Shown here: piece after piece, positions 1-64,000 of the stretch
Layout of the letters: each line of letters begins with the position of its first letter
Position numbering within the stretch: position 1 is the stretch's first letter
Notes under the pieces: model-generated
Databases searched by the model: none
The model's input: the letters and a program-made list of their open reading frames with translations, nothing else
Told to the model about the DNA's origin: nothing
Source of the DNA: Microcoleus sp.
GTDB lineage: Bacteria > Cyanobacteriota > Cyanobacteriia > Cyanobacteriales > Microcoleaceae
Direction of reading: 5' to 3'
Length of the DNA stretch: 64,000 nucleotides
Assembly: GCA_042408215.1 (NCBI GenBank)
Contig: JAYFMW010000006.1
Coordinates: 64,001 to 128,000 of the forward strand
Translations under genes and position numbers: made by a program

Positions 1-353
1 CCCAGATCCTGTTGAAGTTTGATGATTAACTGTCGCCGTGGAATTGCCAGCAACTCAGTTTTTTCGATCGCCTTCACCGTTGCCAAAGGAGGTCGAGCAT
101 CAATGAAAGAAACTTCTCCGACAATTTCTCCGCTCGCTATTTTAGCAAGTTCTTTAGTACCCTCACCATCGATCAAAACGATCAAAGCCCCCTTCAATAC
201 AATGTATAGGGCATCGATTTGTCTCCCTTCATGGATCAGTATCCTGCCGGGGTCGATCACTTCCTTTTTGCCTTTGTGGACGATCCAGTTTATGTCGTCA
301 TTATTTAACTGGCTCAAAATGAAAAGTGCTTTTTTTCTACGGCTGTCGGTCAT
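1..353 (-). CDS. Cyclic nucleotide-binding (Crp-like cNMP) domain protein, running off the window start
   Basis: Manual translation from ATG at 353: MTDSRRKKALFILSQLNNDDINWI...LIHEGRQIDALYIVLKG...GEIVGEVSFIDARPPLATVKA, a cNMP-binding signature. Absent from the ORF track because there is no stop in the window. Confidence 0.8.
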   Translation of the reverse strand, partial: MTDSRRKKALFILSQLNNDDINWIVHKGKKEVIDPGRILIHEGRQIDALYIVLKGALIVLIDGEGTKELAKIASGEIVGEVSFIDARPPLATVKAIEKTELLAIPRRQLIIKLQQDL

Positions 354-674
354 AAATTTAGCTCCCGCTTTTTTTTATAAAAATTCAAGACCGCGCGATT
401 GTAACTGTTTTCATAGCAACCACTTCTGGGCCAGTACAGTTTTTGCTCTTGCCTAACTTTTTTGCCAAATGCTTCTAGCGCGACTTTTACGCAGGGTAGA
501 TGAATTAAGCTGATGAATAATCTGTCAATAATAGCATTTGTTCAACAAATTTTTGACTCCCTCGCCTTGAGCAACTCGTGTTAACTTTTCGTTTCAAAAG
601 CAATGGGCGAGGGTTCGCTCCCCGCAATCTGGGATGGGGCGCGGGACACAATTCACCGCGCCCAGTCTTTCTAG

Positions 675-1655
675 CTAAATCGATCGCAAATCGGCATAGC
701 CAGCCAACATATCGTCAGCAGTCAGAGTGTCGCCACTAGCTTGAGGAGTCCACAGCACCTCAACCGCCAGCAACTGCTCGCTCGATACTCCCCCAATTTG
801 GCGCAAAGCTTGACGCAAATCATCGGAATTTTTGACTGTGGGCAATTGCAGTTTACCTTGAGTACCGACGAGCACCGTCACCACAATATATTCGCCTGGA
901 GCTTGATTTAAATCCGCACCAACCAGTTCGCCATTTTCCTGCAAACTTGGCAGTATTTTGTTGCTCCCTGATTGCCGAAGCTGGTTGTTAAAATTCGATA
1001 GCGTTTCTTCAGTAAACTTACTGCGTTCTGCCAAAGAAAATTGATTAAATTTAGCTTCTGCTGCTTCCAAGCGAGTTTGCACAGATTCAGCACCCGCGTA
1101 AACCCAATATTCTGGATGCCGCAACAAGGCGAGAGTAGATTCTTGGATCACTTGAGCGCGGCCCGTTGCTGTATCGGTATCCGCTTTGAGTGCTAAGGAG
1201 TCGAGTTCCGATTGCAGGCCGCGGGCCTCTGCTAGCAAACCGACTTGCAAACGAGCCACAGAGACGGTTGTAGGGGCGCTGTAGCCTAGTTCGTTAGTTT
1301 CGCCCCCAGCGCGACGGAAGCTTTGGACTAGGAAATTCGCGATCGAAATAAAAATCAAAATCGAAAACAGGCCGCCAAAGCCGCCCCCAAACCCAAAAAA
1401 GGGCAGCAAGAACGGGAAACCGAAGCCGCCACCAAAGCCACCGCCCCCGTAGTAACCGCCTCCCGACGGTGCGTAAGTGCGACTCGGAGACGAGTAACTG
1501 CGCGCTGGAGCCCTAAAAGATCCCCCGCCCATGCGTCCCCCGCTGCGGGCAGCCAGGGCTCCGTCAGCGTTACCCAGGGCTAGGGTGAGTACCAGCCCGA
1601 TCGCAAATAGTGATTTCAAAAGTGGTTTGAGTGTTGAAATTAGTTGCTTGTACAT
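675..1655 (-). CDS. DUF1517 family membrane protein (FLAP1-like)
   Basis: Signal peptide, ARSGGRMGGGSFR Gly-rich segment, transmembrane helix, LALLRHPEYW and AVEVLWTPQ motifs. Confidence 0.85.
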   Translation of the reverse strand: MYKQLISTLKPLLKSLFAIGLVLTLALGNADGALAARSGGRMGGGSFRAPARSYSSPSRTYAPSGGGYYGGGGFGGGFGFPFLLPFFGFGGGFGGLFSILIFISIANFLVQSFRRAGGETNELGYSAPTTVSVARLQVGLLAEARGLQSELDSLALKADTDTATGRAQVIQESTLALLRHPEYWVYAGAESVQTRLEAAEAKFNQFSLAERSKFTEETLSNFNNQLRQSGSNKILPSLQENGELVGADLNQAPGEYIVVTVLVGTQGKLQLPTVKNSDDLRQALRQIGGVSSEQLLAVEVLWTPQASGDTLTADDMLAGYADLRSI

Positions 1656-2011
1656 AAGACCTTTAGCATTTAATACATATATAATTTACAGTCTATCCTC
1701 CCCTGTGGGGAGCCCCGTTGCAGGTGTGAACCCGGTGAGATATCCGTACCCATTGGTGTCAGCTTCAGACTCAAACCCTTTGTCTCTGTCGCTTGTAGTC
1801 GAGCGGAGGGTACGGGGAGTAGGGGTAGCACTACCCCTACTTAAAAATGAAGCAGCCCTGCCCTTTGTAGGGGCGGTGCCTGTGAGTGCCCGCCCGCTTT
1901 TACAGAACTTTACTTAACCGGCGGGCGATCGGCTTTCAATAAGCTTTAGACTTTTAAAGAAATGCTGCTAGTCCTTAAAATCAGGACTGTATTTACCGTT
2001 AAAAAAACATT

Positions 2012-2995
2012 ATGTTTCCAACTCACCGCCCCCGCCGCCTCCGCAACCATCCCCAACTCCGCCGGATGGTACGCGAAAACATCTTGACAACCAGCGATTT
2101 AATTTACCCCCTATTTGCCGTACCGGGGGAAGCTTTTGCTAAAGAAGTCTCATCAATGCCGGGAGTTTACCAGCTATCGATCGACAAAATAGTAGAAGAA
2201 GCAAAAGAAGTCTACGACCTCGGCATTCCTGCGATTATTTTATTTGGCATTCCCGCAGATAAAGACACAGACGCTACAGGTGCTTGGCACGATTGCGGCA
2301 TCGTCCAAAAAGCGACTACAGCAGTCAAAGAAGCCGTCCCAGATTTAATCGTCATGGTCGATACTTGTCTGTGCGAATATACCAGTCACGGTCACTGTGG
2401 CTATTTGGAAGTCGGAGATTTAAGCGGTCGTGTTTTGAATGACCCAACCCTAGAATTGCTGAAGAAAACTGCTGTTGCTCAAGCTAAAGCTGGTGCAGAT
2501 ATTATCGCACCTTCTGGGATGATGGATGGTTTTGTCGGAGCAATTCGGGAAGGATTGGACAATGCTGGATTTGAAGATATTCCCATCATGTCTTACGCGG
2601 CAAAATACGCCTCAGCTTATTATGGCCCGTTCAGAGATGCGGCTGATTCTACACCGCAATTTGGCGATCGACGTACCTATCAAATGGACCCAGGAAACGG
2701 CCGTGAAGCTCTCAAAGAAATTGCTCTCGACATTGCTGAAGGTGCGGATATGCTAATGGTTAAACCGGCTTTAGCGTATATGGATATCATCTGGCGTGTC
2801 AAGGAAGCAACTAACCTGCCAGTTGCAGCTTACAACGTTTCTGGGGAATATGCGATGGTTAAAGCCGCCGCCCTCAACGGTTGGATAGACGAAGAAAGAG
2901 TAGTGATGGAAACCTTGACTGGATTCAAGCGTGCTGGTGCTGATCTGATTTTAACTTATCACGCCAAAGATGCTGCCCGCTGGTTGCAAAGCTGA
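2012..2995 (+). CDS. hemB: Porphobilinogen synthase (delta-aminolevulinate dehydratase)
   Basis: RPRRLR N-terminus, [14 protein letters not shown] zinc site, [24 protein letters not shown]. Confidence 0.98.
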
Positions 2996-3042
2996 GCCAA
3001 GTTTTGAGTGGCGATCGACTTTTGTAGGGGGGTATTGCTCCC

Positions 3043-3305
3043 CATTAGTGTCAACTTAACGTTAAACCCAGTCAGAGACTGCTGTTTGACTATTAAGGCC
3101 AGATCCCCCCGCATTCTTGCCCCCTACTCAACCCCTACTCCCCTTAAGAAGGGGAGTAGGGGAGTAGGGGGTGTGGGACAGGAGTCTTCTCTTTCGTCAC
3201 CCCCTACTCACACCCTACTCCCTTCTTAAGGGGGATTTAGGGGGATCTAGACTTGGCGTAAAACCCAGATTTCTCAAGGGTTTCAGGCTTAAGTTGACAC
3301 TAATG
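3043..3305. mobile_element. MITE with a 17-bp TIR (CATTAGTGTCAACTTAA) and 9-bp target site duplication
   Basis: Perfect TIRs at 3043-3059 and 3289-3305. ATTGCTCCC is duplicated at 3034-3042 and 3306-3314. No transposase. Confidence 0.88.
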
Positions 3306-3535
3306 ATTGCTCCCCTACTGCTGTTTTTCCGTCACACCAAAAGTCAAAGTTGATGCAAAAAAGTATTAATAATTACCGAAATTAGTCAGATAATATGTCT
3401 AACTAAAATTAGTTTTGTATGTTGAGAATTGCCATCAGTAATCTTTGAGTCGGCTTCGGCAGACTTCCTTTGACTCTTAAGCGGTTTTAACCGCCTATTC
3501 CCATTGTTTATATACTATTTGCAGGCAGATTTAGA

Positions 3536-4024
3536 ATGACATCAACTACTAGAGATTCAAGTCATATTCAGTTTTGCATAGGTCACGATCGAGTAGACAT
3601 CGAACAACTCCAACATCTATTTAAAGTAGCTGCATTTTGGGCGAGGGAACGCAAGATAGAAGATTGGGAAATTGCGATCGCCAACAGCGAACCAGTTGTC
3701 ACCGTTTGGGATGACGAAAGGGCGATCGGCTTTGCCAGAGCCACCTCAGACGGCATCTATCGAGCCACCATCTGGGATGTCGCCATTCACCCAGATTACC
3801 AAGGTGCAGGACTCGGACGCAAATTAGTCGAAACAGTTTTAAGTCACCCTCGAATGAACCGAGTAGAGCGAGTTTACCTGATGACAACTTACAAACAAAG
3901 CTTCTACGAACGCATCGGTTTTCAGTACAATGCCAGCACGACAATGATCCTCGAAAATCAGCCCCTAGAAGAAAATGTCGAATTAGAAATTATCAAGGGC
4001 GAATTGGTAATTGCTAATTGGTAA
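3536..4024 (+). CDS. GNAT family N-acetyltransferase
   Basis: GFARATSD...ATIWDVAIHPDYQGAGLGRKL acetyl-CoA binding motif. Confidence 0.9.
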   Translation: MTSTTRDSSHIQFCIGHDRVDIEQLQHLFKVAAFWARERKIEDWEIAIANSEPVVTVWDDERAIGFARATSDGIYRATIWDVAIHPDYQGAGLGRKLVETVLSHPRMNRVERVYLMTTYKQSFYERIGFQYNASTTMILENQPLEENVELEIIKGELVIANW

Positions 4025-4150
4025 TTGCTAATTGGGAATGGGGCATTGGTTGTTGGTTATTGGTTATTGGTTATTGGTTATTGGTTATTGGTTATTATCG
4101 CCCAAAAATAACAACTAACTAATAACAAATAACAACTAACTAATAACCAA
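4003..4150. repeat. Heptamer STRR tract (TTGGTTA/TAACAAC type) between convergent genes
   Basis: Tandem TTGGTTA units followed by inverted TAACAAC/TAACTAA units. Confidence 0.85.
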
Positions 4151-5083
4151 TGACTGCGGAGCCAAAGGAATAGAACACTGAGTCCGAGTGAAATTGCACT
4201 CTTCAGTATCAGAAGGTACTGCGAGAACTTCCAAACGCCCATTCATCAAGCTGACAAGAGTCTGATTCATCAATAACCTCATACCAGGAGATACCTGAGA
4301 ATTATCGCTACTCTTAGTATCATTCTCCAAATCGTGCTTCAGCAAATCCCAAGACTCGCTCCAAGCACTAACTGAACGCTGATCGTCAATCCAAATATGA
4401 ACATATCCAGATTCCGGCGAAGGGTGTACAGAAACACCAATACTTCCCTCTTCCATTTGAGCAATAGCAGTATCTATCAAATTGACTAAAACTTGCCTAA
4501 ATCTAGGGAGATCTGCCAATACATAAATTTCCGGATCGGGGGGGGATATTTCTAGACGAATGCTGCGATTAGCTGCTTGCAAGTAAGTTAAATCGTCAAC
4601 TTCATCAAAAACTTTAGCTAACTGAATCGGTTCAATATCCATCGTCTCAGTCCCGTGTTCAGTTTTGGCAACAGAGATAATTTCATCGATCAATTTAACC
4701 AGCTTGAGTGCGGCGATGTGAGCTTGCTCGACAAACTCCCGTTCCTCAGCAGGATCGTCGCACAAATCAGACAGAATTAATTGCAGCGTACCAATCATGG
4801 TGCTGAGGGGCGATCGCAATTCGTGAGAAGTCCGAGCCAAAAAACCCGCCTTAAATTGACTCATCTCCGATGCCATCTGATAAGCCAATTGAGTTTGCTT
4901 CAGTTGCTCGGAAAGAGCATCAAACTCCTCTAAATAAATTTCTTGAGGAGTTGTCGGGTGGTGCGGTTCAGGTTCTGGCTGTTGCGGGTTCTTTTGCCGC
5001 CGACGCCAGATCAAATTGCTTCCCAAACCCAATAAGATCCCCATCCCTACATATATCAAGTCGCTCCAGCCCATCAGCGCCAT
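4136..5083 (-). CDS. Membrane-anchored histidine kinase-like protein (HisKA plus degenerate HATPase)
   Basis: N-terminal transmembrane helix and FLARTSHELRSPL H-box. The N, G1 and G2 boxes are degenerate. Confidence 0.85.
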   Translation of the reverse strand: MALMGWSDLIYVGMGILLGLGSNLIWRRRQKNPQQPEPEPHHPTTPQEIYLEEFDALSEQLKQTQLAYQMASEMSQFKAGFLARTSHELRSPLSTMIGTLQLILSDLCDDPAEEREFVEQAHIAALKLVKLIDEIISVAKTEHGTETMDIEPIQLAKVFDEVDDLTYLQAANRSIRLEISPPDPEIYVLADLPRFRQVLVNLIDTAIAQMEEGSIGVSVHPSPESGYVHIWIDDQRSVSAWSESWDLLKHDLENDTKSSDNSQVSPGMRLLMNQTLVSLMNGRLEVLAVPSDTEECNFTRTQCSIPLAPQSLVIS

Positions 5084-5108
5084 ATTGCTTTGCCTTGGAG
5101 TTTAGCTT

Positions 5109-5702
5109 TTAGCATTCTAACTGTACCGCGCCTTGTCGCAAGATTTCCCACTCGCTGCCAGTCCATTTGGCCACGGTGGAAGGTAAACTCGAAGCTGTTG
5201 CTGCTGTTGATGATTCCGAAGGCGCTAAGGTCAAGGCTTCGGGAAACTGAGCTTCAATTTGGGCGATCGACTCCAGAGGCGGCTGGCCCGATAAATTGGC
5301 ACTGGTGGTAGCCAAAGGCCCTGTCTGCTCTAGAATTTTGAGCGCCAGGGGAAAGTTAGGCACTCGTAGCCCTATGGTAGTCGGGTCGATCGGATTCATC
5401 GCAGCGGGCACTTTTGCCGAAGCTGGGAGCACCAAAGTTAACGCCCCCGGCCAAAAAGATGCTGCTACCTGCTGCCACACTTTTAACTCTGCTGGACTCC
5501 CCTGCACGTAGGCCCACAAAGCCTCTGCTGATGCTGCCATCAAAATTAGCGGTTTGTCTTGGCTGCGCTGTTTAGCTGCAAAAATCAACTCGGAGCGATC
5601 GGGCAAAGCTGCCAAAGCGGGTACGGTATCAGTGGGAAAACTGACAATATAATCTCCTGAAATTGCTCCTTGAATCAAGGAGGCGATCGAAACTTGAGTC
5701 AT
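5109..5702 (-). CDS. tsaC: L-threonylcarbamoyladenylate synthase (Sua5/YrdC)
   Basis: FPTDTV, KQRSQDKPL, WPGALTLVL, GLRVP and TTSANLSG motifs. Confidence 0.93.
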   Translation of the reverse strand: MTQVSIASLIQGAISGDYIVSFPTDTVPALAALPDRSELIFAAKQRSQDKPLILMAASAEALWAYVQGSPAELKVWQQVAASFWPGALTLVLPASAKVPAAMNPIDPTTIGLRVPNFPLALKILEQTGPLATTSANLSGQPPLESIAQIEAQFPEALTLAPSESSTAATASSLPSTVAKWTGSEWEILRQGAVQLEC

Positions 5703-5721
5703 TCGATTTTAGATTTTAGAT

Positions 5722-5831
5722 TAGGACTTGCGCGAGGGTGGTCAGAAACCGGGTTTTTTGCGAGAATACTTGTTGCAGTCCAAAGATTCGGTAAAAAACC
5801 CGGTTTCTTTTGTCGGAGTGCGTAAGTCCCG
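5722..5831. mobile_element. Short MITE-like element (TAGGACTT.CGC / GCGTAAGTCC ends) inside a TAGATTT STRR
   Basis: Imperfect terminal inverted repeats and an internal AGAAACCGGGTTTTT / AAAAACCCGGTTTCT palindrome. Same end family as 20864-22673. Confidence 0.6.
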
Positions 5832-5918
5832 TAGATTTTAGATTTTAGATTAATCCCGCGAATTCTGCATTTTATTTAAATAATTATAGCGGCTTTTCCT
5901 GATATTATTGTGCAGCAA

Positions 5919-6404
5919 TTATCGGAAATCCCACAATTGCTCTTCACCGCTGAATGCACGCTTGGGAACTATAATAAACTTTGAGTATGACACAGGATAG
6001 AGGGACGACATCGGATAAATTACTAATAATTTTCTGGTTTCAATAAAGAATCTAAAAGCTTCCCATGTAAAAATCCCTTGCCAACTAGAAGTATTAAGTG
6101 CCAGCCCTTCTCCTATCATTTCCATCGTCATAGGTTCCCCGTAGTTCGTCGAATTGGCGATCGGCATCTCTATCTCTACGCCTGTTTTCACAAAAATTTT
6201 ACATAAAACAGGCATGAATACCAAAACAACACCCACCACTAAGAAGCCGTTCTCTTTCGACATTATTCCCATCAAAAGAAAGAAGAGTCCTATTAGCAAT
6301 GCCAAGTTATGAATGGTTCGCCTTTCCGCTTGTGAGGCTCTTTCTAGCTCTGCCAGACTAGCTTCTTCGTAATCATTAGAATTTAGTTGAAACTCAAACT
6401 TCAT
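5919..6404 (-). CDS. YcxB-like membrane protein
   Basis: Likely start MKFEFQL at 6404. Two transmembrane helices, then W..F..FIET..L..I and IVPKRAFS, as in the YcxB C-terminal domain. Confidence 0.7.
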   Translation of the reverse strand: MKFEFQLNSNDYEEASLAELERASQAERRTIHNLALLIGLFFLLMGIMSKENGFLVVGVVLVFMPVLCKIFVKTGVEIEMPIANSTNYGEPMTMEMIGEGLALNTSSWQGIFTWEAFRFFIETRKLLVIYPMSSLYPVSYSKFIIVPKRAFSGEEQLWDFR

Positions 6405-7068
6405 AGCTTTTACTTGAAACGGGCGAAACTGGCGGAATCTTGCTGTATAGCAATTCTCTAAATACTTGACGCTGCTCTCGGTTAAATGCCTGTTTTGGGA
6501 AAAAATGCGGGCTGTTGGAAAACTCGTCAACATAGATAACGAACAAATTTTCTGTCTCTAAGAAGTGCGAGTAAAATTCCCACTTGAGTTTGAGGCTAAC
6601 CTTTGCAGTGTCGAACTCCAGTCCAGATTCAGTCACTTTTAGAGTCACAAATTCGTGCCAAATATTATTTTTATTTGCCCAGGCACAAAATTGAATAACT
6701 CCGAAGAATTGAGAACCCCAATAAACAAGTTGTAAAATTGTCCAGAATAACAAAAAAGGCTGCACTGAAATCCCCAATTTGATCCCAGATTTAATCTGCA
6801 TGAAAAGCACAATCCAAAAGAAACCTTTATCGAACGACATGATCTTGCGCCGCTCTAGGAACTTCACAATCGGGATGTAGCAGATGCCAAAACTGAGAAT
6901 GAAATAACCCCAGAGGGGATTTGCGCCAGCGATCAGATAGACAATTCCGCCGCCCGCAATAATTACAGCCCGAATCCAAAACTCGACTTCCGAGAAAGTC
7001 TCGAATTTTGTGGAAATTCTACTAGCTTCTAAATATTCTTTGAAAGTAAACTGGTATTCCAACTTCAC
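6394..7068 (-). CDS. YcxB-like membrane protein (tandem paralog)
   Basis: GTG start at 7068 after an AGAGG RBS. Transmembrane helices and LKWEFYSHFLETENLFVIY...FPKQAF. Confidence 0.7.
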   Translation of the reverse strand: MKLEYQFTFKEYLEASRISTKFETFSEVEFWIRAVIIAGGGIVYLIAGANPLWGYFILSFGICYIPIVKFLERRKIMSFDKGFFWIVLFMQIKSGIKLGISVQPFLLFWTILQLVYWGSQFFGVIQFCAWANKNNIWHEFVTLKVTESGLEFDTAKVSLKLKWEFYSHFLETENLFVIYVDEFSNSPHFFPKQAFNREQRQVFRELLYSKIPPVSPVSSKSYEV

Positions 7069-7201
7069 GGTGATACCTCTTGGATGCTGAGTGCGTAGGC
7101 GTAAGCCGGGGCGCAGCCATCGCACTTCTTTCCTAACTCTATCTCTCAAAATCAAGCAACTCTTCCCATTCGATAAATTCTCTCTTTGTTTGCCTTGATC
7201 C

Positions 7202-8155
7202 CTAACGCCGATAGGCTAAAGCAAACCGATCGACTCCTGCTAAATCAGCAAATATCTGAACATCGCAATAACTCCCCTGACTTTCCAGCAGATCAGCCAC
7301 AGCCTCAGCCTGTCCCGCCATCATCTCAACCAACCACACTCCCCCCGATTCTAAATAATCGGGAGCCGTTTCTGCCAAATGCCGGATGCAATCTAAGCCG
7401 TCAAAACCGCCGTCTAAGGCTAGATGAGGTTCGTGCTTCAAAACTTCCGGTTGCAGAGTCAGCACCGTGCTGCTGGGAATGTAAGGCGGGTTAGAGACCA
7501 TACCGCTAACGCGACCTTTCAGAAATGCTAGCGGTTCCCACCACGAACCTTGATAAAAATTAACTCTCTTGGCAAAACCCAAATTGTCAGCATTCTGTCG
7601 AGCAACTGCCAAAGCTTCCGAACTGCAATCTACAGCATGAATCGTCGCATTTGTCAATGCTGAAGCTAGTCCGATCGCGATCGCCCCGCTGCCCGTTCCC
7701 AAATCCACCCAATTCGATTTGGAAAATTCTCCCCCCCTTGGTAAGGGGGGGTTGGGGGGGGTAGATTTTTGATTGATCTTTTCAGATTCCAAACAATTGT
7801 TAACAGCTTCCACAACCAAATCAATCAGCAATTCCGTCTCAGGACGAGGAATTAGCACCGCCGGCGTTACTTTGAGAGAAAAATGCCGCCAATATACATT
7901 TCCCGTTAAATACTGCACTGGGACTCGTTCCTGCCACCGACTGCGCCACAATTGGGAAAGTTCAGATAAAGACAACTTTAATTCAATTTTTGGCAAATCT
8001 TTAAACGACTCTAAACGCAGCGCCAACCTATCCAAACCAGTCAACTCTAGCAGCAGCCAGTCAAGTTCTGTTAGGGAAATGTCACTATTTCGAGCCTCTA
8101 TCTTAGCTTGATTTATCCATTGCCAAAGCTCTAAACCAGAAACACAAATGATCAT
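7202..8155 (-). CDS. prmC: Release factor glutamine methyltransferase HemK/PrmC
   Basis: PVQYLTG, VLIPRPETE, DLGTGSGAI, SNPPY, EPHLALDGG. Confidence 0.96.
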   Translation of the reverse strand: MIICVSGLELWQWINQAKIEARNSDISLTELDWLLLELTGLDRLALRLESFKDLPKIELKLSLSELSQLWRSRWQERVPVQYLTGNVYWRHFSLKVTPAVLIPRPETELLIDLVVEAVNNCLESEKINQKSTPPNPPLPRGGEFSKSNWVDLGTGSGAIAIGLASALTNATIHAVDCSSEALAVARQNADNLGFAKRVNFYQGSWWEPLAFLKGRVSGMVSNPPYIPSSTVLTLQPEVLKHEPHLALDGGFDGLDCIRHLAETAPDYLESGGVWLVEMMAGQAEAVADLLESQGSYCDVQIFADLAGVDRFALAYRR

Positions 8156-8265
8156 TTGTTATTTGTTATTTGTTAACAGTCAACAGTCAACAGTCAACAG
8201 TCAACAGTCAACAGTCAACAGTCAACAGTCAACAGTCAACAGTCAACAGTCAACTGTCAACTGAC
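8153..8265. repeat. Heptamer STRR (AACAGTC)n
   Basis: About a dozen tandem AACAGTC units. Confidence 0.9.
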
Positions 8266-8271
8266 TAATTA

Positions 8272-9117
8272 TTAGCGAGCGGGTCGAGTTTGGCTGGGAG
8301 CGGGAGCTTGAGGAGCCGATCGATTTTGGTTGGAAGCTGGGGGTTTATTTTGGTTTCCAGCACCGGCTGGTTGGAGCGATCGCACAAATTCCAGCGACTC
8401 CCGCGACGGAACCAAAATCAATTGGCTCAAAAACGGGTCGTTCTCAGTCCGCAAAGCTTCCAAAACGCTCTCCAAATTCACCACCTCAATCTTAATTGTG
8501 GCAGTCACGTTCGGCTGCTGCTGCTTGAAGCGCTCCACCATTCCCTGCAATTCCTCCTTGTTAAAAAACAGGGGAATCACCTCTTGCTGGCCCCGTTGAA
8601 TCGTCAAATAACCATTTTCCGGGCCGCCTCTGGCCAAAAACAGAGGCACACCATTGAACTCGTTAACTTGTTGCCCAGTCTGCTGAAGTACAGTTTTAGC
8701 TAACTGCACCTGCTGCGGGGCCGGAACGTAGGCAAACACTACCTCATCCGGCTTACCTTTATTTGCTTGAGAAATCTGGTAAATTTCCCCCAGGGACACC
8801 GGCGTCACGCGCACCGATGCCGCCAACTGAGGATTTTTGGTTTTCAGTTGATCCACAAAAGCTTGAGCATCCTTCTGGCTGATGAAAATTCCCGCCACAG
8901 AAGCATTGCCACTTTGACCCTGACCTTGCTTGGGTACAGAAGCGATCAGAGGCGCACCAGCCGCGTCTGTAATGGTAAACACCGGCACCGATCGCAACTT
9001 GTCCAAAATCTGCGGTTCCGGCAGTGCCTGTGCAGACCTATTGGTTATTGGCAAGGGGCCGAGCAGAGTGCAGCCCACAATCCCCAAAATTGCACCCAAA
9101 CGAACTAATAATTTCAT
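8272..9117 (-). CDS. tic22: Tic22 family periplasmic chaperone
   Basis: Signal peptide, KLRSVPVFTITD..GAPL, FNGVPLF, IPLFFNKEEL. Confidence 0.9.
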   Translation of the reverse strand: MKLLVRLGAILGIVGCTLLGPLPITNRSAQALPEPQILDKLRSVPVFTITDAAGAPLIASVPKQGQGQSGNASVAGIFISQKDAQAFVDQLKTKNPQLAASVRVTPVSLGEIYQISQANKGKPDEVVFAYVPAPQQVQLAKTVLQQTGQQVNEFNGVPLFLARGGPENGYLTIQRGQQEVIPLFFNKEELQGMVERFKQQQPNVTATIKIEVVNLESVLEALRTENDPFLSQLILVPSRESLEFVRSLQPAGAGNQNKPPASNQNRSAPQAPAPSQTRPAR

Positions 9118-9297
9118 CTTTTTTCCATCAGGAGCGATCCATCCTGAGATACATTAACGCAAAGACCCCTATTGGGGAGCTACCTTGAGAGTAATTGAGC
9201 TAAAAATCAGCGACAAACGGCGATCGCAACTCCCTAGGTTTACGCTGTAATAGCTCAAACCCAGTCAGATACTGAATCTATTATGAACCTTGTGCGA

Positions 9298-9371
9298 TCG
9301 GGATGACAGGATTTGAACCTGCGACATCCTGCTCCCAAAGCAGGCGCGCTACCAAGCTGCGCTACATCCCG
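9298..9371 (-). tRNA. trnP: tRNA-Pro (UGG)
   Basis: Minus strand reads CGGGATGTAGCGCAGCTTGGTAGCGCGCCTGCTTTGGGAGCAGGATGTCGCAGGTTCAAATCCTGTCATCCCGA: cloverleaf, anticodon TGG, TTCAAAT T-loop. Confidence 0.97.
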
Positions 9372-9523
9372 GTGTGGTAGTTATCCACCCCATAACAATT
9401 AACACACAAAACCCCGCACTTGTCAAGCTTTTTTTAAGTTCAGCTCAAAATGCACCTCAATCGGTGATGGCAGCGTCAATATTGCCTTGCCTCAAAAAAT
9501 CAACGCTGACCAGCACCTGTAGG

Positions 9524-10195
<672 letters not shown>

Positions 10196-10585
10196 TCATC
10201 TTACGCCGAAAAGAGGGATTTGTCGTCCAACATTGAGTCTGCACTCTTGAGATTTCAGTAAGTTTGGTAGAAATGTTCAACTTCTTCGAGTGCCCGCACC
10301 ACCGGCACAGAATCTAAAATTTGTTGCGGAACCAGGACAGAGGCATTTTTGTAATTGCTTCTTTTGAGTGCCGCCGATCGCGCCGGAACTTATACGCTTG
10401 GTGGGAAGTACAACTCGAAGGTTGCAACCGTGACATTCTAATTATACGTTCCCCGACAAATTTGACTTCTGCTGTTTGTTCGGAGACGGGCACAATTTAA
10501 ATCGCAGCGTCGAACCGAGAATCCCATTGCCACTGGGCATGGGACTGTCCAAATCTAGTATATCTCCCGCACCTTCCCCTCAATT

Positions 10586-11311
10586 ATGGCTTCGGGTTTA
10601 AAACCATCTACACTAGAACTTCTCAAGCGCTTTAACCGAGCGTTTCCGCAGTTTTACGAGCAATTTGTCAGTAGCGAAATCCAACTGCAAAACCTCAAAT
10701 TAGCTTACCAGCTCTATAAAACTAGGCAAGCAGTCATCGAAATCAGACCCGAAGGCAACAAAAGTGCCCTGCACTTTACTTACCGCAACCAGTCTTTTCT
10801 GCTCAGCGATATCTTTGGGGTGCTGGCGGCTTACGGACTGACAATTCACAGTCTGAGCCTGTATGGGCAAATTTACCCACCGATGCTGGTATTTATCAAA
10901 TTGGTGGTATCTCGTGGTGGCAAGGTACTGGCAGATAAAACCGCAGAAAATGTCTGTAGGGCGATTCGAGAAGCCTTAGCTGGGCATTTTGAAGTAGAAG
11001 AGATGTTGGCGGTGGAATTTAATCTAGACGCGGGTTTAGAGGACGTGGCCACTGAATTCTATGTCGATCCGGTGTTCCACTTGCCGGCACTGCTGATTGA
11101 AGCAGACAACCAACCGGGACTTTTTTATAAGGTGATGTATGCCATTTGGCAAGAGGATTTGTTGGTGGTGAATGCTAATTTGCTGGTTTGGCGGGGGCGA
11201 ACTCGCCTGATTTTGTACTTGTTAGGGCCCAATGAAAGTTTAATTCCTGAGTATCTGGGGCAAAAAATTGCTGAGGGGGTGCGGCAAAGATTGCTGGGCG
11301 AGCGATTTTAG
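10586..11311 (+). CDS. Hypothetical protein with two ACT-like domains
   Basis: YRNQSFLLSDIFGVLAAYGLTIHS and ADNQPGLFYKVMYAIWQEDLLVVNA resemble the tandem ACT repeats of the GlnD C-terminus. Confidence 0.65.
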   Translation: MASGLKPSTLELLKRFNRAFPQFYEQFVSSEIQLQNLKLAYQLYKTRQAVIEIRPEGNKSALHFTYRNQSFLLSDIFGVLAAYGLTIHSLSLYGQIYPPMLVFIKLVVSRGGKVLADKTAENVCRAIREALAGHFEVEEMLAVEFNLDAGLEDVATEFYVDPVFHLPALLIEADNQPGLFYKVMYAIWQEDLLVVNANLLVWRGRTRLILYLLGPNESLIPEYLGQKIAEGVRQRLLGERF

Positions 11312-11536
11312 GGAGTTACACTTCGAATAACCCATAGTCAGAGTGAATCTGAAGAAATCACAATATTCTCACTATGGTTTACTTTTTCAACTCCTCTGTA
11401 GTCGCTTCCTTCAGTTTATGGGACTCGCCACGGCCAAATAGAGCGTAGTAGGGTAGGAATTTTTAGGCAGTGTACCCAAGCCTCGTACCATCTTTCGTGG
11501 TAGTCGCGCTGACACCGTTCTAGTTTGATTACAAAC

Positions 11537-11845
11537 TTGACACTCCTCGGCATACAGGCCCGAGGATTATTAAGACATTTCAGTCTTAATATCCCTATTT
11601 CTAGGGTTCCCAGGCTGACCACGAAAGCACAAAAATGTGTGTAGTCATATCTCCTCAAAAGTGTTTTGGGCGTATACTTTCCCCCAGTCCAGGGGTAGGT
11701 TTTTAAATCTTGTCTGATGCCTTTACTGTACCACACACTGGTGGGTGCGTGGATATGTCTACCCAACTCCATGCGGATTTCTGACGGAGCACGAGTCGTA
11801 GAAAAAGCCGTCCTATAAGGACGGGGTTTTCAACCCAATTTTCTG
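11537..11845 (-). mobile_element. Non-autonomous IS200/IS605-type element (left end, omegaRNA-like region, right end)
   Basis: On the minus strand, the left-end hairpin TTGGGTTGAAAACCCCGTCCTTATAGGACGGCTTTT resembles 56745-56780. The right end AATCCTCGGG...CCGAGGAGTGTCAA resembles 58205-58239. Confidence 0.7.
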
Positions 11846-11862
11846 ATAAAGCATTACTGCGT

Positions 11863-12355
11863 CTAGCTTTTAAGATTAAGCGTAACCTCAAAGAGGTGGC
11901 GCTTGATTGCTTTGAGCGCCACATTACGAGCAGCATTCTTGCCACTACGCAGCTCTGTACCCATCAACAGTTGCCACTAATGCAGCGCCATTTTGATAGC
12001 CATCAAACTCAAGTAGGTTGAGGGGAATTTGCATCCTCAGAGAGAGTCGATCGCCCCACGGGGTAAGGCGACTCGTATTCCTAGGGCTAACGCGAGTTGT
12101 GAGAATTGCATAATCTTGATAGGCAATTCGTTTTACTTGCTCATAGATTTTGCCTTTTAACCAGTAAGCACGTTTCTGATTTGAGCGTCTTGAATACTGC
12201 CCGTGTTTGGGTCGCAAATTCCCCAGATGCTCAAAACTAATCAGGTCAGACTGCCAAGGATTTGCCAACTCAACAAGCTGACGAGATACGGCTCTAGAAT
12301 ATTCAATCTCTCTAGCAGATATAGAAAAGCCGACAAGATGCCGCCACTTTTCCAT
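11863..12355 (-). pseudogene. tnpB: 3' fragment of a divergent TnpB-like protein, frameshifted
   Basis: ISFEHLGNL (RuvC-II), TRVSPRNTSR and, after a frameshift near 11945, SGKNAARNVALKAI (RuvC-III position). The 5' part is lost. Confidence 0.7.
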
Positions 12356-12507
12356 TCTGTTGCTGAACCCATAGGGATTGACTTAGGACTGTCAACTTTT
12401 GCTACTATTTCCGATGGTAATTTTTATGAATCTCCCCCTCGACTCAAACCAGCTAAAACCAAGCTGAGTAAAGAACAGTGGAGAAATCGGAAAAAGCAAT
12501 TAGGTAA

Positions 12508-12621
12508 TATATAGCCTTTCTCAGTAACAGTGCGGTGCACGCTTGATAAGCGGGCATAGGGCATAGGGCATAGGGCATAGGGCATAGGGCATACCTCACC
12601 AAGATTGAGAACTGCTATATA
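12508..12621. mobile_element. MITE (TATAGC...GCTATA ends, TA-type) carrying (GGGCATA)n STRR
   Basis: Imperfect TIR TATATAGCCTTTCTCA / TGAGAACTGCTATATA interrupting the tnpB frame. About six GGGCATA units inside. Confidence 0.75.
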
Positions 12622-12888
12622 ATTGGGTGTAATAGCAGCTAATAATGCTCATAAACACTATCGTATAATCGCTAAACTCGCGAAAAATGCTAATCAACGG
12701 CGAGATTTATTGCCCCAAAATACGACATAAATTATCCATAAATATGCCCACATTACCCTTGAATATTTGAAGGCGATCGGGATGGTTGCTAACCATAAGT
12801 TAGCAGCAGCTATTTCAGATTATGGTTGCTCTGAATTTCGTCGTCAATTGGAATATAAGTCGGAAATGTATGGCACGAAAGTTGAGCT

Positions 12889-12916
12889 GTAGGGACAAGG
12901 CGTGCCTTGTCCTTAC
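12889..12916. repeat. GTAG-type REP hairpin inserted in the tnpB pseudogene
   Basis: GTAGGGACAAGG-CGTG-CCTTGTCCTTAC between the KVEL and NRWFP codons. Confidence 0.75.
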
Positions 12917-13207
12917 TAAATAGATGGTTTCCTGCTTCTAAAACCTGTTTAAACTGCGGTCATACTCAACCGATGTCATTAAAAGAACGAGTTTTTGATT
13001 GTGGCTGTTGCGCTCTATTAATCAATCGCGATTTGAACGCCGCAATCAATTTATCTCGTTATTCGGAATTAGTAAGGCCAGTTCGGTCGCTCCGTTACGC
13101 CTGTGGACAAGCAGGAGCCAACTCCCTTGGTCGAAATAGTTCGAGAACATCAAATCTGCCATAGGTAGGTTTGAGTAGGTTTCATAGAACGGCGTTGTTG
13201 GACTCTT

Positions 13208-13324
13208 TTGTTCCAAGGTGGTGGCAAGAATGTACTTCAGATTCCAGATTGCGGCCATTTGGCGGTGGAACAGCCGGATGCAGTGGCTAGTTACCTGCAA
13301 AATATTCTGAACGAACATGGTTAG
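13208..13324 (+). pseudogene. C-terminal remnant of an alpha/beta hydrolase
   Basis: LFQGGGKNVLQIPDCGHLAVEQPDAVASYLQNIL* matches the catalytic-His loop pattern IPxCGH...EQP. No start codon. Confidence 0.55.
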
Positions 13325-13325
13325 A

Positions 13326-13452
13326 GGGCATGGGGGATGGGGCATGGGGGATGGGGGCATGGGCTGCAAACAGCAAACAGCAAACAGCAAACAACCAATA
13401 ACCAATAACCAATAACCAATAACCAATGACCAATAACCAATAACCAATAACA
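13326..13452. repeat. Composite heptamer STRR (GGGCATG, CAAACAG, CAATAAC)
   Basis: Three consecutive heptamer tandem tracts. Confidence 0.85.
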
Positions 13453-13581
13453 ATTGACTTCTTCCTTCTCCTAAAATCTGTTATGTTTAGTCTATAGCTC
13501 TGCCCGATCGCCCGCTAAGATCAGAGATTTTCATGGTTGGGGTGGCTTTCATGTCTGAATTCTAATTCTGCTTAAATATTT

Positions 13582-14673
13582 GTGCGCGTGAACCTTACCG
13601 ATCGGCAACAACACATCCTTTGGGCAACAGTTCGCCACTATATTGCTACAGCCGAACCCGTTGGCTCAAAAGCTTTGGTAGATGAGTACAAACTCAGCGT
13701 CAGCCCAGCTACAATTCGCAATGCGATGGGGGTTCTCGAAAAAGCTGGACTCCTATATCAACCTCACACTTCTGCTGGACGTGTCCCCTCTGACTCTGGC
13801 TACAGAATTTATGTCGATCGATTAATTCAGCCAACCGACAGGCTGGCTGGCAAGGTAGAACAGGTACTAGACCAGCTCAATTGGTCAGATGGTCGCAGAT
13901 CAGCGGTACTTCGAGGTGCGGCTCAAATTCTGGCAACGATCAGCGGTTACATTGCCCTGATCACGATACCGCAAACAAATATGGCTTGCTTGCGGCACTT
14001 GCAACTGGTGCAGCTAGAACCGGGAAAGGTGATGCTGATCGTGGTAACGGATGCCTACGAAACTCAGTCAGTTTTGGTGCAGTTACCTCAAGAGATAGAA
14101 GGTAAAAAGCAGGATGTAGAAATAGTCGATCGCGAATTACAGATTTTATCGAATTTTTTGAACTCTAAGTTGCGGGGGCGATCGTTCTCGGAACTCAGTA
14201 CGATCGCGCTTAGCGAATTAGACCGGGACTTTGAACTGTACGCTGAGTTGATGGGAACCATGCTTGCAGCCTTGAGCCGCCGGGCCCAGACTCCAACCTA
14301 CACGCGGATACTGATCGGCGGTTTGGCAGAAGCCCTGCGCTTGCCGGAGTTTTCGCAGTTGCAGCAAGTTCAAACCCTGGTACAACTCCTGGAACAAGAA
14401 CAGGAACTGCTTTGGCCTTTGATCTTTGAATCGGCTGACTTGGAAAAAGCTGGGAAGCGGGTGACAGTGCGAATTGGCTCGGAAAACTCCCTAGAACCAA
14501 TTCGCGGCTGTACTCTGATTTCCTCGACTTACAGGCGGGGTTCTTTGCCGGTGGGGAGCGTTGGGGTTTTGGGGCCGACGCGGATGGTTTACGAAAATGC
14601 GATCGCCGTGGTAGAAGCTGCGGCGGATTACCTGTCAGAAGCTATTGGCGGAAATCCAGCCAATTTTCCGTAA
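13582..14673 (+). CDS. hrcA: Heat-inducible transcription repressor HrcA
   Basis: [48 protein letters not shown]. Confidence 0.96.
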
Positions 14674-14725
14674 GGACGATCGGTAGTCAGTGCATCAGAA
14701 GTTCGTAGATGCACCCAGATTAGAT

Positions 14726-14756
14726 AGCCCCTTGCTGAATAAGCAGGGGTTTTTTT
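14726..14756 (+). terminator. Rho-independent terminator after hrcA
   Basis: GCCCCTTGCT-GAAT-AAGCAGGGGT stem followed by a T run. Confidence 0.7.
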
Positions 14757-15240
14757 GTGTCATAGCAGATGTTGAAGTCAGAATTCAGAATTCAGAAGGA
14801 AAATGCAATAAAATCAATGGTTTCAGCAATTAATAACGTCCTAACTGCCAGGCGCGGTGGCGATCGAAAAAAAAGTCAGATTTTCCCTCTCTCCCTCTCT
14901 TCCTCTCCCCATCCCCCCTCTGGGCAGGGCTGTTTCATTCTGTGTAGGGCCAGCCAAGAGTGCCGGCCCTGGGGTCTGAAACGCTCATTACATCGTTTGT
15001 GGGAGGGGTAGGCACGGGGCACTACCCCTACAAAATCGCGATTTGCCTGAGAATGAAACCGCCCAGCCCCCTCTGGGGGGAGCGAGCAAATGTAAACATA
15101 AAAGTCAAAATATTAAGACATTTTTGAGAGTTGGTCAAAAAGATCTAAAAAAGATTAGTGTTATGATTAAGGTCATTTGTGTTTTGGGAATCACTAAGGT
15201 TAACGGATTGCAAATAACTTTTAGCAAATTTGGCAAATTT

Positions 15241-15402
15241 GACCAAGACAGAGATGAAAATGCTGCTAAAAATATAGAGCAAGTCGGGATGGGGAATCGC
15301 CACGACTCTAAACGGACGCAGAGACAGAGTAAGACTACTCCGGTAGCATCAGTCGGTGAAGCGTCAAGAATCACCGCACCGACCGGGCGGTGAGTATTTC
15401 AA
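15241..15402 (+). mobile_element. Orphan tnpB 3' end with omegaRNA-like region and right end
   Basis: Translates DRDENAAKNI (RuvC-III), followed by AAGAATCACCGC...GCGGTGAGTATTTCAA right-end hairpin. Confidence 0.7.
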
Positions 15403-15451
15403 TACAGAGTTAAGAGCAAAACGAGATTTAGGCAATTTTTTTTAGGATTCA

Positions 15452-17059
15452 ATGAAATCGACCGATCGAACTAAAAATACCTTTGCGATTACCACGCCTC
15501 TGTACTATGTAAACGATTTACCTCACGTTGGCAGCGCTTACCCGACTATGGCTGCTGATGCTGTAGCCAGATTTGAGCGACTGCGGGGTAAATCAGTTTT
15601 GCTAATTACGGGGACGGACGAGCACGGGCAGAAAATTCAACGCACGGCTGAGAGTTTGGGGCGATCGCCCCAAGCTCACTGCGACCTAGTAGTTCCCGGA
15701 TTTGAAGCGCTTTGGGAGCAACTCGATATCCAGTACGATCGCTTCATCCGCACGACAGCAAGGCGCCACGAGTACATTGTCAAAGAATTTTTCCAGCGCG
15801 TCTGGAATGCCGGCGACATCTACTTGAATCAGCAAGAGGGCTGGTACTGCGTTTCCTGCGAAGAGTTCAAAGACGAACGGGAATTGCTACCGGGTAAGCG
15901 GTGTCCGATCCACGCCAGCAAAGAAGTTGAGTGGCGCGACGAGGAGAACTACTTTTTCCGCCTGTCGCGTTATCAAGACCAACTGCTCGCCCTTTATCAA
16001 GAACGTCCAGACTTCATCGCGCCGGAAAGCCGGCGCAACGAAGTGCTCAGTTTCGTCAATTCGGGACTGCAAGACTTTTCGATTTCTAGGGTGAATCTCG
16101 AATGGGGCCTGCCGGTGCCGTTCGATCCAAGTCACACTATTTATGTCTGGTTTGACGCTTTGCTAGGATACGTCACGGCTTTGCTCGATCCAGACAGTGA
16201 CCCGACTCTAGAGAATGCTGTATCTAAATGGTGGCCGATCGACCTGCACTTAATCGGCAAAGATATTCTCCGTTTCCACGCAGTTTACTGGCCGGCAATG
16301 CTGATGTCAGCAGGCTTGCCGGTGCCGGGCCGTGTCTTCGCACACGGTTTTTTGACCAAAGATGGCAAAAAAATGGGTAAAACGGAGGGCAATACTTTAA
16401 ACCCAGTAGAATTGGTGAATAAATACGGCGCTGATGCAGTGCGTTACTATTTCCTGAAAGAAATTGAGTTCGGACAGGATGGCGATTTTAACGAAACTCG
16501 GTTTATCAATACATTGAATGCTGAGTTAGCAAATGATTTGGGAAATTTGCTGAACCGCACCTTAAACATGGCTCGTAAATATTGCGGTGGTTGTGTTCCT
16601 AATGTGTCGGGCGAAAACATTTCCGGCGACAACCTTCTCAAGGTGATGAGCCTGAATTTGGGCGATCGAGTAGCTGGTTTTTACGAGGAATTGGCGTTTA
16701 GCAAGGCTTGCGAAGCCGTACTGGCTTTGGTTCGAGCTGGAAATAAGTTTATTGACGTGCAAGCACCTTGGAGTTTGTATAAGCAGGGGCAGCACGAAAC
16801 GGTCGGACAAGTGCTATATTCAGTTCTGGAATCTGTTAGAATAGCATCTTACCTTTTATCGCCGATTATACCCAATATCAGCAGTGCTATCTATCAACAG
16901 CTCGGTTTTTCAATAGACTTTAACGATCGGGTAACAGTTAACAGTTTAACCAATTTTGCAACTCACTCTGTTTGGGGCGCTTTGCCGGCTAACCAAACTC
17001 TGGGGGAAGCCCAGCCAGTTTTTAAGAGGCTGGAACTGCTGGAGACATTACCGTCGTAG
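15452..17059 (+). CDS. metG: Methionyl-tRNA synthetase
   Basis: ITTPLYYVN, HVGS (HIGH motif), TGTDEHGQKI, YVWFDAL, KMGKT (KMSKS motif). Confidence 0.97.
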   Translation: MKSTDRTKNTFAITTPLYYVNDLPHVGSAYPTMAADAVARFERLRGKSVLLITGTDEHGQKIQRTAESLGRSPQAHCDLVVPGFEALWEQLDIQYDRFIRTTARRHEYIVKEFFQRVWNAGDIYLNQQEGWYCVSCEEFKDERELLPGKRCPIHASKEVEWRDEENYFFRLSRYQDQLLALYQERPDFIAPESRRNEVLSFVNSGLQDFSISRVNLEWGLPVPFDPSHTIYVWFDALLGYVTALLDPDSDPTLENAVSKWWPIDLHLIGKDILRFHAVYWPAMLMSAGLPVPGRVFAHGFLTKDGKKMGKTEGNTLNPVELVNKYGADAVRYYFLKEIEFGQDGDFNETRFINTLNAELANDLGNLLNRTLNMARKYCGGCVPNVSGENISGDNLLKVMSLNLGDRVAGFYEELAFSKACEAVLALVRAGNKFIDVQAPWSLYKQGQHETVGQVLYSVLESVRIASYLLSPIIPNISSAIYQQLGFSIDFNDRVTVNSLTNFATHSVWGALPANQTLGEAQPVFKRLELLETLPS

Positions 17060-17117
17060 TTGGGGGGAGCGATCGGGGTACTCTTACCGATCGCCAATTA
17101 GCTCTTATAAAGAATAC

Positions 17118-17406
17118 CCTGAAAACCCTGTGACTTTAGTCCAGGGATGAAAGAGCGTTGCAGGATAAATCCAGCCAGCCCTCTTTATGCAAGACACAAA
17201 CCACATTCTGTTACCAGAAAAATGTGGGATGGATACACAGACGCAGGTCTGGGAAGCAAATGCCTACCACAAGTAGCCATAGACTCAGCAATGGGCGAGT
17301 GGGTAGTGGGTTATTGACAAACCCTTTAAGCATCAAGATTTGGGTGGATTCATCCCCCAAAGTTTTTCCTTAAGAATCCCCGTGTCTTTAGACCGGGGAG
17401 TGTCAA
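17118..17406 (+). mobile_element. Internally deleted IS200/IS605 derivative (left end plus omegaRNA and right end)
   Basis: Left end CCTGAAAACCC..GACTTTAGTCCAGGGATGAAAG and the last ~135 bp closely resemble the ends of the element at 21062-22501. Confidence 0.85.
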
Positions 17407-17448
17407 TTCATTACCGAATCTTTCATAAAAATTTGAGGCATAACAATC

Positions 17449-18054
17449 ATGTTGAATAGAATAGAAAATAGTGACCTTTTTACGCCGGAACAAGTTTTAG
17501 AAAATCGGGGAAGAGTGGCAATTTTTATTGATGGCTCTAACCTGTTTTACGCAGCTTTGCAGTTGGGAATAGAAATAGATTATACCAAGTTGCTGTGCCG
17601 TTTAACGGCGGGTTCGCGGCTGCTGCGCTCTTTTTTCTACACTGGTGTCGATCGCACTAACGAGAAACAGCAGGGGTTTTTGCTGTGGATGCGCCGCAAC
17701 GGCTATCGGGTGATTTCTAAGGATTTGGTGCAGTTACCAGACGGTTCTAAGAAGGCGAATTTAGATGTAGAAATTGCTGTGGATATGATGGCCTTGGTGG
17801 GGTCTTATGACACGGCGGTTTTGGTGAGTGGTGACGGCGATTTGGCTTATGCGGTGGATGCTGTTAGCTATCGTGGCGTGCGGGTGGAGGTGGTGAGTTT
17901 GCGATCGATGACTAGCGACAGTTTGATTAATGTAGCCGATCGCTATATTGATTTGGAAATGATTAAGGACGACATTCAAAAAACATCGCGTCCCATTTAT
18001 GCTTATCGCCCTTTGTCGGATCTTAGCTTGATGGATCAACACGACGACAGATAG
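17449..18054 (+). CDS. NYN domain protein (LabA/DUF88 family)
   Basis: AIFIDGSNL, KANLDVEIAVDM, LVSGDGDL, LINVADRYIDL. Confidence 0.92.
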   Translation: MLNRIENSDLFTPEQVLENRGRVAIFIDGSNLFYAALQLGIEIDYTKLLCRLTAGSRLLRSFFYTGVDRTNEKQQGFLLWMRRNGYRVISKDLVQLPDGSKKANLDVEIAVDMMALVGSYDTAVLVSGDGDLAYAVDAVSYRGVRVEVVSLRSMTSDSLINVADRYIDLEMIKDDIQKTSRPIYAYRPLSDLSLMDQHDDR

Positions 18055-18237
18055 GGAGTTGGTAATAGGTAAGGGGTAATGGGGAATAGGGAATGGGTAA
18101 TGGGTTGAATCCTTGAAAATTAGAAGTTAAAAATTTAGATAAAATATGACACATTTTTAATTTTTGATTTACTGTTTTTAATTACCCAATTACAAATTAC
18201 CAATTCCCGATTACCAATTACCAATTACCCATTACTA

Positions 18238-19434
18238 ATGATTCATTTCACATCCAAAATTCCCAATCTCAAAGCCCCAAAAGCGGTGCTGCAAATTTTA
18301 GCGGCGCTGATTTTGGGGATTGGCGGTTGTGCGGCGACGGAAGTCCCTCAAAAGAACAAGTTAGCTGAGGATCTGAAAACTGCTGAAAAGTCAAACAGCA
18401 CTTTAACTTTGAATAAAGTAACTCTAGAACAAGCCAATGAGAAGGGAGAGATGTTCTGGAAAGTAAACTCAAAAAATGCTGTTTACAGCAAAGACCAAAA
18501 GGTGGTTAACGTTCAGAAACCAGTGGGAAAATTGTTTCAGGACGGCAAAGAAATTTACGATATTCAGGCGGAAAGTGGCGATGTATTTCAGGAAGGAAAT
18601 CAGGTTTTTCTGAAGGGCAAAATAGTCGCTACTGACCTCAAAAATGGAGTGGTATTGCGGGGAAATGAGTTGGAGTGGCGGCCGAAGGAAGATATTTTAG
18701 TTGTTCGCAATAATTTGACTGGAGACAACAAACAGGTGAGTGCTTCAGCGAAGGAAGCGCGAGTTTTCACTAGGGCGAGGAGGATGGAGTTATTCGGTTC
18801 TGTGGTGGCGGATATTAAAGATCCGGTTTTGCAATTGCGAACGGAGCATTTAGTATGGTTTCTGGATCAGCAAAAGGTAAATAGCGATCGACCGACTCAA
18901 ATCGATCGATACAAAGATAAAATAGTTACAGACAGGGGTTTCGCCGACCAAATAGATGTAGACTTAAAAACCAAGATTGCGACGCTGACAAAAAATGCTC
19001 AATTGATGCCGACCGACCCGCCGCTGCAAATAGAAAGCAGTTTGATGAGTTGGAATTTTCCGGCACAAAGTGTGGTTTCCCCAGGGCCAGTGAAGATTTT
19101 TCACCGGGTGGAAAAGGTGACGATGACTGGGGATACGGGTAGGGGAGATTTAGATCGAAAAGTTTTTTATTTGACGGGAAATGTGGTAGGAATTGGGGAA
19201 AAACGTCAAGCTCAATTGAATACCGATCGAGTAACTTGGTATTTAACTAATCAGACTTTCGATGCGGAAGGAAATGTGGTTTACCGGCAATTAGATCCGG
19301 TGTTTAATTTAACTGGGCCGAAGGCTTCGGGACAGCTTAAAGATCAAACTGTGATTGTCAAAGGCGACGGTGGCGGTGGCCAAGTTGTGACGGAGTTTGT
19401 TCCTGATGAGCAGAAGGCAACTTTGGGACAGTAG
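18238..19434 (+). CDS. lptC: LPS export periplasmic protein, LptC-like (cyanobacterial long form), lipoprotein
   Basis: Lipobox-like IGGC, TLEQANEKG..FWKV and repeated beta-jellyroll segments. Follows the NYN gene as in other cyanobacteria. Confidence 0.8.
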   Translation: MIHFTSKIPNLKAPKAVLQILAALILGIGGCAATEVPQKNKLAEDLKTAEKSNSTLTLNKVTLEQANEKGEMFWKVNSKNAVYSKDQKVVNVQKPVGKLFQDGKEIYDIQAESGDVFQEGNQVFLKGKIVATDLKNGVVLRGNELEWRPKEDILVVRNNLTGDNKQVSASAKEARVFTRARRMELFGSVVADIKDPVLQLRTEHLVWFLDQQKVNSDRPTQIDRYKDKIVTDRGFADQIDVDLKTKIATLTKNAQLMPTDPPLQIESSLMSWNFPAQSVVSPGPVKIFHRVEKVTMTGDTGRGDLDRKVFYLTGNVVGIGEKRQAQLNTDRVTWYLTNQTFDAEGNVVYRQLDPVFNLTGPKASGQLKDQTVIVKGDGGGGQVVTEFVPDEQKATLGQ

Positions 19435-19443
19435 ATTAGGATT

Positions 19444-19531
19444 GGTGACAACTTAACGTCAAACCGACAGTCTTTCTTGTTTGTGTCGAAGTCTAGATCC
19501 CCCCTAACCCCCCTTAATAAGGGGGGGACTT
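19444..19531. mobile_element. Partial copy of the GTGTCAACTTAA MITE family
   Basis: GTGACAACTTAACGTCAAACC...GTCTAGATCCCCCCTAACCCCCCTTAATAAGGGGGG resembles segments of 3043-3305. Confidence 0.6.
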
Positions 19532-19576
19532 GAACGCAGATATAATGAAGATTAAATTGAGTAAGGAGCAGTTGGG

Positions 19577-20158
19577 ATGATCGCAACTTTAGAAAAGTTA
19601 GAAAGGCTCGATGAACCTATCTTAATTGACGGGATGAGCTGGAGAGAGTTTAAAGCTGTTGAACAGCTTCTCTCACGTCCTGGAATCAGACTGTCGTTTT
19701 TAGATGGGGTATTGGAGATTAGACGTAGGCCTGGAGAAAAACATGAAACTGTCAAGCAGCGGATTTCAACGCTGTTGGATTTGTATTTGGAATACGCAGG
19801 GATTGATTTTACGCCAACTGGCTCGGTGACGCTGGAAAGTGAAACTGGAATGGTGAAGCGAGAAGCGGATTTGTCTTACGAATTGGGAGCTAACCGAGAA
19901 CTTCCAGATTTGGTGGTGGAAGTGGTGGTGACTAGCGGTGGTATTAATAAGTTGGAAGCTTACAAACCCTTGCAAATTCCTGAAGTTTGGTTTTGGGAAA
20001 ATGGCGTGTTCCGTTTGTATTCGTTGGGGGCTGATGGATACACTGAGGTCGATCGCTCTTTTGTGTTGCCAGAGTTAGATATTGTGTTATTAGCGCGCTG
20101 TATTAATATTGAAAATCACCTTCAGGCAATGCGGGAATTCAGGCAAGCTATTCAATAG
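19577..20158 (+). CDS. Uma2 family (DUF820) putative endonuclease
   Basis: GMSWREF, READLSY, PDLVVEVVVTS, IPEVWFW. Confidence 0.9.
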   Translation: MIATLEKLERLDEPILIDGMSWREFKAVEQLLSRPGIRLSFLDGVLEIRRRPGEKHETVKQRISTLLDLYLEYAGIDFTPTGSVTLESETGMVKREADLSYELGANRELPDLVVEVVVTSGGINKLEAYKPLQIPEVWFWENGVFRLYSLGADGYTEVDRSFVLPELDIVLLARCINIENHLQAMREFRQAIQ

Positions 20159-20679
20159 AATTTGATTGTGAAATTAAGTTTGTAATAATGACTTCTGCCC
20201 TTTCTTAAAGCTTTTAGTTACTCAGGACTAAAGTCCTTACTACAAACCAGTTTGATTGTGAATAATTAACCCACATTCCGCACCACCCAACTGGCACATA
20301 CACTGCAAGAGCGGCTCGAAGTCGATCGGGAGAGACAGTATTTAACCCAAATTAGCAGCAGACAATCGACAGCCAAACCAGATATTAATTAGACCCGTTC
20401 TACTGAGAACTCTAGCTCTAGCCGTATATTTAAAGTTCAAGCATAACTGGAATTAGATGCTAGACTGACTATTGTCTCTCCTGATTCATTAGTAAATTTT
20501 GATGTTTCTGTGGATGAACGATCGCAAGACTGATCCCGAAATTGCTAATTTCTGAGGTTGTTCTCCTCAGATAACAGCCTATCTAGCCAAAAACACAGGG
20601 ATGCAGTTGAGAACCCTGGCCGAACAGCGCGATCGGGTCCGCCCCATTGTCTTGGTAAAGCTGGATGCCATTCACCATT

Positions 20680-20850
20680 AGTTGCATCAGGGACTTCCCT
20701 CCCATCAAAGCAGCGAAGTCAGCAAGATATCCCCGATCGGCCCGCTGCGTTTCCGGCGATCGCCCGTGCAGCCAGATATTTTTCAGCTTCGCATCTGATT
20801 CAACCTGAACTAATGGCAATGTTGAGTTTAGGGTTGATTTAGGCACTATG
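20680..20850 (-). pseudogene. N-terminal fragment of a tyrosine recombinase/integrase (SAM-like domain)
   Basis: VESDAKLKNIWLHGRSPETQRADRGYLADF resembles the WLHGRS..TQRAY N-terminus of cyanobacterial integrases. No catalytic domain follows. Confidence 0.5.
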
Positions 20851-20969
20851 CACTCTACATGATTAGGACTTACGCATAGATCCCCCAAACCCCTTGACAA
20901 AGGGGCTTTCAAGTGGCCCCCTTTTTGAAGCGGTTCCCCCTTTTTGAAGCGGTTCCCCCCTGGTTAAGG

Positions 20970-22606
20970 CTACCCTGTACACACAAGTCCGAAATCTGTG
21001 AATACAATTCCTGAAACCCAAGTCTCGCAGGAATCTCAGAAAGGAAGCCGATCAAAAATAGCCTGAAAACCCGCTCGACTTTAGTCCAGGGATGAAAGGC
21101 AGAAGTAGACTAAAGTCTACCACTGAGAGCTTTGCCAAATGTGGTAAAATCAATTAACGCAGGTGAAACAAAGTGTACGCAGTACAAAAAGACTGATGGC
21201 ATTTAACGGGACTCGACAAGACCATAGTTGAGCAACTGCTCAGATGGTCAAATAACCTGTTCTATGTGGGGACTTACGAGAATCGGCAACGATACTTTAA
21301 GGACAAAAGCGCGATTAAATATCCAGATTTGTACAAAATAGCTAAAACTCACGAAAATTAGGGATGGCTCTACTCGCAAGTCGCTCAGCAATCTCTCAAA
21401 TCTGTCGCAGAATCTTTGAGATATTTCCGAGCATTATCCAAGTTAGCCCTCAAGGGAGAACTTAATCAAAAGCCGAGACTGCCAAGGTACAGAAATAAAG
21501 GGGAATGTACCCTGTTTCTTACCCTGGTCAAGCTCTAAAATTGGTGGGTAATAAAGTCATGTTGCCTCTGGGAAACAAAGGAAAAGAACATTTTGGCACG
21601 GATGCAATTTGGGTTCCGTTACCCGAACGTCTCCAAGGGATAGAGATTAAAGAAATCAGGTTAATCCCTAGAAATGGTAAGGTCTGGGTTGAGTATGTAC
21701 AGGAATCTATCACCTAAATTGCGCGTAGTTGTAGTTGGGAAGTGACGGTCATTTTGGGAATCGATAATGGCATCAATAACTGGTTAACCTGTGTGTCCAG
21801 CGGTAAACCTTTGAGTATTGACTGTCACAAATTAAAATCTTGGAATCAACAGTTTAACAAGGAAAGGGCGAGAATTAAACCCGAACACGCACGGCATAAA
21901 CTACCTCAAGGTTGCTAGTCAAAAAGATTGCAGCAGTTGTCTGAAACTCGCGCACTGAGAATGAGAGATGCAGTCAATAAAGCAGTGGGAAACATAGTTC
22001 AATATTGCGAAGATTACCAAATTAATGTAGTTGTATTTGGCGGTCAAAAATGGCAAAAACAGGAAGTAAATATGGGGGGGCAAGAACCATCATAATTTTG
22101 TGCATATTCCTACAGCTAAAGTGAAAGAACGGTTGACTCAAGAATGCGAATTAAGGGGTTGGCGATTTATCGAGCAAGACGAGTCTTATACCTCGAAAAG
22201 TAGTTGTTTATACCGAGACTTTCTGCCAGTAAAGGTCGGTGAAAAACCCGACAATTGGCAACTGTCAGGTAAACGAATCAAGGGAGGTTTGTAGCGCTCG
22301 CTTCACTGGCTTGCTAATCAATGCAGACGCTAATGGTGCCACTAATATCATCAGAAAAGCAAAAGTAGCCACAGACTCAATAATCTCGCTGTGTGGGTAG
22401 TGGGCTATTGACAAACCCTTTAACAATAAAGCTTTGGGCGGATTCATCCCCAAAAATTTTTCCTCAAGAATCCCCGCGTATGCGAGACCGGGGAGTGTCA
22501 ATTTCATGAATTTTAAGTGATTGAGAAGGCAAAACGAGAAATCAAGGTTCTAGGAAACAGGTTTTCTACAATATGGGTCAGCGATCAACTTGTGTGTACA
22601 GGGTAG
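20970..22606. mobile_element. Middle MITE with perfect TIR CTACCCTGTACACACAAGT
   Basis: TIRs at 20970-20988 and 22588-22606. Flanks CTGGTTAAGG / CTTTTTAAGG match at 8 of 10 positions, a likely decayed TSD. Confidence 0.8.
21062..22501 (+). mobile_element. tnpB: IS200/IS605 family element (tnpB only) with a tnpB pseudogene at ~21173-22400
   Basis: Left-end hairpin, LGIDNGINNWLTC, QDESYTSK, INADANGATNIIRK with several stops and frameshifts, and a GGGGAGTGTCAA right end. Confidence 0.88.
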
Positions 22607-22841
22607 CTTTTTAAGGGTGGCTCTGGGGGTCTGGATGGCTCTGGGTTTCAGGCCGTATAGTGCGTAATTCCTGACTATAATTGTATGCTTAGATCACTTC
22701 GTATTGAGGTCAAGACCTACAAGTCAATGGAGGTGTACTCAATATAGAGGGAATCAAGAATTTCCCTAGAGATCGCTTTAAATGATTAAGGGTGAGCGAC
22801 TGTTGTTATTGAAACAATCCAAATACTAAAATCACTCCGCC

Positions 22842-25640
22842 ATGACACTAATCGCAAGTGAGCATCAACCGGCAAAAAGCCCTCAAAAAATCCCCCTGCG
22901 CCTGGTCTTAGTCGTACCATTCGTCCTGCAAATCTTTGCCGCCGTCGGACTGACAGGTTGGCTCTCGCTACGCAACGGCAAAACCGCCGTAAACAACGTT
23001 ACTAGCCAATTACGAACGGAGGTAGTCGCCCGCATCAATCAACAACTAAACACTTACTTGGAAACGCCCCATTTGGTCAATGCTATCAGCGTCGATGCCA
23101 TTCGTCGCTTTGGGTTGTGGAATCCAGAAAATATGAGTTCAATGAGAAGCTACTTCTTCTGGCAACTCAACCAATTTTCCACCGTTAGTTACATCAGTTT
23201 TGGAGGGGAAAGAAAAGAATATGCAGGTGCTGGATATAAGGATGATGGCAGTGTTGTTATTGAAATAACCGATCGATCTACTAATTTTCTCAATACGATC
23301 GTCACCGTAGATAGAGAGGGTAACCAGACTCAGTTTAAGGAAACTCACCCAGACTACGATCCTCGCATTCGACCCTGGTATAAAGCCGCACAAGTTGCAG
23401 GTAAACCCCAATGGAATAAAATTTATCAATATTATATTCAACCCAGCCTAGGAATCTCCGCGAGCCAACCAGTTTACGATAAAAATGGCACTTTTCGAGG
23501 GGTGGTCAGTACCGATCTGTTTCTCTCGAAAATCGGCGATTTTCTCCAAAGTTTAAAAATTGGTAGATCGGGAAAGACTTTTATCATAGAACACTCTGGT
23601 TTGCTAGTGGCTTCTTCCACCGCAGAAAAGCCATTTATTAACATAAAAAATAGCCAAAAAACGCAAAGATTAAAAGCGATTCAAAGTAGCGTACCTTTGA
23701 TCAAGGGTACAGCGCAGCATTTAAGAGAACGCTTTGGTAACTTCACCGAAATTGACAGCAACCAGCAACTAGACTTCATCCTAGATGGTCAGCGGGAATT
23801 CGTGCAAGTATCCCCATTCCAAGATGGTCGAGGTCTTGATTGGCTGATTGTTGTAGTCGTTCCAGAAGCCGACTTTATGGAGCAAATCAATGCTAATACC
23901 CGCAGCACTATCCTACTCTGCGTTTTAGCGTTAGTGCTAGCGACGTTGTTAGGAATCCTCGCCTCTCGCTGGATTACCCATCCTATTTTTCTTTTGAGTC
24001 AAGCGAGTAGATCAATCGCTAACGGTCAATTAGACCAAAAAGTAGAGGTAAATCCCATAGATGAACTGGGAATTCTCGCTCAATCTTTTAACCAAATGGC
24101 ACAGCAATTGCGCGAGTCTTTTACTGCTTTAGAAAAGACCAACTCAGAGCTAGAAAATCGAGTAGAAGAACGGACAAGTCAGCTAAAGGAGGCAAAAGTT
24201 ACCGCTGATACTGCTAACCAAGCCAAAAGCCAGTTTCTCGCCAACATGAGCCATGAACTCCGCACCCCCCTGAACGGAATTCTAGGATATGCTCAAATTA
24301 TGGAACGCGATCAAAGTACCAGTCCTAAACAAAAAGATGCGATTCAAGTTATTCACCAGTGTGGTTCGCACTTACTCACTCTGATTAACGATATTTTAGA
24401 CCTTTCTAAAATTGAAGCCAGTAAAATGGAACTTTACAGTTCAGCTTTTAATTTTCCTTCTTTTCTGATGGGAGTTGTCGAAATGTGCCGCATCCGAGCT
24501 GAACAAAAAGAAATTACATTTAATTATCAAGTATTAAATCAACTTCCTAACGCAGTCAATGCCGATGAAAAACGACTGCGCCAAGTTTTGATTAACCTTT
24601 TGGGTAATGGGATTAAATTTACCGAAAAAGGGGGTGTTATTTTTCAGGTAGGCGTAATAGGTAAGGGGGAAGAATTTGACCAATTACCACTGATTAAAAT
24701 TCGTTTCCAGATCCAAGATACTGGGGTGGGGATGGCACCCGAACAGTTACAAAAAATATTTTTACCGTTTGAACAAGTCGGAAATAGTCAGCAGAAGGCA
24801 GAAGGCACCGGGTTAGGATTAGCAATCTCACAGAAAATTGTTCAAATGATGGGAGGCGAAATAAAAGTCGAAAGTATACTCGGTCAAGGCAGCATTTTTT
24901 CCCTGGATTTAGAGTTCACTCAATCATCTGAATATATTGAGCAATTTTCTATCAATAAATTCCTCAAGTTAACAGGTTTTAAAGGAAATAAAGATAAAAT
25001 TTTGCTAGTAGACGATCGTTTTTCTAATCGAGGTTTTCTTAAGAATCTTTTAGAACCACTAGGTTTTAAAATTATGGAAGCTTGTAATGGACAAGAGGGT
25101 TTAGATAAAGCTGCGGAGTTTCAACCCGATCTGATTATCACAGACTTAGTGATGCCAGTAATGGATGGATTTGAAATGTCTCGGCGCTTGCGACAATCAC
25201 CAGAATTTAAAGATATAATATTGATAGCATCCAGTGCCAGCGTGTTTGAATTCGATCTGCAAAATAGCCAAGAAGCAGGTTGTAACGAGTTCCTAGCAAA
25301 GCCAATTCAAGTAGAAAAATTGCTAGAAGTATTAAGGATATACTTGCAAATAGAATGGATTTACGACCAACCTGCTGATTTGGCGAACGAACAGCAGGAA
25401 GGTTTCACTAATTTATTAAATGTTCAAAGTCGTGAGCTTGCGATCCCGCCATCAGCAGAGCTGGTAGCGCTGTTTAATGCGGCTCGGATCGGCGATATTG
25501 AAGTTGTTGAACAGGAAGCCAATAGACTCAAGCAGATAGACGGCAACTATCTACCCTTTGCTAATAAACTCTTGGAATTTGCCAAAAATTTTGAAGAAAA
25601 AGAACTACTAGCTTTTGTCAGAAAAAATTTGAGTGAATAA
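22842..25640 (+). CDS. Hybrid sensor histidine kinase (Cache-HAMP-HisKA-HATPase-REC)
   Basis: Two transmembrane helices, YDPRIRPWY Cache motif, [43 protein letters not shown]. Confidence 0.93.
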
Positions 25641-27567
25641 AATGCTTAACCAAAACGAAAATGTAATTTTAATTGTTGACGATAGCCCAAATAACCTAAA
25701 ACTTTTGTTCGATTTTTTGAGGAATTCAGGCTTCAAGGTTTTAGTGGCTAAGGATGGGGAAAGTGCGATTGAGAAGCTACAAGAAGTTTCGCCAAATATC
25801 ATATTGTTAGATGTGATGATGCCAGGGATAGATGGGTTTGAAACCTGCTCCCGCTTAAAAGCATCGGTAGCAACGAAAGATATCCCGATAATTTTTATGA
25901 CAGCTCTTACCGATCGCGTAGATAAGGTTAAAGGTCTGTCAATGGGGGCAGTAGATTATATTACTAAACCCTTTCAGCAAGAAGAAGTCCTAGCCCGCGT
26001 GCAACTACACCTGGGAATGCGAAATTTGACCAAGACTTTGGAAGAACAAAATAGGCTTTTTAAACAGGAAATTGAAGCCCGAAAAGAGGCGGAATCTGCC
26101 CTAAAGAAACTTACTTTTGAGTTAGAAGAACGGGTGGCTGCTCAAACGAATGAACTTCAACAAACCGTTAACCAGCTTCAACAGGCTCAAGTTGGGTTGT
26201 TGCAAAGGGAAGAAAAATTAGGACATGATGCTTTTCACGACTCACTAACGGATTTGCCTAACCGCGCTTGGTTTATGAATCGGCTGCAACAGGTGATCGA
26301 CTTGTCGCACAGACGTGAAGATTATCTATATGCGGTGTTATTTATTGATCTAGATCGCTTTAAAGTAGTCAATGATAGCCTCGGACATTTGGTTGGGGAT
26401 GAATTACTAAAAAGCGTTGCTCGTCAACTGCAAGTTTGTTTACGCCACACAGATTCAGTTGCGCGGTTTGGAGGAGATGAATTTGTGATCTTGCTGGAAG
26501 ATATTCAAGATATTGATGAACCAAATAGGGTGGCTGAACGCATCCAAAATCAATTAAGGCAGCCGTTTAATTTGAATGATTATGAAGTATTTACCGAGAT
26601 CAGCATTGGAATTATCCTTAGCACAATGGGTTACGATCGCCCAGAAGACGTTCTCAGAGATGCGGATATTGCAATGTATTATGCTAAAGCTCAAGGTAGA
26701 GGGCGTTACGAAATTTTCGATCCCGCGATGCAAACTGTGGCGATGTCGCGCTTGCAGTTGGAGAACGACTTGAGAAGGGCGATCGCACAACAAGAATTTT
26801 GCGTTCACTACCAGCCCATTGTCTCCCTTTCTACAGGCCAAGTGAGTGGCTTTGAAGCTTTGGTGCGCTGGCATCACCCATCTGGCATTACCTACCCGCC
26901 TACCGAGTTTATCCCCGTGGCTGAAGAAACGGGTTTAATCAATGAACTGGGGTTGTGGGTTTTGCGCGAAGCTTGTCACCAGATCAGTATTTGGCAGCAA
27001 CAGTTTCCCCAAACACCTCCCTTGGCAATTAGTGTCAATCTTTCCGCCGTGCAGCTTAAGCAAGTAAACCTACTCAATCGAATTGAGGAGATTTTGCAGC
27101 AGACTGGCTTTCCCAACTACTGTCTAAAACTAGAGATTACTGAAAGTTGCATTTTAGAAACCGTATCCAGGGAAGAAAAGATGTTAAAGCAGCTAAAAGC
27201 TCTAGGTATCCAGTTGTGTATCGACGATTTTGGCACGGGCTACTCTTCTTTAAGCCGCTTACACGAGTTTCCCATTGATACCTTAAAGATTGACCGCTCT
27301 TTTGTCAGCCGCATTGGGGCAGACAACAGTGGCGTAGAAATTATCCAGACGATCATAACACTGGCTCGCAGCCGAGGTATGGATATCGTAGCAGAAGGCA
27401 TAGAAACGCGAATACAGCTAAAGAAACTACGAGAGTTGGGGTGTGAGTTTGGACAGGGATATTTATTTTCTAAGGCTGTAGACAGCAAAAAGGCAACCGA
27501 ACTATTAGGGCTAAAAGTAGGGGTAGTAAGCTGGTCTCCCATCTATAGCAACCGCCAAGGCTGTTAA
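25633..27567 (+). CDS. Response regulator with diguanylate cyclase and phosphodiesterase domains (REC-GGDEF-EAL)
   Basis: LLDVMMPGIDG, ARFGGDEF, GFEALVRW, IDDFGTGYSSL. Overlaps the kinase stop; the start may be ATG 25642. Confidence 0.94.
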   Translation: MNKMLNQNENVILIVDDSPNNLKLLFDFLRNSGFKVLVAKDGESAIEKLQEVSPNIILLDVMMPGIDGFETCSRLKASVATKDIPIIFMTALTDRVDKVKGLSMGAVDYITKPFQQEEVLARVQLHLGMRNLTKTLEEQNRLFKQEIEARKEAESALKKLTFELEERVAAQTNELQQTVNQLQQAQVGLLQREEKLGHDAFHDSLTDLPNRAWFMNRLQQVIDLSHRREDYLYAVLFIDLDRFKVVNDSLGHLVGDELLKSVARQLQVCLRHTDSVARFGGDEFVILLEDIQDIDEPNRVAERIQNQLRQPFNLNDYEVFTEISIGIILSTMGYDRPEDVLRDADIAMYYAKAQGRGRYEIFDPAMQTVAMSRLQLENDLRRAIAQQEFCVHYQPIVSLSTGQVSGFEALVRWHHPSGITYPPTEFIPVAEETGLINELGLWVLREACHQISIWQQQFPQTPPLAISVNLSAVQLKQVNLLNRIEEILQQTGFPNYCLKLEITESCILETVSREEKMLKQLKALGIQLCIDDFGTGYSSLSRLHEFPIDTLKIDRSFVSRIGADNSGVEIIQTIITLARSRGMDIVAEGIETRIQLKKLRELGCEFGQGYLFSKAVDSKKATELLGLKVGVVSWSPIYSNRQGC

Positions 27568-27583
27568 GGCGCTTTGGCGGTTG

Positions 27584-27979
27584 CTATACTACAAAGTCTG
27601 GACACAGAGGAACGAAGCCTTTGAGCTGTTTTGGTGTCAAGGCCTCCCAGCGTTCTCGACTCACCCAGGAAGCATTTGGAAAAAGGATTGCACCGTTAGG
27701 AAGGATGAATCCTCCCGAAAAGTCAAAGCCTTCTCCTAAATCTTCGGGTGTTTCGCACCAGTTGCCGAGTTTCCCGCTGATACTGAGGTTGCGGCTACTG
27801 GATTCTCTTCCTGTGGGTGGATTTAGTATTAATTCTCCTTGTGTGGTTCTCTCTAATCTCAAGTCTGGATTTGCCAATGCTAGGGTCTCGAATTGCTCGC
27901 AACTGACAAGCAGCCCGATCGAATTTGGCAATTCTATAGATATGGTGTCTGGTTGAGTAAATGTTTTTACCATCTTCAA
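27584..27979 (-). pseudogene. Uma2 family endonuclease, 3'-truncated
   Basis: NPDLRLERT..GEL, GFILPNGA, LCPDFVV, then a stop exactly at a palindromic repeat. Confidence 0.8.
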
Positions 27980-28075
27980 TTCCAGTTTTTTTTAGATTGA
28001 ACTCGGCCACAAAAAAAGTTAAAGTTTAATGGTTCTTACATATTGTACCAATACCGATCGAGGACTCTCGCACGG

Positions 28076-28320
28076 GGTGGGGCGGGTTTACGAGATTATC
28101 GGTTTTAGGCAATTCTTGTTGGTGAAACCCACCCCTACAAATTTTTGACAATGGTGCAATATATCAGTGGGGGCGGGTTTACGAGATTATCGGTTTTAGG
28201 CAATTCTTGTTGGTGAAACCCGCCCCTACAAATTTTTGACAATGGTGCAATATATCAGTGGGGGCGGGTTTACGAGATTATCGGTTTTAGGCAATTCTTG
28301 TTGGTGAAACCCGCCCCTAC
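28076..28320. repeat. 91-bp tandem repeat of a REP-like unit (~2.7 copies)
   Basis: GGCGGGTTTACGAGATTATCGG...GAAACCCGCCCCTAC starts at 28081, 28172 and 28263. Confidence 0.9.
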
Positions 28321-28323
28321 TTT

Positions 28324-29772
28324 TTACAATTGTCCGAAACCTTTTTTTGGCTTATCTTTTTTCTTTTTCTTCTTCTGTTGGGCTCCCATATAGCCGCGGG
28401 CACCGGGCTGCATTCCGGGGCCGCCCATTCCTGGCATTCCGGGCATTCCGGGCATTCCTCCCATACCGGCGAAGTTGCCTTGACTCATTTGCTGCATCAT
28501 GGTACGCATTTTCTGGAAGTCGCTCACCAGCTTTGTTACGTCGTTTTCTGCGTAGCCTGCGCCTTTGCCGATGCGACGGCGGCGGGATGGAGAACTTGCT
28601 AAAAGTTCGGGATTGCGACGTTCTTCAACTGTCATGGAATTAATCATGGCTTCGGTGCGTTTTAACTGCACTTCTCCTTGCCGCATTTGTTCGTCTGACA
28701 GTTTGTTCATCCCCGGTATCATTTTCATGATGCCGCCGAGGGAACCCATGTTTTTTAGCAGTCTGGTTTGTTTGAGAAAGTCGGTAAAGTCAAACTTTGC
28801 CGTGAGCATTTTCTCTTGCATTTTTTCGGCGTCGGCGATGTCGAATTCTTCTTGCGCTTTTTCTACTAGCGTTAAGACATCGCCCATGCCGAGTATTCTC
28901 GATGCCATGCGATCGGGATAAAATGGTTGCAAGGCTTCGACTTTTTCGCCGATTCCGACAAATTTAATCGGGGCACCGGATATTTGCCGCACGGATAAGG
29001 CTGCACCGCCGCGACTGTCGCCATCTAATTTGGTTAAGATTGCGCCGGTAATGCCGATTTGTTCGTGAAATGTGCGGGTTAAATTTGCTGCTTCTTGGCC
29101 GGTCATGGCATCAACAACTAACAGTGTTTCGTGGGGTTGTACTGTTTGTTTGATGCGGGCCAATTCTGCCATCATGTCTTGGTCGATTTGCAGTCGGCCT
29201 GCTGTATCGACGATGATGGTATCGACGCCTAGTTGTTTGCCGTATTCGATGCCTTGGCGGGCTATTTCTACGGGGTCAATGTCTTTGCCTAATTCAAATA
29301 CTGGTACGTCGATTTGTTTGCCGAGGGTGAGCAATTGGTCGATCGCCGCTGGTCGATAAATGTCGGTTGCGACTAGCAGTGCGGTACGATTTTGTTTGCG
29401 GAGGTGGAGTGCTAGTTTGGCGGTAGCTGTGGTTTTCCCGGTTCCTTGCAAACCGGCCATCAGGATGACTGTGGGCCCGGATTCGGCGGTGGCGAGGGGT
29501 ACGTTGGTTTCCCCCATGACACGCACGAGTTCGTCGTGGACGATTTTGATGAATTGTTGGTCGGGACGGACGCCTGAAACGACTTCTGCGCCTTGTGCTT
29601 TTGCCGCTACCTCTGAGATGAAGTTTTTGACGACTTGGAGGTTGACATCGGCTTCCAGGAGGGCGCGGCGGACTTCTTTGAGCGCGTCTTGGATGTTGGA
29701 CTCGGAGATTTTATTTTGTCCGCGCAGTTTTTTCCAGGTGGATTCGAGTCGATCGGCAAGGGCTTCAAACAT
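28324..29772 (-). CDS. ffh: Signal recognition particle protein
   Basis: ALLEADV, GLQGTGKTT, DTAGR, TKLDGDSRGGAALS, Met-rich M domain. Confidence 0.98.
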   Translation of the reverse strand: MFEALADRLESTWKKLRGQNKISESNIQDALKEVRRALLEADVNLQVVKNFISEVAAKAQGAEVVSGVRPDQQFIKIVHDELVRVMGETNVPLATAESGPTVILMAGLQGTGKTTATAKLALHLRKQNRTALLVATDIYRPAAIDQLLTLGKQIDVPVFELGKDIDPVEIARQGIEYGKQLGVDTIIVDTAGRLQIDQDMMAELARIKQTVQPHETLLVVDAMTGQEAANLTRTFHEQIGITGAILTKLDGDSRGGAALSVRQISGAPIKFVGIGEKVEALQPFYPDRMASRILGMGDVLTLVEKAQEEFDIADAEKMQEKMLTAKFDFTDFLKQTRLLKNMGSLGGIMKMIPGMNKLSDEQMRQGEVQLKRTEAMINSMTVEERRNPELLASSPSRRRRIGKGAGYAENDVTKLVSDFQKMRTMMQQMSQGNFAGMGGMPGMPGMPGMGGPGMQPGARGYMGAQQKKKKKKDKPKKGFGQL

Positions 29773-30019
29773 AGGGCTTTGTTGGCTAGTCAGTCTTTTT
29801 AATTTTAAGGCTAAATGCGGGAGTTTGGATTAATGTTTTGCTAAAAGTTGGATTTTTTTATTTTTTAACCGCTGATGAACGCGGATTGACGCTGATGGAT
29901 TTGGATGTTTTGAAGTTATAGCCGAATTGTCAATCAAGGATTTTCTCTTAGGGTGGGGGCGGGTTTATTTAACTTGTCTGCAATTAGTTTGATTTATTGG
30001 TGAACCCGCCCCTACAGGT

Positions 30020-31506
30020 TTATTGACATTGGTGCAAGGTATGATTTTTTATGTATTCTGCGATGGCTGGTTGGACTGTGAAGAGGGTTCGATCGCCTTT
30101 TTGGACTTTTTCGATCAATAACCTCCGTCTCAAGGATTCGACGGCTTTGAGGAAGTCTGAAGGGGATAATTCGAGAAGGGCTGGCTTTTTGGAGATTTCG
30201 ACTGCTTTGATTTGATTGGCAAACCAGGACATGACTTGTTTTTCGGAGTCTGACAAGCGCTGAAAATGTTGGTGCAATAAATATTCTAAGTCTCCTAAAA
30301 CTAAGCTATCATAGGATAAAAATTCCGAAATATTGCCGCTAAACAAGTCTTGAATCGCAGCGGCTACGGTATTTAACCACAAGGGATTTCCTCGGTAAAT
30401 GTCTATCAATTTTGACCAGTTTTCCGATTCAATTAAACCTTTTTCTGTGAATATTTCTCGCGCGGATTCGCCTAAACCATTGAGTTGCAATGTTTGACAA
30501 TTTTTCGGGTGGCTTTCTAATGCTGCAATTTCTCTGGGTTTTTCCCAACTAATCAAAATTAAGCAACTGTTGTGACATGATTCTGCTATTTGTTTGAAGA
30601 AAGTGCCATAATTTTCATAGCCTGGTTTGTAGTTTCCTGCTAGTTGTTTGCTGCTGAAAATTGTTTGTACGTCATCGAGTACGATCAGACAGCGATGCGA
30701 TCGTAAATGGTGGATTACCCCCCCCAGCCCCCCCTTGCTAAGGGGGGGAGAAAGACGAAAGCAGGTTGAATCTCTTCGCCACGCCTGGGAGAAGCAGGCT
30801 GAATCTCTTCGCCCCCCCTTGATAAGGGGGGGTTGGGGGGGTTAGTTTCTTGCTGCTGTGATAGGAATTTAATTATGTCGGTTTGGAGTGTTTGAAGAGG
30901 TGGCGCGTTGTGGAGGCTTCGCCAGATGATGCAGTCGAATTCGTGTTGAATTTGTGGGATTAGTTGGAGTGTCAGGGCGGTTTTGCCAATACCGGATAAG
31001 CCGAGGATGGTGATGAGGCGGGTGCGGCTTGAAATCCAGTTTTTGAGGGTGGAAAGTTCGGATGTGCGATCGCAAAATGTGGAGATTTCTGGTGCGTCGC
31101 CTAAGTCGATGCGGGGCTGTTTTGCTGTTGGTTCGGGGTTTTTGGGTGTTTTGGGCGATCGCACTTTTTCAGGACAAATATTAAGGTTATTATTAACTGT
31201 TATATTCTCGCCTGTTATATTTTCAACAATTGCTGATTGATAATTATAAACTATACCCTTTTCTAATACAGCCCTAAAATTGTTTTTAGTAATATTTTTT
31301 TTCAATGCCTTAGAAAGTGTTTTCCAAAGGTCCGATCCGACATTTCTGACATGACTTGGACTTGAGTAAACTTCTTGAGCAATTTGCGTGTAAGTTGCGT
31401 CTTCTAATGTTCCCCGCAGAATAGCATCTTGCACATAATCTAAATGCTTTCCCGTCTTAGCAAAAATTAGCTCATCTGCCAGTGTCAAAACTTCTGCAAT
31501 ATCCAT
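30020..31506 (-). pseudogene. STAND (NB-ARC-like) ATPase with N-terminal HTH-like domain, split by a frameshift in an inserted repeat
   Basis: Walker A GLSGIGKT in 30715-31506. Walker B CLIVLDD, GNPLWL and LRRRLLIEK lie in another frame from ~30717 to 30020. Confidence 0.8.
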
Positions 31507-31660
31507 AGATTCGGGAAAAGCTGGAGTTTACGCTATTCATTATACCTGACATTTCGTACAATTGTGACATTTTTGATTTTGTCATCTGTCCAAAGTCAGG
31601 ACTTTTCCTACACAGCTCATCCTTTATATTAGTTCATTAAGGTGTTGAGAGGATATTTTT

Positions 31661-32189
31661 ATGAAGCGAGTGCGGTGGCTCAGCGGTTTGTTCCTCGCTG
31701 GGATGTTATGTGTGATGTTGGGGACGGTTGGCGCACAAGTGGCACAGGCCCAGCGGCCAATCCATATACTAGACCTGCAATGTCTTGTTACACGGGGTAC
31801 GCTCGCACTGGTGGCCCAACATGGGTTAGCTTATGTACAGGGCCTACAGACATTTCCATAGGCAGACAACTATATACCAGTATTATGACAGTACGCGATG
31901 CCGGTTGGACTTGTAAACTTCCAGGCGGTCGTGCTTCTCTCCGAATAGAGTATGGAGTTGCGATCGAGATGAGATTTCACCCCCCAAAATAGAGGCTTAT
32001 GTAGATGGAAATCAAGTAGCTTCTCAGGTGGGGAAGCCTGGGAGAATCAATACAATGTTTGCAGATATTAGTAATGGTAAAAGTTTAGCTCTTGAGATTT
32101 CTTGTTCCACAGCAAAAAATTGTGGAAGACCTTATCACTTCTTCAAATTTCAAATTGAGCCGGGGGCAAGCTCTCCTGGGAGTAGATAA
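31661..32189 (+). pseudogene. Secreted hypothetical protein (possibly NPCBM/NEW2-like), two frameshifts
   Basis: Signal peptide ending AQA. Continues as DISIGRQLYTSIM and then IEAYVDGNQV...ISNGKSLALEISC in successive frames. Confidence 0.55.
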
Positions 32190-32192
32190 ATT

Positions 32193-32978
32193 ATGAGTAT
32201 CAGCCGCCGTCAATTTAATCGGATCGTCATCTGGGGTGGCGCTTCTTTTGCTGCTTCCGCCACATCCGGCATCTTTTTCCCCAAACCCGCCGAGGCTTAT
32301 TCCCTAGAATTTCCGATTAGTGCTTTATCAGCCGATCGCGTTTTCAACGGCATTCAAAAATATTGTGGAGCACAAGCCCATCCCCGGCGTTCTATCACCC
32401 ATATTGCAAGGAAATACTAATGTTAGCTCTGACATAAACCCAAATGCCGTTAACAGAATTCGCACCGCTGACCAAGAATTTATCAACCGCAATTTTACCA
32501 GCAAATAGAACCGAATTAGCCAAACTGGCAGAGAGTTCGAGGATGTTATGCTATCAGTACCAGTCGGCTGTGGGGGCGGCAAAGACAGGATAAAGTCGGC
32601 CCGAATGTTGGTTTTGGCTTCGTACAAAAGTGGGAAGATCAATATAGCGATGCCAAAATTTCTGGCCCGACAATGTGCGCTATTCATAACGCTCAAAAAG
32701 TCTTAGCCGATCAAAGATTAACACCTCCAGAAATCGCGGCTTCTGTCTTACCAAGTCGATCGACATTAGATGATACGAGTTCTTGGGGAGGGGATGCGGA
32801 TGCGTCTGCTGGGAGGAATCCCGGTGCTGTTTTTGCTCAATACACTACAGCCGCAGGTACGGTGACATCTCGCTATGATTTAGTAGAACCGGGGCCGAAA
32901 GGTTTTGGGCGGGTTGAGTATATTATTGAAGCGGAAAATCAGCCTCGGCGGGTGATTTTGGTGACGGTGAGGTTTTAG
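32193..32978 (+). pseudogene. Tat-exported hypothetical protein, several frameshifts
   Basis: SRRQF twin-arginine signal and an AEA cleavage site. Coding continues across several frames to the stop at 32978. Confidence 0.6.
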
Positions 32979-32995
32979 GGGAATTATCTGATATC

Positions 32996-33780
32996 GAATC
33001 AAATTCGGCGGTTTAAACCGCTACTACACACACGAAGTCCGCCTTCGCGGACTGAAGAATTAAAGAGATTTTCAGAATCAAATTCGGCGGTTTAAACCGC
33101 TACTACACACACGAAGTCCGCCTTCGCGGACTGAAGAATTAAAGAGATTTTCAGAATCAAATTCGGCGGTTTAAACCGCTACTACACACACGAAGTCCGC
33201 CTTCGCGGACTGAAGAATTAAAGAGATTTTCAGTCCGCGTAGGCGGACTTTGTTTGTGTAGCCCCGAATTCCATTCGGTGGGGCTTTATTAAAGAATTAA
33301 AGAGATTTTCAGTCCGCGTAGGCGGACTTTGTTTGTGTAGCCCCGAATTCCATTCGGTGGGGCTTTATTAAAGAATTAAAGAGATTTTCAGTCCGCGTAG
33401 GCGGACTTTGTTTGTGTAGCCCCGAATTCCATTCGGTGGGGCTTTATTAAAGAATTAAAGAGATTTTCAGTCCGCGTAGGCGGACTTTGTTTGTGTAGCC
33501 CCGAATTCCATTCGGTGGGGCTTTATTAAAGAATTAAAGAGATTTTCAGTCCGCGTAGGCGGACTTTGTTTGTGTAGCCCCGAATTCCATTCGGTGGGGC
33601 TTTATTAAAGAATTAAAGAGATTTTCAGTCCGCGTAGGCGGACTTTGTTTGTGTAGCCCCGAATTCCATTCGGCGGGGCTATTTTTGCTTTGTTTGTGTA
33701 GCCCCGAATTCCATTCGGTGGGGCTATTTTTGCTTTGTTTGTGTAGCCCCGAATTCCATTCGGCGGGGCTATTTTTGCTA
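32996..33780. repeat. Composite tandem array of REP-like units (79 bp x3, 79 bp x~5.7, 45 bp x3)
   Basis: Unit A at 32996, 33075, 33154. Unit B at 33233, 33312, 33391, 33470, 33549, 33628. Unit C at 33643, 33688, 33733. Confidence 0.95.
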
Positions 33781-33793
33781 TTTTTGCAATTGG

Positions 33794-35272
33794 CTATTTT
33801 TGCAATTGACCAATCATATCTAATGCTTTTTGAGCATCTGCGGCCATTCCTTGATCCCTAAATAAACGAGCCGCTTGCTGCAAATCTGCGATCGCCCCTT
33901 GTCTATCTCCCATTCTCACCAAGGTAATTCCTCGGTTAGCAAAAGCCTTTGCATAATTGGGATTGAGTTGAATTGCTTGGGTGTAATCAGCTAAGGCTGA
34001 GCGATCGTTCTTGATGCGAAATAGCGCCAATCCTCTGTTAAAATAAGTATTAGCTCCACCGGGATTAATTTGCAGCGCTTGATTGAAATCGTCGATCGCC
34101 CCTTTTTGATCGCCTAATTCTGAAAGCGCCAATCCTCGGTTGTTGTAAGCCCGCGCAAAGGTTCTATCCTGACGGATGACTTGAGTATAATCGGCGATCG
34201 CCCCTGGTTTATCTCCCATCGCCGACAAAACCAGCCCCCGATTGTAGTAAGCGTCAACATAACTGGCATTTAGGGCGATCGCTTTGCTATAATCAGCGAT
34301 ACTTTTTGGCATTTGTCTCAGATCAAAATAAGCCAGTCCCCGATAGAAATAAGCTTCCGCATAATCCGATTGAGTTTGAATCGCTTGGGTAAAATCCGCC
34401 ACAGCACCTGACAAATCTCCCTTGTCAAACCGACTTAAACCCCGAACGTAATAAGTTTTAGCATCTTGCGGATTGTTCAGTTTCAGAGGTGCATTAGTGG
34501 CGGTGGAAGTATTCACCAAAAGAGCAGAACGATTTAACCCAGCTTCCGACAGTTTAGCGAGAAAAGTGTTAATAGGAATTGCAGAATTAAATCCTGTTTT
34601 AGTGATTGACTCTACAGATGCTCCTGTATCATTTGTCGAAAAATCTAGTTCGCCTTCTCCATGAATCCCCACTACGCGCCCTTCCCCATCAAATACAGGC
34701 CCTCCACTCATTCCTTTTTGAGTGACAGCACTATAACGCAATGTATAACCGCGCTTGTGATTCGGAGAACGACTGGTAACAAAACCCTGTGTAAACTCAG
34801 GATTCTGCTGATTTCTAGATCTATTATTTGGATAGCCAAGCACAAAAATTTGTGTGCCGCTCTCGGCTTGTACAGAATCGCCTAAAGTGACAACTCGATA
34901 AGTTTCTGTGCTGTTAAATGTTACGACTGCTAAATCCAGTTCCCGATCGGTTTTTTGTAATGGCATCACACGAGTTACTTGATGTTCTTTTCCCGTATAA
35001 GTGCGAATTTTATAGGTAACTTGACTATTTGGAACAACGTGTTTAGCTGTCAAAACCGTGTAAGTCGTGCCTTGTTTGGCAATAATAAATCCAGTCCCGC
35101 TACGACTATCTGTTCCATTAATCTGAACGGTGACAGATTCAGCTAATTTGGCAATTTCTTGGGGAGTTTTTGCGAAAACGGGTGCTGCTGCAAAGATGAC
35201 TATTCCTGCTACCGTTACTGTTCCTGCTAGGATGCTGGTGAGGGAATCAAACCGCGAATAACTCCTATTCAT
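33794..35272 (-). CDS. Secreted trypsin-like serine protease with C-terminal TPR repeats
   Basis: Signal peptide, LTAKHV, DLAVV and GMSGGP catalytic triad, about six AYxNRG-type TPRs. Confidence 0.92.
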   Translation of the reverse strand: MNRSYSRFDSLTSILAGTVTVAGIVIFAAAPVFAKTPQEIAKLAESVTVQINGTDSRSGTGFIIAKQGTTYTVLTAKHVVPNSQVTYKIRTYTGKEHQVTRVMPLQKTDRELDLAVVTFNSTETYRVVTLGDSVQAESGTQIFVLGYPNNRSRNQQNPEFTQGFVTSRSPNHKRGYTLRYSAVTQKGMSGGPVFDGEGRVVGIHGEGELDFSTNDTGASVESITKTGFNSAIPINTFLAKLSEAGLNRSALLVNTSTATNAPLKLNNPQDAKTYYVRGLSRFDKGDLSGAVADFTQAIQTQSDYAEAYFYRGLAYFDLRQMPKSIADYSKAIALNASYVDAYYNRGLVLSAMGDKPGAIADYTQVIRQDRTFARAYNNRGLALSELGDQKGAIDDFNQALQINPGGANTYFNRGLALFRIKNDRSALADYTQAIQLNPNYAKAFANRGITLVRMGDRQGAIADLQQAARLFRDQGMAADAQKALDMIGQLQK

Positions 35273-35584
35273 AGTTGATTGCTGAAGACTAAGATTTTTT
35301 ATACTCCGAATATTATAGATGAAAATGAAATGTCCGAAAACCAGAAATGCTGGAGGTTTTCAGACGATCGCGATTTTTCTGACATTTCGTACATTTCGTA
35401 TATTTCCGCTACCCGACTTCTTTAAGAAGTCGGGGCTCTGGGTATTCTGTTTTTTATTGCATCTTCCTTCTTTCTTCTTCCAACTTCGGTCTTCCTTCCC
35501 GGCGTTACATCCGTTACATCCGTGGAGCGAATCCGTTGCCGAACTTCTGGCTTCTGCTATACAATTGTTGATTTTTCAATCGGT

Positions 35585-35956
35585 TCAGTAGACCATCTGT
35601 TTTGACTCTATTTCTAGCAAGCGCAGCAGTCTTTCATCGCCTCTGGCTTTGGCGGCTTGCAGTCGGCGATCGAGAATATTGCAGATATTGGCCCGGTGGA
35701 CTTTCACTATATCCTCAACTGTTAGAGCTGATCTCACCGCTGCTACATTCTCATCGGCTTTTGGAGTTCGGTTGGTGCAATCGGGCCGATCGCGATCGCG
35801 TTGCTGCCAATCTTGGGCTTGTTCAGGGCCCCGAAGGTGTCTGGGATAACGATAGTTCCAGTTGTGACCCCGATATTTGCCCGCGACTTCACCTTCGATC
35901 AGATCGACTGTGGGAATGTCGTAGTCGTAGTTAGAACCGCGATAAGAGAGTTTCAT
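35585..35956 (-). CDS. DUF4278 domain protein
   Basis: MKLSYRG..Y...GKYRG and HRANI...RRLQAAKARGDERL. Confidence 0.8.
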   Translation of the reverse strand: MKLSYRGSNYDYDIPTVDLIEGEVAGKYRGHNWNYRYPRHLRGPEQAQDWQQRDRDRPDCTNRTPKADENVAAVRSALTVEDIVKVHRANICNILDRRLQAAKARGDERLLRLLEIESKQMVY

Positions 35957-36107
35957 ATTTTTTGCTCCTGATATTTATCTAAAAATGGTAGTCTGGTCAG
36001 GCCAGATTTTGCCTGGTAAAAACGTTTTAGTTTCTGTATTATATTTTACCATTTGTTTAAATAACCAGGCCAGTTAAAAAAATTAATATTTAGAGGGAGA
36101 CGGCAGG

Positions 36108-36130
36108 AAAAAACCCGCCAGAGCGGGTTT
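36108..36130 (-). terminator. Rho-independent terminator after the BON gene
   Basis: Minus strand reads AAACCCGC-TCTG-GCGGGTTTTTT. Confidence 0.6.
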
Positions 36131-36222
36131 AGAGGGTGAAGCTGAGGGTAGAAGTCGCACAAGCACCGATGAGAGTTGCACTCCAAACGAGTTGGGTGAG
36201 GGACTCCCACGCTCCCCAGCAA

Positions 36223-36567
36223 CTAGCCGACTGTCACCTGATCGGTTTCCACGCCAGTTGCGCCCTCTTCAGCAGAGGCGATCGCCACCAACTTGTCGAG
36301 AATTTCCTGGCTGGGAACCTGGCCCTTGAGAACCACAGTACCGCTGAGTTGAGCCACCCATACAGTTTCAATATCAGCAACTTCTGAATCGCCGTCAAAA
36401 GCCAAAGCAACGCGCTTCGCCAGGCCGCTTTGATCAAAATTACCGTCAGGGCCCACTTTCGCAGGAGCAATTGATTGCGACTCCGCCGCCTGTTGCACTA
36501 CTTGTGCCATCGCTTGTGCCTGGGGTTCAGGCTTTTCGAGTCCGAATAGTCTTTGAAACCAACCCAT
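36223..36567 (-). CDS. BON domain (phospholipid-binding) protein
   Basis: Likely start MGWFQRL at 36567. SGLAKRVALAFD...VWVAQLSGTVVLKGQVP. Confidence 0.8.
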   Translation of the reverse strand: MGWFQRLFGLEKPEPQAQAMAQVVQQAAESQSIAPAKVGPDGNFDQSGLAKRVALAFDGDSEVADIETVWVAQLSGTVVLKGQVPSQEILDKLVAIASAEEGATGVETDQVTVG

Positions 36568-36774
36568 CGTAGTAGATTCTCCTGACAATACACTTTTTAC
36601 AAGATAGCTCTAGAATTCCCAAAGACTGGTAATTGTTGCAAAACTCAGTGAAATTTCTGAAAATGTTTGGCCGTCAGGCTTTGATAATTCTTGAATCTCG
36701 AATCTTAAATCTCCTATGGTATTGTAAAACTTCATTAAGATTGTAAGCATCAATAGACAATGGTAGTATCATAT

Positions 36775-36952
36775 AGTCAGAAGGGTCGATTGATTAACGC
36801 CGATGTTAACGGGTCTTACAATATTATGCGAAAAGCAATCCCAAATGCCTTGTGCAATGGGATAGAGAGCTGCGTAGTTCAGCCTTAGAAGGGTCAATCC
36901 GCTCGAAGTGAAAGCGAAAGGGGAGGGACTTCATGCCTCCCACGGCACTGTA
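36775..36952 (+). mobile_element. Orphan tnpB 3' end with omegaRNA-like region
   Basis: Translates GRLINADVNGSYNIMRKAIPNA (RuvC-III), followed by hairpins such as GGGAGG..CCTCCC. The rest of the gene is absent. Confidence 0.65.
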
Positions 36953-37130
36953 ATAAATGACTATACTTTTACCAGCTATGTTGATGTGGCTATTTTATGT
37001 AGGGGACACCTAGTACCAGTCATCGACCTGTGCCAAATGATACAGGGGAGGCGGGCCAGCGCTTATATCAATTCCGGTTGCACCGGAATGATATACTGAA
37101 AGAGCATCAAGAATGCAATGAGGACAATTT

Positions 37131-38209
37131 ATGCCTAAACGCCTAAAGTTGGAACCCCATCAAACCCCGTCGGAGTTGTCTAAACTTGATCGTCAAGCAT
37201 CGGACCCAATTGAACGGACACGCTACCAAATAATTTGGCTCTTAGCAACTGGACGAGTTACTGAAGATGTCGCTTCGGTCACAGGTTACTGCCGTAACTC
37301 GATATACCGCTTAGTCCGTCGTTACAATCAATTAGGTGCTAATGGTTTGAAAGACAAACGTCATCAACATCCGGGTACTCAACCTTTACTCTCTGTTGTA
37401 GAACAAGCACAACTTTTGCAAACTTTACAAGCTCCTCCCGCTGATGGAGGATTATGGAACAGTCGTAAAGTTGCTGAGTGGATGAGTAATTTACTTGACC
37501 GTCGAGTTAGCGTACAAAGGGGTTGGGACTATCTACGCTCCTTGGAGTTTCGGTTACGGATACCCAGACCGGAACATGACCTCGCTGACCTTGAGGTCCA
37601 AGAAGCTTGGAAAAAAAACTACGAGCGCAAGCTAAACGAATTCAAAATCAGCATCCATTAGTAGCAGTAGAAGTATGGGGAATGGATGAGCATCGTCTGG
37701 GATTAAAGCCCATAATTCGGCGAGTCTGGGTAGGGTATGGGGAGCAGCCCATAGCCAACGTAAATTGGCGCTATCAATGGCTATGGTTATATGGTTTTGT
37801 ACACCCGTCAACGGGAGAAACATACTTTTGGATTCTCCCAAAAGTTAACATTGAGCTTTTTAACTTAGTTTTAGAAGACTTTGCCAGAGAATTTGGAGTA
37901 GGTAAAGATCAACACATCATCTTAGCTATTGACCAAGCTGGATGGCATACCAGTCCACAAGTTAGAGTCCCAGAAGGTCTACACTTGGAATTTCTGCCCT
38001 CCCATTCTCCCGAATTACAACCAGCAGAGCGTCTATGGCCGTTGGTAAATGAACCAATTGCCAATCGCTCATTTCAAAATCTTGATGAACTAGAGGAAGT
38101 GCTATTTCAGCGCTGTCAAGCTCTTCTCAAGCAACCTTCTTTGATTAAAGGGATTGCTTGTTTCCATTGGTGGCCAAAAACCAAAGCCATATCATTCCGG
38201 TGCAGTTAG
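37131..38209 (+). CDS. IS630 transposase (HTH ORF plus DDE ORF joined by a probable -1 frameshift)
   Basis: A8 run at 37611-37618 in the ORF overlap. WGMDEHRLG, DQAGWH and PSHSPELQPAERLW DDE motifs. Confidence 0.92.
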
Positions 38210-38982
38210 AGAGTCGATGGCAGAGTGTCCCCCACCATCTCTCCTACAAAACCGTGCTTGCGACTTTCACCGCACACGGCTCCTGAGTGATGTAATCCTG
38301 GTTATGGATACAGTACGATCGCATCACGAGATGATTTATACCGCTTGATAGTTTTCCTTTTACCCCTACATCCCACCATCAGATTTTTCTGTGGCATTAG
38401 GCTTTTAAAGGGTTACTCAGTCTCAATCTTTTACACCACCAGGCGCTGTCAGCAGATCTCTGCTATTACAGCAGAGCTTTAGCTTCTGCAACCATCCCTC
38501 ACACTCACAGCTTACGGCTAGCAACCTACTTATTTTTAAGGGCTGTGAGAGCTTTACTTCGTTCCGATTACACATTGGTTGAACATGACAGCGTAATGCT
38601 TTCCACCGGGTTTTTTGGGCAGTGCTGATAAGTCAATCCGATAATTGCTTATGCCCTATCCTTGCCTTTTGGCTTGGTCTATCAGCCATTTGACCATCTA
38701 TCATAACGGTGGTTCAGACACATTTTTGCTTTCGCTACGCATATGTTCTGGCTCGACAGCTACTCCATTTGGCTAAGAGTCTTTCTGCCTTTTATCCCCG
38801 CTTTATCCTGTTAGTTGCTACCTAACAAAATAGGGGATATGCTTTTACCGCTGCACCTGCGGACTGGGACTTGACTTAACGTCTCACCCAGAAGTGTAAT
38901 CAGTTATCACTAACTCGCAGCGGAGTCAGGCTAACCGTCCCTGGATAGGAGAACCTATCCATTTAGGCTAAACGAATCGCAC
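38205..38982 (-). ncRNA. ORF-less group II intron, 778 nt (IIB-like)
   Basis: Minus strand starts GTGCGATTCG and ends CTCTCTAAC. Domain V GAGCCGTGTGCGGTGAAAGTCGCAAGCACGGTTT and a domain VI hairpin are present. Removing it restores the IS630 TIR precisely. Confidence 0.93.
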
Positions 38983-39145
38983 ACCGGAATTGATATTAGA
39001 TGCTCTATATGTAGCAGGACTTTAAGAAATTGGTATTACTCCGAGGGGGGTTCAGCCCCTGTAGGGGCTAGAAAATGTCTAATGCCCGTTAAGATGCCTT
39101 TATCTAAAAGGGTGGTTAGTCTAATACGGGCAGAGAGGTCAAAAT

Positions 39146-39357
39146 GTAAGGATTCAGGTCACTGAACTCCTTGCTGGGCAAAGACTTTAGATATGGAGCT
39201 TGATACTAAATCAATCTCTATTCTCAATAAACCACGAAAAACTGTCACTTCTCCTCGTTTATTGACAATAAACACGAAAGACAAAAACCCTTATTTTGCC
39301 CTAAAACCCTTGCCAGACAAGCGTTGGAGCCGCAAGTTTTTAGACCTGAATCCTTAC
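39146..39357. mobile_element. MITE-like element with a 15-bp TIR (GTAAGGATTCAGGTC)
   Basis: Perfect TIR at 39146-39160 and 39343-39357. No TSD seen. Confidence 0.65.
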
Positions 39358-39698
39358 GCGCTAAGTTAAGCGCGATACGGCTGATGCCACGCTTAATCAC
39401 AACTATCTACAGCATAATTGTGTAGTAACTGATACTGAAAAGCATAATTCTGCCAAATTGGCAACATGGTCTAGTTAAAAAGGCTTTTAATGATTTTAGA
39501 TAGCCAGACTTATATGTCTAAGTATGTAGGCGGGATTAAACCGAACTACACTACGTAATAGTATATAAACATGGCTAAATCACCTACGTTGTAGAAATTG
39601 AATACTTTAGGCGATCAAAATCCCCTCCAATTTATTCTTAGATGGATGAATTTAAGTTCATAAATCAAGTATTGTTAGTTTTCTAAAAGGAGAGATGA

Positions 39699-40772
39699 AT
39701 GACTGCTCAGATTTTAGATCTTGATTCTCAGTATGTGTTGAATTATTGCACTAAATACCTTGCCAGAGAAAACATAGATTTCAGACATAATTTTGGACAG
39801 TTTGGGAGTGAAGATCCTAGAAGCCATATCGCTGAATCCTGGCGATTTCCCATTATTGATGCCTACAGTGACGGTATAAATTTTACTGCCAATTATGAGT
39901 TCAACCGAGTTACTTTTGTTTATCAAAAACGAAGTGACACATCACCTAAAAGTATTGGGTTGATTGGCACATTTACTACGCTTTATGAACCTATCCCCCT
40001 CAAGTCCGTACAGTTTTTTGGAGAAGATACCGGATACTATGCATTAACGGTTGTTGTGCCCAAAGCCGAAGTTCATCTTTACCAATACCTTATCGATAAT
40101 CAACCAACCCTAGACCCAATTAATCCTCAACAAGTGAGCCTCGATAACGGAAAACCTTGGTCGCGATTTTTTACCCAACTTTGTACCCAGCCCCTCAGCT
40201 TTGAAGATTGGGAATTTGAGATTTTAGAACGACTTATCGATCACATCTTACCGTTTCGGACAGAGGAAGGTGAGAATTTTCTCAGTCGCTACTATCAGTC
40301 TCTAGATCGACAAGCTAAAGAATTACAGTATGCCTATGCCTATCGGTTAGACCAATCAGTAGGTGCAGTTAACTTTATCGACAATATTCTTGCCAGAGAA
40401 GAAAATCATCATTTACTGGATTACAAGCTTTGTTTAATGCAAATTGATCGTATTCTGCGGCAACGTAACCCCTATATCGATCCTGCAAAAATGTCAAAAG
40501 AGCTATACATCGATCTGTATAACGAAATGGCTACCGATAGAGTAAATGGATGGAAGTATGACCAGTACGGCAGTCCACTTTACTTTTTGCAACTACTACG
40601 TCGTCACACTTATACGGGCGCATTCTCTCATCCCAAGTATGGAGGGAATGTAGGTGGATCTGGCTGGGCTTATCTATCCGAACGCTATCGAGATGCTCAA
40701 GGGCAAACCCTGTTTGATTGGCGCAAAGCGATCGAGCAACCTTTGGGAATCAATGCTGACTATCACGGTTGA
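39699..40772 (+). CDS. Gluconate 2-dehydrogenase subunit 3-like protein with an N-terminal CBM48/E-set-like domain
   Basis: VTFVY..IGLIGTF..YQYLID..LDPINP (E-set/CBM48 pattern). LIDHILP..GAVNFID..LRRHTYTGAFSHPKYGGN..GW (Gluconate_2-dh3 pattern). Confidence 0.72.
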   Translation: MTAQILDLDSQYVLNYCTKYLARENIDFRHNFGQFGSEDPRSHIAESWRFPIIDAYSDGINFTANYEFNRVTFVYQKRSDTSPKSIGLIGTFTTLYEPIPLKSVQFFGEDTGYYALTVVVPKAEVHLYQYLIDNQPTLDPINPQQVSLDNGKPWSRFFTQLCTQPLSFEDWEFEILERLIDHILPFRTEEGENFLSRYYQSLDRQAKELQYAYAYRLDQSVGAVNFIDNILAREENHHLLDYKLCLMQIDRILRQRNPYIDPAKMSKELYIDLYNEMATDRVNGWKYDQYGSPLYFLQLLRRHTYTGAFSHPKYGGNVGGSGWAYLSERYRDAQGQTLFDWRKAIEQPLGINADYHG

Positions 40773-40795
40773 TTGACGATTTTTAGGAGTCTTGT

Positions 40796-42640
40796 ATGCA
40801 AATTCAGTTTGATGTAGTGATTATTGGTAGTGGGGCAGGCGGTTCACCCATTGCTCATACGTTGGTGAAAGCGGGCAAATCAGTTCTTATTTTGGAAAAG
40901 GGGCCGTTGTTTAAACCGCAATATCAAACAGCAGATGGCTTGAGTGACTTTAAGCGAGATGAATTATTTGCCGATGGACCAGAAAAGCGAATTCAGTTTA
41001 AAAGCGTCGCCAACTACAACGAATCGTTTTACTCTAGTCATGTCGAGCCGGATATTAATGACGAGCCTCATATTTATCGTGGAGCTGATGGGCGAGATCG
41101 CGCCACGATTGAGGGTTATACCGCTCAAGTTGTTGGCGGTGGGACTCAGCTGTATGGAGGGGTATCGCTGCGATTTACGCCAACCGATCTGCGGCTGCAA
41201 AGTTTTAACGCAGGACGTACAGATTTGAAAGAAGATCCTAATGGAGATGTGCAGAGAGAGGCACGGGATTGGCCTGTGAGTTATGACGAGCTAGAACCCT
41301 ACTATGTAAAAGCAGAAGCCTTAGTAGGGCTAAATGGCACTGTTGAAAATCAGCTCAAGCCCTTTAGTCAAGACAGTTATCAGCCACCTCTGACTCCTAA
41401 CCCGATTAGCAGCTATGCCAAAACGGGGATGGAACAACTCGGTGCAGACCTAGGGAAGGGCAAGCCGATTAAGCCTTATCGGACACCACTAGCCGTGATT
41501 ACTCGCGATCATCCTCCCAGTGGACGCAAGGTGCCCGAGGATTTTGAGACACTCAAAACCAGTTATGTGAATCGATTTGGTTGTCCTTTAGGAGTCAAGT
41601 CGAACACCTGGGTATCCTTACTCAGTCCGATCGCCAATCAACCAAATTTTGAAATCCGCGCCAACTGCGTGGTGACCCATCTAAGTTGTCAGGGATCTCA
41701 GGTAAATCGAGTGTTCTACCGCGATCCTAGTGGTAAGGAGCGATTTGTTGAGGGCAAGGTGGTGGTGGTGGCCTGCTCGGCGATCGAATCAATCCGCTTG
41801 CTCAAGCTATCAGCACAGCTTAGTCCAGATTTTGATCGGCGCATCAATCAAAACGACTTGTTAGGAAAGCATTTTCTCACCCACTGTTTTGGCGGTGCTA
41901 GTGCGCTGATGCCTACCCGTAGCGATAAATCTCAGGCACTAGATGCAGACTGGGCGATCGATTGTTGTGCCACAGAAGGTTTTCTCAAAGATATGGGGCT
42001 GTGGGCTGGGGGGGCAATCTACAACAACACCTCCGACCAAGCTCTACCCATTTCGCTCGCACGAACCCAAGGTGCTCAAGATTTAGACACACTCTGGAAA
42101 GGCTTTATTGGTAACACAAGCTTAACTGGTCAAGCATTAGTAGACTTTTTGGATAAGCAAATCGGCAGGGGTTTATCCGTGAGTTTTATGGCTAATCAGG
42201 TGCCTCTTAAAACGAATCGGATCGAATTACATCCTTCCATTCAGGATAAATGGGGTCGTCCGGTAGCTTACATCATCAAGGAGTGGCACAGTCACGATCG
42301 CTACTTGATGGACACATTAGCCAAACAGTGCGGTCAAGTCCTGAAACTGGGTGGCGAAGGTATCGCGGGTGAGTTTCCGTTTGAGTTTTTAGGCGGAGGT
42401 GGGGTGTACCAAGCCGAGAATGCCCTAGCTCGAATTGCTAACCATATTTTAGGTGGAGCAAGGTTTGGGATTGATCGCAATGACTCGGTGCTCGATCGCA
42501 ACTGTCGAGCTTGGGATTTTGATAATCTCTACGTCACTGATGGATCGTTTATGCCCACATCTGGGGGCGCGAACCCCACTCTGACTATTCAGGCTAATGC
42601 TTTTCGCGTTGCAGACCAGATATTAACTGCCTTACCCTAA
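40796..42640 (+). CDS. GMC family FAD-dependent oxidoreductase
   Basis: VIIGSGAGG, LILEKG, VGGGT, WPVSYDELEPYY, NHILGGARFG, NLYVTDGSFMPTSGGANPTLTI. Confidence 0.93.
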   Translation: MQIQFDVVIIGSGAGGSPIAHTLVKAGKSVLILEKGPLFKPQYQTADGLSDFKRDELFADGPEKRIQFKSVANYNESFYSSHVEPDINDEPHIYRGADGRDRATIEGYTAQVVGGGTQLYGGVSLRFTPTDLRLQSFNAGRTDLKEDPNGDVQREARDWPVSYDELEPYYVKAEALVGLNGTVENQLKPFSQDSYQPPLTPNPISSYAKTGMEQLGADLGKGKPIKPYRTPLAVITRDHPPSGRKVPEDFETLKTSYVNRFGCPLGVKSNTWVSLLSPIANQPNFEIRANCVVTHLSCQGSQVNRVFYRDPSGKERFVEGKVVVVACSAIESIRLLKLSAQLSPDFDRRINQNDLLGKHFLTHCFGGASALMPTRSDKSQALDADWAIDCCATEGFLKDMGLWAGGAIYNNTSDQALPISLARTQGAQDLDTLWKGFIGNTSLTGQALVDFLDKQIGRGLSVSFMANQVPLKTNRIELHPSIQDKWGRPVAYIIKEWHSHDRYLMDTLAKQCGQVLKLGGEGIAGEFPFEFLGGGGVYQAENALARIANHILGGARFGIDRNDSVLDRNCRAWDFDNLYVTDGSFMPTSGGANPTLTIQANAFRVADQILTALP

Positions 42641-42658
42641 ACCAAAGGAGATAAACTC

Positions 42659-43825
42659 ATGGATATAGCTAATCAGAAGATTGCCGATGGTAAGTTTAAT
42701 GATCGATTCACCGCGCCTTGGAATGAAATTTTTAAGGTCGTTTTTTTCCCAGACCGAATTTATCATGCGGAATATCTGAATGCAACCCGAAGTGCTCGCT
42801 ATCGTTATAACGTGCAGGAAGTTAGAAACTACCTAGATATTAATGTTATTAAGGGAGAAGTTTACCTAGACGGGCAATTTCTCACTAACTTTCTGCGATT
42901 GGAATATACATCGAAACGTCTTGTCGAGCAGGCTCGTGGAAAAAATCGGTTTATCAAGAACAGTGTAATTGCCTGGGTTAAATTGCTACCCATCAACTCT
43001 CAGAATATCGCTGAAGCTAGGGTAAAACTTAACTATTGCCCTTGGATTGATGCCTACCAAGTTGAAATTTGGGAGACTTTAGAGCCTCCAGGGACTACCC
43101 ACCACGATTTCCAAATTTTGGATCAAATGGGACGCGAAGGGTCAATTACGCGAGTAGGGGCATTTAATCCTGCACTGCGTGCAGTTAAGGCGATCAAGCA
43201 GGTAGAACTAGCGTTTAGAGAAAATGATCGGAATTTGCCCACTGGGTATCCAGTTAGCGATGACCAAGCTTGCTGGGACAATGCCTACTTGCGATCGCAC
43301 CAGGAGCCACGCACCCAAGACCCTAGCTCTTCCCAAAATACCATCTTGGATCAAAACTACCTGATCGATTTCCAGCGAGGTTGGTTTTTACAGGCATCAG
43401 ATATTTTACCCGTACGTTACCGCAATGCGATGATGGACGACACTAACCCTGACATCAAGGATGACAACATCATTGAAATGCGATGGATTATACAGCGAGA
43501 ATTGGGTGGTTCAAATATCTTTTTCCATGAGGTCACTATTCCACCAGGCACAGTAGAAGGAACTCATCAGCATATCGGTACCGAAGAACTCTACTACATC
43601 ACTCAAGGCGAGGGGATTGCATACATGCGTGTTGGTGACGATCCTGCTACAGATTCTTTCCCAACCGTCACTCGGAATGTTATGGGACTGGGCGAACGCG
43701 ACTTTAAAAAGCTTCCGGTCAAGGCAGGGAGTGTCATTTTCACTAAAAGCGGCGGAATGCATGGTATCAGCAATCCTGGTACCGAACCACTGAAATTTGT
43801 AGCGTTTTTGTATCACACTTCTTGA
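42659..43825 (+). CDS. Cupin domain protein with a large N-terminal extension
   Basis: C-terminal EGTHQHIGTEELYYITQGEG...GGMHGISNPG. Confidence 0.85.
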   Translation: MDIANQKIADGKFNDRFTAPWNEIFKVVFFPDRIYHAEYLNATRSARYRYNVQEVRNYLDINVIKGEVYLDGQFLTNFLRLEYTSKRLVEQARGKNRFIKNSVIAWVKLLPINSQNIAEARVKLNYCPWIDAYQVEIWETLEPPGTTHHDFQILDQMGREGSITRVGAFNPALRAVKAIKQVELAFRENDRNLPTGYPVSDDQACWDNAYLRSHQEPRTQDPSSSQNTILDQNYLIDFQRGWFLQASDILPVRYRNAMMDDTNPDIKDDNIIEMRWIIQRELGGSNIFFHEVTIPPGTVEGTHQHIGTEELYYITQGEGIAYMRVGDDPATDSFPTVTRNVMGLGERDFKKLPVKAGSVIFTKSGGMHGISNPGTEPLKFVAFLYHTS

Positions 43826-43855
43826 CCTTATTTTCCCTTTTTACCAAGAATTACC

Positions 43856-45106
43856 ATGTTTATAGTTCACTCTGATAATGTCTTTAAAGTTGAACCAAAT
43901 ACTTCCCCAGACTACAACCGAAGTAATCCATTAATGAAACTTCTGGGACTGCTCGAAAAAGCACAACTTGCTGCCCAACGAGACTTTTACCTTGCCGATC
44001 AACTTCAGTATCTCTTTCCTTTTAAATCCCTGATTTCGTGGGGACCTCAGGGATTAGACGCTGATAATCTAACTCCTGAAAAGCAGGATAACAAAAACGA
44101 TTTTCAAAAGCAAAACGTCAAGGATTTTGAGACCACCGATACTGTGTTAATTCGGGGATTGGTCAACGTTGGTGGCTGGACGGGACCTTTTTTGCGCGTC
44201 TCCTATCGAGGCGGTCCCGATTCTAAACTTTCGGTGGCAGCTAACCACCAGCTTGGGGAAAGTATCAAACTCTTCATTAAGATTGCTGGAGTACCATCAA
44301 CCACCCTGATTACGGTGCCCTACAATCCACTTAGCGCTCGCTATGAAGTTGAATTCTGGGGCTACCCTGGTAACGACCTTAGAAGTCAGCTTGATGGGAA
44401 AAGCCTAATAGCCTTTGATCGAGGTGAACTCCAAGTACGAACAGATTTAGTCCATGGAAGCATTTCAGACTTTAGTCGAGAAAAACTTGATGGGCGTACA
44501 ATGGTCGAAGTTTCCCCTACTAATACCATGCATCCGGTTCTCCCTCTGCATATTGAGCTTGCTTGGACTACCACAGATACAAAAGTATGGGACTCGCAAG
44601 ACAGTGCTAATTACCACTATGAATTTAATATGATTTTAAGGGGGTGGGAACACTTTTTAGGAACAGGCATTAGTCCTAATCCTCATGGTGGCATTGGTTT
44701 TCTAGAATATCGTAACCTAATGTCTAACTACTTTCAGCATGCCAAAAATAATGAACTGGGACGACCACTTAACCCTTGGAGCTTCAATGCTTTTGGCTCA
44801 AAGAACCATGGTAATGGCTTCGAGCCATTTTTTGCAGTGGATTATATGGATATCCATCTACTAAAGGGTAACTGTGGAATTGGATTACACCGCCACCGCG
44901 ATAACCAAGAAGTATTTTTGATGATGGAAGGGAAGGGATTTATGGTGATCGGAGATTGGTGCAAGATGCCCGAACGCGAGCGTTGTTTTGAAATCAGAAC
45001 CCTTCGGTCTGGACATTTTGCCATGTTGAAGGGTGGCAATCTCCATGCCCTCATGAATGCAACGGATGAAGATATTTCTCTGTTCATGTTTGGAGGGTAT
45101 GACTAA
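43856..45106 (+). CDS. Cupin domain protein with a large N-terminal extension
   Basis: C-terminal IGLHRHRDNQEVFLMMEGKG...GGNLHALMN. Confidence 0.85.
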   Translation: MFIVHSDNVFKVEPNTSPDYNRSNPLMKLLGLLEKAQLAAQRDFYLADQLQYLFPFKSLISWGPQGLDADNLTPEKQDNKNDFQKQNVKDFETTDTVLIRGLVNVGGWTGPFLRVSYRGGPDSKLSVAANHQLGESIKLFIKIAGVPSTTLITVPYNPLSARYEVEFWGYPGNDLRSQLDGKSLIAFDRGELQVRTDLVHGSISDFSREKLDGRTMVEVSPTNTMHPVLPLHIELAWTTTDTKVWDSQDSANYHYEFNMILRGWEHFLGTGISPNPHGGIGFLEYRNLMSNYFQHAKNNELGRPLNPWSFNAFGSKNHGNGFEPFFAVDYMDIHLLKGNCGIGLHRHRDNQEVFLMMEGKGFMVIGDWCKMPERERCFEIRTLRSGHFAMLKGGNLHALMNATDEDISLFMFGGYD

Positions 45107-45185
45107 GCGAATTCATGTACAAATTGGACTCAGACTTTGAAACAGTGAGAGTCATTTACTAATTGCAAATAGAGAGGTATTTATT

Positions 45186-47006
45186 GTGGCTTCTTCTCAG
45201 TCCGGTATGGGAGCAATCCCTTTTTCAGGTGGTGTGGCATTTCGTGTCTGGGCACCTAACGTCGATGGTGTTAGTGTTGCAGGTGACTTTAACGGTTGGT
45301 CTTCTTCAGCTCACTCGTTAGACTCGGAAGGTAATGGATTCTGGTCTGCTGATGTACCTGTGGCAAAAATAGACCAGCAGTATAAGTTTGTTATTCATGA
45401 GGGAACTAACCCACCGATCTTTAAAAATGATCCCTATGCTAGAGATGTTGTCAGTTCAGTCGGCAACTCGATTATTGTTGATTTGAACTTTAACTGGTTA
45501 CCCACCAGTTTTTCGATGCCAACATGGAATGAATTGATTATCTATGAAATGCATGTGGGTACTTTTAATGATGATATTGACCCTGGGTTAGGAACTTTTC
45601 GGAGTATTAAGGCTAAGCTGCCTGATTTGCAGGCACTTGGAATCAATGCCATTCATGTGATGCCAGCAGCGGAGTTCCCTGGCGATTTGTCTTGGGGATA
45701 TAATCCATCCCATCCCTTTGCGATCGAGAGCGTGTTTGGTCCACCTAAAGACCTTAAGGAATTTGTCCAAACTGCTCATGATTTTGGAATTGCCATAATT
45801 ATGGATGTGGTTTTTAACCACTTCGGTGGTAATGATCTTGATTTGTGGCGATTTACAAGTTGGAACCAGAATGATAAAGGAGGCATTTACTTCTACAACG
45901 ATCGTCGAGATTTTACGCCTTGGGGACCTCGCCCCGATTACGGACGTGGAGAAGTACGCCAATACATCCGGGATAATGTTTGGATGTGGCTAGAAGAATA
46001 TCGTTGTGATGGACTGCGTTTTGATGCGACTGCCTTTATCCGCAATATTTTTGGCAACAATAATGATCCTGCCAATGATATCCCTGAAGGCTGGAACTTG
46101 ATGCAATGGCTTAACGATGAGATTAATTCTCGGCAATCTTGGAAAATTACAATTGCAGAAGACATAAGAAATAATGATTGGATCACTAAGGATGTAGGAG
46201 CAGGGGGAGCCGGCTTTGATGCCCAATGGGCAACAGAATTTGTCCGACCAATTAGAGATACACTTACCACCCCCAACGATCAAGATCGAAATATGTTTGC
46301 TGTTCGAGATGCCATTTATCATCGCTATGGCACGGATGCTTTTGAGCGAATCATTTATACTGAATCTCATGATGAAGTCGCTCGTTCGCTGAATCTACAA
46401 GAAAGACCCGACCATTATCGACTTCCAGAAGCAATCTGGCGAGGTCATGCAGATAGTTGGTTTGCTAGAAAGCGTTCAACTCTTGGGACTGCATTACTTT
46501 TTACAACTCCAGGAATCCCCATGATTTTTCAAGGGCAGGAGCTTTTAGAATGGGGAAGCTGGGATGATAAAACCCCCTTAGATTGGAGCAAAAAAAACCG
46601 ATTTAGTGGAATTTGGGATCTCTATCAGGCACTAATTCGCTTACGGCGTAACTGGTTTAACAATACTCGTGGACTTCGTGGCCAACATGTAAACGTATAC
46701 CATGTCAACAATAACGATAAAGTTATTGCTTTCCATCGTTGGGAAAATGGTGGACCGGGCGATGATGTAATTGTGGTGCTGAATTTTAGCGATCGCAATT
46801 ATAGCAGCTATACGATTGGATTCCCTCGGGGTGGAACTTGGTATATTCGTTTTAATAGCGATTGGCAAGGTTTTAGCTCAGACTTCGGAAACTTCCCAGG
46901 CTATAACACTACAGCCGATAGAGCAATATGGGGAGACACTGATGGATTAACTTTTGCAGGTAATGTAGGAATTGGTGCTTATAGTGCTCTTATACTTTCC
47001 CAGTAA
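45186..47006 (+). CDS. GH13 alpha-amylase family enzyme (CBM48-GH13; TreZ/GlgB-like)
   Basis: FRVWAPN, IYEMHVGTF, SWGYNP and catalytic regions DGLRFDA, IAED and ESHDE intact. GTG start after an AGAGG RBS. Confidence 0.92.
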   Translation: MASSQSGMGAIPFSGGVAFRVWAPNVDGVSVAGDFNGWSSSAHSLDSEGNGFWSADVPVAKIDQQYKFVIHEGTNPPIFKNDPYARDVVSSVGNSIIVDLNFNWLPTSFSMPTWNELIIYEMHVGTFNDDIDPGLGTFRSIKAKLPDLQALGINAIHVMPAAEFPGDLSWGYNPSHPFAIESVFGPPKDLKEFVQTAHDFGIAIIMDVVFNHFGGNDLDLWRFTSWNQNDKGGIYFYNDRRDFTPWGPRPDYGRGEVRQYIRDNVWMWLEEYRCDGLRFDATAFIRNIFGNNNDPANDIPEGWNLMQWLNDEINSRQSWKITIAEDIRNNDWITKDVGAGGAGFDAQWATEFVRPIRDTLTTPNDQDRNMFAVRDAIYHRYGTDAFERIIYTESHDEVARSLNLQERPDHYRLPEAIWRGHADSWFARKRSTLGTALLFTTPGIPMIFQGQELLEWGSWDDKTPLDWSKKNRFSGIWDLYQALIRLRRNWFNNTRGLRGQHVNVYHVNNNDKVIAFHRWENGGPGDDVIVVLNFSDRNYSSYTIGFPRGGTWYIRFNSDWQGFSSDFGNFPGYNTTADRAIWGDTDGLTFAGNVGIGAYSALILSQ

Positions 47007-47078
47007 TCCAATGAAACGGATAATCAAACAAATTCGGGAAATTGCCGCAAGCTAACCAGGCGTTGGAGCCGACCGATG

Positions 47079-47213
47079 ATATCAAATCCGGTAGCATCGG
47101 AATTAATATTACCCACAGCCAGGGACAAGACAGTCGTGTCCCTACAATTAATCGCGGTAGGGACACGACTGCCTTGTCACTCTATATTATTCCGGTGCAA
47201 CCGGAATTGATAT
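47079..47213. mobile_element. MITE with IS630-type TIRs enclosing two REP hairpins
   Basis: ATATCAAATCCGGTAGCATCGGAATTAATAT ... ATATTATTCCGGTGCAACCGGAATTGATAT, closely matching the TIR at 37065. Confidence 0.8.
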
Positions 47214-47291
47214 TACTCGATCGCGCGAATTGTTCTAGTCAAAAAATGATTGTCCGATCGCGCCGATCATTCCCCGGACTTGAGATCAACC

Positions 47292-48581
47292 CTACAAAAC
47301 CTTTGTCAAGTCTTGATAATATCGATCGGCTTCCGACCAATTCATTTTAAGTAACAATTCATCTCCCCATTGCAGTTTGAGACTAGGCTTGATTGCTTCC
47401 ACACCCAAAGCACGAATAATCTCGCTACCCACAGCTTTCGCCAATAGCGGCGGCACAGAATTTCCAACTTGTCGAAATCCATGCCATTTTGTGCGGTGAA
47501 ATCTGAACCAATCAGGGTAAGAATGCAGCCGCGCGGCTTCCCTGACAGTGATGCAGCGAGGTGTTTGCGGGTGAATTGGTCTGGGAGAAGTAAAAGCGCC
47601 TCTACCCCTGTCAGTTCCGGCTCTGAGAGTGTTGCAAACTCCTTCAGGATGCAGCTTGTAAAAACGACTGATCGGCTCCTTTTCGCCCTGTGGAGTAGCA
47701 GCAAACCTTGCCATACATTCGGGGGAGTGTTGGGTTCGCCAACTTGAGGTGAGGATGCGTCGATCGAATTCTCGATCGTAAGAATAATCATCATCCAAGT
47801 AGTCAATTTGGCGCAGGATACTGGCGTAACTGCTGGACTTTCCGTACTCGGCAATTATCGAATCCCCGTACAATAACTCGCTATAGTTGTCCACTTCTGG
47901 CAAATCTCCAATGGCATCCCAAACTGTCGGGACCGCAGGTAAATTAGGAGCTTTTTTAGGGCGTTTTAAAATTTTAGTTTTTGCCTTCGCTCTGGGTAAG
48001 AAAGTAATGGGCTGAGGGTATTTTGGCAACTCATATTTTTTCTTGCATCCTATGAGAAATAATCTTTTGCGAGCTTGGGGTACTCCGTAGTGAGCGGCGT
48101 TGAGAACCTGATATTTTTCTTCTACTTGATAGCCGGATTCTAGAAAAGAGCTAATTAAAATATTGAGTAGTTGTTTATGTTCTCCTGCTGTGATTCCCGG
48201 CACATTTTCCATTACAAAAAACTTGGGTTTTAGTTCCAAAACCAAGCGGTGAAAGTGAAAAATCAGAGAATTTCGCGGGTCATCCACATCGCGCTTGCCC
48301 ATCAGTGAAAATCCTTGACAGGGCGAACCGCTGATTACTACGTCTATTTCGCGCCTGCCGATCGCCGAATTTTTCCGAATTTCCGAGCCGGTAAGCAGTG
48401 CCACATCTTTACACAAAATAGAACACATCGGGAAATTAAACTCGTGGGTAGCACAGTGAATTGGGTCAATTTCAACAGAAGCAAGTACATCAAAACCTGC
48501 TTGTTCAAAGCCCAGAGTCATGCCGCCGGCACCAGCAAATAAATCAACAGCGATCGGTCGCTTTTTCCGATTGCTTGACAT
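47292..48581 (-). CDS. Orphan C5 DNA cytosine methyltransferase
   Basis: DLFAGAGG, GSPCQGFS, MENV, QARKR, TVREAARL, QVGNSVPP. No adjacent restriction endonuclease. Confidence 0.95.
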   Translation of the reverse strand: MSSNRKKRPIAVDLFAGAGGMTLGFEQAGFDVLASVEIDPIHCATHEFNFPMCSILCKDVALLTGSEIRKNSAIGRREIDVVISGSPCQGFSLMGKRDVDDPRNSLIFHFHRLVLELKPKFFVMENVPGITAGEHKQLLNILISSFLESGYQVEEKYQVLNAAHYGVPQARKRLFLIGCKKKYELPKYPQPITFLPRAKAKTKILKRPKKAPNLPAVPTVWDAIGDLPEVDNYSELLYGDSIIAEYGKSSSYASILRQIDYLDDDYSYDREFDRRILTSSWRTQHSPECMARFAATPQGEKEPISRFYKLHPEGVCNTLRAGTDRGRGAFTSPRPIHPQTPRCITVREAARLHSYPDWFRFHRTKWHGFRQVGNSVPPLLAKAVGSEIIRALGVEAIKPSLKLQWGDELLLKMNWSEADRYYQDLTKVL

Positions 48582-48604
48582 AACCTTTTATCACTAAATA
48601 TATT

Positions 48605-49777
48605 TTAATTTGCTCTGTTTAATTTGAGATATTTCATGATTTCTGAAGCCGCGCGATCGCAGACGCCCACTTCTCCCAAATGTTCCCGCATTTCCCGATA
48701 ACCAGCTAAAGTTTGCTGCCGTCGATCGGCATTTAACAGCAATTCTACGGCGTGGGAAACTAGATTTTCCGCAGTCGCCTCATCTTGCAGTAATTCCGGT
48801 ACGATCGACTTCATTTGCACCAAATTGGGCGGGGACATAAAAGGAATCGAAAATTTGAGGATATGGCGGGCAATCCAAGCTGTAAGTGGACTGACACGGT
48901 AGGCGACAACTTGCGGAACGTCCAGCAAAGCTATCTCCAAATTAACAGTACCAGATTTAGTAATAGCGAGATCGGCAGCAGCTAAGATTTCCAGCGTTTG
49001 ATTGTCTAAAAGGGTAGCCCGCAAGCCATAATGCTCGATCGCCCGTTCGATCGCGCCGCGGTATACTTCCAGAGCCAGCGGAATCCAGAAATGAACTTGA
49101 GGCAATTTAGCTTGAATAATTTGAGCAGCCTCAAATATGACAGGCATCAGGTAGGACAGTTCTTGGCGTCTAGAGGCGGGAATTAGGGCGATAGACACCT
49201 GTTCCGGCGTAATTCCCAAAGTTTTGCGGGCAACTTCGCGGCTGGGCGCAGACTGCATTCTATCCACCAATGGATGACCAACCCAACTGACTTGAGCGCC
49301 TTTTTTTTCAAAATAACGAGCTTCTTCGGGAAAAATTGCTAATATGCGATCGCAAATATTGACAATCAAAGAAGTATTGCGAGGAGAAAGCGACCAAACC
49401 CACTCTTGAGGAGCAATGAACCAAAGCACAGGTAGCGAAGGCAAACAGCGGCGGATGTAGCTACCAATACCAAGATTTGGAGTTAAATAATCAATCAATA
49501 CAACCGCATCGGGAGGGAATTGTTTCAAGTATTCTTTAGCTTTTTGCTGAACTTTTATAGTTGGCCAAATATACGGCAGTGATTCTATAATTCCCATCGA
49601 ACCAATGCCCACAGTATCGGCTAAAATAGTAGCGCCAGCTTCCGCCATCCGCAGGCCGCCCAATCCGACAATTTCTAACTCTAAACCAGCGGCCACAGCT
49701 TGACGTTTTAGGGCATCAACTAACAAAGCCCCTTGCAAATCGCCAGAAACCTCACCAGTGCTAATAAAAATTTTCAT
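48605..49777 (-). CDS. lpxB: Lipid-A-disaccharide synthase
   Basis: MKIFISTGEVSGDLQG (likely start 49777), APQEWVW, VGHPL, KSGTVNLE. Confidence 0.95.
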   Translation of the reverse strand: MKIFISTGEVSGDLQGALLVDALKRQAVAAGLELEIVGLGGLRMAEAGATILADTVGIGSMGIIESLPYIWPTIKVQQKAKEYLKQFPPDAVVLIDYLTPNLGIGSYIRRCLPSLPVLWFIAPQEWVWSLSPRNTSLIVNICDRILAIFPEEARYFEKKGAQVSWVGHPLVDRMQSAPSREVARKTLGITPEQVSIALIPASRRQELSYLMPVIFEAAQIIQAKLPQVHFWIPLALEVYRGAIERAIEHYGLRATLLDNQTLEILAAADLAITKSGTVNLEIALLDVPQVVAYRVSPLTAWIARHILKFSIPFMSPPNLVQMKSIVPELLQDEATAENLVSHAVELLLNADRRQQTLAGYREMREHLGEVGVCDRAASEIMKYLKLNRAN

Positions 49778-49969
49778 AAAATCCTCAATATCCTCGGTAA
49801 GGTGCGTCATAAAAAAACTGTTTGAGCTGAGTCAAGGCTTAAAACTGACGCACCCTACAGCTTCCTTCTTTTTCTTTTTCTTCTTCTACCTCTTCCTTCG
49901 TGTCATAAGCGTCTTCGCGGTTCAATAATCCTAATTCTTCAGACCCGAAAGAAGTAATATAAGCCTCAT

Positions 49970-50764
49970 TCACTTTTTCCCAGGAATCAAGCCGCGTCGA
50001 GGTTTAGTGACAGACTCTTGTACAAATGTCCGCAGGTGCTGCAAGTGGGGGTTTTCCGGCAATAAATCCAACTGTTCCAAAGCTTGATTTAGGGTATAGC
50101 CCGATCGATATAGAATCCGAAAAGTCTTCTTCAACAGTTCTAAATCTTCTGCTGTCAAACCAGCGCGTTGCAGACCAATTTTGTTAAGCGATCGCACTCT
50201 GGAAGGATTGCCCTCGACTAACATATAAGGAGGGACATCTCGATCGATTCTGCTCAAGCCGCCCACCATAGACAAGCGGCCGATATGCACAAACTGGTGA
50301 ACCCCCAAAACACCGCTCAATCGAGCCTGAGACTCGATCTTAACGTGTCCGGCCAAAGCCACAGCATTAGCAATAATTACTTGATCGGCGATCGAACAAT
50401 TGTGACCCACATGAACATAAGCCATCAATAAATTATGATTGCCGATCGTCGTGCTTTCCCCAGGTTGAGTAGCCCGATTAATTGTCACATATTCCCGAAT
50501 CAAATTATCATCGCCAATATTCACCCTAGTTAGAGAACCCTGATACTTTAAATCTTGAGGTTCCAAACCAATAGCCGCACCGGGAAAAATTTGATTGCGA
50601 GCGCCTATTTCTGTTAGCCCATCAATAATTGCATGAGCACCAATCTTAGTTTGTGGCCCGATTTTAACTCTTTCCCCAATTACAGCATAAGCTCCCACTT
50701 CTACAGTCGAGTGAAGTTCAGCGCGGGGATGAATCACAGCAGTTGGGTGAATCAAAGTAAGCAT
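49970..50764 (-). CDS. lpxA: Acyl-ACP--UDP-N-acetylglucosamine O-acyltransferase
   Basis: IHPTAVI hexapeptide repeats, PQDLKY, IREYVTINRAT, HVGHNC. Confidence 0.96.
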   Translation of the reverse strand: MLTLIHPTAVIHPRAELHSTVEVGAYAVIGERVKIGPQTKIGAHAIIDGLTEIGARNQIFPGAAIGLEPQDLKYQGSLTRVNIGDDNLIREYVTINRATQPGESTTIGNHNLLMAYVHVGHNCSIADQVIIANAVALAGHVKIESQARLSGVLGVHQFVHIGRLSMVGGLSRIDRDVPPYMLVEGNPSRVRSLNKIGLQRAGLTAEDLELLKKTFRILYRSGYTLNQALEQLDLLPENPHLQHLRTFVQESVTKPRRGLIPGKK

Positions 50765-50769
50765 TTGTT

Positions 50770-51010
50770 ATTAGTCAGTAGTCAGTAGTCAGTAGTCATT
50801 AGTCAGTAGTCATTAGTCATTAGTCAGTAGTCAGTAGTCAGTAGTCATTAGTCAGTAGTCAGTAGTCAGTAGTCATTAGTCAGTAGTCATTAGTCAGTAG
50901 TCATTAGTCAGTTGGCTGTTATTAGCTGCTAATTAGTCATTACGAATTAGCCATGCCCAATTCCCAATTCCCACTTCCCAATTCCCAATTCCCAATTCCC
51001 AATTCCCAAT
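50770..51010. repeat. STRR tracts (AGTCAGT/AGTCATT and CCCAATT)
   Basis: Tandem heptamers fill the fabZ-lpxA spacer. Confidence 0.9.
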
Positions 51011-51532
51011 TTAATCTACCATCGAAAACATCAATTCCCCTTCACAAGCTTTTTGGCCGTTAACTTCAGCGCGAGCCTGCATTTTTCCGAAGCGGCGGCG
51101 TTTTACCCACAGCAATTCTACAGTCATCAGCAACTGATCTCCTGGTACAACCGGACGGCGGAACTTAACTTGATCGATCCCAGCAAACATCCACAATCCT
51201 TTGTCTATATCCGGCAATTGACTGAGAACAATACCACCAACTTGAGCCATCGCTTCTACAATCAATACTCCAGGCATAATTGGCCTTCCTGGAAAATGCC
51301 CTTGAAAATGTGGTTCGTTGAAAGTCACATTTTTAATTCCTACCGCCCGCACTCCAGGCACATAATCAATAATTTTGTCTACCAGTGCAAAAGGATAGCG
51401 GTGAGGCAATAATTTCTGAATTTCTTCCACAGTAAAAGTGGATTTAACTATTGCAGAATCCCGCTCGTTCTCGGTTTTAACGGATTCAGAATCAGCAGTA
51501 TTGATGGTGTTAACTTCAGTCAGCGTGGACAT
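51011..51532 (-). CDS. fabZ: 3-hydroxyacyl-ACP dehydratase
   Basis: [43 protein letters not shown]. Confidence 0.97.
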
Positions 51533-51688
51533 TTCTTGAATATTTTTGAGTGTGGTAAAAACGCGAGGAATCGCGTGTTGGATTGTGAATCTGGTGAACC
51601 CTACAGCCCGCCTGGGGTTGAAACCCCTTGCTAATAGCTAAAGTCCACTGAAAGTGGACTGCAATCTTAACGGATCACCTGTTTTTTT

Positions 51689-52553
51689 CTAACTTGTCTC
51701 TAGCGTTGCTAGAGCTTGCGAGTTCAGGGCTAAGCCCAGTTGGACATGGAGGTTGTGACTGGCTTTGTAAGCCACGTAGTGAGCTGTTGGCCAAGTTCCC
51801 AGCAGACTGAGATCGCCTACTAAGTCTAGGATTTTATGGCGCACTGGTTCATTGGCAAATCTCAAGGGCGGGTTGAGCCAGCCGGAGCGATCGCAAACTA
51901 AGGCGTTATCTAGGCTACCACCTTTGATCAAACCTGCTTGTCGCAATTGGTCAACTTGGCGGGCCAGTCCAAAAGTCCGAGCCGGGGCGATCGCACTTAC
52001 AAAACTTTCTACCTCTGGCGACCAACTGTACCACTGATTGCCGATCGCGGGTTCATCAAAATCAATTCCGTAGCTAAACCGAGTTTCCGCAGCAGGTAAA
52101 GCGGCCACAAAAGCATCACCATGACGCACCCAAACGGGATTGAGAACCGGGGAATTTAGCCCGTTTTCTGCTGGGTGTACCAATTCTTGGGCGACTAATC
52201 CCACACGGGCGATCGCCTCCACCCAAACCAGGGCAGAACCGTCCATTAGAGGCACTTCCGGGCCATCAACCTCAATTCGAGCATTATCCGCCCCCATGCC
52301 CGCCAAAGCCGCTAATAGATGCTCTACAGTGCGGATTTGAGCATCAGCCGCACCCAGCCAGTTCCGTCGAAAGAGCAGTCTGACAAACCGCCTCAATTTT
52401 TGCAGGAATGATCGGAGCACCGGGCAAGTCAATTCTGACAAAATAGCGACCTTCCCCAACTGCCGCGGGCAACACTCGGACGCGAGTCTGTTCGCCGCTG
52501 TGCAAACCGATTCCCGACAGTTCAAATTCAGATGCTAGAGTACGTTGAATCAT
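51689..52553 (-). CDS. lpxC: UDP-3-O-acyl-GlcNAc deacetylase, with a 1-bp frameshift (probable sequence error)
   Basis: MIQRTL..GIGLHSG in one frame. TVEHLLAAL and [11 protein letters not shown] in the next. The shift is near 52353. Confidence 0.9.
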
Positions 52554-53178
52554 GAGTCAGTAGTCAGTAGTCAGTAGTCAGTAGTCATTAGTCATTAGTC
52601 AGTAGTCAGTAGTCATGAGTCAGTGGTCAGTGGTCAGTGGTTAGTGGTCATTAGTCAGTAGTCAGTGGTTAGTGGTCATTAGTCAGTGGTCAGTGGTCAG
52701 TGGTCAGTGGTTAATGGTCAGTGGTTAGTGGTCAGTAGTCAGTAGCCAGTGGTTAGTGGTTAGTGGTTAGTGGTCATTGGTCAGTAGTCAGTAGCCAGTA
52801 GTCATATCGTTGACCGTTGCATCGGAATTATTTAACCGCAGAGAACACAGAGGACACAGAGGGAGAGAATAGAGATCTGAATACAGGAGGATGCTACCGG
52901 ATTTGATATCGGTGGTTAGTGGTCAGTGGTCAGTGGTTAGTGGTTAGTGGTTAGTGACTAATAACTAATGACTAATAACTACTGACTAATGACTACTGAC
53001 TAATGACTACTGACTACTGACTAATAACTACTGACTACTGACTAATGACTAATGACTAATGACTAATGACTACTGACTACTGACTAATGACTAATGACTA
53101 ATGACTAATGACTAATGACTACTGACTACTGACTAATGACTAATGACTACTGACTACTGACTAATGACTAATGACTAA
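52553..53178. repeat. Long STRR region with inverted halves and a central IS630-type MITE (52804-52909)
   Basis: AGTCAGT/AGTGGTC units, then GACTAAT/GACTACT units. The MITE ends in GATGCTACCGGATTTGATAT. Confidence 0.85.
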
Positions 53179-55609
53179 TTAGAATCTTTCCCCAATCCCA
53201 AAGTGAATTTGATTGTCGCCGCTGTCGTTGATACCGTAATCGATCCGGATCGGCCCTAACGGAGATTGAATCCGCACGCCGAGGCCGTAGCCATAACCGC
53301 TACCGGGTTTTCTCCTGATACCGGCTGGATCGCCGGGGACATCTTTCCCCGTGCCTAAGTCAGTACCGGCGTCCACAAATAGCGCTCCGCCGATAAATGA
53401 AATAATCGGGAAACGGTACTCAACGCTGGCTTCTAGGAAGCTGCGGCCTGCTCCCATGTCGCCTTCGTTGTATCCCCGGACGGAGTTAGCGCCGCCCAAG
53501 GCAAAAGCTTCGTAGGGAGGCAAATCTCCGAAGATGGTGCCGCCTTTAAAACTAAATGCCAAGGTTTGAGGGCCGGGGCTAAAGTTGGTGTACTTGACTG
53601 GGAGGTAAAAGCTGTAGCTGGCCCGCAGGCGGTTGAGCAGGATGCTGCCGGAACCTACAGGAATCGACTGTTCGACGCCAAACCTGAGCAGGGAACCGCT
53701 GGTGGGCCGCAGGGGGTCGTTGCGTCGATCGCGCACAGCACCTGCTTGGAAGGTTGTCAAGTCGTCGGAACCGGAATTGCTAAAACTCAACAGGTTGCCG
53801 AGTTCGTCTTTGGATTCGCGTCGGATTTTGCGATCGGTAATTGAAATCCGCTGGTACTGCAAGCCGACAGAAGCCGTCCACTCTGAATCGGCAAAAGGAT
53901 TGCGTGACAGGGGACGAGTAAAATTGATGCCGCCACCGGTGCGGATGATGCGGGGTCGATCGCCATTGGGTAGGAAGACTTCGCGATCGCCACCGTCAAA
54001 AATCACACTGATCGATTGTCTTCTAAACGCATTAACCGTATAAGAAGTCCGGTAAGGATCGCCCGCAATCCAAGGATCTGTAAAACTCAAGTCAAACAGA
54101 TTTTGGCGTTCCCCGATTTGCACCTCAGCGCCCAACTTCTGGTTCCTACCCCCCAAGTTTTGCTGCTGGTAACTCACCGTACCGAACAAACCCGTAGCGG
54201 AACTCAAACCCGCACCCGCCGCCAGAGAACCGGTATTTTTCTCAATCACATTGACAATTACCCTTGCCTTACGGGGGTCAGTCGTTCCCGGTTCCAAAGC
54301 AAGCCGCACGTCTTCAAAAATCCCCAAACCAAAAACCCGCCTCAAATCCCTTTCCGCTTTCGTGCGGTTGAATATGTCTCCGGGCTTGAGTTCTACTTCG
54401 CGGGTGATGACAAAGCGGCGAGTATTGCCGCCAATGGGCTGACCGGTGGCATCCGTTGCTTCTCCCTCCTTGTTCAGGAAGCGGATATCGACCGATTCGA
54501 TTTGGCCTTCTGCCACTAGGAGCGTTACTTTCCCGTCGTCGGCTACTTGTGGGGGCATCAGTGATTTGGCCTAACACAAAGCCGTTATCTTGATACCACT
54601 TATTAATTTTTTGTACACCCTCCTCAAAGCGGCGGAGGTTGAGAATTTTGCCGTACTGTTCGCGGAAGCTGTCGTCAATGACGCTTTGGGGGAGCACTTG
54701 CTGGCCGGTGATTTGGACTCCCCGCAGCACTGGATTTGCCTGCACGATAAAAGTCACCCGCACGCCCAAAGGGGTGTCTTCCGGTACGGCCCGCACATTT
54801 CTGAAAAAGCCCGTAGCAAAAATAGCATTAATGTCTTGTTGCAGTTGGGTGCGGTTAGTCGTGCGTCCCGGTTGGGTGCTGATGACTCGGTAAATCTCAC
54901 TTTCCAGGTCTCCCGTCACCCCGCTGACTTTAACTTCTGCCACTAGCACCTGCGGCCCAGCCGCAGGCGTGGGTGCGGGGCTTTGTCTGGGCTGCGGTGT
55001 CGGGGCAGAGGGCAATGAGGGCAGAGTGTTAGCGGGAGGTGTTGCAGGGGCCGGTCTAGTTGGGGCCGGTCTAGTTGGAGCCGGTCTAGTTGGAGCCGGT
55101 CTAGTTGGAATTTGGGCGTTTTGAGTCGCCCCCGATTCGTCCTGTTTCCCCTGGTCTACTGCGACTGAGGCTGGCGAAACAACGGCTGACGAGGGGGGGA
55201 CTTGGCTGTCATCCTGTTTCGCGTCTGCCCCTTGATTTGGGCTGCTAGACGCGAGTCCGCGATCGGATTCTACATCGGCTTTGGGTTCAAAGCTGGGAGT
55301 CGTAACGGGGGACGATGGTTCTGTGAGTCGGTTTGGGCGATCGCGATCGTCCTCTCTTCTGGCCGGGGCCGCAGCAACTATTTTGAGGGCTTCTATTTTA
55401 CTGGCTTTAACCACAACCTGTTTTTGAGGAGGATTTTCAGTTAATTCTCCAAGGTTGAGTTCTGGCGATGCGATCGACTGGGCGGGAGGAACGGCGGCCG
55501 ACACTTTCTCTGCTGATTCAGAGTAGGATGTTTGGCCGCTTGCAGAATTTGATAACCCGAATGTTGCTGAGACAGTAAGAACTGCCACCAATACAGCAGA
55601 TAAGCGCAT
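53179..55609 (-). CDS. bamA: Omp85/BamA outer membrane protein assembly factor, with a 1-bp frameshift (probable sequence error)
   Basis: Signal peptide, Pro-rich linker (PTRPA x4), POTRA domains, GGANSVRGY and C-terminal GERF. The shift is at the G5 run 54551-54555. Confidence 0.9.
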
Positions 55610-55795
55610 TTTTGTTCACTTTTTTGGAATCCACACACCACATTAATCATCAGTCATCAGTCATCAGTCATTAGTCATTAGTCATTAGTCATTAGTTATT
55701 GAGTCGCTTGAATTTGCCACTGACTGCTAACTGTTGACTGCTGAGTGCTGAATGTCCGTGACAAACTGTGCAATTGTAGCGCATTGCTAATGCCT

Positions 55796-56524
55796 CTAGA
55801 GTTTCTGAGCCAGAACCCGCTTCAGAACTTGCTGGTAAGCGGTTTCCACTGAACCCAAGTCGCGGCGGAATCGGTCTTTGTCCATCACACGGGCGTCGGG
55901 ATCGGTTTCTGCGTTGTCCCAAAGCCGGCAAGTGTCGGGACTGATTTCGTCGGCGAGGATCAGGTTTTGATGTTGGTCTATACCGAATTCCAGTTTGAAG
56001 TCTACCAGGGTGATGCCACACTGACTGAAAAATTCTTTGAGAATTTCGTTAATTTCTCTGGCGGCGCGATCGAGTTGGTCTACTTGTTCCGGGCTGGCTA
56101 GCTGCATTAGCAGCAGCCTGTCGCGAGTCAGCAGCGGGTCTCCCAAATCGTCGTTTTTGTAATAAAACTCTACCAGCGGGGGATTGACAATTGTGCCGAG
56201 GGCGAGTCCGGTTTGTTTGCAAAGGCTACCGGCGGCTATGTTTCTGACGACGACTTCCAATGGCAAGATTTGGACGCGGCAGACTCGCATCTGGTTGGGC
56301 GCTGGTGTGTCGATGAAGTGGGTGGGAATGCCTTTGGCTTCTAGCATCCGAAATAGGTGGGCAGACATGGTGCAATTGATTTCGCCTTTGCCGAGGATGC
56401 TACCGCGTTTCTGGGCGTTAAAAGCCGTGGCGTCGTCCTTGAAGTGGGTCAGCAAAATTTCGCTGTCTTCGGTGGAGTAGAGGATTTTGGCTTTGCCTTC
56501 GTAGAGTTGACGATCGACTGACAT
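55796..56524 (-). CDS. purC: Phosphoribosylaminoimidazolesuccinocarboxamide synthase
   Basis: LYEGKAK, PLEVVVRNIAAGS, LVDFKLEFG, LADEISPDTCRLWD. Confidence 0.98.
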   Translation of the reverse strand: MSVDRQLYEGKAKILYSTEDSEILLTHFKDDATAFNAQKRGSILGKGEINCTMSAHLFRMLEAKGIPTHFIDTPAPNQMRVCRVQILPLEVVVRNIAAGSLCKQTGLALGTIVNPPLVEFYYKNDDLGDPLLTRDRLLLMQLASPEQVDQLDRAAREINEILKEFFSQCGITLVDFKLEFGIDQHQNLILADEISPDTCRLWDNAETDPDARVMDKDRFRRDLGSVETAYQQVLKRVLAQKL

Positions 56525-56739
56525 AGGGATGTAATCAGGTAAGTAAGTTTGAGTTTTTAGATTAGCTCGATCGGGCGTTATTGGCGAGTTTTTTGCCTCG
56601 GCGGTGGATGAATAACCCGCGCTGGCCTATGGCACCCGCCGATAGATGGGACTGGCGCATGAGGCATAGTTTGATCTAGAGCGCGCGATCGACACAATGT
56701 AGAAAGCAGAAGGTACAATCGAAATCATACCTTTACCAT

Positions 56740-58239
56740 GATTTTTGGGTCTAAAGCCCCGTCCTTCTAGGACGGCTTTTTCTCTCGAATCAACCTCTTG
56801 ATGGCAGCAGATAAGCTACACCCCCATTCAGAAGCTATTTCCGTCAGAATCTTAAACTCTTTCTCGTCCAAATAGGCGGGAACAGGATGCTTTTTAGTTG
56901 TCATAAGACCGCTCAAAGTAATAACATTGTGTTCTTATAGTGAAGAGGAGGTAATAATACAATGTTTGGATGTCAGCAGATATTAATCAGCCCAGACAAA
57001 AATCTAAAAGCGATCTTAGAGTTTTTGTGTGGTGAAGCTACCAAGCTTGCCAACTGTGGAACCTACTATACTCGTCAGTTGTATTTCAAGAATGGTAAAA
57101 TCCCCAGCAAATACGACTTGCATCGGGAGTTAACCAATAATCCTCATTTTGGAGCAATATATTCGCAAGTGGCTCAACAATGCCTAAGGACAGTGGCAGA
57201 GTCCTTTAAGTCATTTATTGGACTGCTCAAAGCTGTCAAGTCTGGCAAGACAGACCAGAAGCCTAAGCTTCCTGGCTATCGAGATGGAGGGTTAACTTTG
57301 GTCACATTTCCAAAGCAAGCGGTCAAGCTTAAACCTAAAGGATTGCGATTCCCTTTGGGCAATAAAGTTAAAGTCTGGTTTGGTCTGGCTGAGTTCTACT
57401 TGCCCATGCCGTCAAACCTTGAATACAAATCCATCAGAGAGTATCGGATTCTGCCCAGAAATGGAGAGTTCTATCTAGAGCTTGTCTATCAGATTCCATC
57501 CATTCAGGCTGATGTAGATTTTGCCACAGCCCTAGGGATTGACCCCGGATTGAACAACTGGCTGACCTGTGTGAGCAATGTAGGCACATCTCTAATCGTG
57601 GACGGCTTGCACTTAAAGTCTTTGAATCAGTGGTACAACAAGCGAGTATCAGTCCTGAAAGAAAACCAGCTACAAGGGTTTTGGTCTAAACATCTAGCCG
57701 GAATCACCCAGAAGCGCAACCGTCAAGTTAGAGATGCGGTCAACAAAGCGACTCGACTGGTAATCAATCACTGCTTAGAAAACCGCATTGGTACAGTGGT
57801 TTTTGGCTGGAATAAAGGACAACGGCAAGAGATTAACTTGCTCGCCAAAACAAATCAGAAGTTTGTTCAAATCCCGACCGCCAGACTGAAAAATCGGATT
57901 GCTCAATTGTGTGAGCGGTATGGCTTGAAGTTTGTTGAGACCGAAGAATCGTATACATCCAAGGCGTCATTCCTGGACTCTGACCTGCTACCTACATTCG
58001 GCGAAAAACCTGAAGGGTGGCAAGGGTCTGGTAAGCGAGTAAAGCGTGGTCTGTATTGTTCGGCTAATGGCACAAAAATAAATGCTGACTGCAATGGCGC
58101 AGCCAACATTTTAAGAAAAGTAGCGGTGAAGTTGGGATTAAATCTCAGCGGAATCAGTAGGGGTGCTTTGACTGCGCCTTTTAGAATTCAGTTATGGATT
58201 GCTAAAGAATCCCCGTCTCTTTGGAGCGGGGAGTGTCAA
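56740..58239 (+). mobile_element. IS200/IS605 family element carrying only tnpB (IS1341-like)
   Basis: Left-end hairpin AAAGCCCCGTCCTTCTAGGACGGCTTT and right end AAGAATCCCCGTCTCTTTGGAGCGGGGAGTGTCAA. The left boundary is approximate. Confidence 0.85.
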
Positions 58240-58278
58240 CATTCTCCCTTAACAGACCCGATGCCTGTTCCACAATAG
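56962..58278 (+). CDS. tnpB: RNA-guided endonuclease TnpB, intact ORF
   Basis: LGIDPGLNN, ETEESYTSK, INADCNGAANILRK. GAGGAGG RBS. Confidence 0.93.
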   Translation: MFGCQQILISPDKNLKAILEFLCGEATKLANCGTYYTRQLYFKNGKIPSKYDLHRELTNNPHFGAIYSQVAQQCLRTVAESFKSFIGLLKAVKSGKTDQKPKLPGYRDGGLTLVTFPKQAVKLKPKGLRFPLGNKVKVWFGLAEFYLPMPSNLEYKSIREYRILPRNGEFYLELVYQIPSIQADVDFATALGIDPGLNNWLTCVSNVGTSLIVDGLHLKSLNQWYNKRVSVLKENQLQGFWSKHLAGITQKRNRQVRDAVNKATRLVINHCLENRIGTVVFGWNKGQRQEINLLAKTNQKFVQIPTARLKNRIAQLCERYGLKFVETEESYTSKASFLDSDLLPTFGEKPEGWQGSGKRVKRGLYCSANGTKINADCNGAANILRKVAVKLGLNLSGISRGALTAPFRIQLWIAKESPSLWSGECQHSPLTDPMPVPQ

Positions 58279-58413
58279 TTATAGCAACCTGATCTGTGCA
58301 GCCGGACCGGCTCAATTGCTGAAACTATTGATTTGATTGATTTTATGGCATTTTCACATCTAATTCTTCCTTCTGCTATACTACACACAAAAGACCTATA
58401 GAAAGGCTGATTT

Positions 58414-58845
58414 ATGGAAGAAAAAAAAATTCATATCCTCTTAGTAGAAGATGATGAGGTCGATGTGATGAACCTTCGGCGTGCCTTCAAAAAAAATAAC
58501 ATCGTCAACCCTATTTACTTAGCGGGAAATGGATTAGAGGCTCTTGCTATCTTGCGCGGAGAAGCTAAGATAGAGCCTGCCATGCCTCAAGCGCGCAGGT
58601 TGGTTTTGCTGGACTTGAATATGCCGAAAATGAACGGGATTGAGTTTTTGCGAAAATTGCGGATGGATGAAAAATTGAGGTCGCTTCCGGTGATAGTCCT
58701 CACAACTTCCAATGAAGATAGAGATAAGGTAGAAGCTTATAATTTGAATGTGGCTGGCTATATTCTTAAACCTGTCACTTTTTCTAATTTTGTTGAAGTT
58801 ATGTCTACGCTCAACAAATACTGGATGTTGAACGAAATACCATAA
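58414..58845 (+). CDS. Single-domain response regulator (Rcp1-like)
   Basis: ILLVEDD, LLDLNMPKMNG, VIVLTTS, AGYILKP, KYW. Confidence 0.9.
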   Translation: MEEKKIHILLVEDDEVDVMNLRRAFKKNNIVNPIYLAGNGLEALAILRGEAKIEPAMPQARRLVLLDLNMPKMNGIEFLRKLRMDEKLRSLPVIVLTTSNEDRDKVEAYNLNVAGYILKPVTFSNFVEVMSTLNKYWMLNEIP

Positions 58846-58945
58846 AAAAATCCAAATTTAAAAAACAGCTGCTAAATTTATAGGGCGCTTTGGCCTGGTT
58901 AATTATTATTTACCCGCTCGCAGTTAGTTCAGAGTAATCCAAGAT

Positions 58946-61900
58946 TTGGTTGTTATGAAAAAAGGGATCAAAATTCTGATAGTTGATGACGATGAAGTCG
59001 ATCGGATGGCGGTGAGGCGATCGCTCAAGTCGGCGGGAATTTTGGTGGAAGTTTCTGAAGCAGAAAACTGCGCCGCAGCCCTAGAAAAATTATCCATCAG
59101 CCAAGATGATATCGCGGCAGCAAAACTCTCGAAACAGGAGCAATCTCACAAGTCGATGGAGGCTGAGAATACAGAAAACCAGCTCTTATCCAATCAGATA
59201 TTTGACTGTAAATTTGACTGCGTATTCCTAGACTACCGATTGCCAGATGGGGACGGACTGACTTTGGTAAAATCTCTTCGAGAAGTGGGTTTAAAAGTTC
59301 CCTTAATTGTGCTCACAGGTCAAGGTGACGAACAAATTGCTGTGGAATTGATGAAGGCAGGAGCTTCTGATTATATCGTTAAAGGCAAGCTGTCTTCAGA
59401 TACTTTGTCCCGCAGCTTGCACAATGCCATTCGGGTTTACCGCGCCGAATCTCAGGCGTTTCATACCAGTCAAAAACTTAAGGAAAGTGAAGAACGCTAC
59501 AGGTTAGTTTTAGAGGGAGTTAACGACGGAATTTGGGATTGGGATTTAACTAAAAATCAAGTGTATTGGAACGATCGCCTTTTGGAGATGCTCGGTTTGG
59601 GGCGATCGCAATTTGGCCGCACTATGGAAGCTCTCTACACACGCCTCCACCCCGAAGACAAAGACGGGATTATCCAGGCGATCGAGGCTCACTTGGAGGC
59701 AGAAATAGACTATAATGTAGAATTCCGCCTGCTGCACTCGAACGGTGCTTACCGCTACTGCACTTCTCAGGGAAAAGCTCAGCGGAATTCCCAAGGGAAA
59801 GCGCTGCGGATGGCAGGCATGATTAGCGACATTACCGATCGCAAACAAGCCGAAGATGCTCTAGAAAGAGAACGGCAGCAACTGAGGCAAATTATTACTT
59901 GCGTGCCTGTAGCAATGGCGATGTTCGATACAGAAATGCGCTATTTGGCTAACTCTGACAGATGGCTGACTCAATTCAATTTAAACTTACCATCCCTGAC
60001 TAATTTAAGCCATTACAATTTGTTTCCAGATACCCCAGAGCGGTGGAAAGTGTTGTATCAAGAAGTGCTAAAAGGCGAGGTAATTGCTCGTAGCGAAGAT
60101 GCTTGGGAACGAGCAGACGGCTCTATTTTAGTTTTGCGTTGGGCCGCTCACCCTTGGTACAATTACGATGGCAAAGTAGGGGGAATTGTGATGGTTGCCG
60201 ACAAGATTAATGAGTTGGTGGAAGCGCGGGAAACTGCTCTGAAAGCGAGCTTGATTAAGTCGCAATTCTTGGCGAATATGAGTCACGAAATTCGCACTCC
60301 GATGAATGGGGTTTTGGGCATGGCTCAATTGCTGGTGCAGGCTCCCCTAGAACCGAAACAGCGGGAGTACGCTCAAACTATTTACCGCAGTGCGGAACAT
60401 TTGCTGGGCGTTATTAATGATCTCCTCGATTTCTCTAAAATTGAAGCTGGAGAAATGCGGCTGGAAAAGACGGATTTTGATTTGGATAGCTGCCTTGAGT
60501 CGGTGGTGGAAATGGTGGCGGCTATGGCCGAGGAAAAAGGTATTGAATTAAGTATTGTAGTTGATAGTTCGGTGCCGAGAAAATTGGTGGGCGACTCGGG
60601 CAGGTTAAAGCAAATTTTGCTAAATTTGACTGGTAATGCGATGAAATTTACCGATGGAGGTCAAGTTTTAGTTCACGTAACTGTTAAACTTGGCAACCGA
60701 GTGGCAGATGACAAGCAAGGCACTAAATTGCTATTTTCGGTGCGCGATACTGGGATAGGAATTTCGCCGTCAGGGCAGAAAAAGTTGTTTCAATCTTTCT
60801 CTCAGGTAGATAGTTCTCCTACTAGGGAACACGGCGGCACTGGTTTGGGTTTGGCTATTTGTAAGCAGTTAGTGGAGATGATGGGAGGGGAAATTGGGGT
60901 GCGCAGTTCTCTTGGGGTTGGTTCGACTTTTTGGTTCGCTGTGCCTTTGGAAAAACAGTTGCAAGTCGAGTCTCTGACACCTGAATTTGCGGGTGCGAAG
61001 CTGTTAGTAGTGTCTGGGAGTTCTTTGACGAGGGCGACGGTACGATCGCTCGCTCAAACTTGGGGCGCGCGCTGCGAAGAGGCAGAGACTGCCGATGGAG
61101 CTTTGAGTTGGTTGGAGCAGAATGCAAATAGGGAGATTTATCGGCATTCTGACCATCAAGAAAAGTGCTGCGATGCGGTGCTTATAGACTTGCAAATGCC
61201 ACAGTTTGATGCGGAGGAATTTGAAGAGAAAGTGCGATCGATCTCGGCAATTGGGCCGTTATTGGCAATGACTTCTTTGCGGGAACAGCATCAAGCTGAA
61301 GCGTTTTGCAGTCAAGGTTTTAGCGGCTATTTGGTCAAGCCTGTGAGGGCTTCGAGGCTGAGAGAGGCGCTGAATAAGGCTGTGAAGGGGCAAGGAGAGT
61401 TTAGGAGGACTCAGGGCGATCGTACTTCTGGATTACCCAGTGGTCATTCTCAATCTTTGAATCCGACGAATTCCCAGTCATCGCTGAAAATTTTGCTTGC
61501 GGAAGATAACCCGATTAATCAACAAGTTATTGTCGAACAGTTGGCAGTTTTAGGCTATCATGCTGACTGCGCTGCTAACGGTCAAGAAGCGCTGGATTTG
61601 CTGGGCGCTCGGAGCTACGATCTGGTGCTGATGGACTGTCAAATGCCGGTACTTGACGGTTACGAAACAACGCAAAAATTGCGAGAAATTGAAAAGGGCG
61701 ATCGGCATACTTTTGTGATTGCTTTAACTGCTCACGCCATGCCGGGGGAACGAGAAAAGTGTCTGACTGCGGGCATGGATGATTACCTCAGCAAACCTGT
61801 AGATTTAGAGGCTTTATCAGCGGCAGTGAAAAAGTATGAAAGGGAAAATATGCAGTCTGAAAATAAGTATGAAGTTAAAACTATTAATTTAGCAGAAAAT

Positions 61901-62374
61901 TCTAAATTAGCAACAAATGATACAGAAGTTTTGGAAAAAGCGGGTAATTCGACAGTGCCAGTCCAACGGAAGATCGAACTTCAAACTTGGGTACATGGGG
62001 ATTTTGGCGGGCTATTAGACAAGAACAGATTAGAGCAACTCGGACGGGTTAATATTAACTTGCCACAGCGACTTTTGCAAGCTTTTGTGGGAAACGCCCA
62101 AGCTGATTTGGCAACAGCTAAAATTGCTTTAGAAGCTAAAGATTGGCAAACAGTCGAATATCAAGCTCACCGTCTCAAGGGAACTTGTGCTAATGTGGGA
62201 GTTCCCATCATGGCGGATTTGGCGGCAGAATTGGAGTTTCAGGCGATCGGCTTTCAATCTGAACCGCCAGCCACCCAATTATTAACTATTGAGGGGATTG
62301 AGAATATATTAGTGAATTTGTCAAGTCATTTAACACGGGTGCGGGAATTTGTGGAAACTAGACTGTTTGGTTAA
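58946..62374 (+). CDS. Hybrid histidine kinase (REC-PAS-PAS-HisKA-HATPase-REC-REC-Hpt)
   Basis: [54 protein letters not shown]. The start may be ATG 58955. Confidence 0.93.
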
Positions 62375-62423
62375 TACAGCACTTTTCAGGTAAGCAAAGG
62401 TAGGGACACTCAAGGGTGCCCTT

Positions 62424-62644
62424 CTTAGTGTCAACTTAAGCCTGAAAGCCTTGGTATCTCTCGTTCATAGCCAAGTCTAGATCCCCCTAAATCCCCCTTC
62501 TTAAGGGGGACGAAAGATCGAACTCTTATCCCCCCCGACTATCAGGGGAGTAGGGGTTGAGTAGGGGGCAAGAATGCGGGGGGATCTAGGCTTAATGGTC
62601 AAACAGCAGTCTCTGACTGGGTTTAACGTTAAGTTGACACTCCT
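62424..62644. mobile_element. Second, inverted copy of the GTGTCAACTTAA MITE
   Basis: Body is the reverse complement of much of 3043-3305. AGTGTCAACTTAA / TTAAGTTGACACT ends, flanked by GTAGGGACAC...GTGTCCCTAC. Confidence 0.85.
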
Positions 62645-62764
62645 TGGGCTCTTGGAGTGTCCCTACTCAGAAATAAATTCGATTAGCTCTCTTTTTTGCT
62701 CTCTTTCTTCACTCTGTGTCCTCTGCGTTCTCTGCGGTAAAAAAAAATAATAATTAATTTAGCT

Positions 62765-64000
62765 ATGACCTACAATATCAGTACAAACACTATTTTAGAT
62801 AGCAAGCCATTAGAAAATGATGGAGAACTGCTCACGCCTCTAATGGTTTTTAGTCAAGAAGTGTTATTGCATGAAAAAGAGGCAGAGCATAAGAATCTGC
62901 GTGACCAGGCTGAGCATGGTCACGAGGTAGACGAGGGATTTGGGGTCGATGATATGGTTAAAAAAGTGGCTGAATGCTGTCAGAAAAGCCCTGTTGGAAA
63001 AAAATTACCGAGGGCTTTTTATGTTCACGTTTCGGCTTTAGCAGCACTCAATCCTGTACTCGGAATTTATGAAAAATGTGCCAGACAAAATATCGAAAAT
63101 ATTGAGGAAGCAACCCTAGTTAAGTTTCAGCTTCATCAACCGAAAATATCTTATCTTTTTTATCCCGATTTCGATACAGATGCTCACCCAGCTTTGCAAA
63201 GGAGCATCCAAATTAATCTGGAAACAGGGGAAATTAAATGTTTCGATTACAGCGAAAGCGAAAATCCGCCAGTTTTGCACCGCAAAGAAACTTTTGTGAA
63301 TGCAGATTATCCTCACTACCAGAAGTTTTCTAAACTGACTCGCTCCGAAGAAAAATGGGGACTACTTGACAATACTAGCGTTATTGGCACTCGTGAAGGT
63401 TGGCTCAAATACTTGAGATATTGCGGTGTAGAAATTCAAGATCATACTGTTGTTGAAATTTGCCAACAGGGAAATAGCGAGCTATCAATTCCCAAGATCG
63501 ATCGACACAAGGCTGCAATGCTGCGAAACTCTCTTTCTAAACCTTTGCGTTTGGTTTTAGAAGCTGATTTATTTGTTGACGGGGAGACTTTTTTTGATTA
63601 TGGTTGTGGCTACGGTGGGGATATTCAACATATTGCTGAAGAAGGTTATGCGGCTTCTGGATGGGACCCTTATTATCAACGAGATAGTCCGCAAATTCAG
63701 GCAGATATTGTGAATATTGGTTATGTGATTAATGTGATTGAATCTTTGGGGGAAAGGCGAGAAGCTTTGCTGAATGCTTGGGGATTGACTAAAAAATTAT
63801 TGGTGGTGGCGGCTCAGGTATTGATTGATGATACTGATCGAGGTCAAATTGCTTACGGGGATGGGGTGATTACTTCTCGCAATACTTTTCAGAAGTATTA
63901 CGAACAGGAAGAGTTGAAAATTTATATCGATCAAGTTTTGGATGTTGATGCAATTCCTGTGGCTTTGGGGATTTATTTTGTGTTTCGGGATGCAGCGGAG
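62765..64000 (+). CDS. DNA phosphorothioation-associated putative methyltransferase, running off the window end
   Basis: Manual translation of an open frame from ATG 62765: SYLFYPDFDTDAHPAL, NPPVLHRKETFV, IDRHKAA, FDYGCGYGGD, GWDPYY, NIGYVINVIE, GDGVITSRNTFQKYY. Confidence 0.85.
   Translation, partial: MTYNISTNTILDSKPLENDGELLTPLMVFSQEVLLHEKEAEHKNLRDQAEHGHEVDEGFGVDDMVKKVAECCQKSPVGKKLPRAFYVHVSALAALNPVLGIYEKCARQNIENIEEATLVKFQLHQPKISYLFYPDFDTDAHPALQRSIQINLETGEIKCFDYSESENPPVLHRKETFVNADYPHYQKFSKLTRSEEKWGLLDNTSVIGTREGWLKYLRYCGVEIQDHTVVEICQQGNSELSIPKIDRHKAAMLRNSLSKPLRLVLEADLFVDGETFFDYGCGYGGDIQHIAEEGYAASGWDPYYQRDSPQIQADIVNIGYVINVIESLGERREALLNAWGLTKKLLVVAAQVLIDDTDRGQIAYGDGVITSRNTFQKYYEQEELKIYIDQVLDVDAIPVALGIYFVFRDAAE

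Follow-up and report, generated by a model that had tools for sequence, protein, structure and literature searches.

A four-gene unit of Microcoleus sp., made up of orf1, a GMC flavoprotein gene and two cupin genes (cupA and cupB), probably encodes an undescribed oxidative processing of storage glucan. It lies in the window, by which we mean the whole 64,000-nucleotide stretch that was analysed (contig JAYFMW010000006.1, positions 64,001 to 128,000), where it is followed by a gene for a GH13 protein. The sequence-only reading of this DNA had described five co-oriented intact genes with gaps of 18–79 bp, most of them with a clear ribosome-binding site. All five were found as described, with gaps of 23, 18, 30 and 79 bp; AGGAG/AGAGG-type sites precede four of the five genes, the exception being cupB, which has no clear site. 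The features are:

36700–47310 (approximate extent), unstranded: insertion between a BON-domain gene and a dcm methylase gene
37131–38209, plus strand: IS630-type transposase in two ORFs (HTH and DDE_3), within the inserted segment
39699–40772, plus strand: orf1, 357 aa; degenerate AMPK-type CBM48-like module (about residues 83–160) and Gluconate_2-dh3 small-subunit domain (174–324)
40796–42640, plus strand: GMC flavoprotein, 614 aa, BcGDH/FDH-like; His550 and Asn593 invariant; K-T-x-Y-V-N-R-Y-G-(D/C)-P in place of the 3Fe-4S Cys motif
42659–43825, plus strand: cupA, 388 aa; N-terminal beta domain and C-terminal cupin with H303/H305/E310/H368; E309, Y312 and Y385 also invariant
43856–45106, plus strand: cupB, 416 aa; Ig-like domain (about 93–258) with WDSxxGxNY; cupin with H345/H347/E352/H397; C-terminal Asp416 invariant
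45186–47006, plus strand: GH13, 606 aa; CBM48 and catalytic domain with triad D280/E325/D396; exchangeable cassette member

Pfam searches placed Gluconate_2-dh3 on orf1 (residues 174–324, E 1e-7), GMC_oxred_N and GMC_oxred_C on the GMC protein, Cupin_2 in both cupins (the cupB match being below the cut-off), and CBM48, alpha-amylase and a C-domain on the window GH13.

The order orf1-GMC-cupA-cupB is kept in 67 of the 68 GTDB loci with room for it, across about 12 phyla, a conservation of gene order far beyond chance. A separately collected metagenome set gave the same picture (GMC in 68/68, orf1 in 50/50 and cupB in 67/68). The co-occurrence that had been proposed as a check for all five genes thus held for this core of four, which is the conserved unit, and only in part for the GH13, which varies in type and is missing from some loci. 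All four core proteins are highly conserved, with minimum identities of 40–56% across phyla. Pairwise distance correlations among the core genes were 0.44–0.64, which is no test of co-evolution. The distribution is patchy and reaches distant phyla; carriers include cyanobacteria, Nitrosospira and Methylomonas, organisms that store glycogen rather than import sugar, and among culturable carriers are Nostoc strains, Streptomyces rimosus, Microvirga sp. VF16 (JO965_RS45560-45580) and Bradyrhizobium. Since cupA was found in none of 78 congeners of the window genome and the site is empty in 20 of the 24 congeners examined, the cassette in Microcoleus is an insertion.

Among the neighbours of the cassette in 161 loci, no transporter, regulator or kinase was recurrent, and neither was a TIM-barrel lyase, a DUF1080 hydratase or a Gfo/Idh/MocA protein; isolated cases were one Gfo (locus L059) and one UxuA/TIM (locus L044). 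Reductases of the NADPH quinone/enone type (MDRs) adjoin the cassette repeatedly, in two clades across phyla. Neighbours of the GT4 (GlgA-like) and cyanophycinase-like kinds, being essentially confined to Nostoc, were rejected as members of the system. The only cupA fusion among 2062 candidates, P0124, proved to be an artefact, a frameshifted read-through from GMC into cupA. A PADLOC search for known anti-phage defence gave no match for orf1, cupA or cupB, and only Rossmann-motif and GlgB-type matches otherwise.

By profile comparison, the closest solved relatives of the GMC protein are the Burkholderia cepacia glucose dehydrogenase BcGDH (6A2U/8HDD; E 2e-42), which oxidizes glucose at C1, and the Gluconobacter fructose dehydrogenase (FDH, 7W2J; E 1e-34), both heterotrimeric FAD sugar dehydrogenases. 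They share with the cassette a GMC subunit with FAD and a His/Asn pair, and a Gluconate_2-dh3 small subunit encoded just upstream. Unlike the cassette, they carry the Cys residues of a 3Fe-4S cluster, a Tat hitch-hiker signal and a cytochrome c gene; in the cassette the small subunit carries a fused CBM48-like module and two cupins follow. The role of this cluster in the catalytic subunit is treated in the available text of PMC9727119. In the aligned GMC orthologues, region 254–263 is free of Cys except at position 263 (C in 12/51, D in 39/51). The Tat RR motif was absent from all 66 orf1 sequences and from every core protein (sets of 66, 68, 72 and 79), a crude hydrophobicity scan revealed no signal peptide in the core proteins, and no cytochrome c gene was present in the window operon or in the recurrent neighbour clusters of the 161 loci. 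The earlier claims of missing signal peptides and a cytoplasmic location are borne out for the core by these scans. Because the 3Fe-4S Cys residues, the Tat signal and the cytochrome gene are all absent, the enzyme is not a respiratory complex of the BcGDH type. Judged by its residues, the GMC protein has lost the Fe-S relay, a loss on which the sequence-only reading was silent and which implies that it would not work like periplasmic GMC/2-dh3 dehydrogenases.

The His/Asn motifs noticed at the outset were recovered as His550/Asn593 in 51/51 aligned orthologues and match the catalytic pair that the accessible portion of PMC10646112 gives for the glycoside 3-oxidase PsG3Ox. As a whole protein, PsG3Ox ranked much lower (E 4e-10 versus 2e-42); the closest solved relatives being glucose and fructose dehydrogenases, not 3-oxidases, is a point against the mechanism that we favor below. 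The best outside match in PLSDB is a Mesorhizobium loti (M. loti) protein, WP_019863610.1 (31% identity, E 1e-48), which is likewise Cys-less and has the G-DPxG signature in place of the Fe-S motif. It is paired with a Tat-less small subunit (WP_019863611.1) and adjoins a TIM barrel (AP_endonuc_2), a Gfo/Idh/MocA protein, a sugar ABC importer and a ROK protein. Such Cys-less pairs, with relatives in Arthrobacter and S. fredii, differ from the cassette in their link to ABC importers, and no cupins or GH13 were seen with them. The TIM/Gfo layout occurs in just one of three Cys-less sister-group members; the other two have an aldo-keto-reductase-like partner, and SDR and kinase partners, as read from ORF starts alone. 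In a GMC tree with outgroups, the M. loti enzyme lacked starred sister support and long-branch warnings were raised. The layout count and the tree are further points against the favored mechanism.

Loss of the Fe-S relay would also fit an oxidase. One unlikely reading is that the GH13 frees glucose or maltose, that the GMC enzyme with O2 oxidizes C2 to yield glucosone, and that the cupins dehydrate or isomerize this to a reactive pyranone, for defence or as an antioxidant. Aldos-2-ulose dehydratase has cupin domains. By an analogy we hold to be similarly unlikely, the system would then be a bacterial counterpart of the fungal glucosone/anhydrofructose pathway, the pyranose oxidase (P2Ox) and aldos-2-ulose dehydratase route to cortalcerone/microthecin (cited in the available part of PMC11650716). 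The two share a common plan, from storage glucan through GMC oxidation to cupin-type dehydration or isomerization; the cassette is mobile, patchily distributed and complete in itself, unconnected to central metabolism, and the adjoining MDR enone-type reductases could provide self-protection. However, pyranose oxidases ranked below BcGDH/FDH for the GMC protein, which lacks the covalent-His motif and is not of the P2Ox type, aldos-2-ulose dehydratase fell outside the top 50 structural matches (which does not settle the point), no propeller domain or glucan lyase was seen, and no exporter is conserved in the 161 loci.

The cupins, which belong to an uncharacterised family, are paralogues over their whole length. 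That both have metal sites had been claimed, and the His3-Glu ligands are indeed complete and invariant in 57/57 cupA and 56/56 cupB sequences; a divergent copy in locus L100 has lost one cupin metal site, a rare event. Structural comparison of the cupA model gave 111 chains at Z>=8, among them TM1287 (16.1), KdgF (12.8), phosphomannose isomerase (12.0), DddK (11.7) and CelOCE (10.9); these lists are filled by the cupin domain, leaving the N-terminal domain barely sampled, and such fold matches do not discriminate function. Foldseek with the cupB model gave no match at E<=0.001, and the ESM Atlas returned generic cupin clusters only (cupA at 0.85, the N-domain of cupB at 0.76).

The cupB N-domain matched CBM56 (Z 7.4), CBM25 (Z 6.4) and CBM21 (Z 5.2). 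A 41-column profile of its motif, compared with the PDB, gave PP1 regulatory subunits or beta/alpha-amylase domains in five of eight rows (E 0.14–0.28), and Pfam found CBM_21 in 4/59 and CBM_25 in 1/59 cupB orthologues. The Ig domain carried by the cupins, with a WD(N/S)xxGxNY motif in cupB, bears a weak resemblance to CBM21/25. For the orf1 module, which had been called CBM48-like, AMPK1_CBM was matched in 42/51 orthologues at E<=0.1 (best 3.8e-9); the window's own protein gave no profile match. The two Trp residues of AMPK-type CBM48 modules stack on glucan; in orf1 the first position is Leu in 49/51 sequences and the second region has a Trp in only 5/51, so the canonical pair is missing from the module. 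Overall, the CBM assignments of the core are weak, at E 0.03–0.3 and Z 5–7.

CelOCE (9BWF), a jelly-roll metal enzyme acting on glucan, suggests another route, in which the GMC enzyme is an H2O2-making C1 oxidase and the CBM-bearing cupins are peroxygenases cutting alpha-glucan. Its place among the cupA fold matches and the kinship of the GMC protein to BcGDH agree with this, yet we regard it as very unlikely: CelOCE ranks 25th, indistinct from unrelated cupins, it is a 115-residue copper enzyme on cellulose, for which the poorly discriminating fold matches gave no specific sequence or structural affinity with the cupins, and a copper/peroxide enzyme is improbable in the cytoplasm, His3-Glu sites more often holding Mn, Fe, Ni or Zn. 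CelOCE itself cleaves cellulose with H2O2 made in situ, according to the accessible text of PMC11946906. It is highly improbable that the cupins have no catalytic role and serve only for binding or as a scaffold in a complex on glycogen, with flavin oxidation the sole chemistry. The minimum core identities and the invariant C-terminal residues do suggest a tight complex, while both metal sites and additional acidic and aromatic residues are invariant and the L100 copy shows that site loss is possible yet rare.

A GH13 gene adjoins the cassette in 61/80 loci and in 41/47 of the metagenome set, mostly within 300 bp downstream of the core, and no other glycoside-hydrolase family is recurrent. The slot is filled by six non-orthologous types that are mutually only 24–34% identical. 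The catalytic triad, reported earlier for the window copy, is intact there (D280/E325/D396) and in every full-length copy aligned. These counts, the divergence of the types and the intact triads argue for repeated independent recruitment of alpha-1,4/1,6-glucan enzymes and lend substance to the alpha-glucan link drawn from the window alone. Against the NCBIfam models, the window GH13 scored 249 bits for GlgB (cut-off 577) and 242 for TreZ (cut-off 539), which would place it between the two and equivalent to neither; the host genome has separate GlgB-like and TreZ-like genes.

No GH13 was present in 19/80 loci, a number that includes some short contigs; in loci L026, L028 and L029 the GH13 (types D and E) has a signal peptide, marking it as secreted. 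Both observations weigh against our preferred reading. They count in favor of one that we judge distinctly unlikely, in which the core would oxidize and rearrange a different small sugar or a glycoside, such as a compatible solute, a polyol or an acarbose-type pseudo-sugar, with the GH13 as a helpful, dispensable neighbour. Window-type GH13 without the core in 4/301 genomes, the sugar-import operons of the sister Cys-less GMCs and the missing Trp pair of orf1 point the same way. In contrast, the six independent recruitments so close to the core, the CBM-like modules in three of its four proteins and the lack of a transporter speak for glucan.

The reading that we prefer, at a probability of about 0.5, is that alpha-glucosyl units are oxidized in the cytoplasm to a keto sugar, on which the cupins then catalyse elimination and hydration or isomerization. 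A GH13 of any available type would trim or debranch glycogen or maltodextrin, yielding chain ends or small alpha-glucosides; here the linkage is observed. The GMC enzyme, stabilized by orf1, would then oxidize a ring hydroxyl, most likely that at C3, to a ketone. Since it has neither an Fe-S cluster nor Tat export nor a cytochrome, its FADH2 may be reoxidized by O2 or by the keto sugar that it produces. The latter would make the cleavage net redox-neutral and non-Koshland and would account for the lack of a conserved reductase, kinase or transporter. Finally, cupA and cupB, as diverged copies of one Ig-plus-cupin gene, would bind the keto sugar at the His3-Glu metal and perform beta-elimination, then hydration or isomerization, filling the role of the TIM-barrel and DUF1080 enzymes of known 3-keto pathways. 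The recurrent MDR neighbours fit an enone intermediate. In the known pathways, the lyases engage the keto group through a divalent metal, and 3-ketoglucose can regenerate the oxidant, as described in the available text of bioRxiv 10.1101/2024.03.25.586180. A weakness of the preferred reading is that glycogen has no evident need of non-hydrolytic cleavage.

Glucoside 3-dehydrogenase clusters belong to the non-Koshland 3-keto-glycoside pathways, of which BT2156-2160/AL1-4 and G3Ox with CarB/CarC-type deglycosidases are examples. Like these, the cassette has two metal enzymes downstream of an oxidoreductase, with the His/Asn pair of PsG3Ox and a nearest outside GMC that sits in a TIM-barrel/Gfo operon. 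It differs in that the core has no TIM barrel, DUF1080 or Gfo protein, that its two Ig-cupins do not share the fold of the known lyases, and that it has no transporter and is tied to GH13 glucan enzymes. No account of the cassette was found in the searched literature, which covers few subscription papers; this agrees with the initial impression that no characterised pathway has this composition.

Public RNA runs gave 18 rows from seven studies containing part of the stretch, of which four were examined, all as contigs. In set X3, each of the five genes is covered by contigs and the flanks have hardly any depth; one contig runs from orf1 into GMC. This was rejected as evidence for transcription or an operon transcript, as carried-over DNA or a relative whose flanks differ fits equally. 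Promoter and terminator scans (19 sites versus 17.6 expected and 6 versus 8.5 expected) were uninformative.

Bacterial glycogen breakdown is thought to be phosphorolytic and hydrolytic. The conservation across about 12 phyla of a four-protein unit with six different recruited glucan enzymes suggests that an oxidative branch has gone unrecognised. More doubtful is a horizontally mobile, cross-phylum complex docked on glycogen, in which a flavoenzyme detached from respiration and a new family of CBM-cupin lyases would turn the cell's own storage glucan into a reactive keto sugar or pyranone without hydrolysis or phosphorolysis, for defence or stress protection; if true, bacteria would have a third way of breaking down glycogen. 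With the preferred pathway, cupins would join the enzymes that can perform elimination on keto glycosides, and the GDH/FDH flavoenzymes would gain a soluble branch free of Fe-S that may be of interest for biocatalysis.

The sequence-only reading had described five intact, co-oriented genes with 18–79 bp gaps, most with a clear ribosome-binding site (RBS). This was borne out, as evidenced by five intact ORFs in one orientation with intergenic gaps of 23, 18, 30 and 79 bp and recognizable RBSs 5′ of four of the five.

Features of the operon and the IS630-type element
39699–47006, + strand: five-gene operon
gene 1: orf1, Gluconate_2-dh3 (Pfam)
gene 2: GMC, GMC_oxred_N/C (Pfam)
genes 3 and 4: cupA and cupB, Cupin_2 at the C-terminus of each (Pfam)
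gene 5: GH13, CBM48 and alpha-amylase (Pfam)
37131–38209: IS630-type transposase, two overlapping ORFs

None of the five ORFs reached an NCBIfam equivalog cut-off. Judged by the genes flanking the operon and by its relatives, the host is a cyanobacterium. The four core genes (orf1, GMC, cupA, cupB) are present in one copy each in its genome, which carries other GH13s (GlgB-, TreZ- and TreS-like, labeled from motifs and lengths).

A GTDB search with a cupB alignment identified 231 loci, and the 80 best were retrieved. By record titles, these came from about 12 phyla (cyanobacteria, Chloroflexota, alpha/beta/gamma-proteobacteria, Acidobacteriota, Planctomycetota, Verrucomicrobiota, Myxococcota, Desulfobacterota, Actinomycetota, Bacillota, Bacteroidota and Gemmatimonadota). 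cupA was 5′ of cupB in all 80, and the order orf1-GMC-cupA-cupB was observed in 67 of the 68 loci having at least 4.3 kb upstream, the sole exception (locus L084) being a damaged copy without GMC. A divergent cupA alignment yielded a second set of 169 metagenome loci; among the 80 examined, those with room contained GMC upstream (68/68), orf1 (50/50), cupB downstream (67/68) and GH13 (41/47). Since both sets include close kin (19 GTDB loci are Nostocales), the locus counts are not independent; over 45 loci, with Nostocales cut to one, minimum identities were 40% for orf1, 56% for GMC, 47% for cupA and 46% for cupB. The co-occurrence of all five genes, put forward earlier for checking, held for the core four but not for GH13, which is missing from 19 of the best 80 GTDB loci, several of them short contigs. 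One core copy (L100:5226–10017) is strongly diverged (23–37% identity) with its order unchanged; the cupin His motif is missing from gene 4, and HH replaces the catalytic His of the GMC, suggesting a decaying or repurposed copy.

GH13 was present in 61 of these 80 loci, sometimes as a fragment, and six types with a mutual identity of only 24–34% were distinguished: the GlgB/TreZ-like type of the window (23 loci), a second GlgB/TreZ-like type (19), GlgX-like (14), Pseudomonas-type isoamylase (2), alpha-amylase (2) and TreS-like (1). Every full-length GH13 aligned kept its catalytic triad, as had been claimed for the window. The window and genome G098 share 85% identity in GH13, against 58–69% in the core genes, which indicated separate exchange; the fifth gene is an exchangeable slot. 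Of 301 genomes, 4 have a window-type GH13 but lack the core. The GH13s of three loci (L026, L028 and L029) have signal-peptide-like N-termini; hence GH13 need not share the compartment of the core. At L095:9833–13566 (genome G242), an unrelated GMC runs into the beginning of a window-type GH13; cupins and orf1 are absent. This is a possible second, independent GMC and GH13 pairing. The 110-aa N-terminal extension of this GMC has no Pfam match and is like the esterase N-domain at L025:13696 and L052:3696.

When neighbors were clustered over 161 loci, no transporter, regulator, kinase or cytochrome came up repeatedly. A single metabolic gene did recur beside the core, for a zeta-crystallin/PIG3-type NADPH reductase, found in Nostoc and seven other loci (two clades, 50–62% identity) and also adjoining the Streptomyces rimosus copy. 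Upstream of the core, Nostoc loci (e.g. L009:1341–12744) possess a GlgA-like GT4, a GH13 and an NADPH quinone-reductase-like gene; downstream they have a cyanophycinase-like S51 protein. In L096, an S51 gene is next to a GH13 that has no core. At L098:1830–4615, a DyP-type peroxidase and an unknown 419-aa gene lie ~3 kb downstream, on the same strand, of a GH13-less core.

None of 78 other genomes of the genus yielded cupA. Full-length cupB and orf1 share the same 5 of 301 phylum genomes, own genome counted; a sixth carries a cupB fragment of 100 aa. Congener loci were retrieved around the methylase gene that lies downstream of the operon. In 20 of these 24, the 1.5 kb flank already contains the BON/DUF4278 region, which in the window reaches to near 36700; hence ~10.6 kb, including the IS630 element and the operon, is absent there. 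The window locus is an insertion. Its GC content resembles that of the host, and the cassette occurs on two plasmid records (S. rimosus and Microvirga). Metatranscriptome contigs include internally deleted transposase copies (skipping 37464–37902). Short dispersed repeats at 47050–47215 and 50790–51000, with very high RNA-run contig depth and many joints, are probably mobile or REP-like elements. At 47292–55609, a C5 cytosine methylase immediately downstream of lpxB-lpxA-fabZ-lpxC-bamA-like genes is kept in 40/40 congeners searched; in the ORF list, lpxC and bamA look interrupted, by a split or a frameshift.

The solved structures closest to GMC are Burkholderia cepacia glucose dehydrogenase and fructose dehydrogenase. 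In such complexes, a 3Fe-4S cluster relays electrons to the cytochrome c subunit, and a Tat hitch-hiker serves as the small subunit (PMC9727119). The KTxYVNRYG(D/C)P stretch of GMC aligns with their cysteine-rich stretch; the first cysteine positions are Cys-free and the last, (D/C), is Asp in 39 of 51 aligned orthologues, and no Tat motif was detected in any orf1 scanned. His550 and Asn593, which correspond to the catalytic pair of the glycoside 3-oxidase PsG3Ox (PMC10646112), are invariant among aligned orthologues, in agreement with the His/Asn motifs noted earlier. The loss of Fe-S cysteines and Tat signal, together with the invariant pair, points to GMC being, probably, an active, soluble carbohydrate oxidoreductase detached from the respiratory chain. 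The proposed orf1 fusion stood for Gluconate_2-dh3; its CBM48-like module lacks both AMPK tryptophans and may be structural. The cassette belongs neither to the heterotrimeric dehydrogenases nor to the TIM/DUF1080 clusters.

Among 66 plasmid records with a GMC match, the best outside the cassette was a Mesorhizobium GMC (31% identity); it has the G-DPxG signature too, and its small subunit is Tat-less. Its operon (ROK, TIM barrel, sugar ABC importer, Gfo/Idh/MocA) resembles 3-keto-glycoside pathways in layout. This likeness calls for caution: its two nearest relatives (Arthrobacter, S. fredii) also follow sugar ABC genes but with differing partners, and the GMC tree gave no firm sister relationship for the Mesorhizobium enzyme. 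Seven other outside loci had varied contexts. The Cys-less GMC/Gluconate_2-dh3 pairs in sugar ABC operons of these three hosts (L182:1526–9848, NZ_CP016080.1; L193; L194) look like soluble sugar oxidoreductases. To our knowledge, these clusters are uncharacterized.

An hhalign comparison matched cupA to cupB over 282 columns, N-terminal domain included (probability 97.4, E 1e-11), indicating duplication of one gene. The family is narrow: 1.84 billion representatives gave 60 profile matches at E<=1e-30, fragments for the most part, and a small number of divergent full-length members. Four full-length cupA relatives (P0128, P0130, P0133 and P0183; 25–44% identical to P0133) keep the metal motif; the context known among them is that of L100. 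The two predicted metal sites were upheld, with His3-Glu invariant in both cupins; also invariant are cupA E309, Y312 and Y385 and cupB D349 and terminal D416. Non-catalytic cupins are very unlikely. The cupin domain of the good cupA model (pLDDT 88) matched isomerases, lyases and oxidases alike. A peroxide system like that of CelOCE (PMC11946906) is improbable. The cupB model (pLDDT 72) contains an Ig-like domain whose best matches, carbohydrate-binding modules and N-domains of amylases, are middling (Z 5–7.4). The motif WDSxxGxNY in cupB (W245 in 55/56 sequences, D246 in 56/56) brought up eight matches, all weak, five of them PP1 glycogen-targeting subunits or beta/alpha-amylase domains, and cupA has WDN at the matching position. 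Motif and fold lines are concordant and weakly suggest putative glucan binding. A non-glucan sugar as substrate is unlikely.

We established that the genes are linked and keep their order, that export and the electron relay are lost, that catalytic residues are intact, that the cupins are paralogues, that alpha-glucan enzymes were recruited repeatedly and that the cassette is mobile. The cassette is real, conserved and apparently undescribed; full-text searches of non-subscription papers gave no account of it, in line with the earlier view that no characterized pathway has this composition. From these data we infer its substrate, oxidized position, electron acceptor and cupin chemistry. At roughly even odds (about 0.5), the flavoenzyme would convert alpha-glucosyl units into a keto sugar, which the cupins would then eliminate and hydrate, or isomerize, in a way resembling known GMC-initiated keto-sugar pathways. 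A defense route from glycogen to a pyranone is unlikely. The proposed keto-sugar route parallels the AL/BT pathway in having metal enzymes act on a keto sugar: there, 3-keto-glycosides are substrates of metal-dependent lyases, malto-oligosaccharides are broken down from the non-reducing end together with endo-enzymes, and 3-ketoglucose can recycle the oxidant (bioRxiv 10.1101/2024.03.25.586180). Similar self-recycling by the keto sugar would explain why the cassette carries neither reductase nor acceptor.
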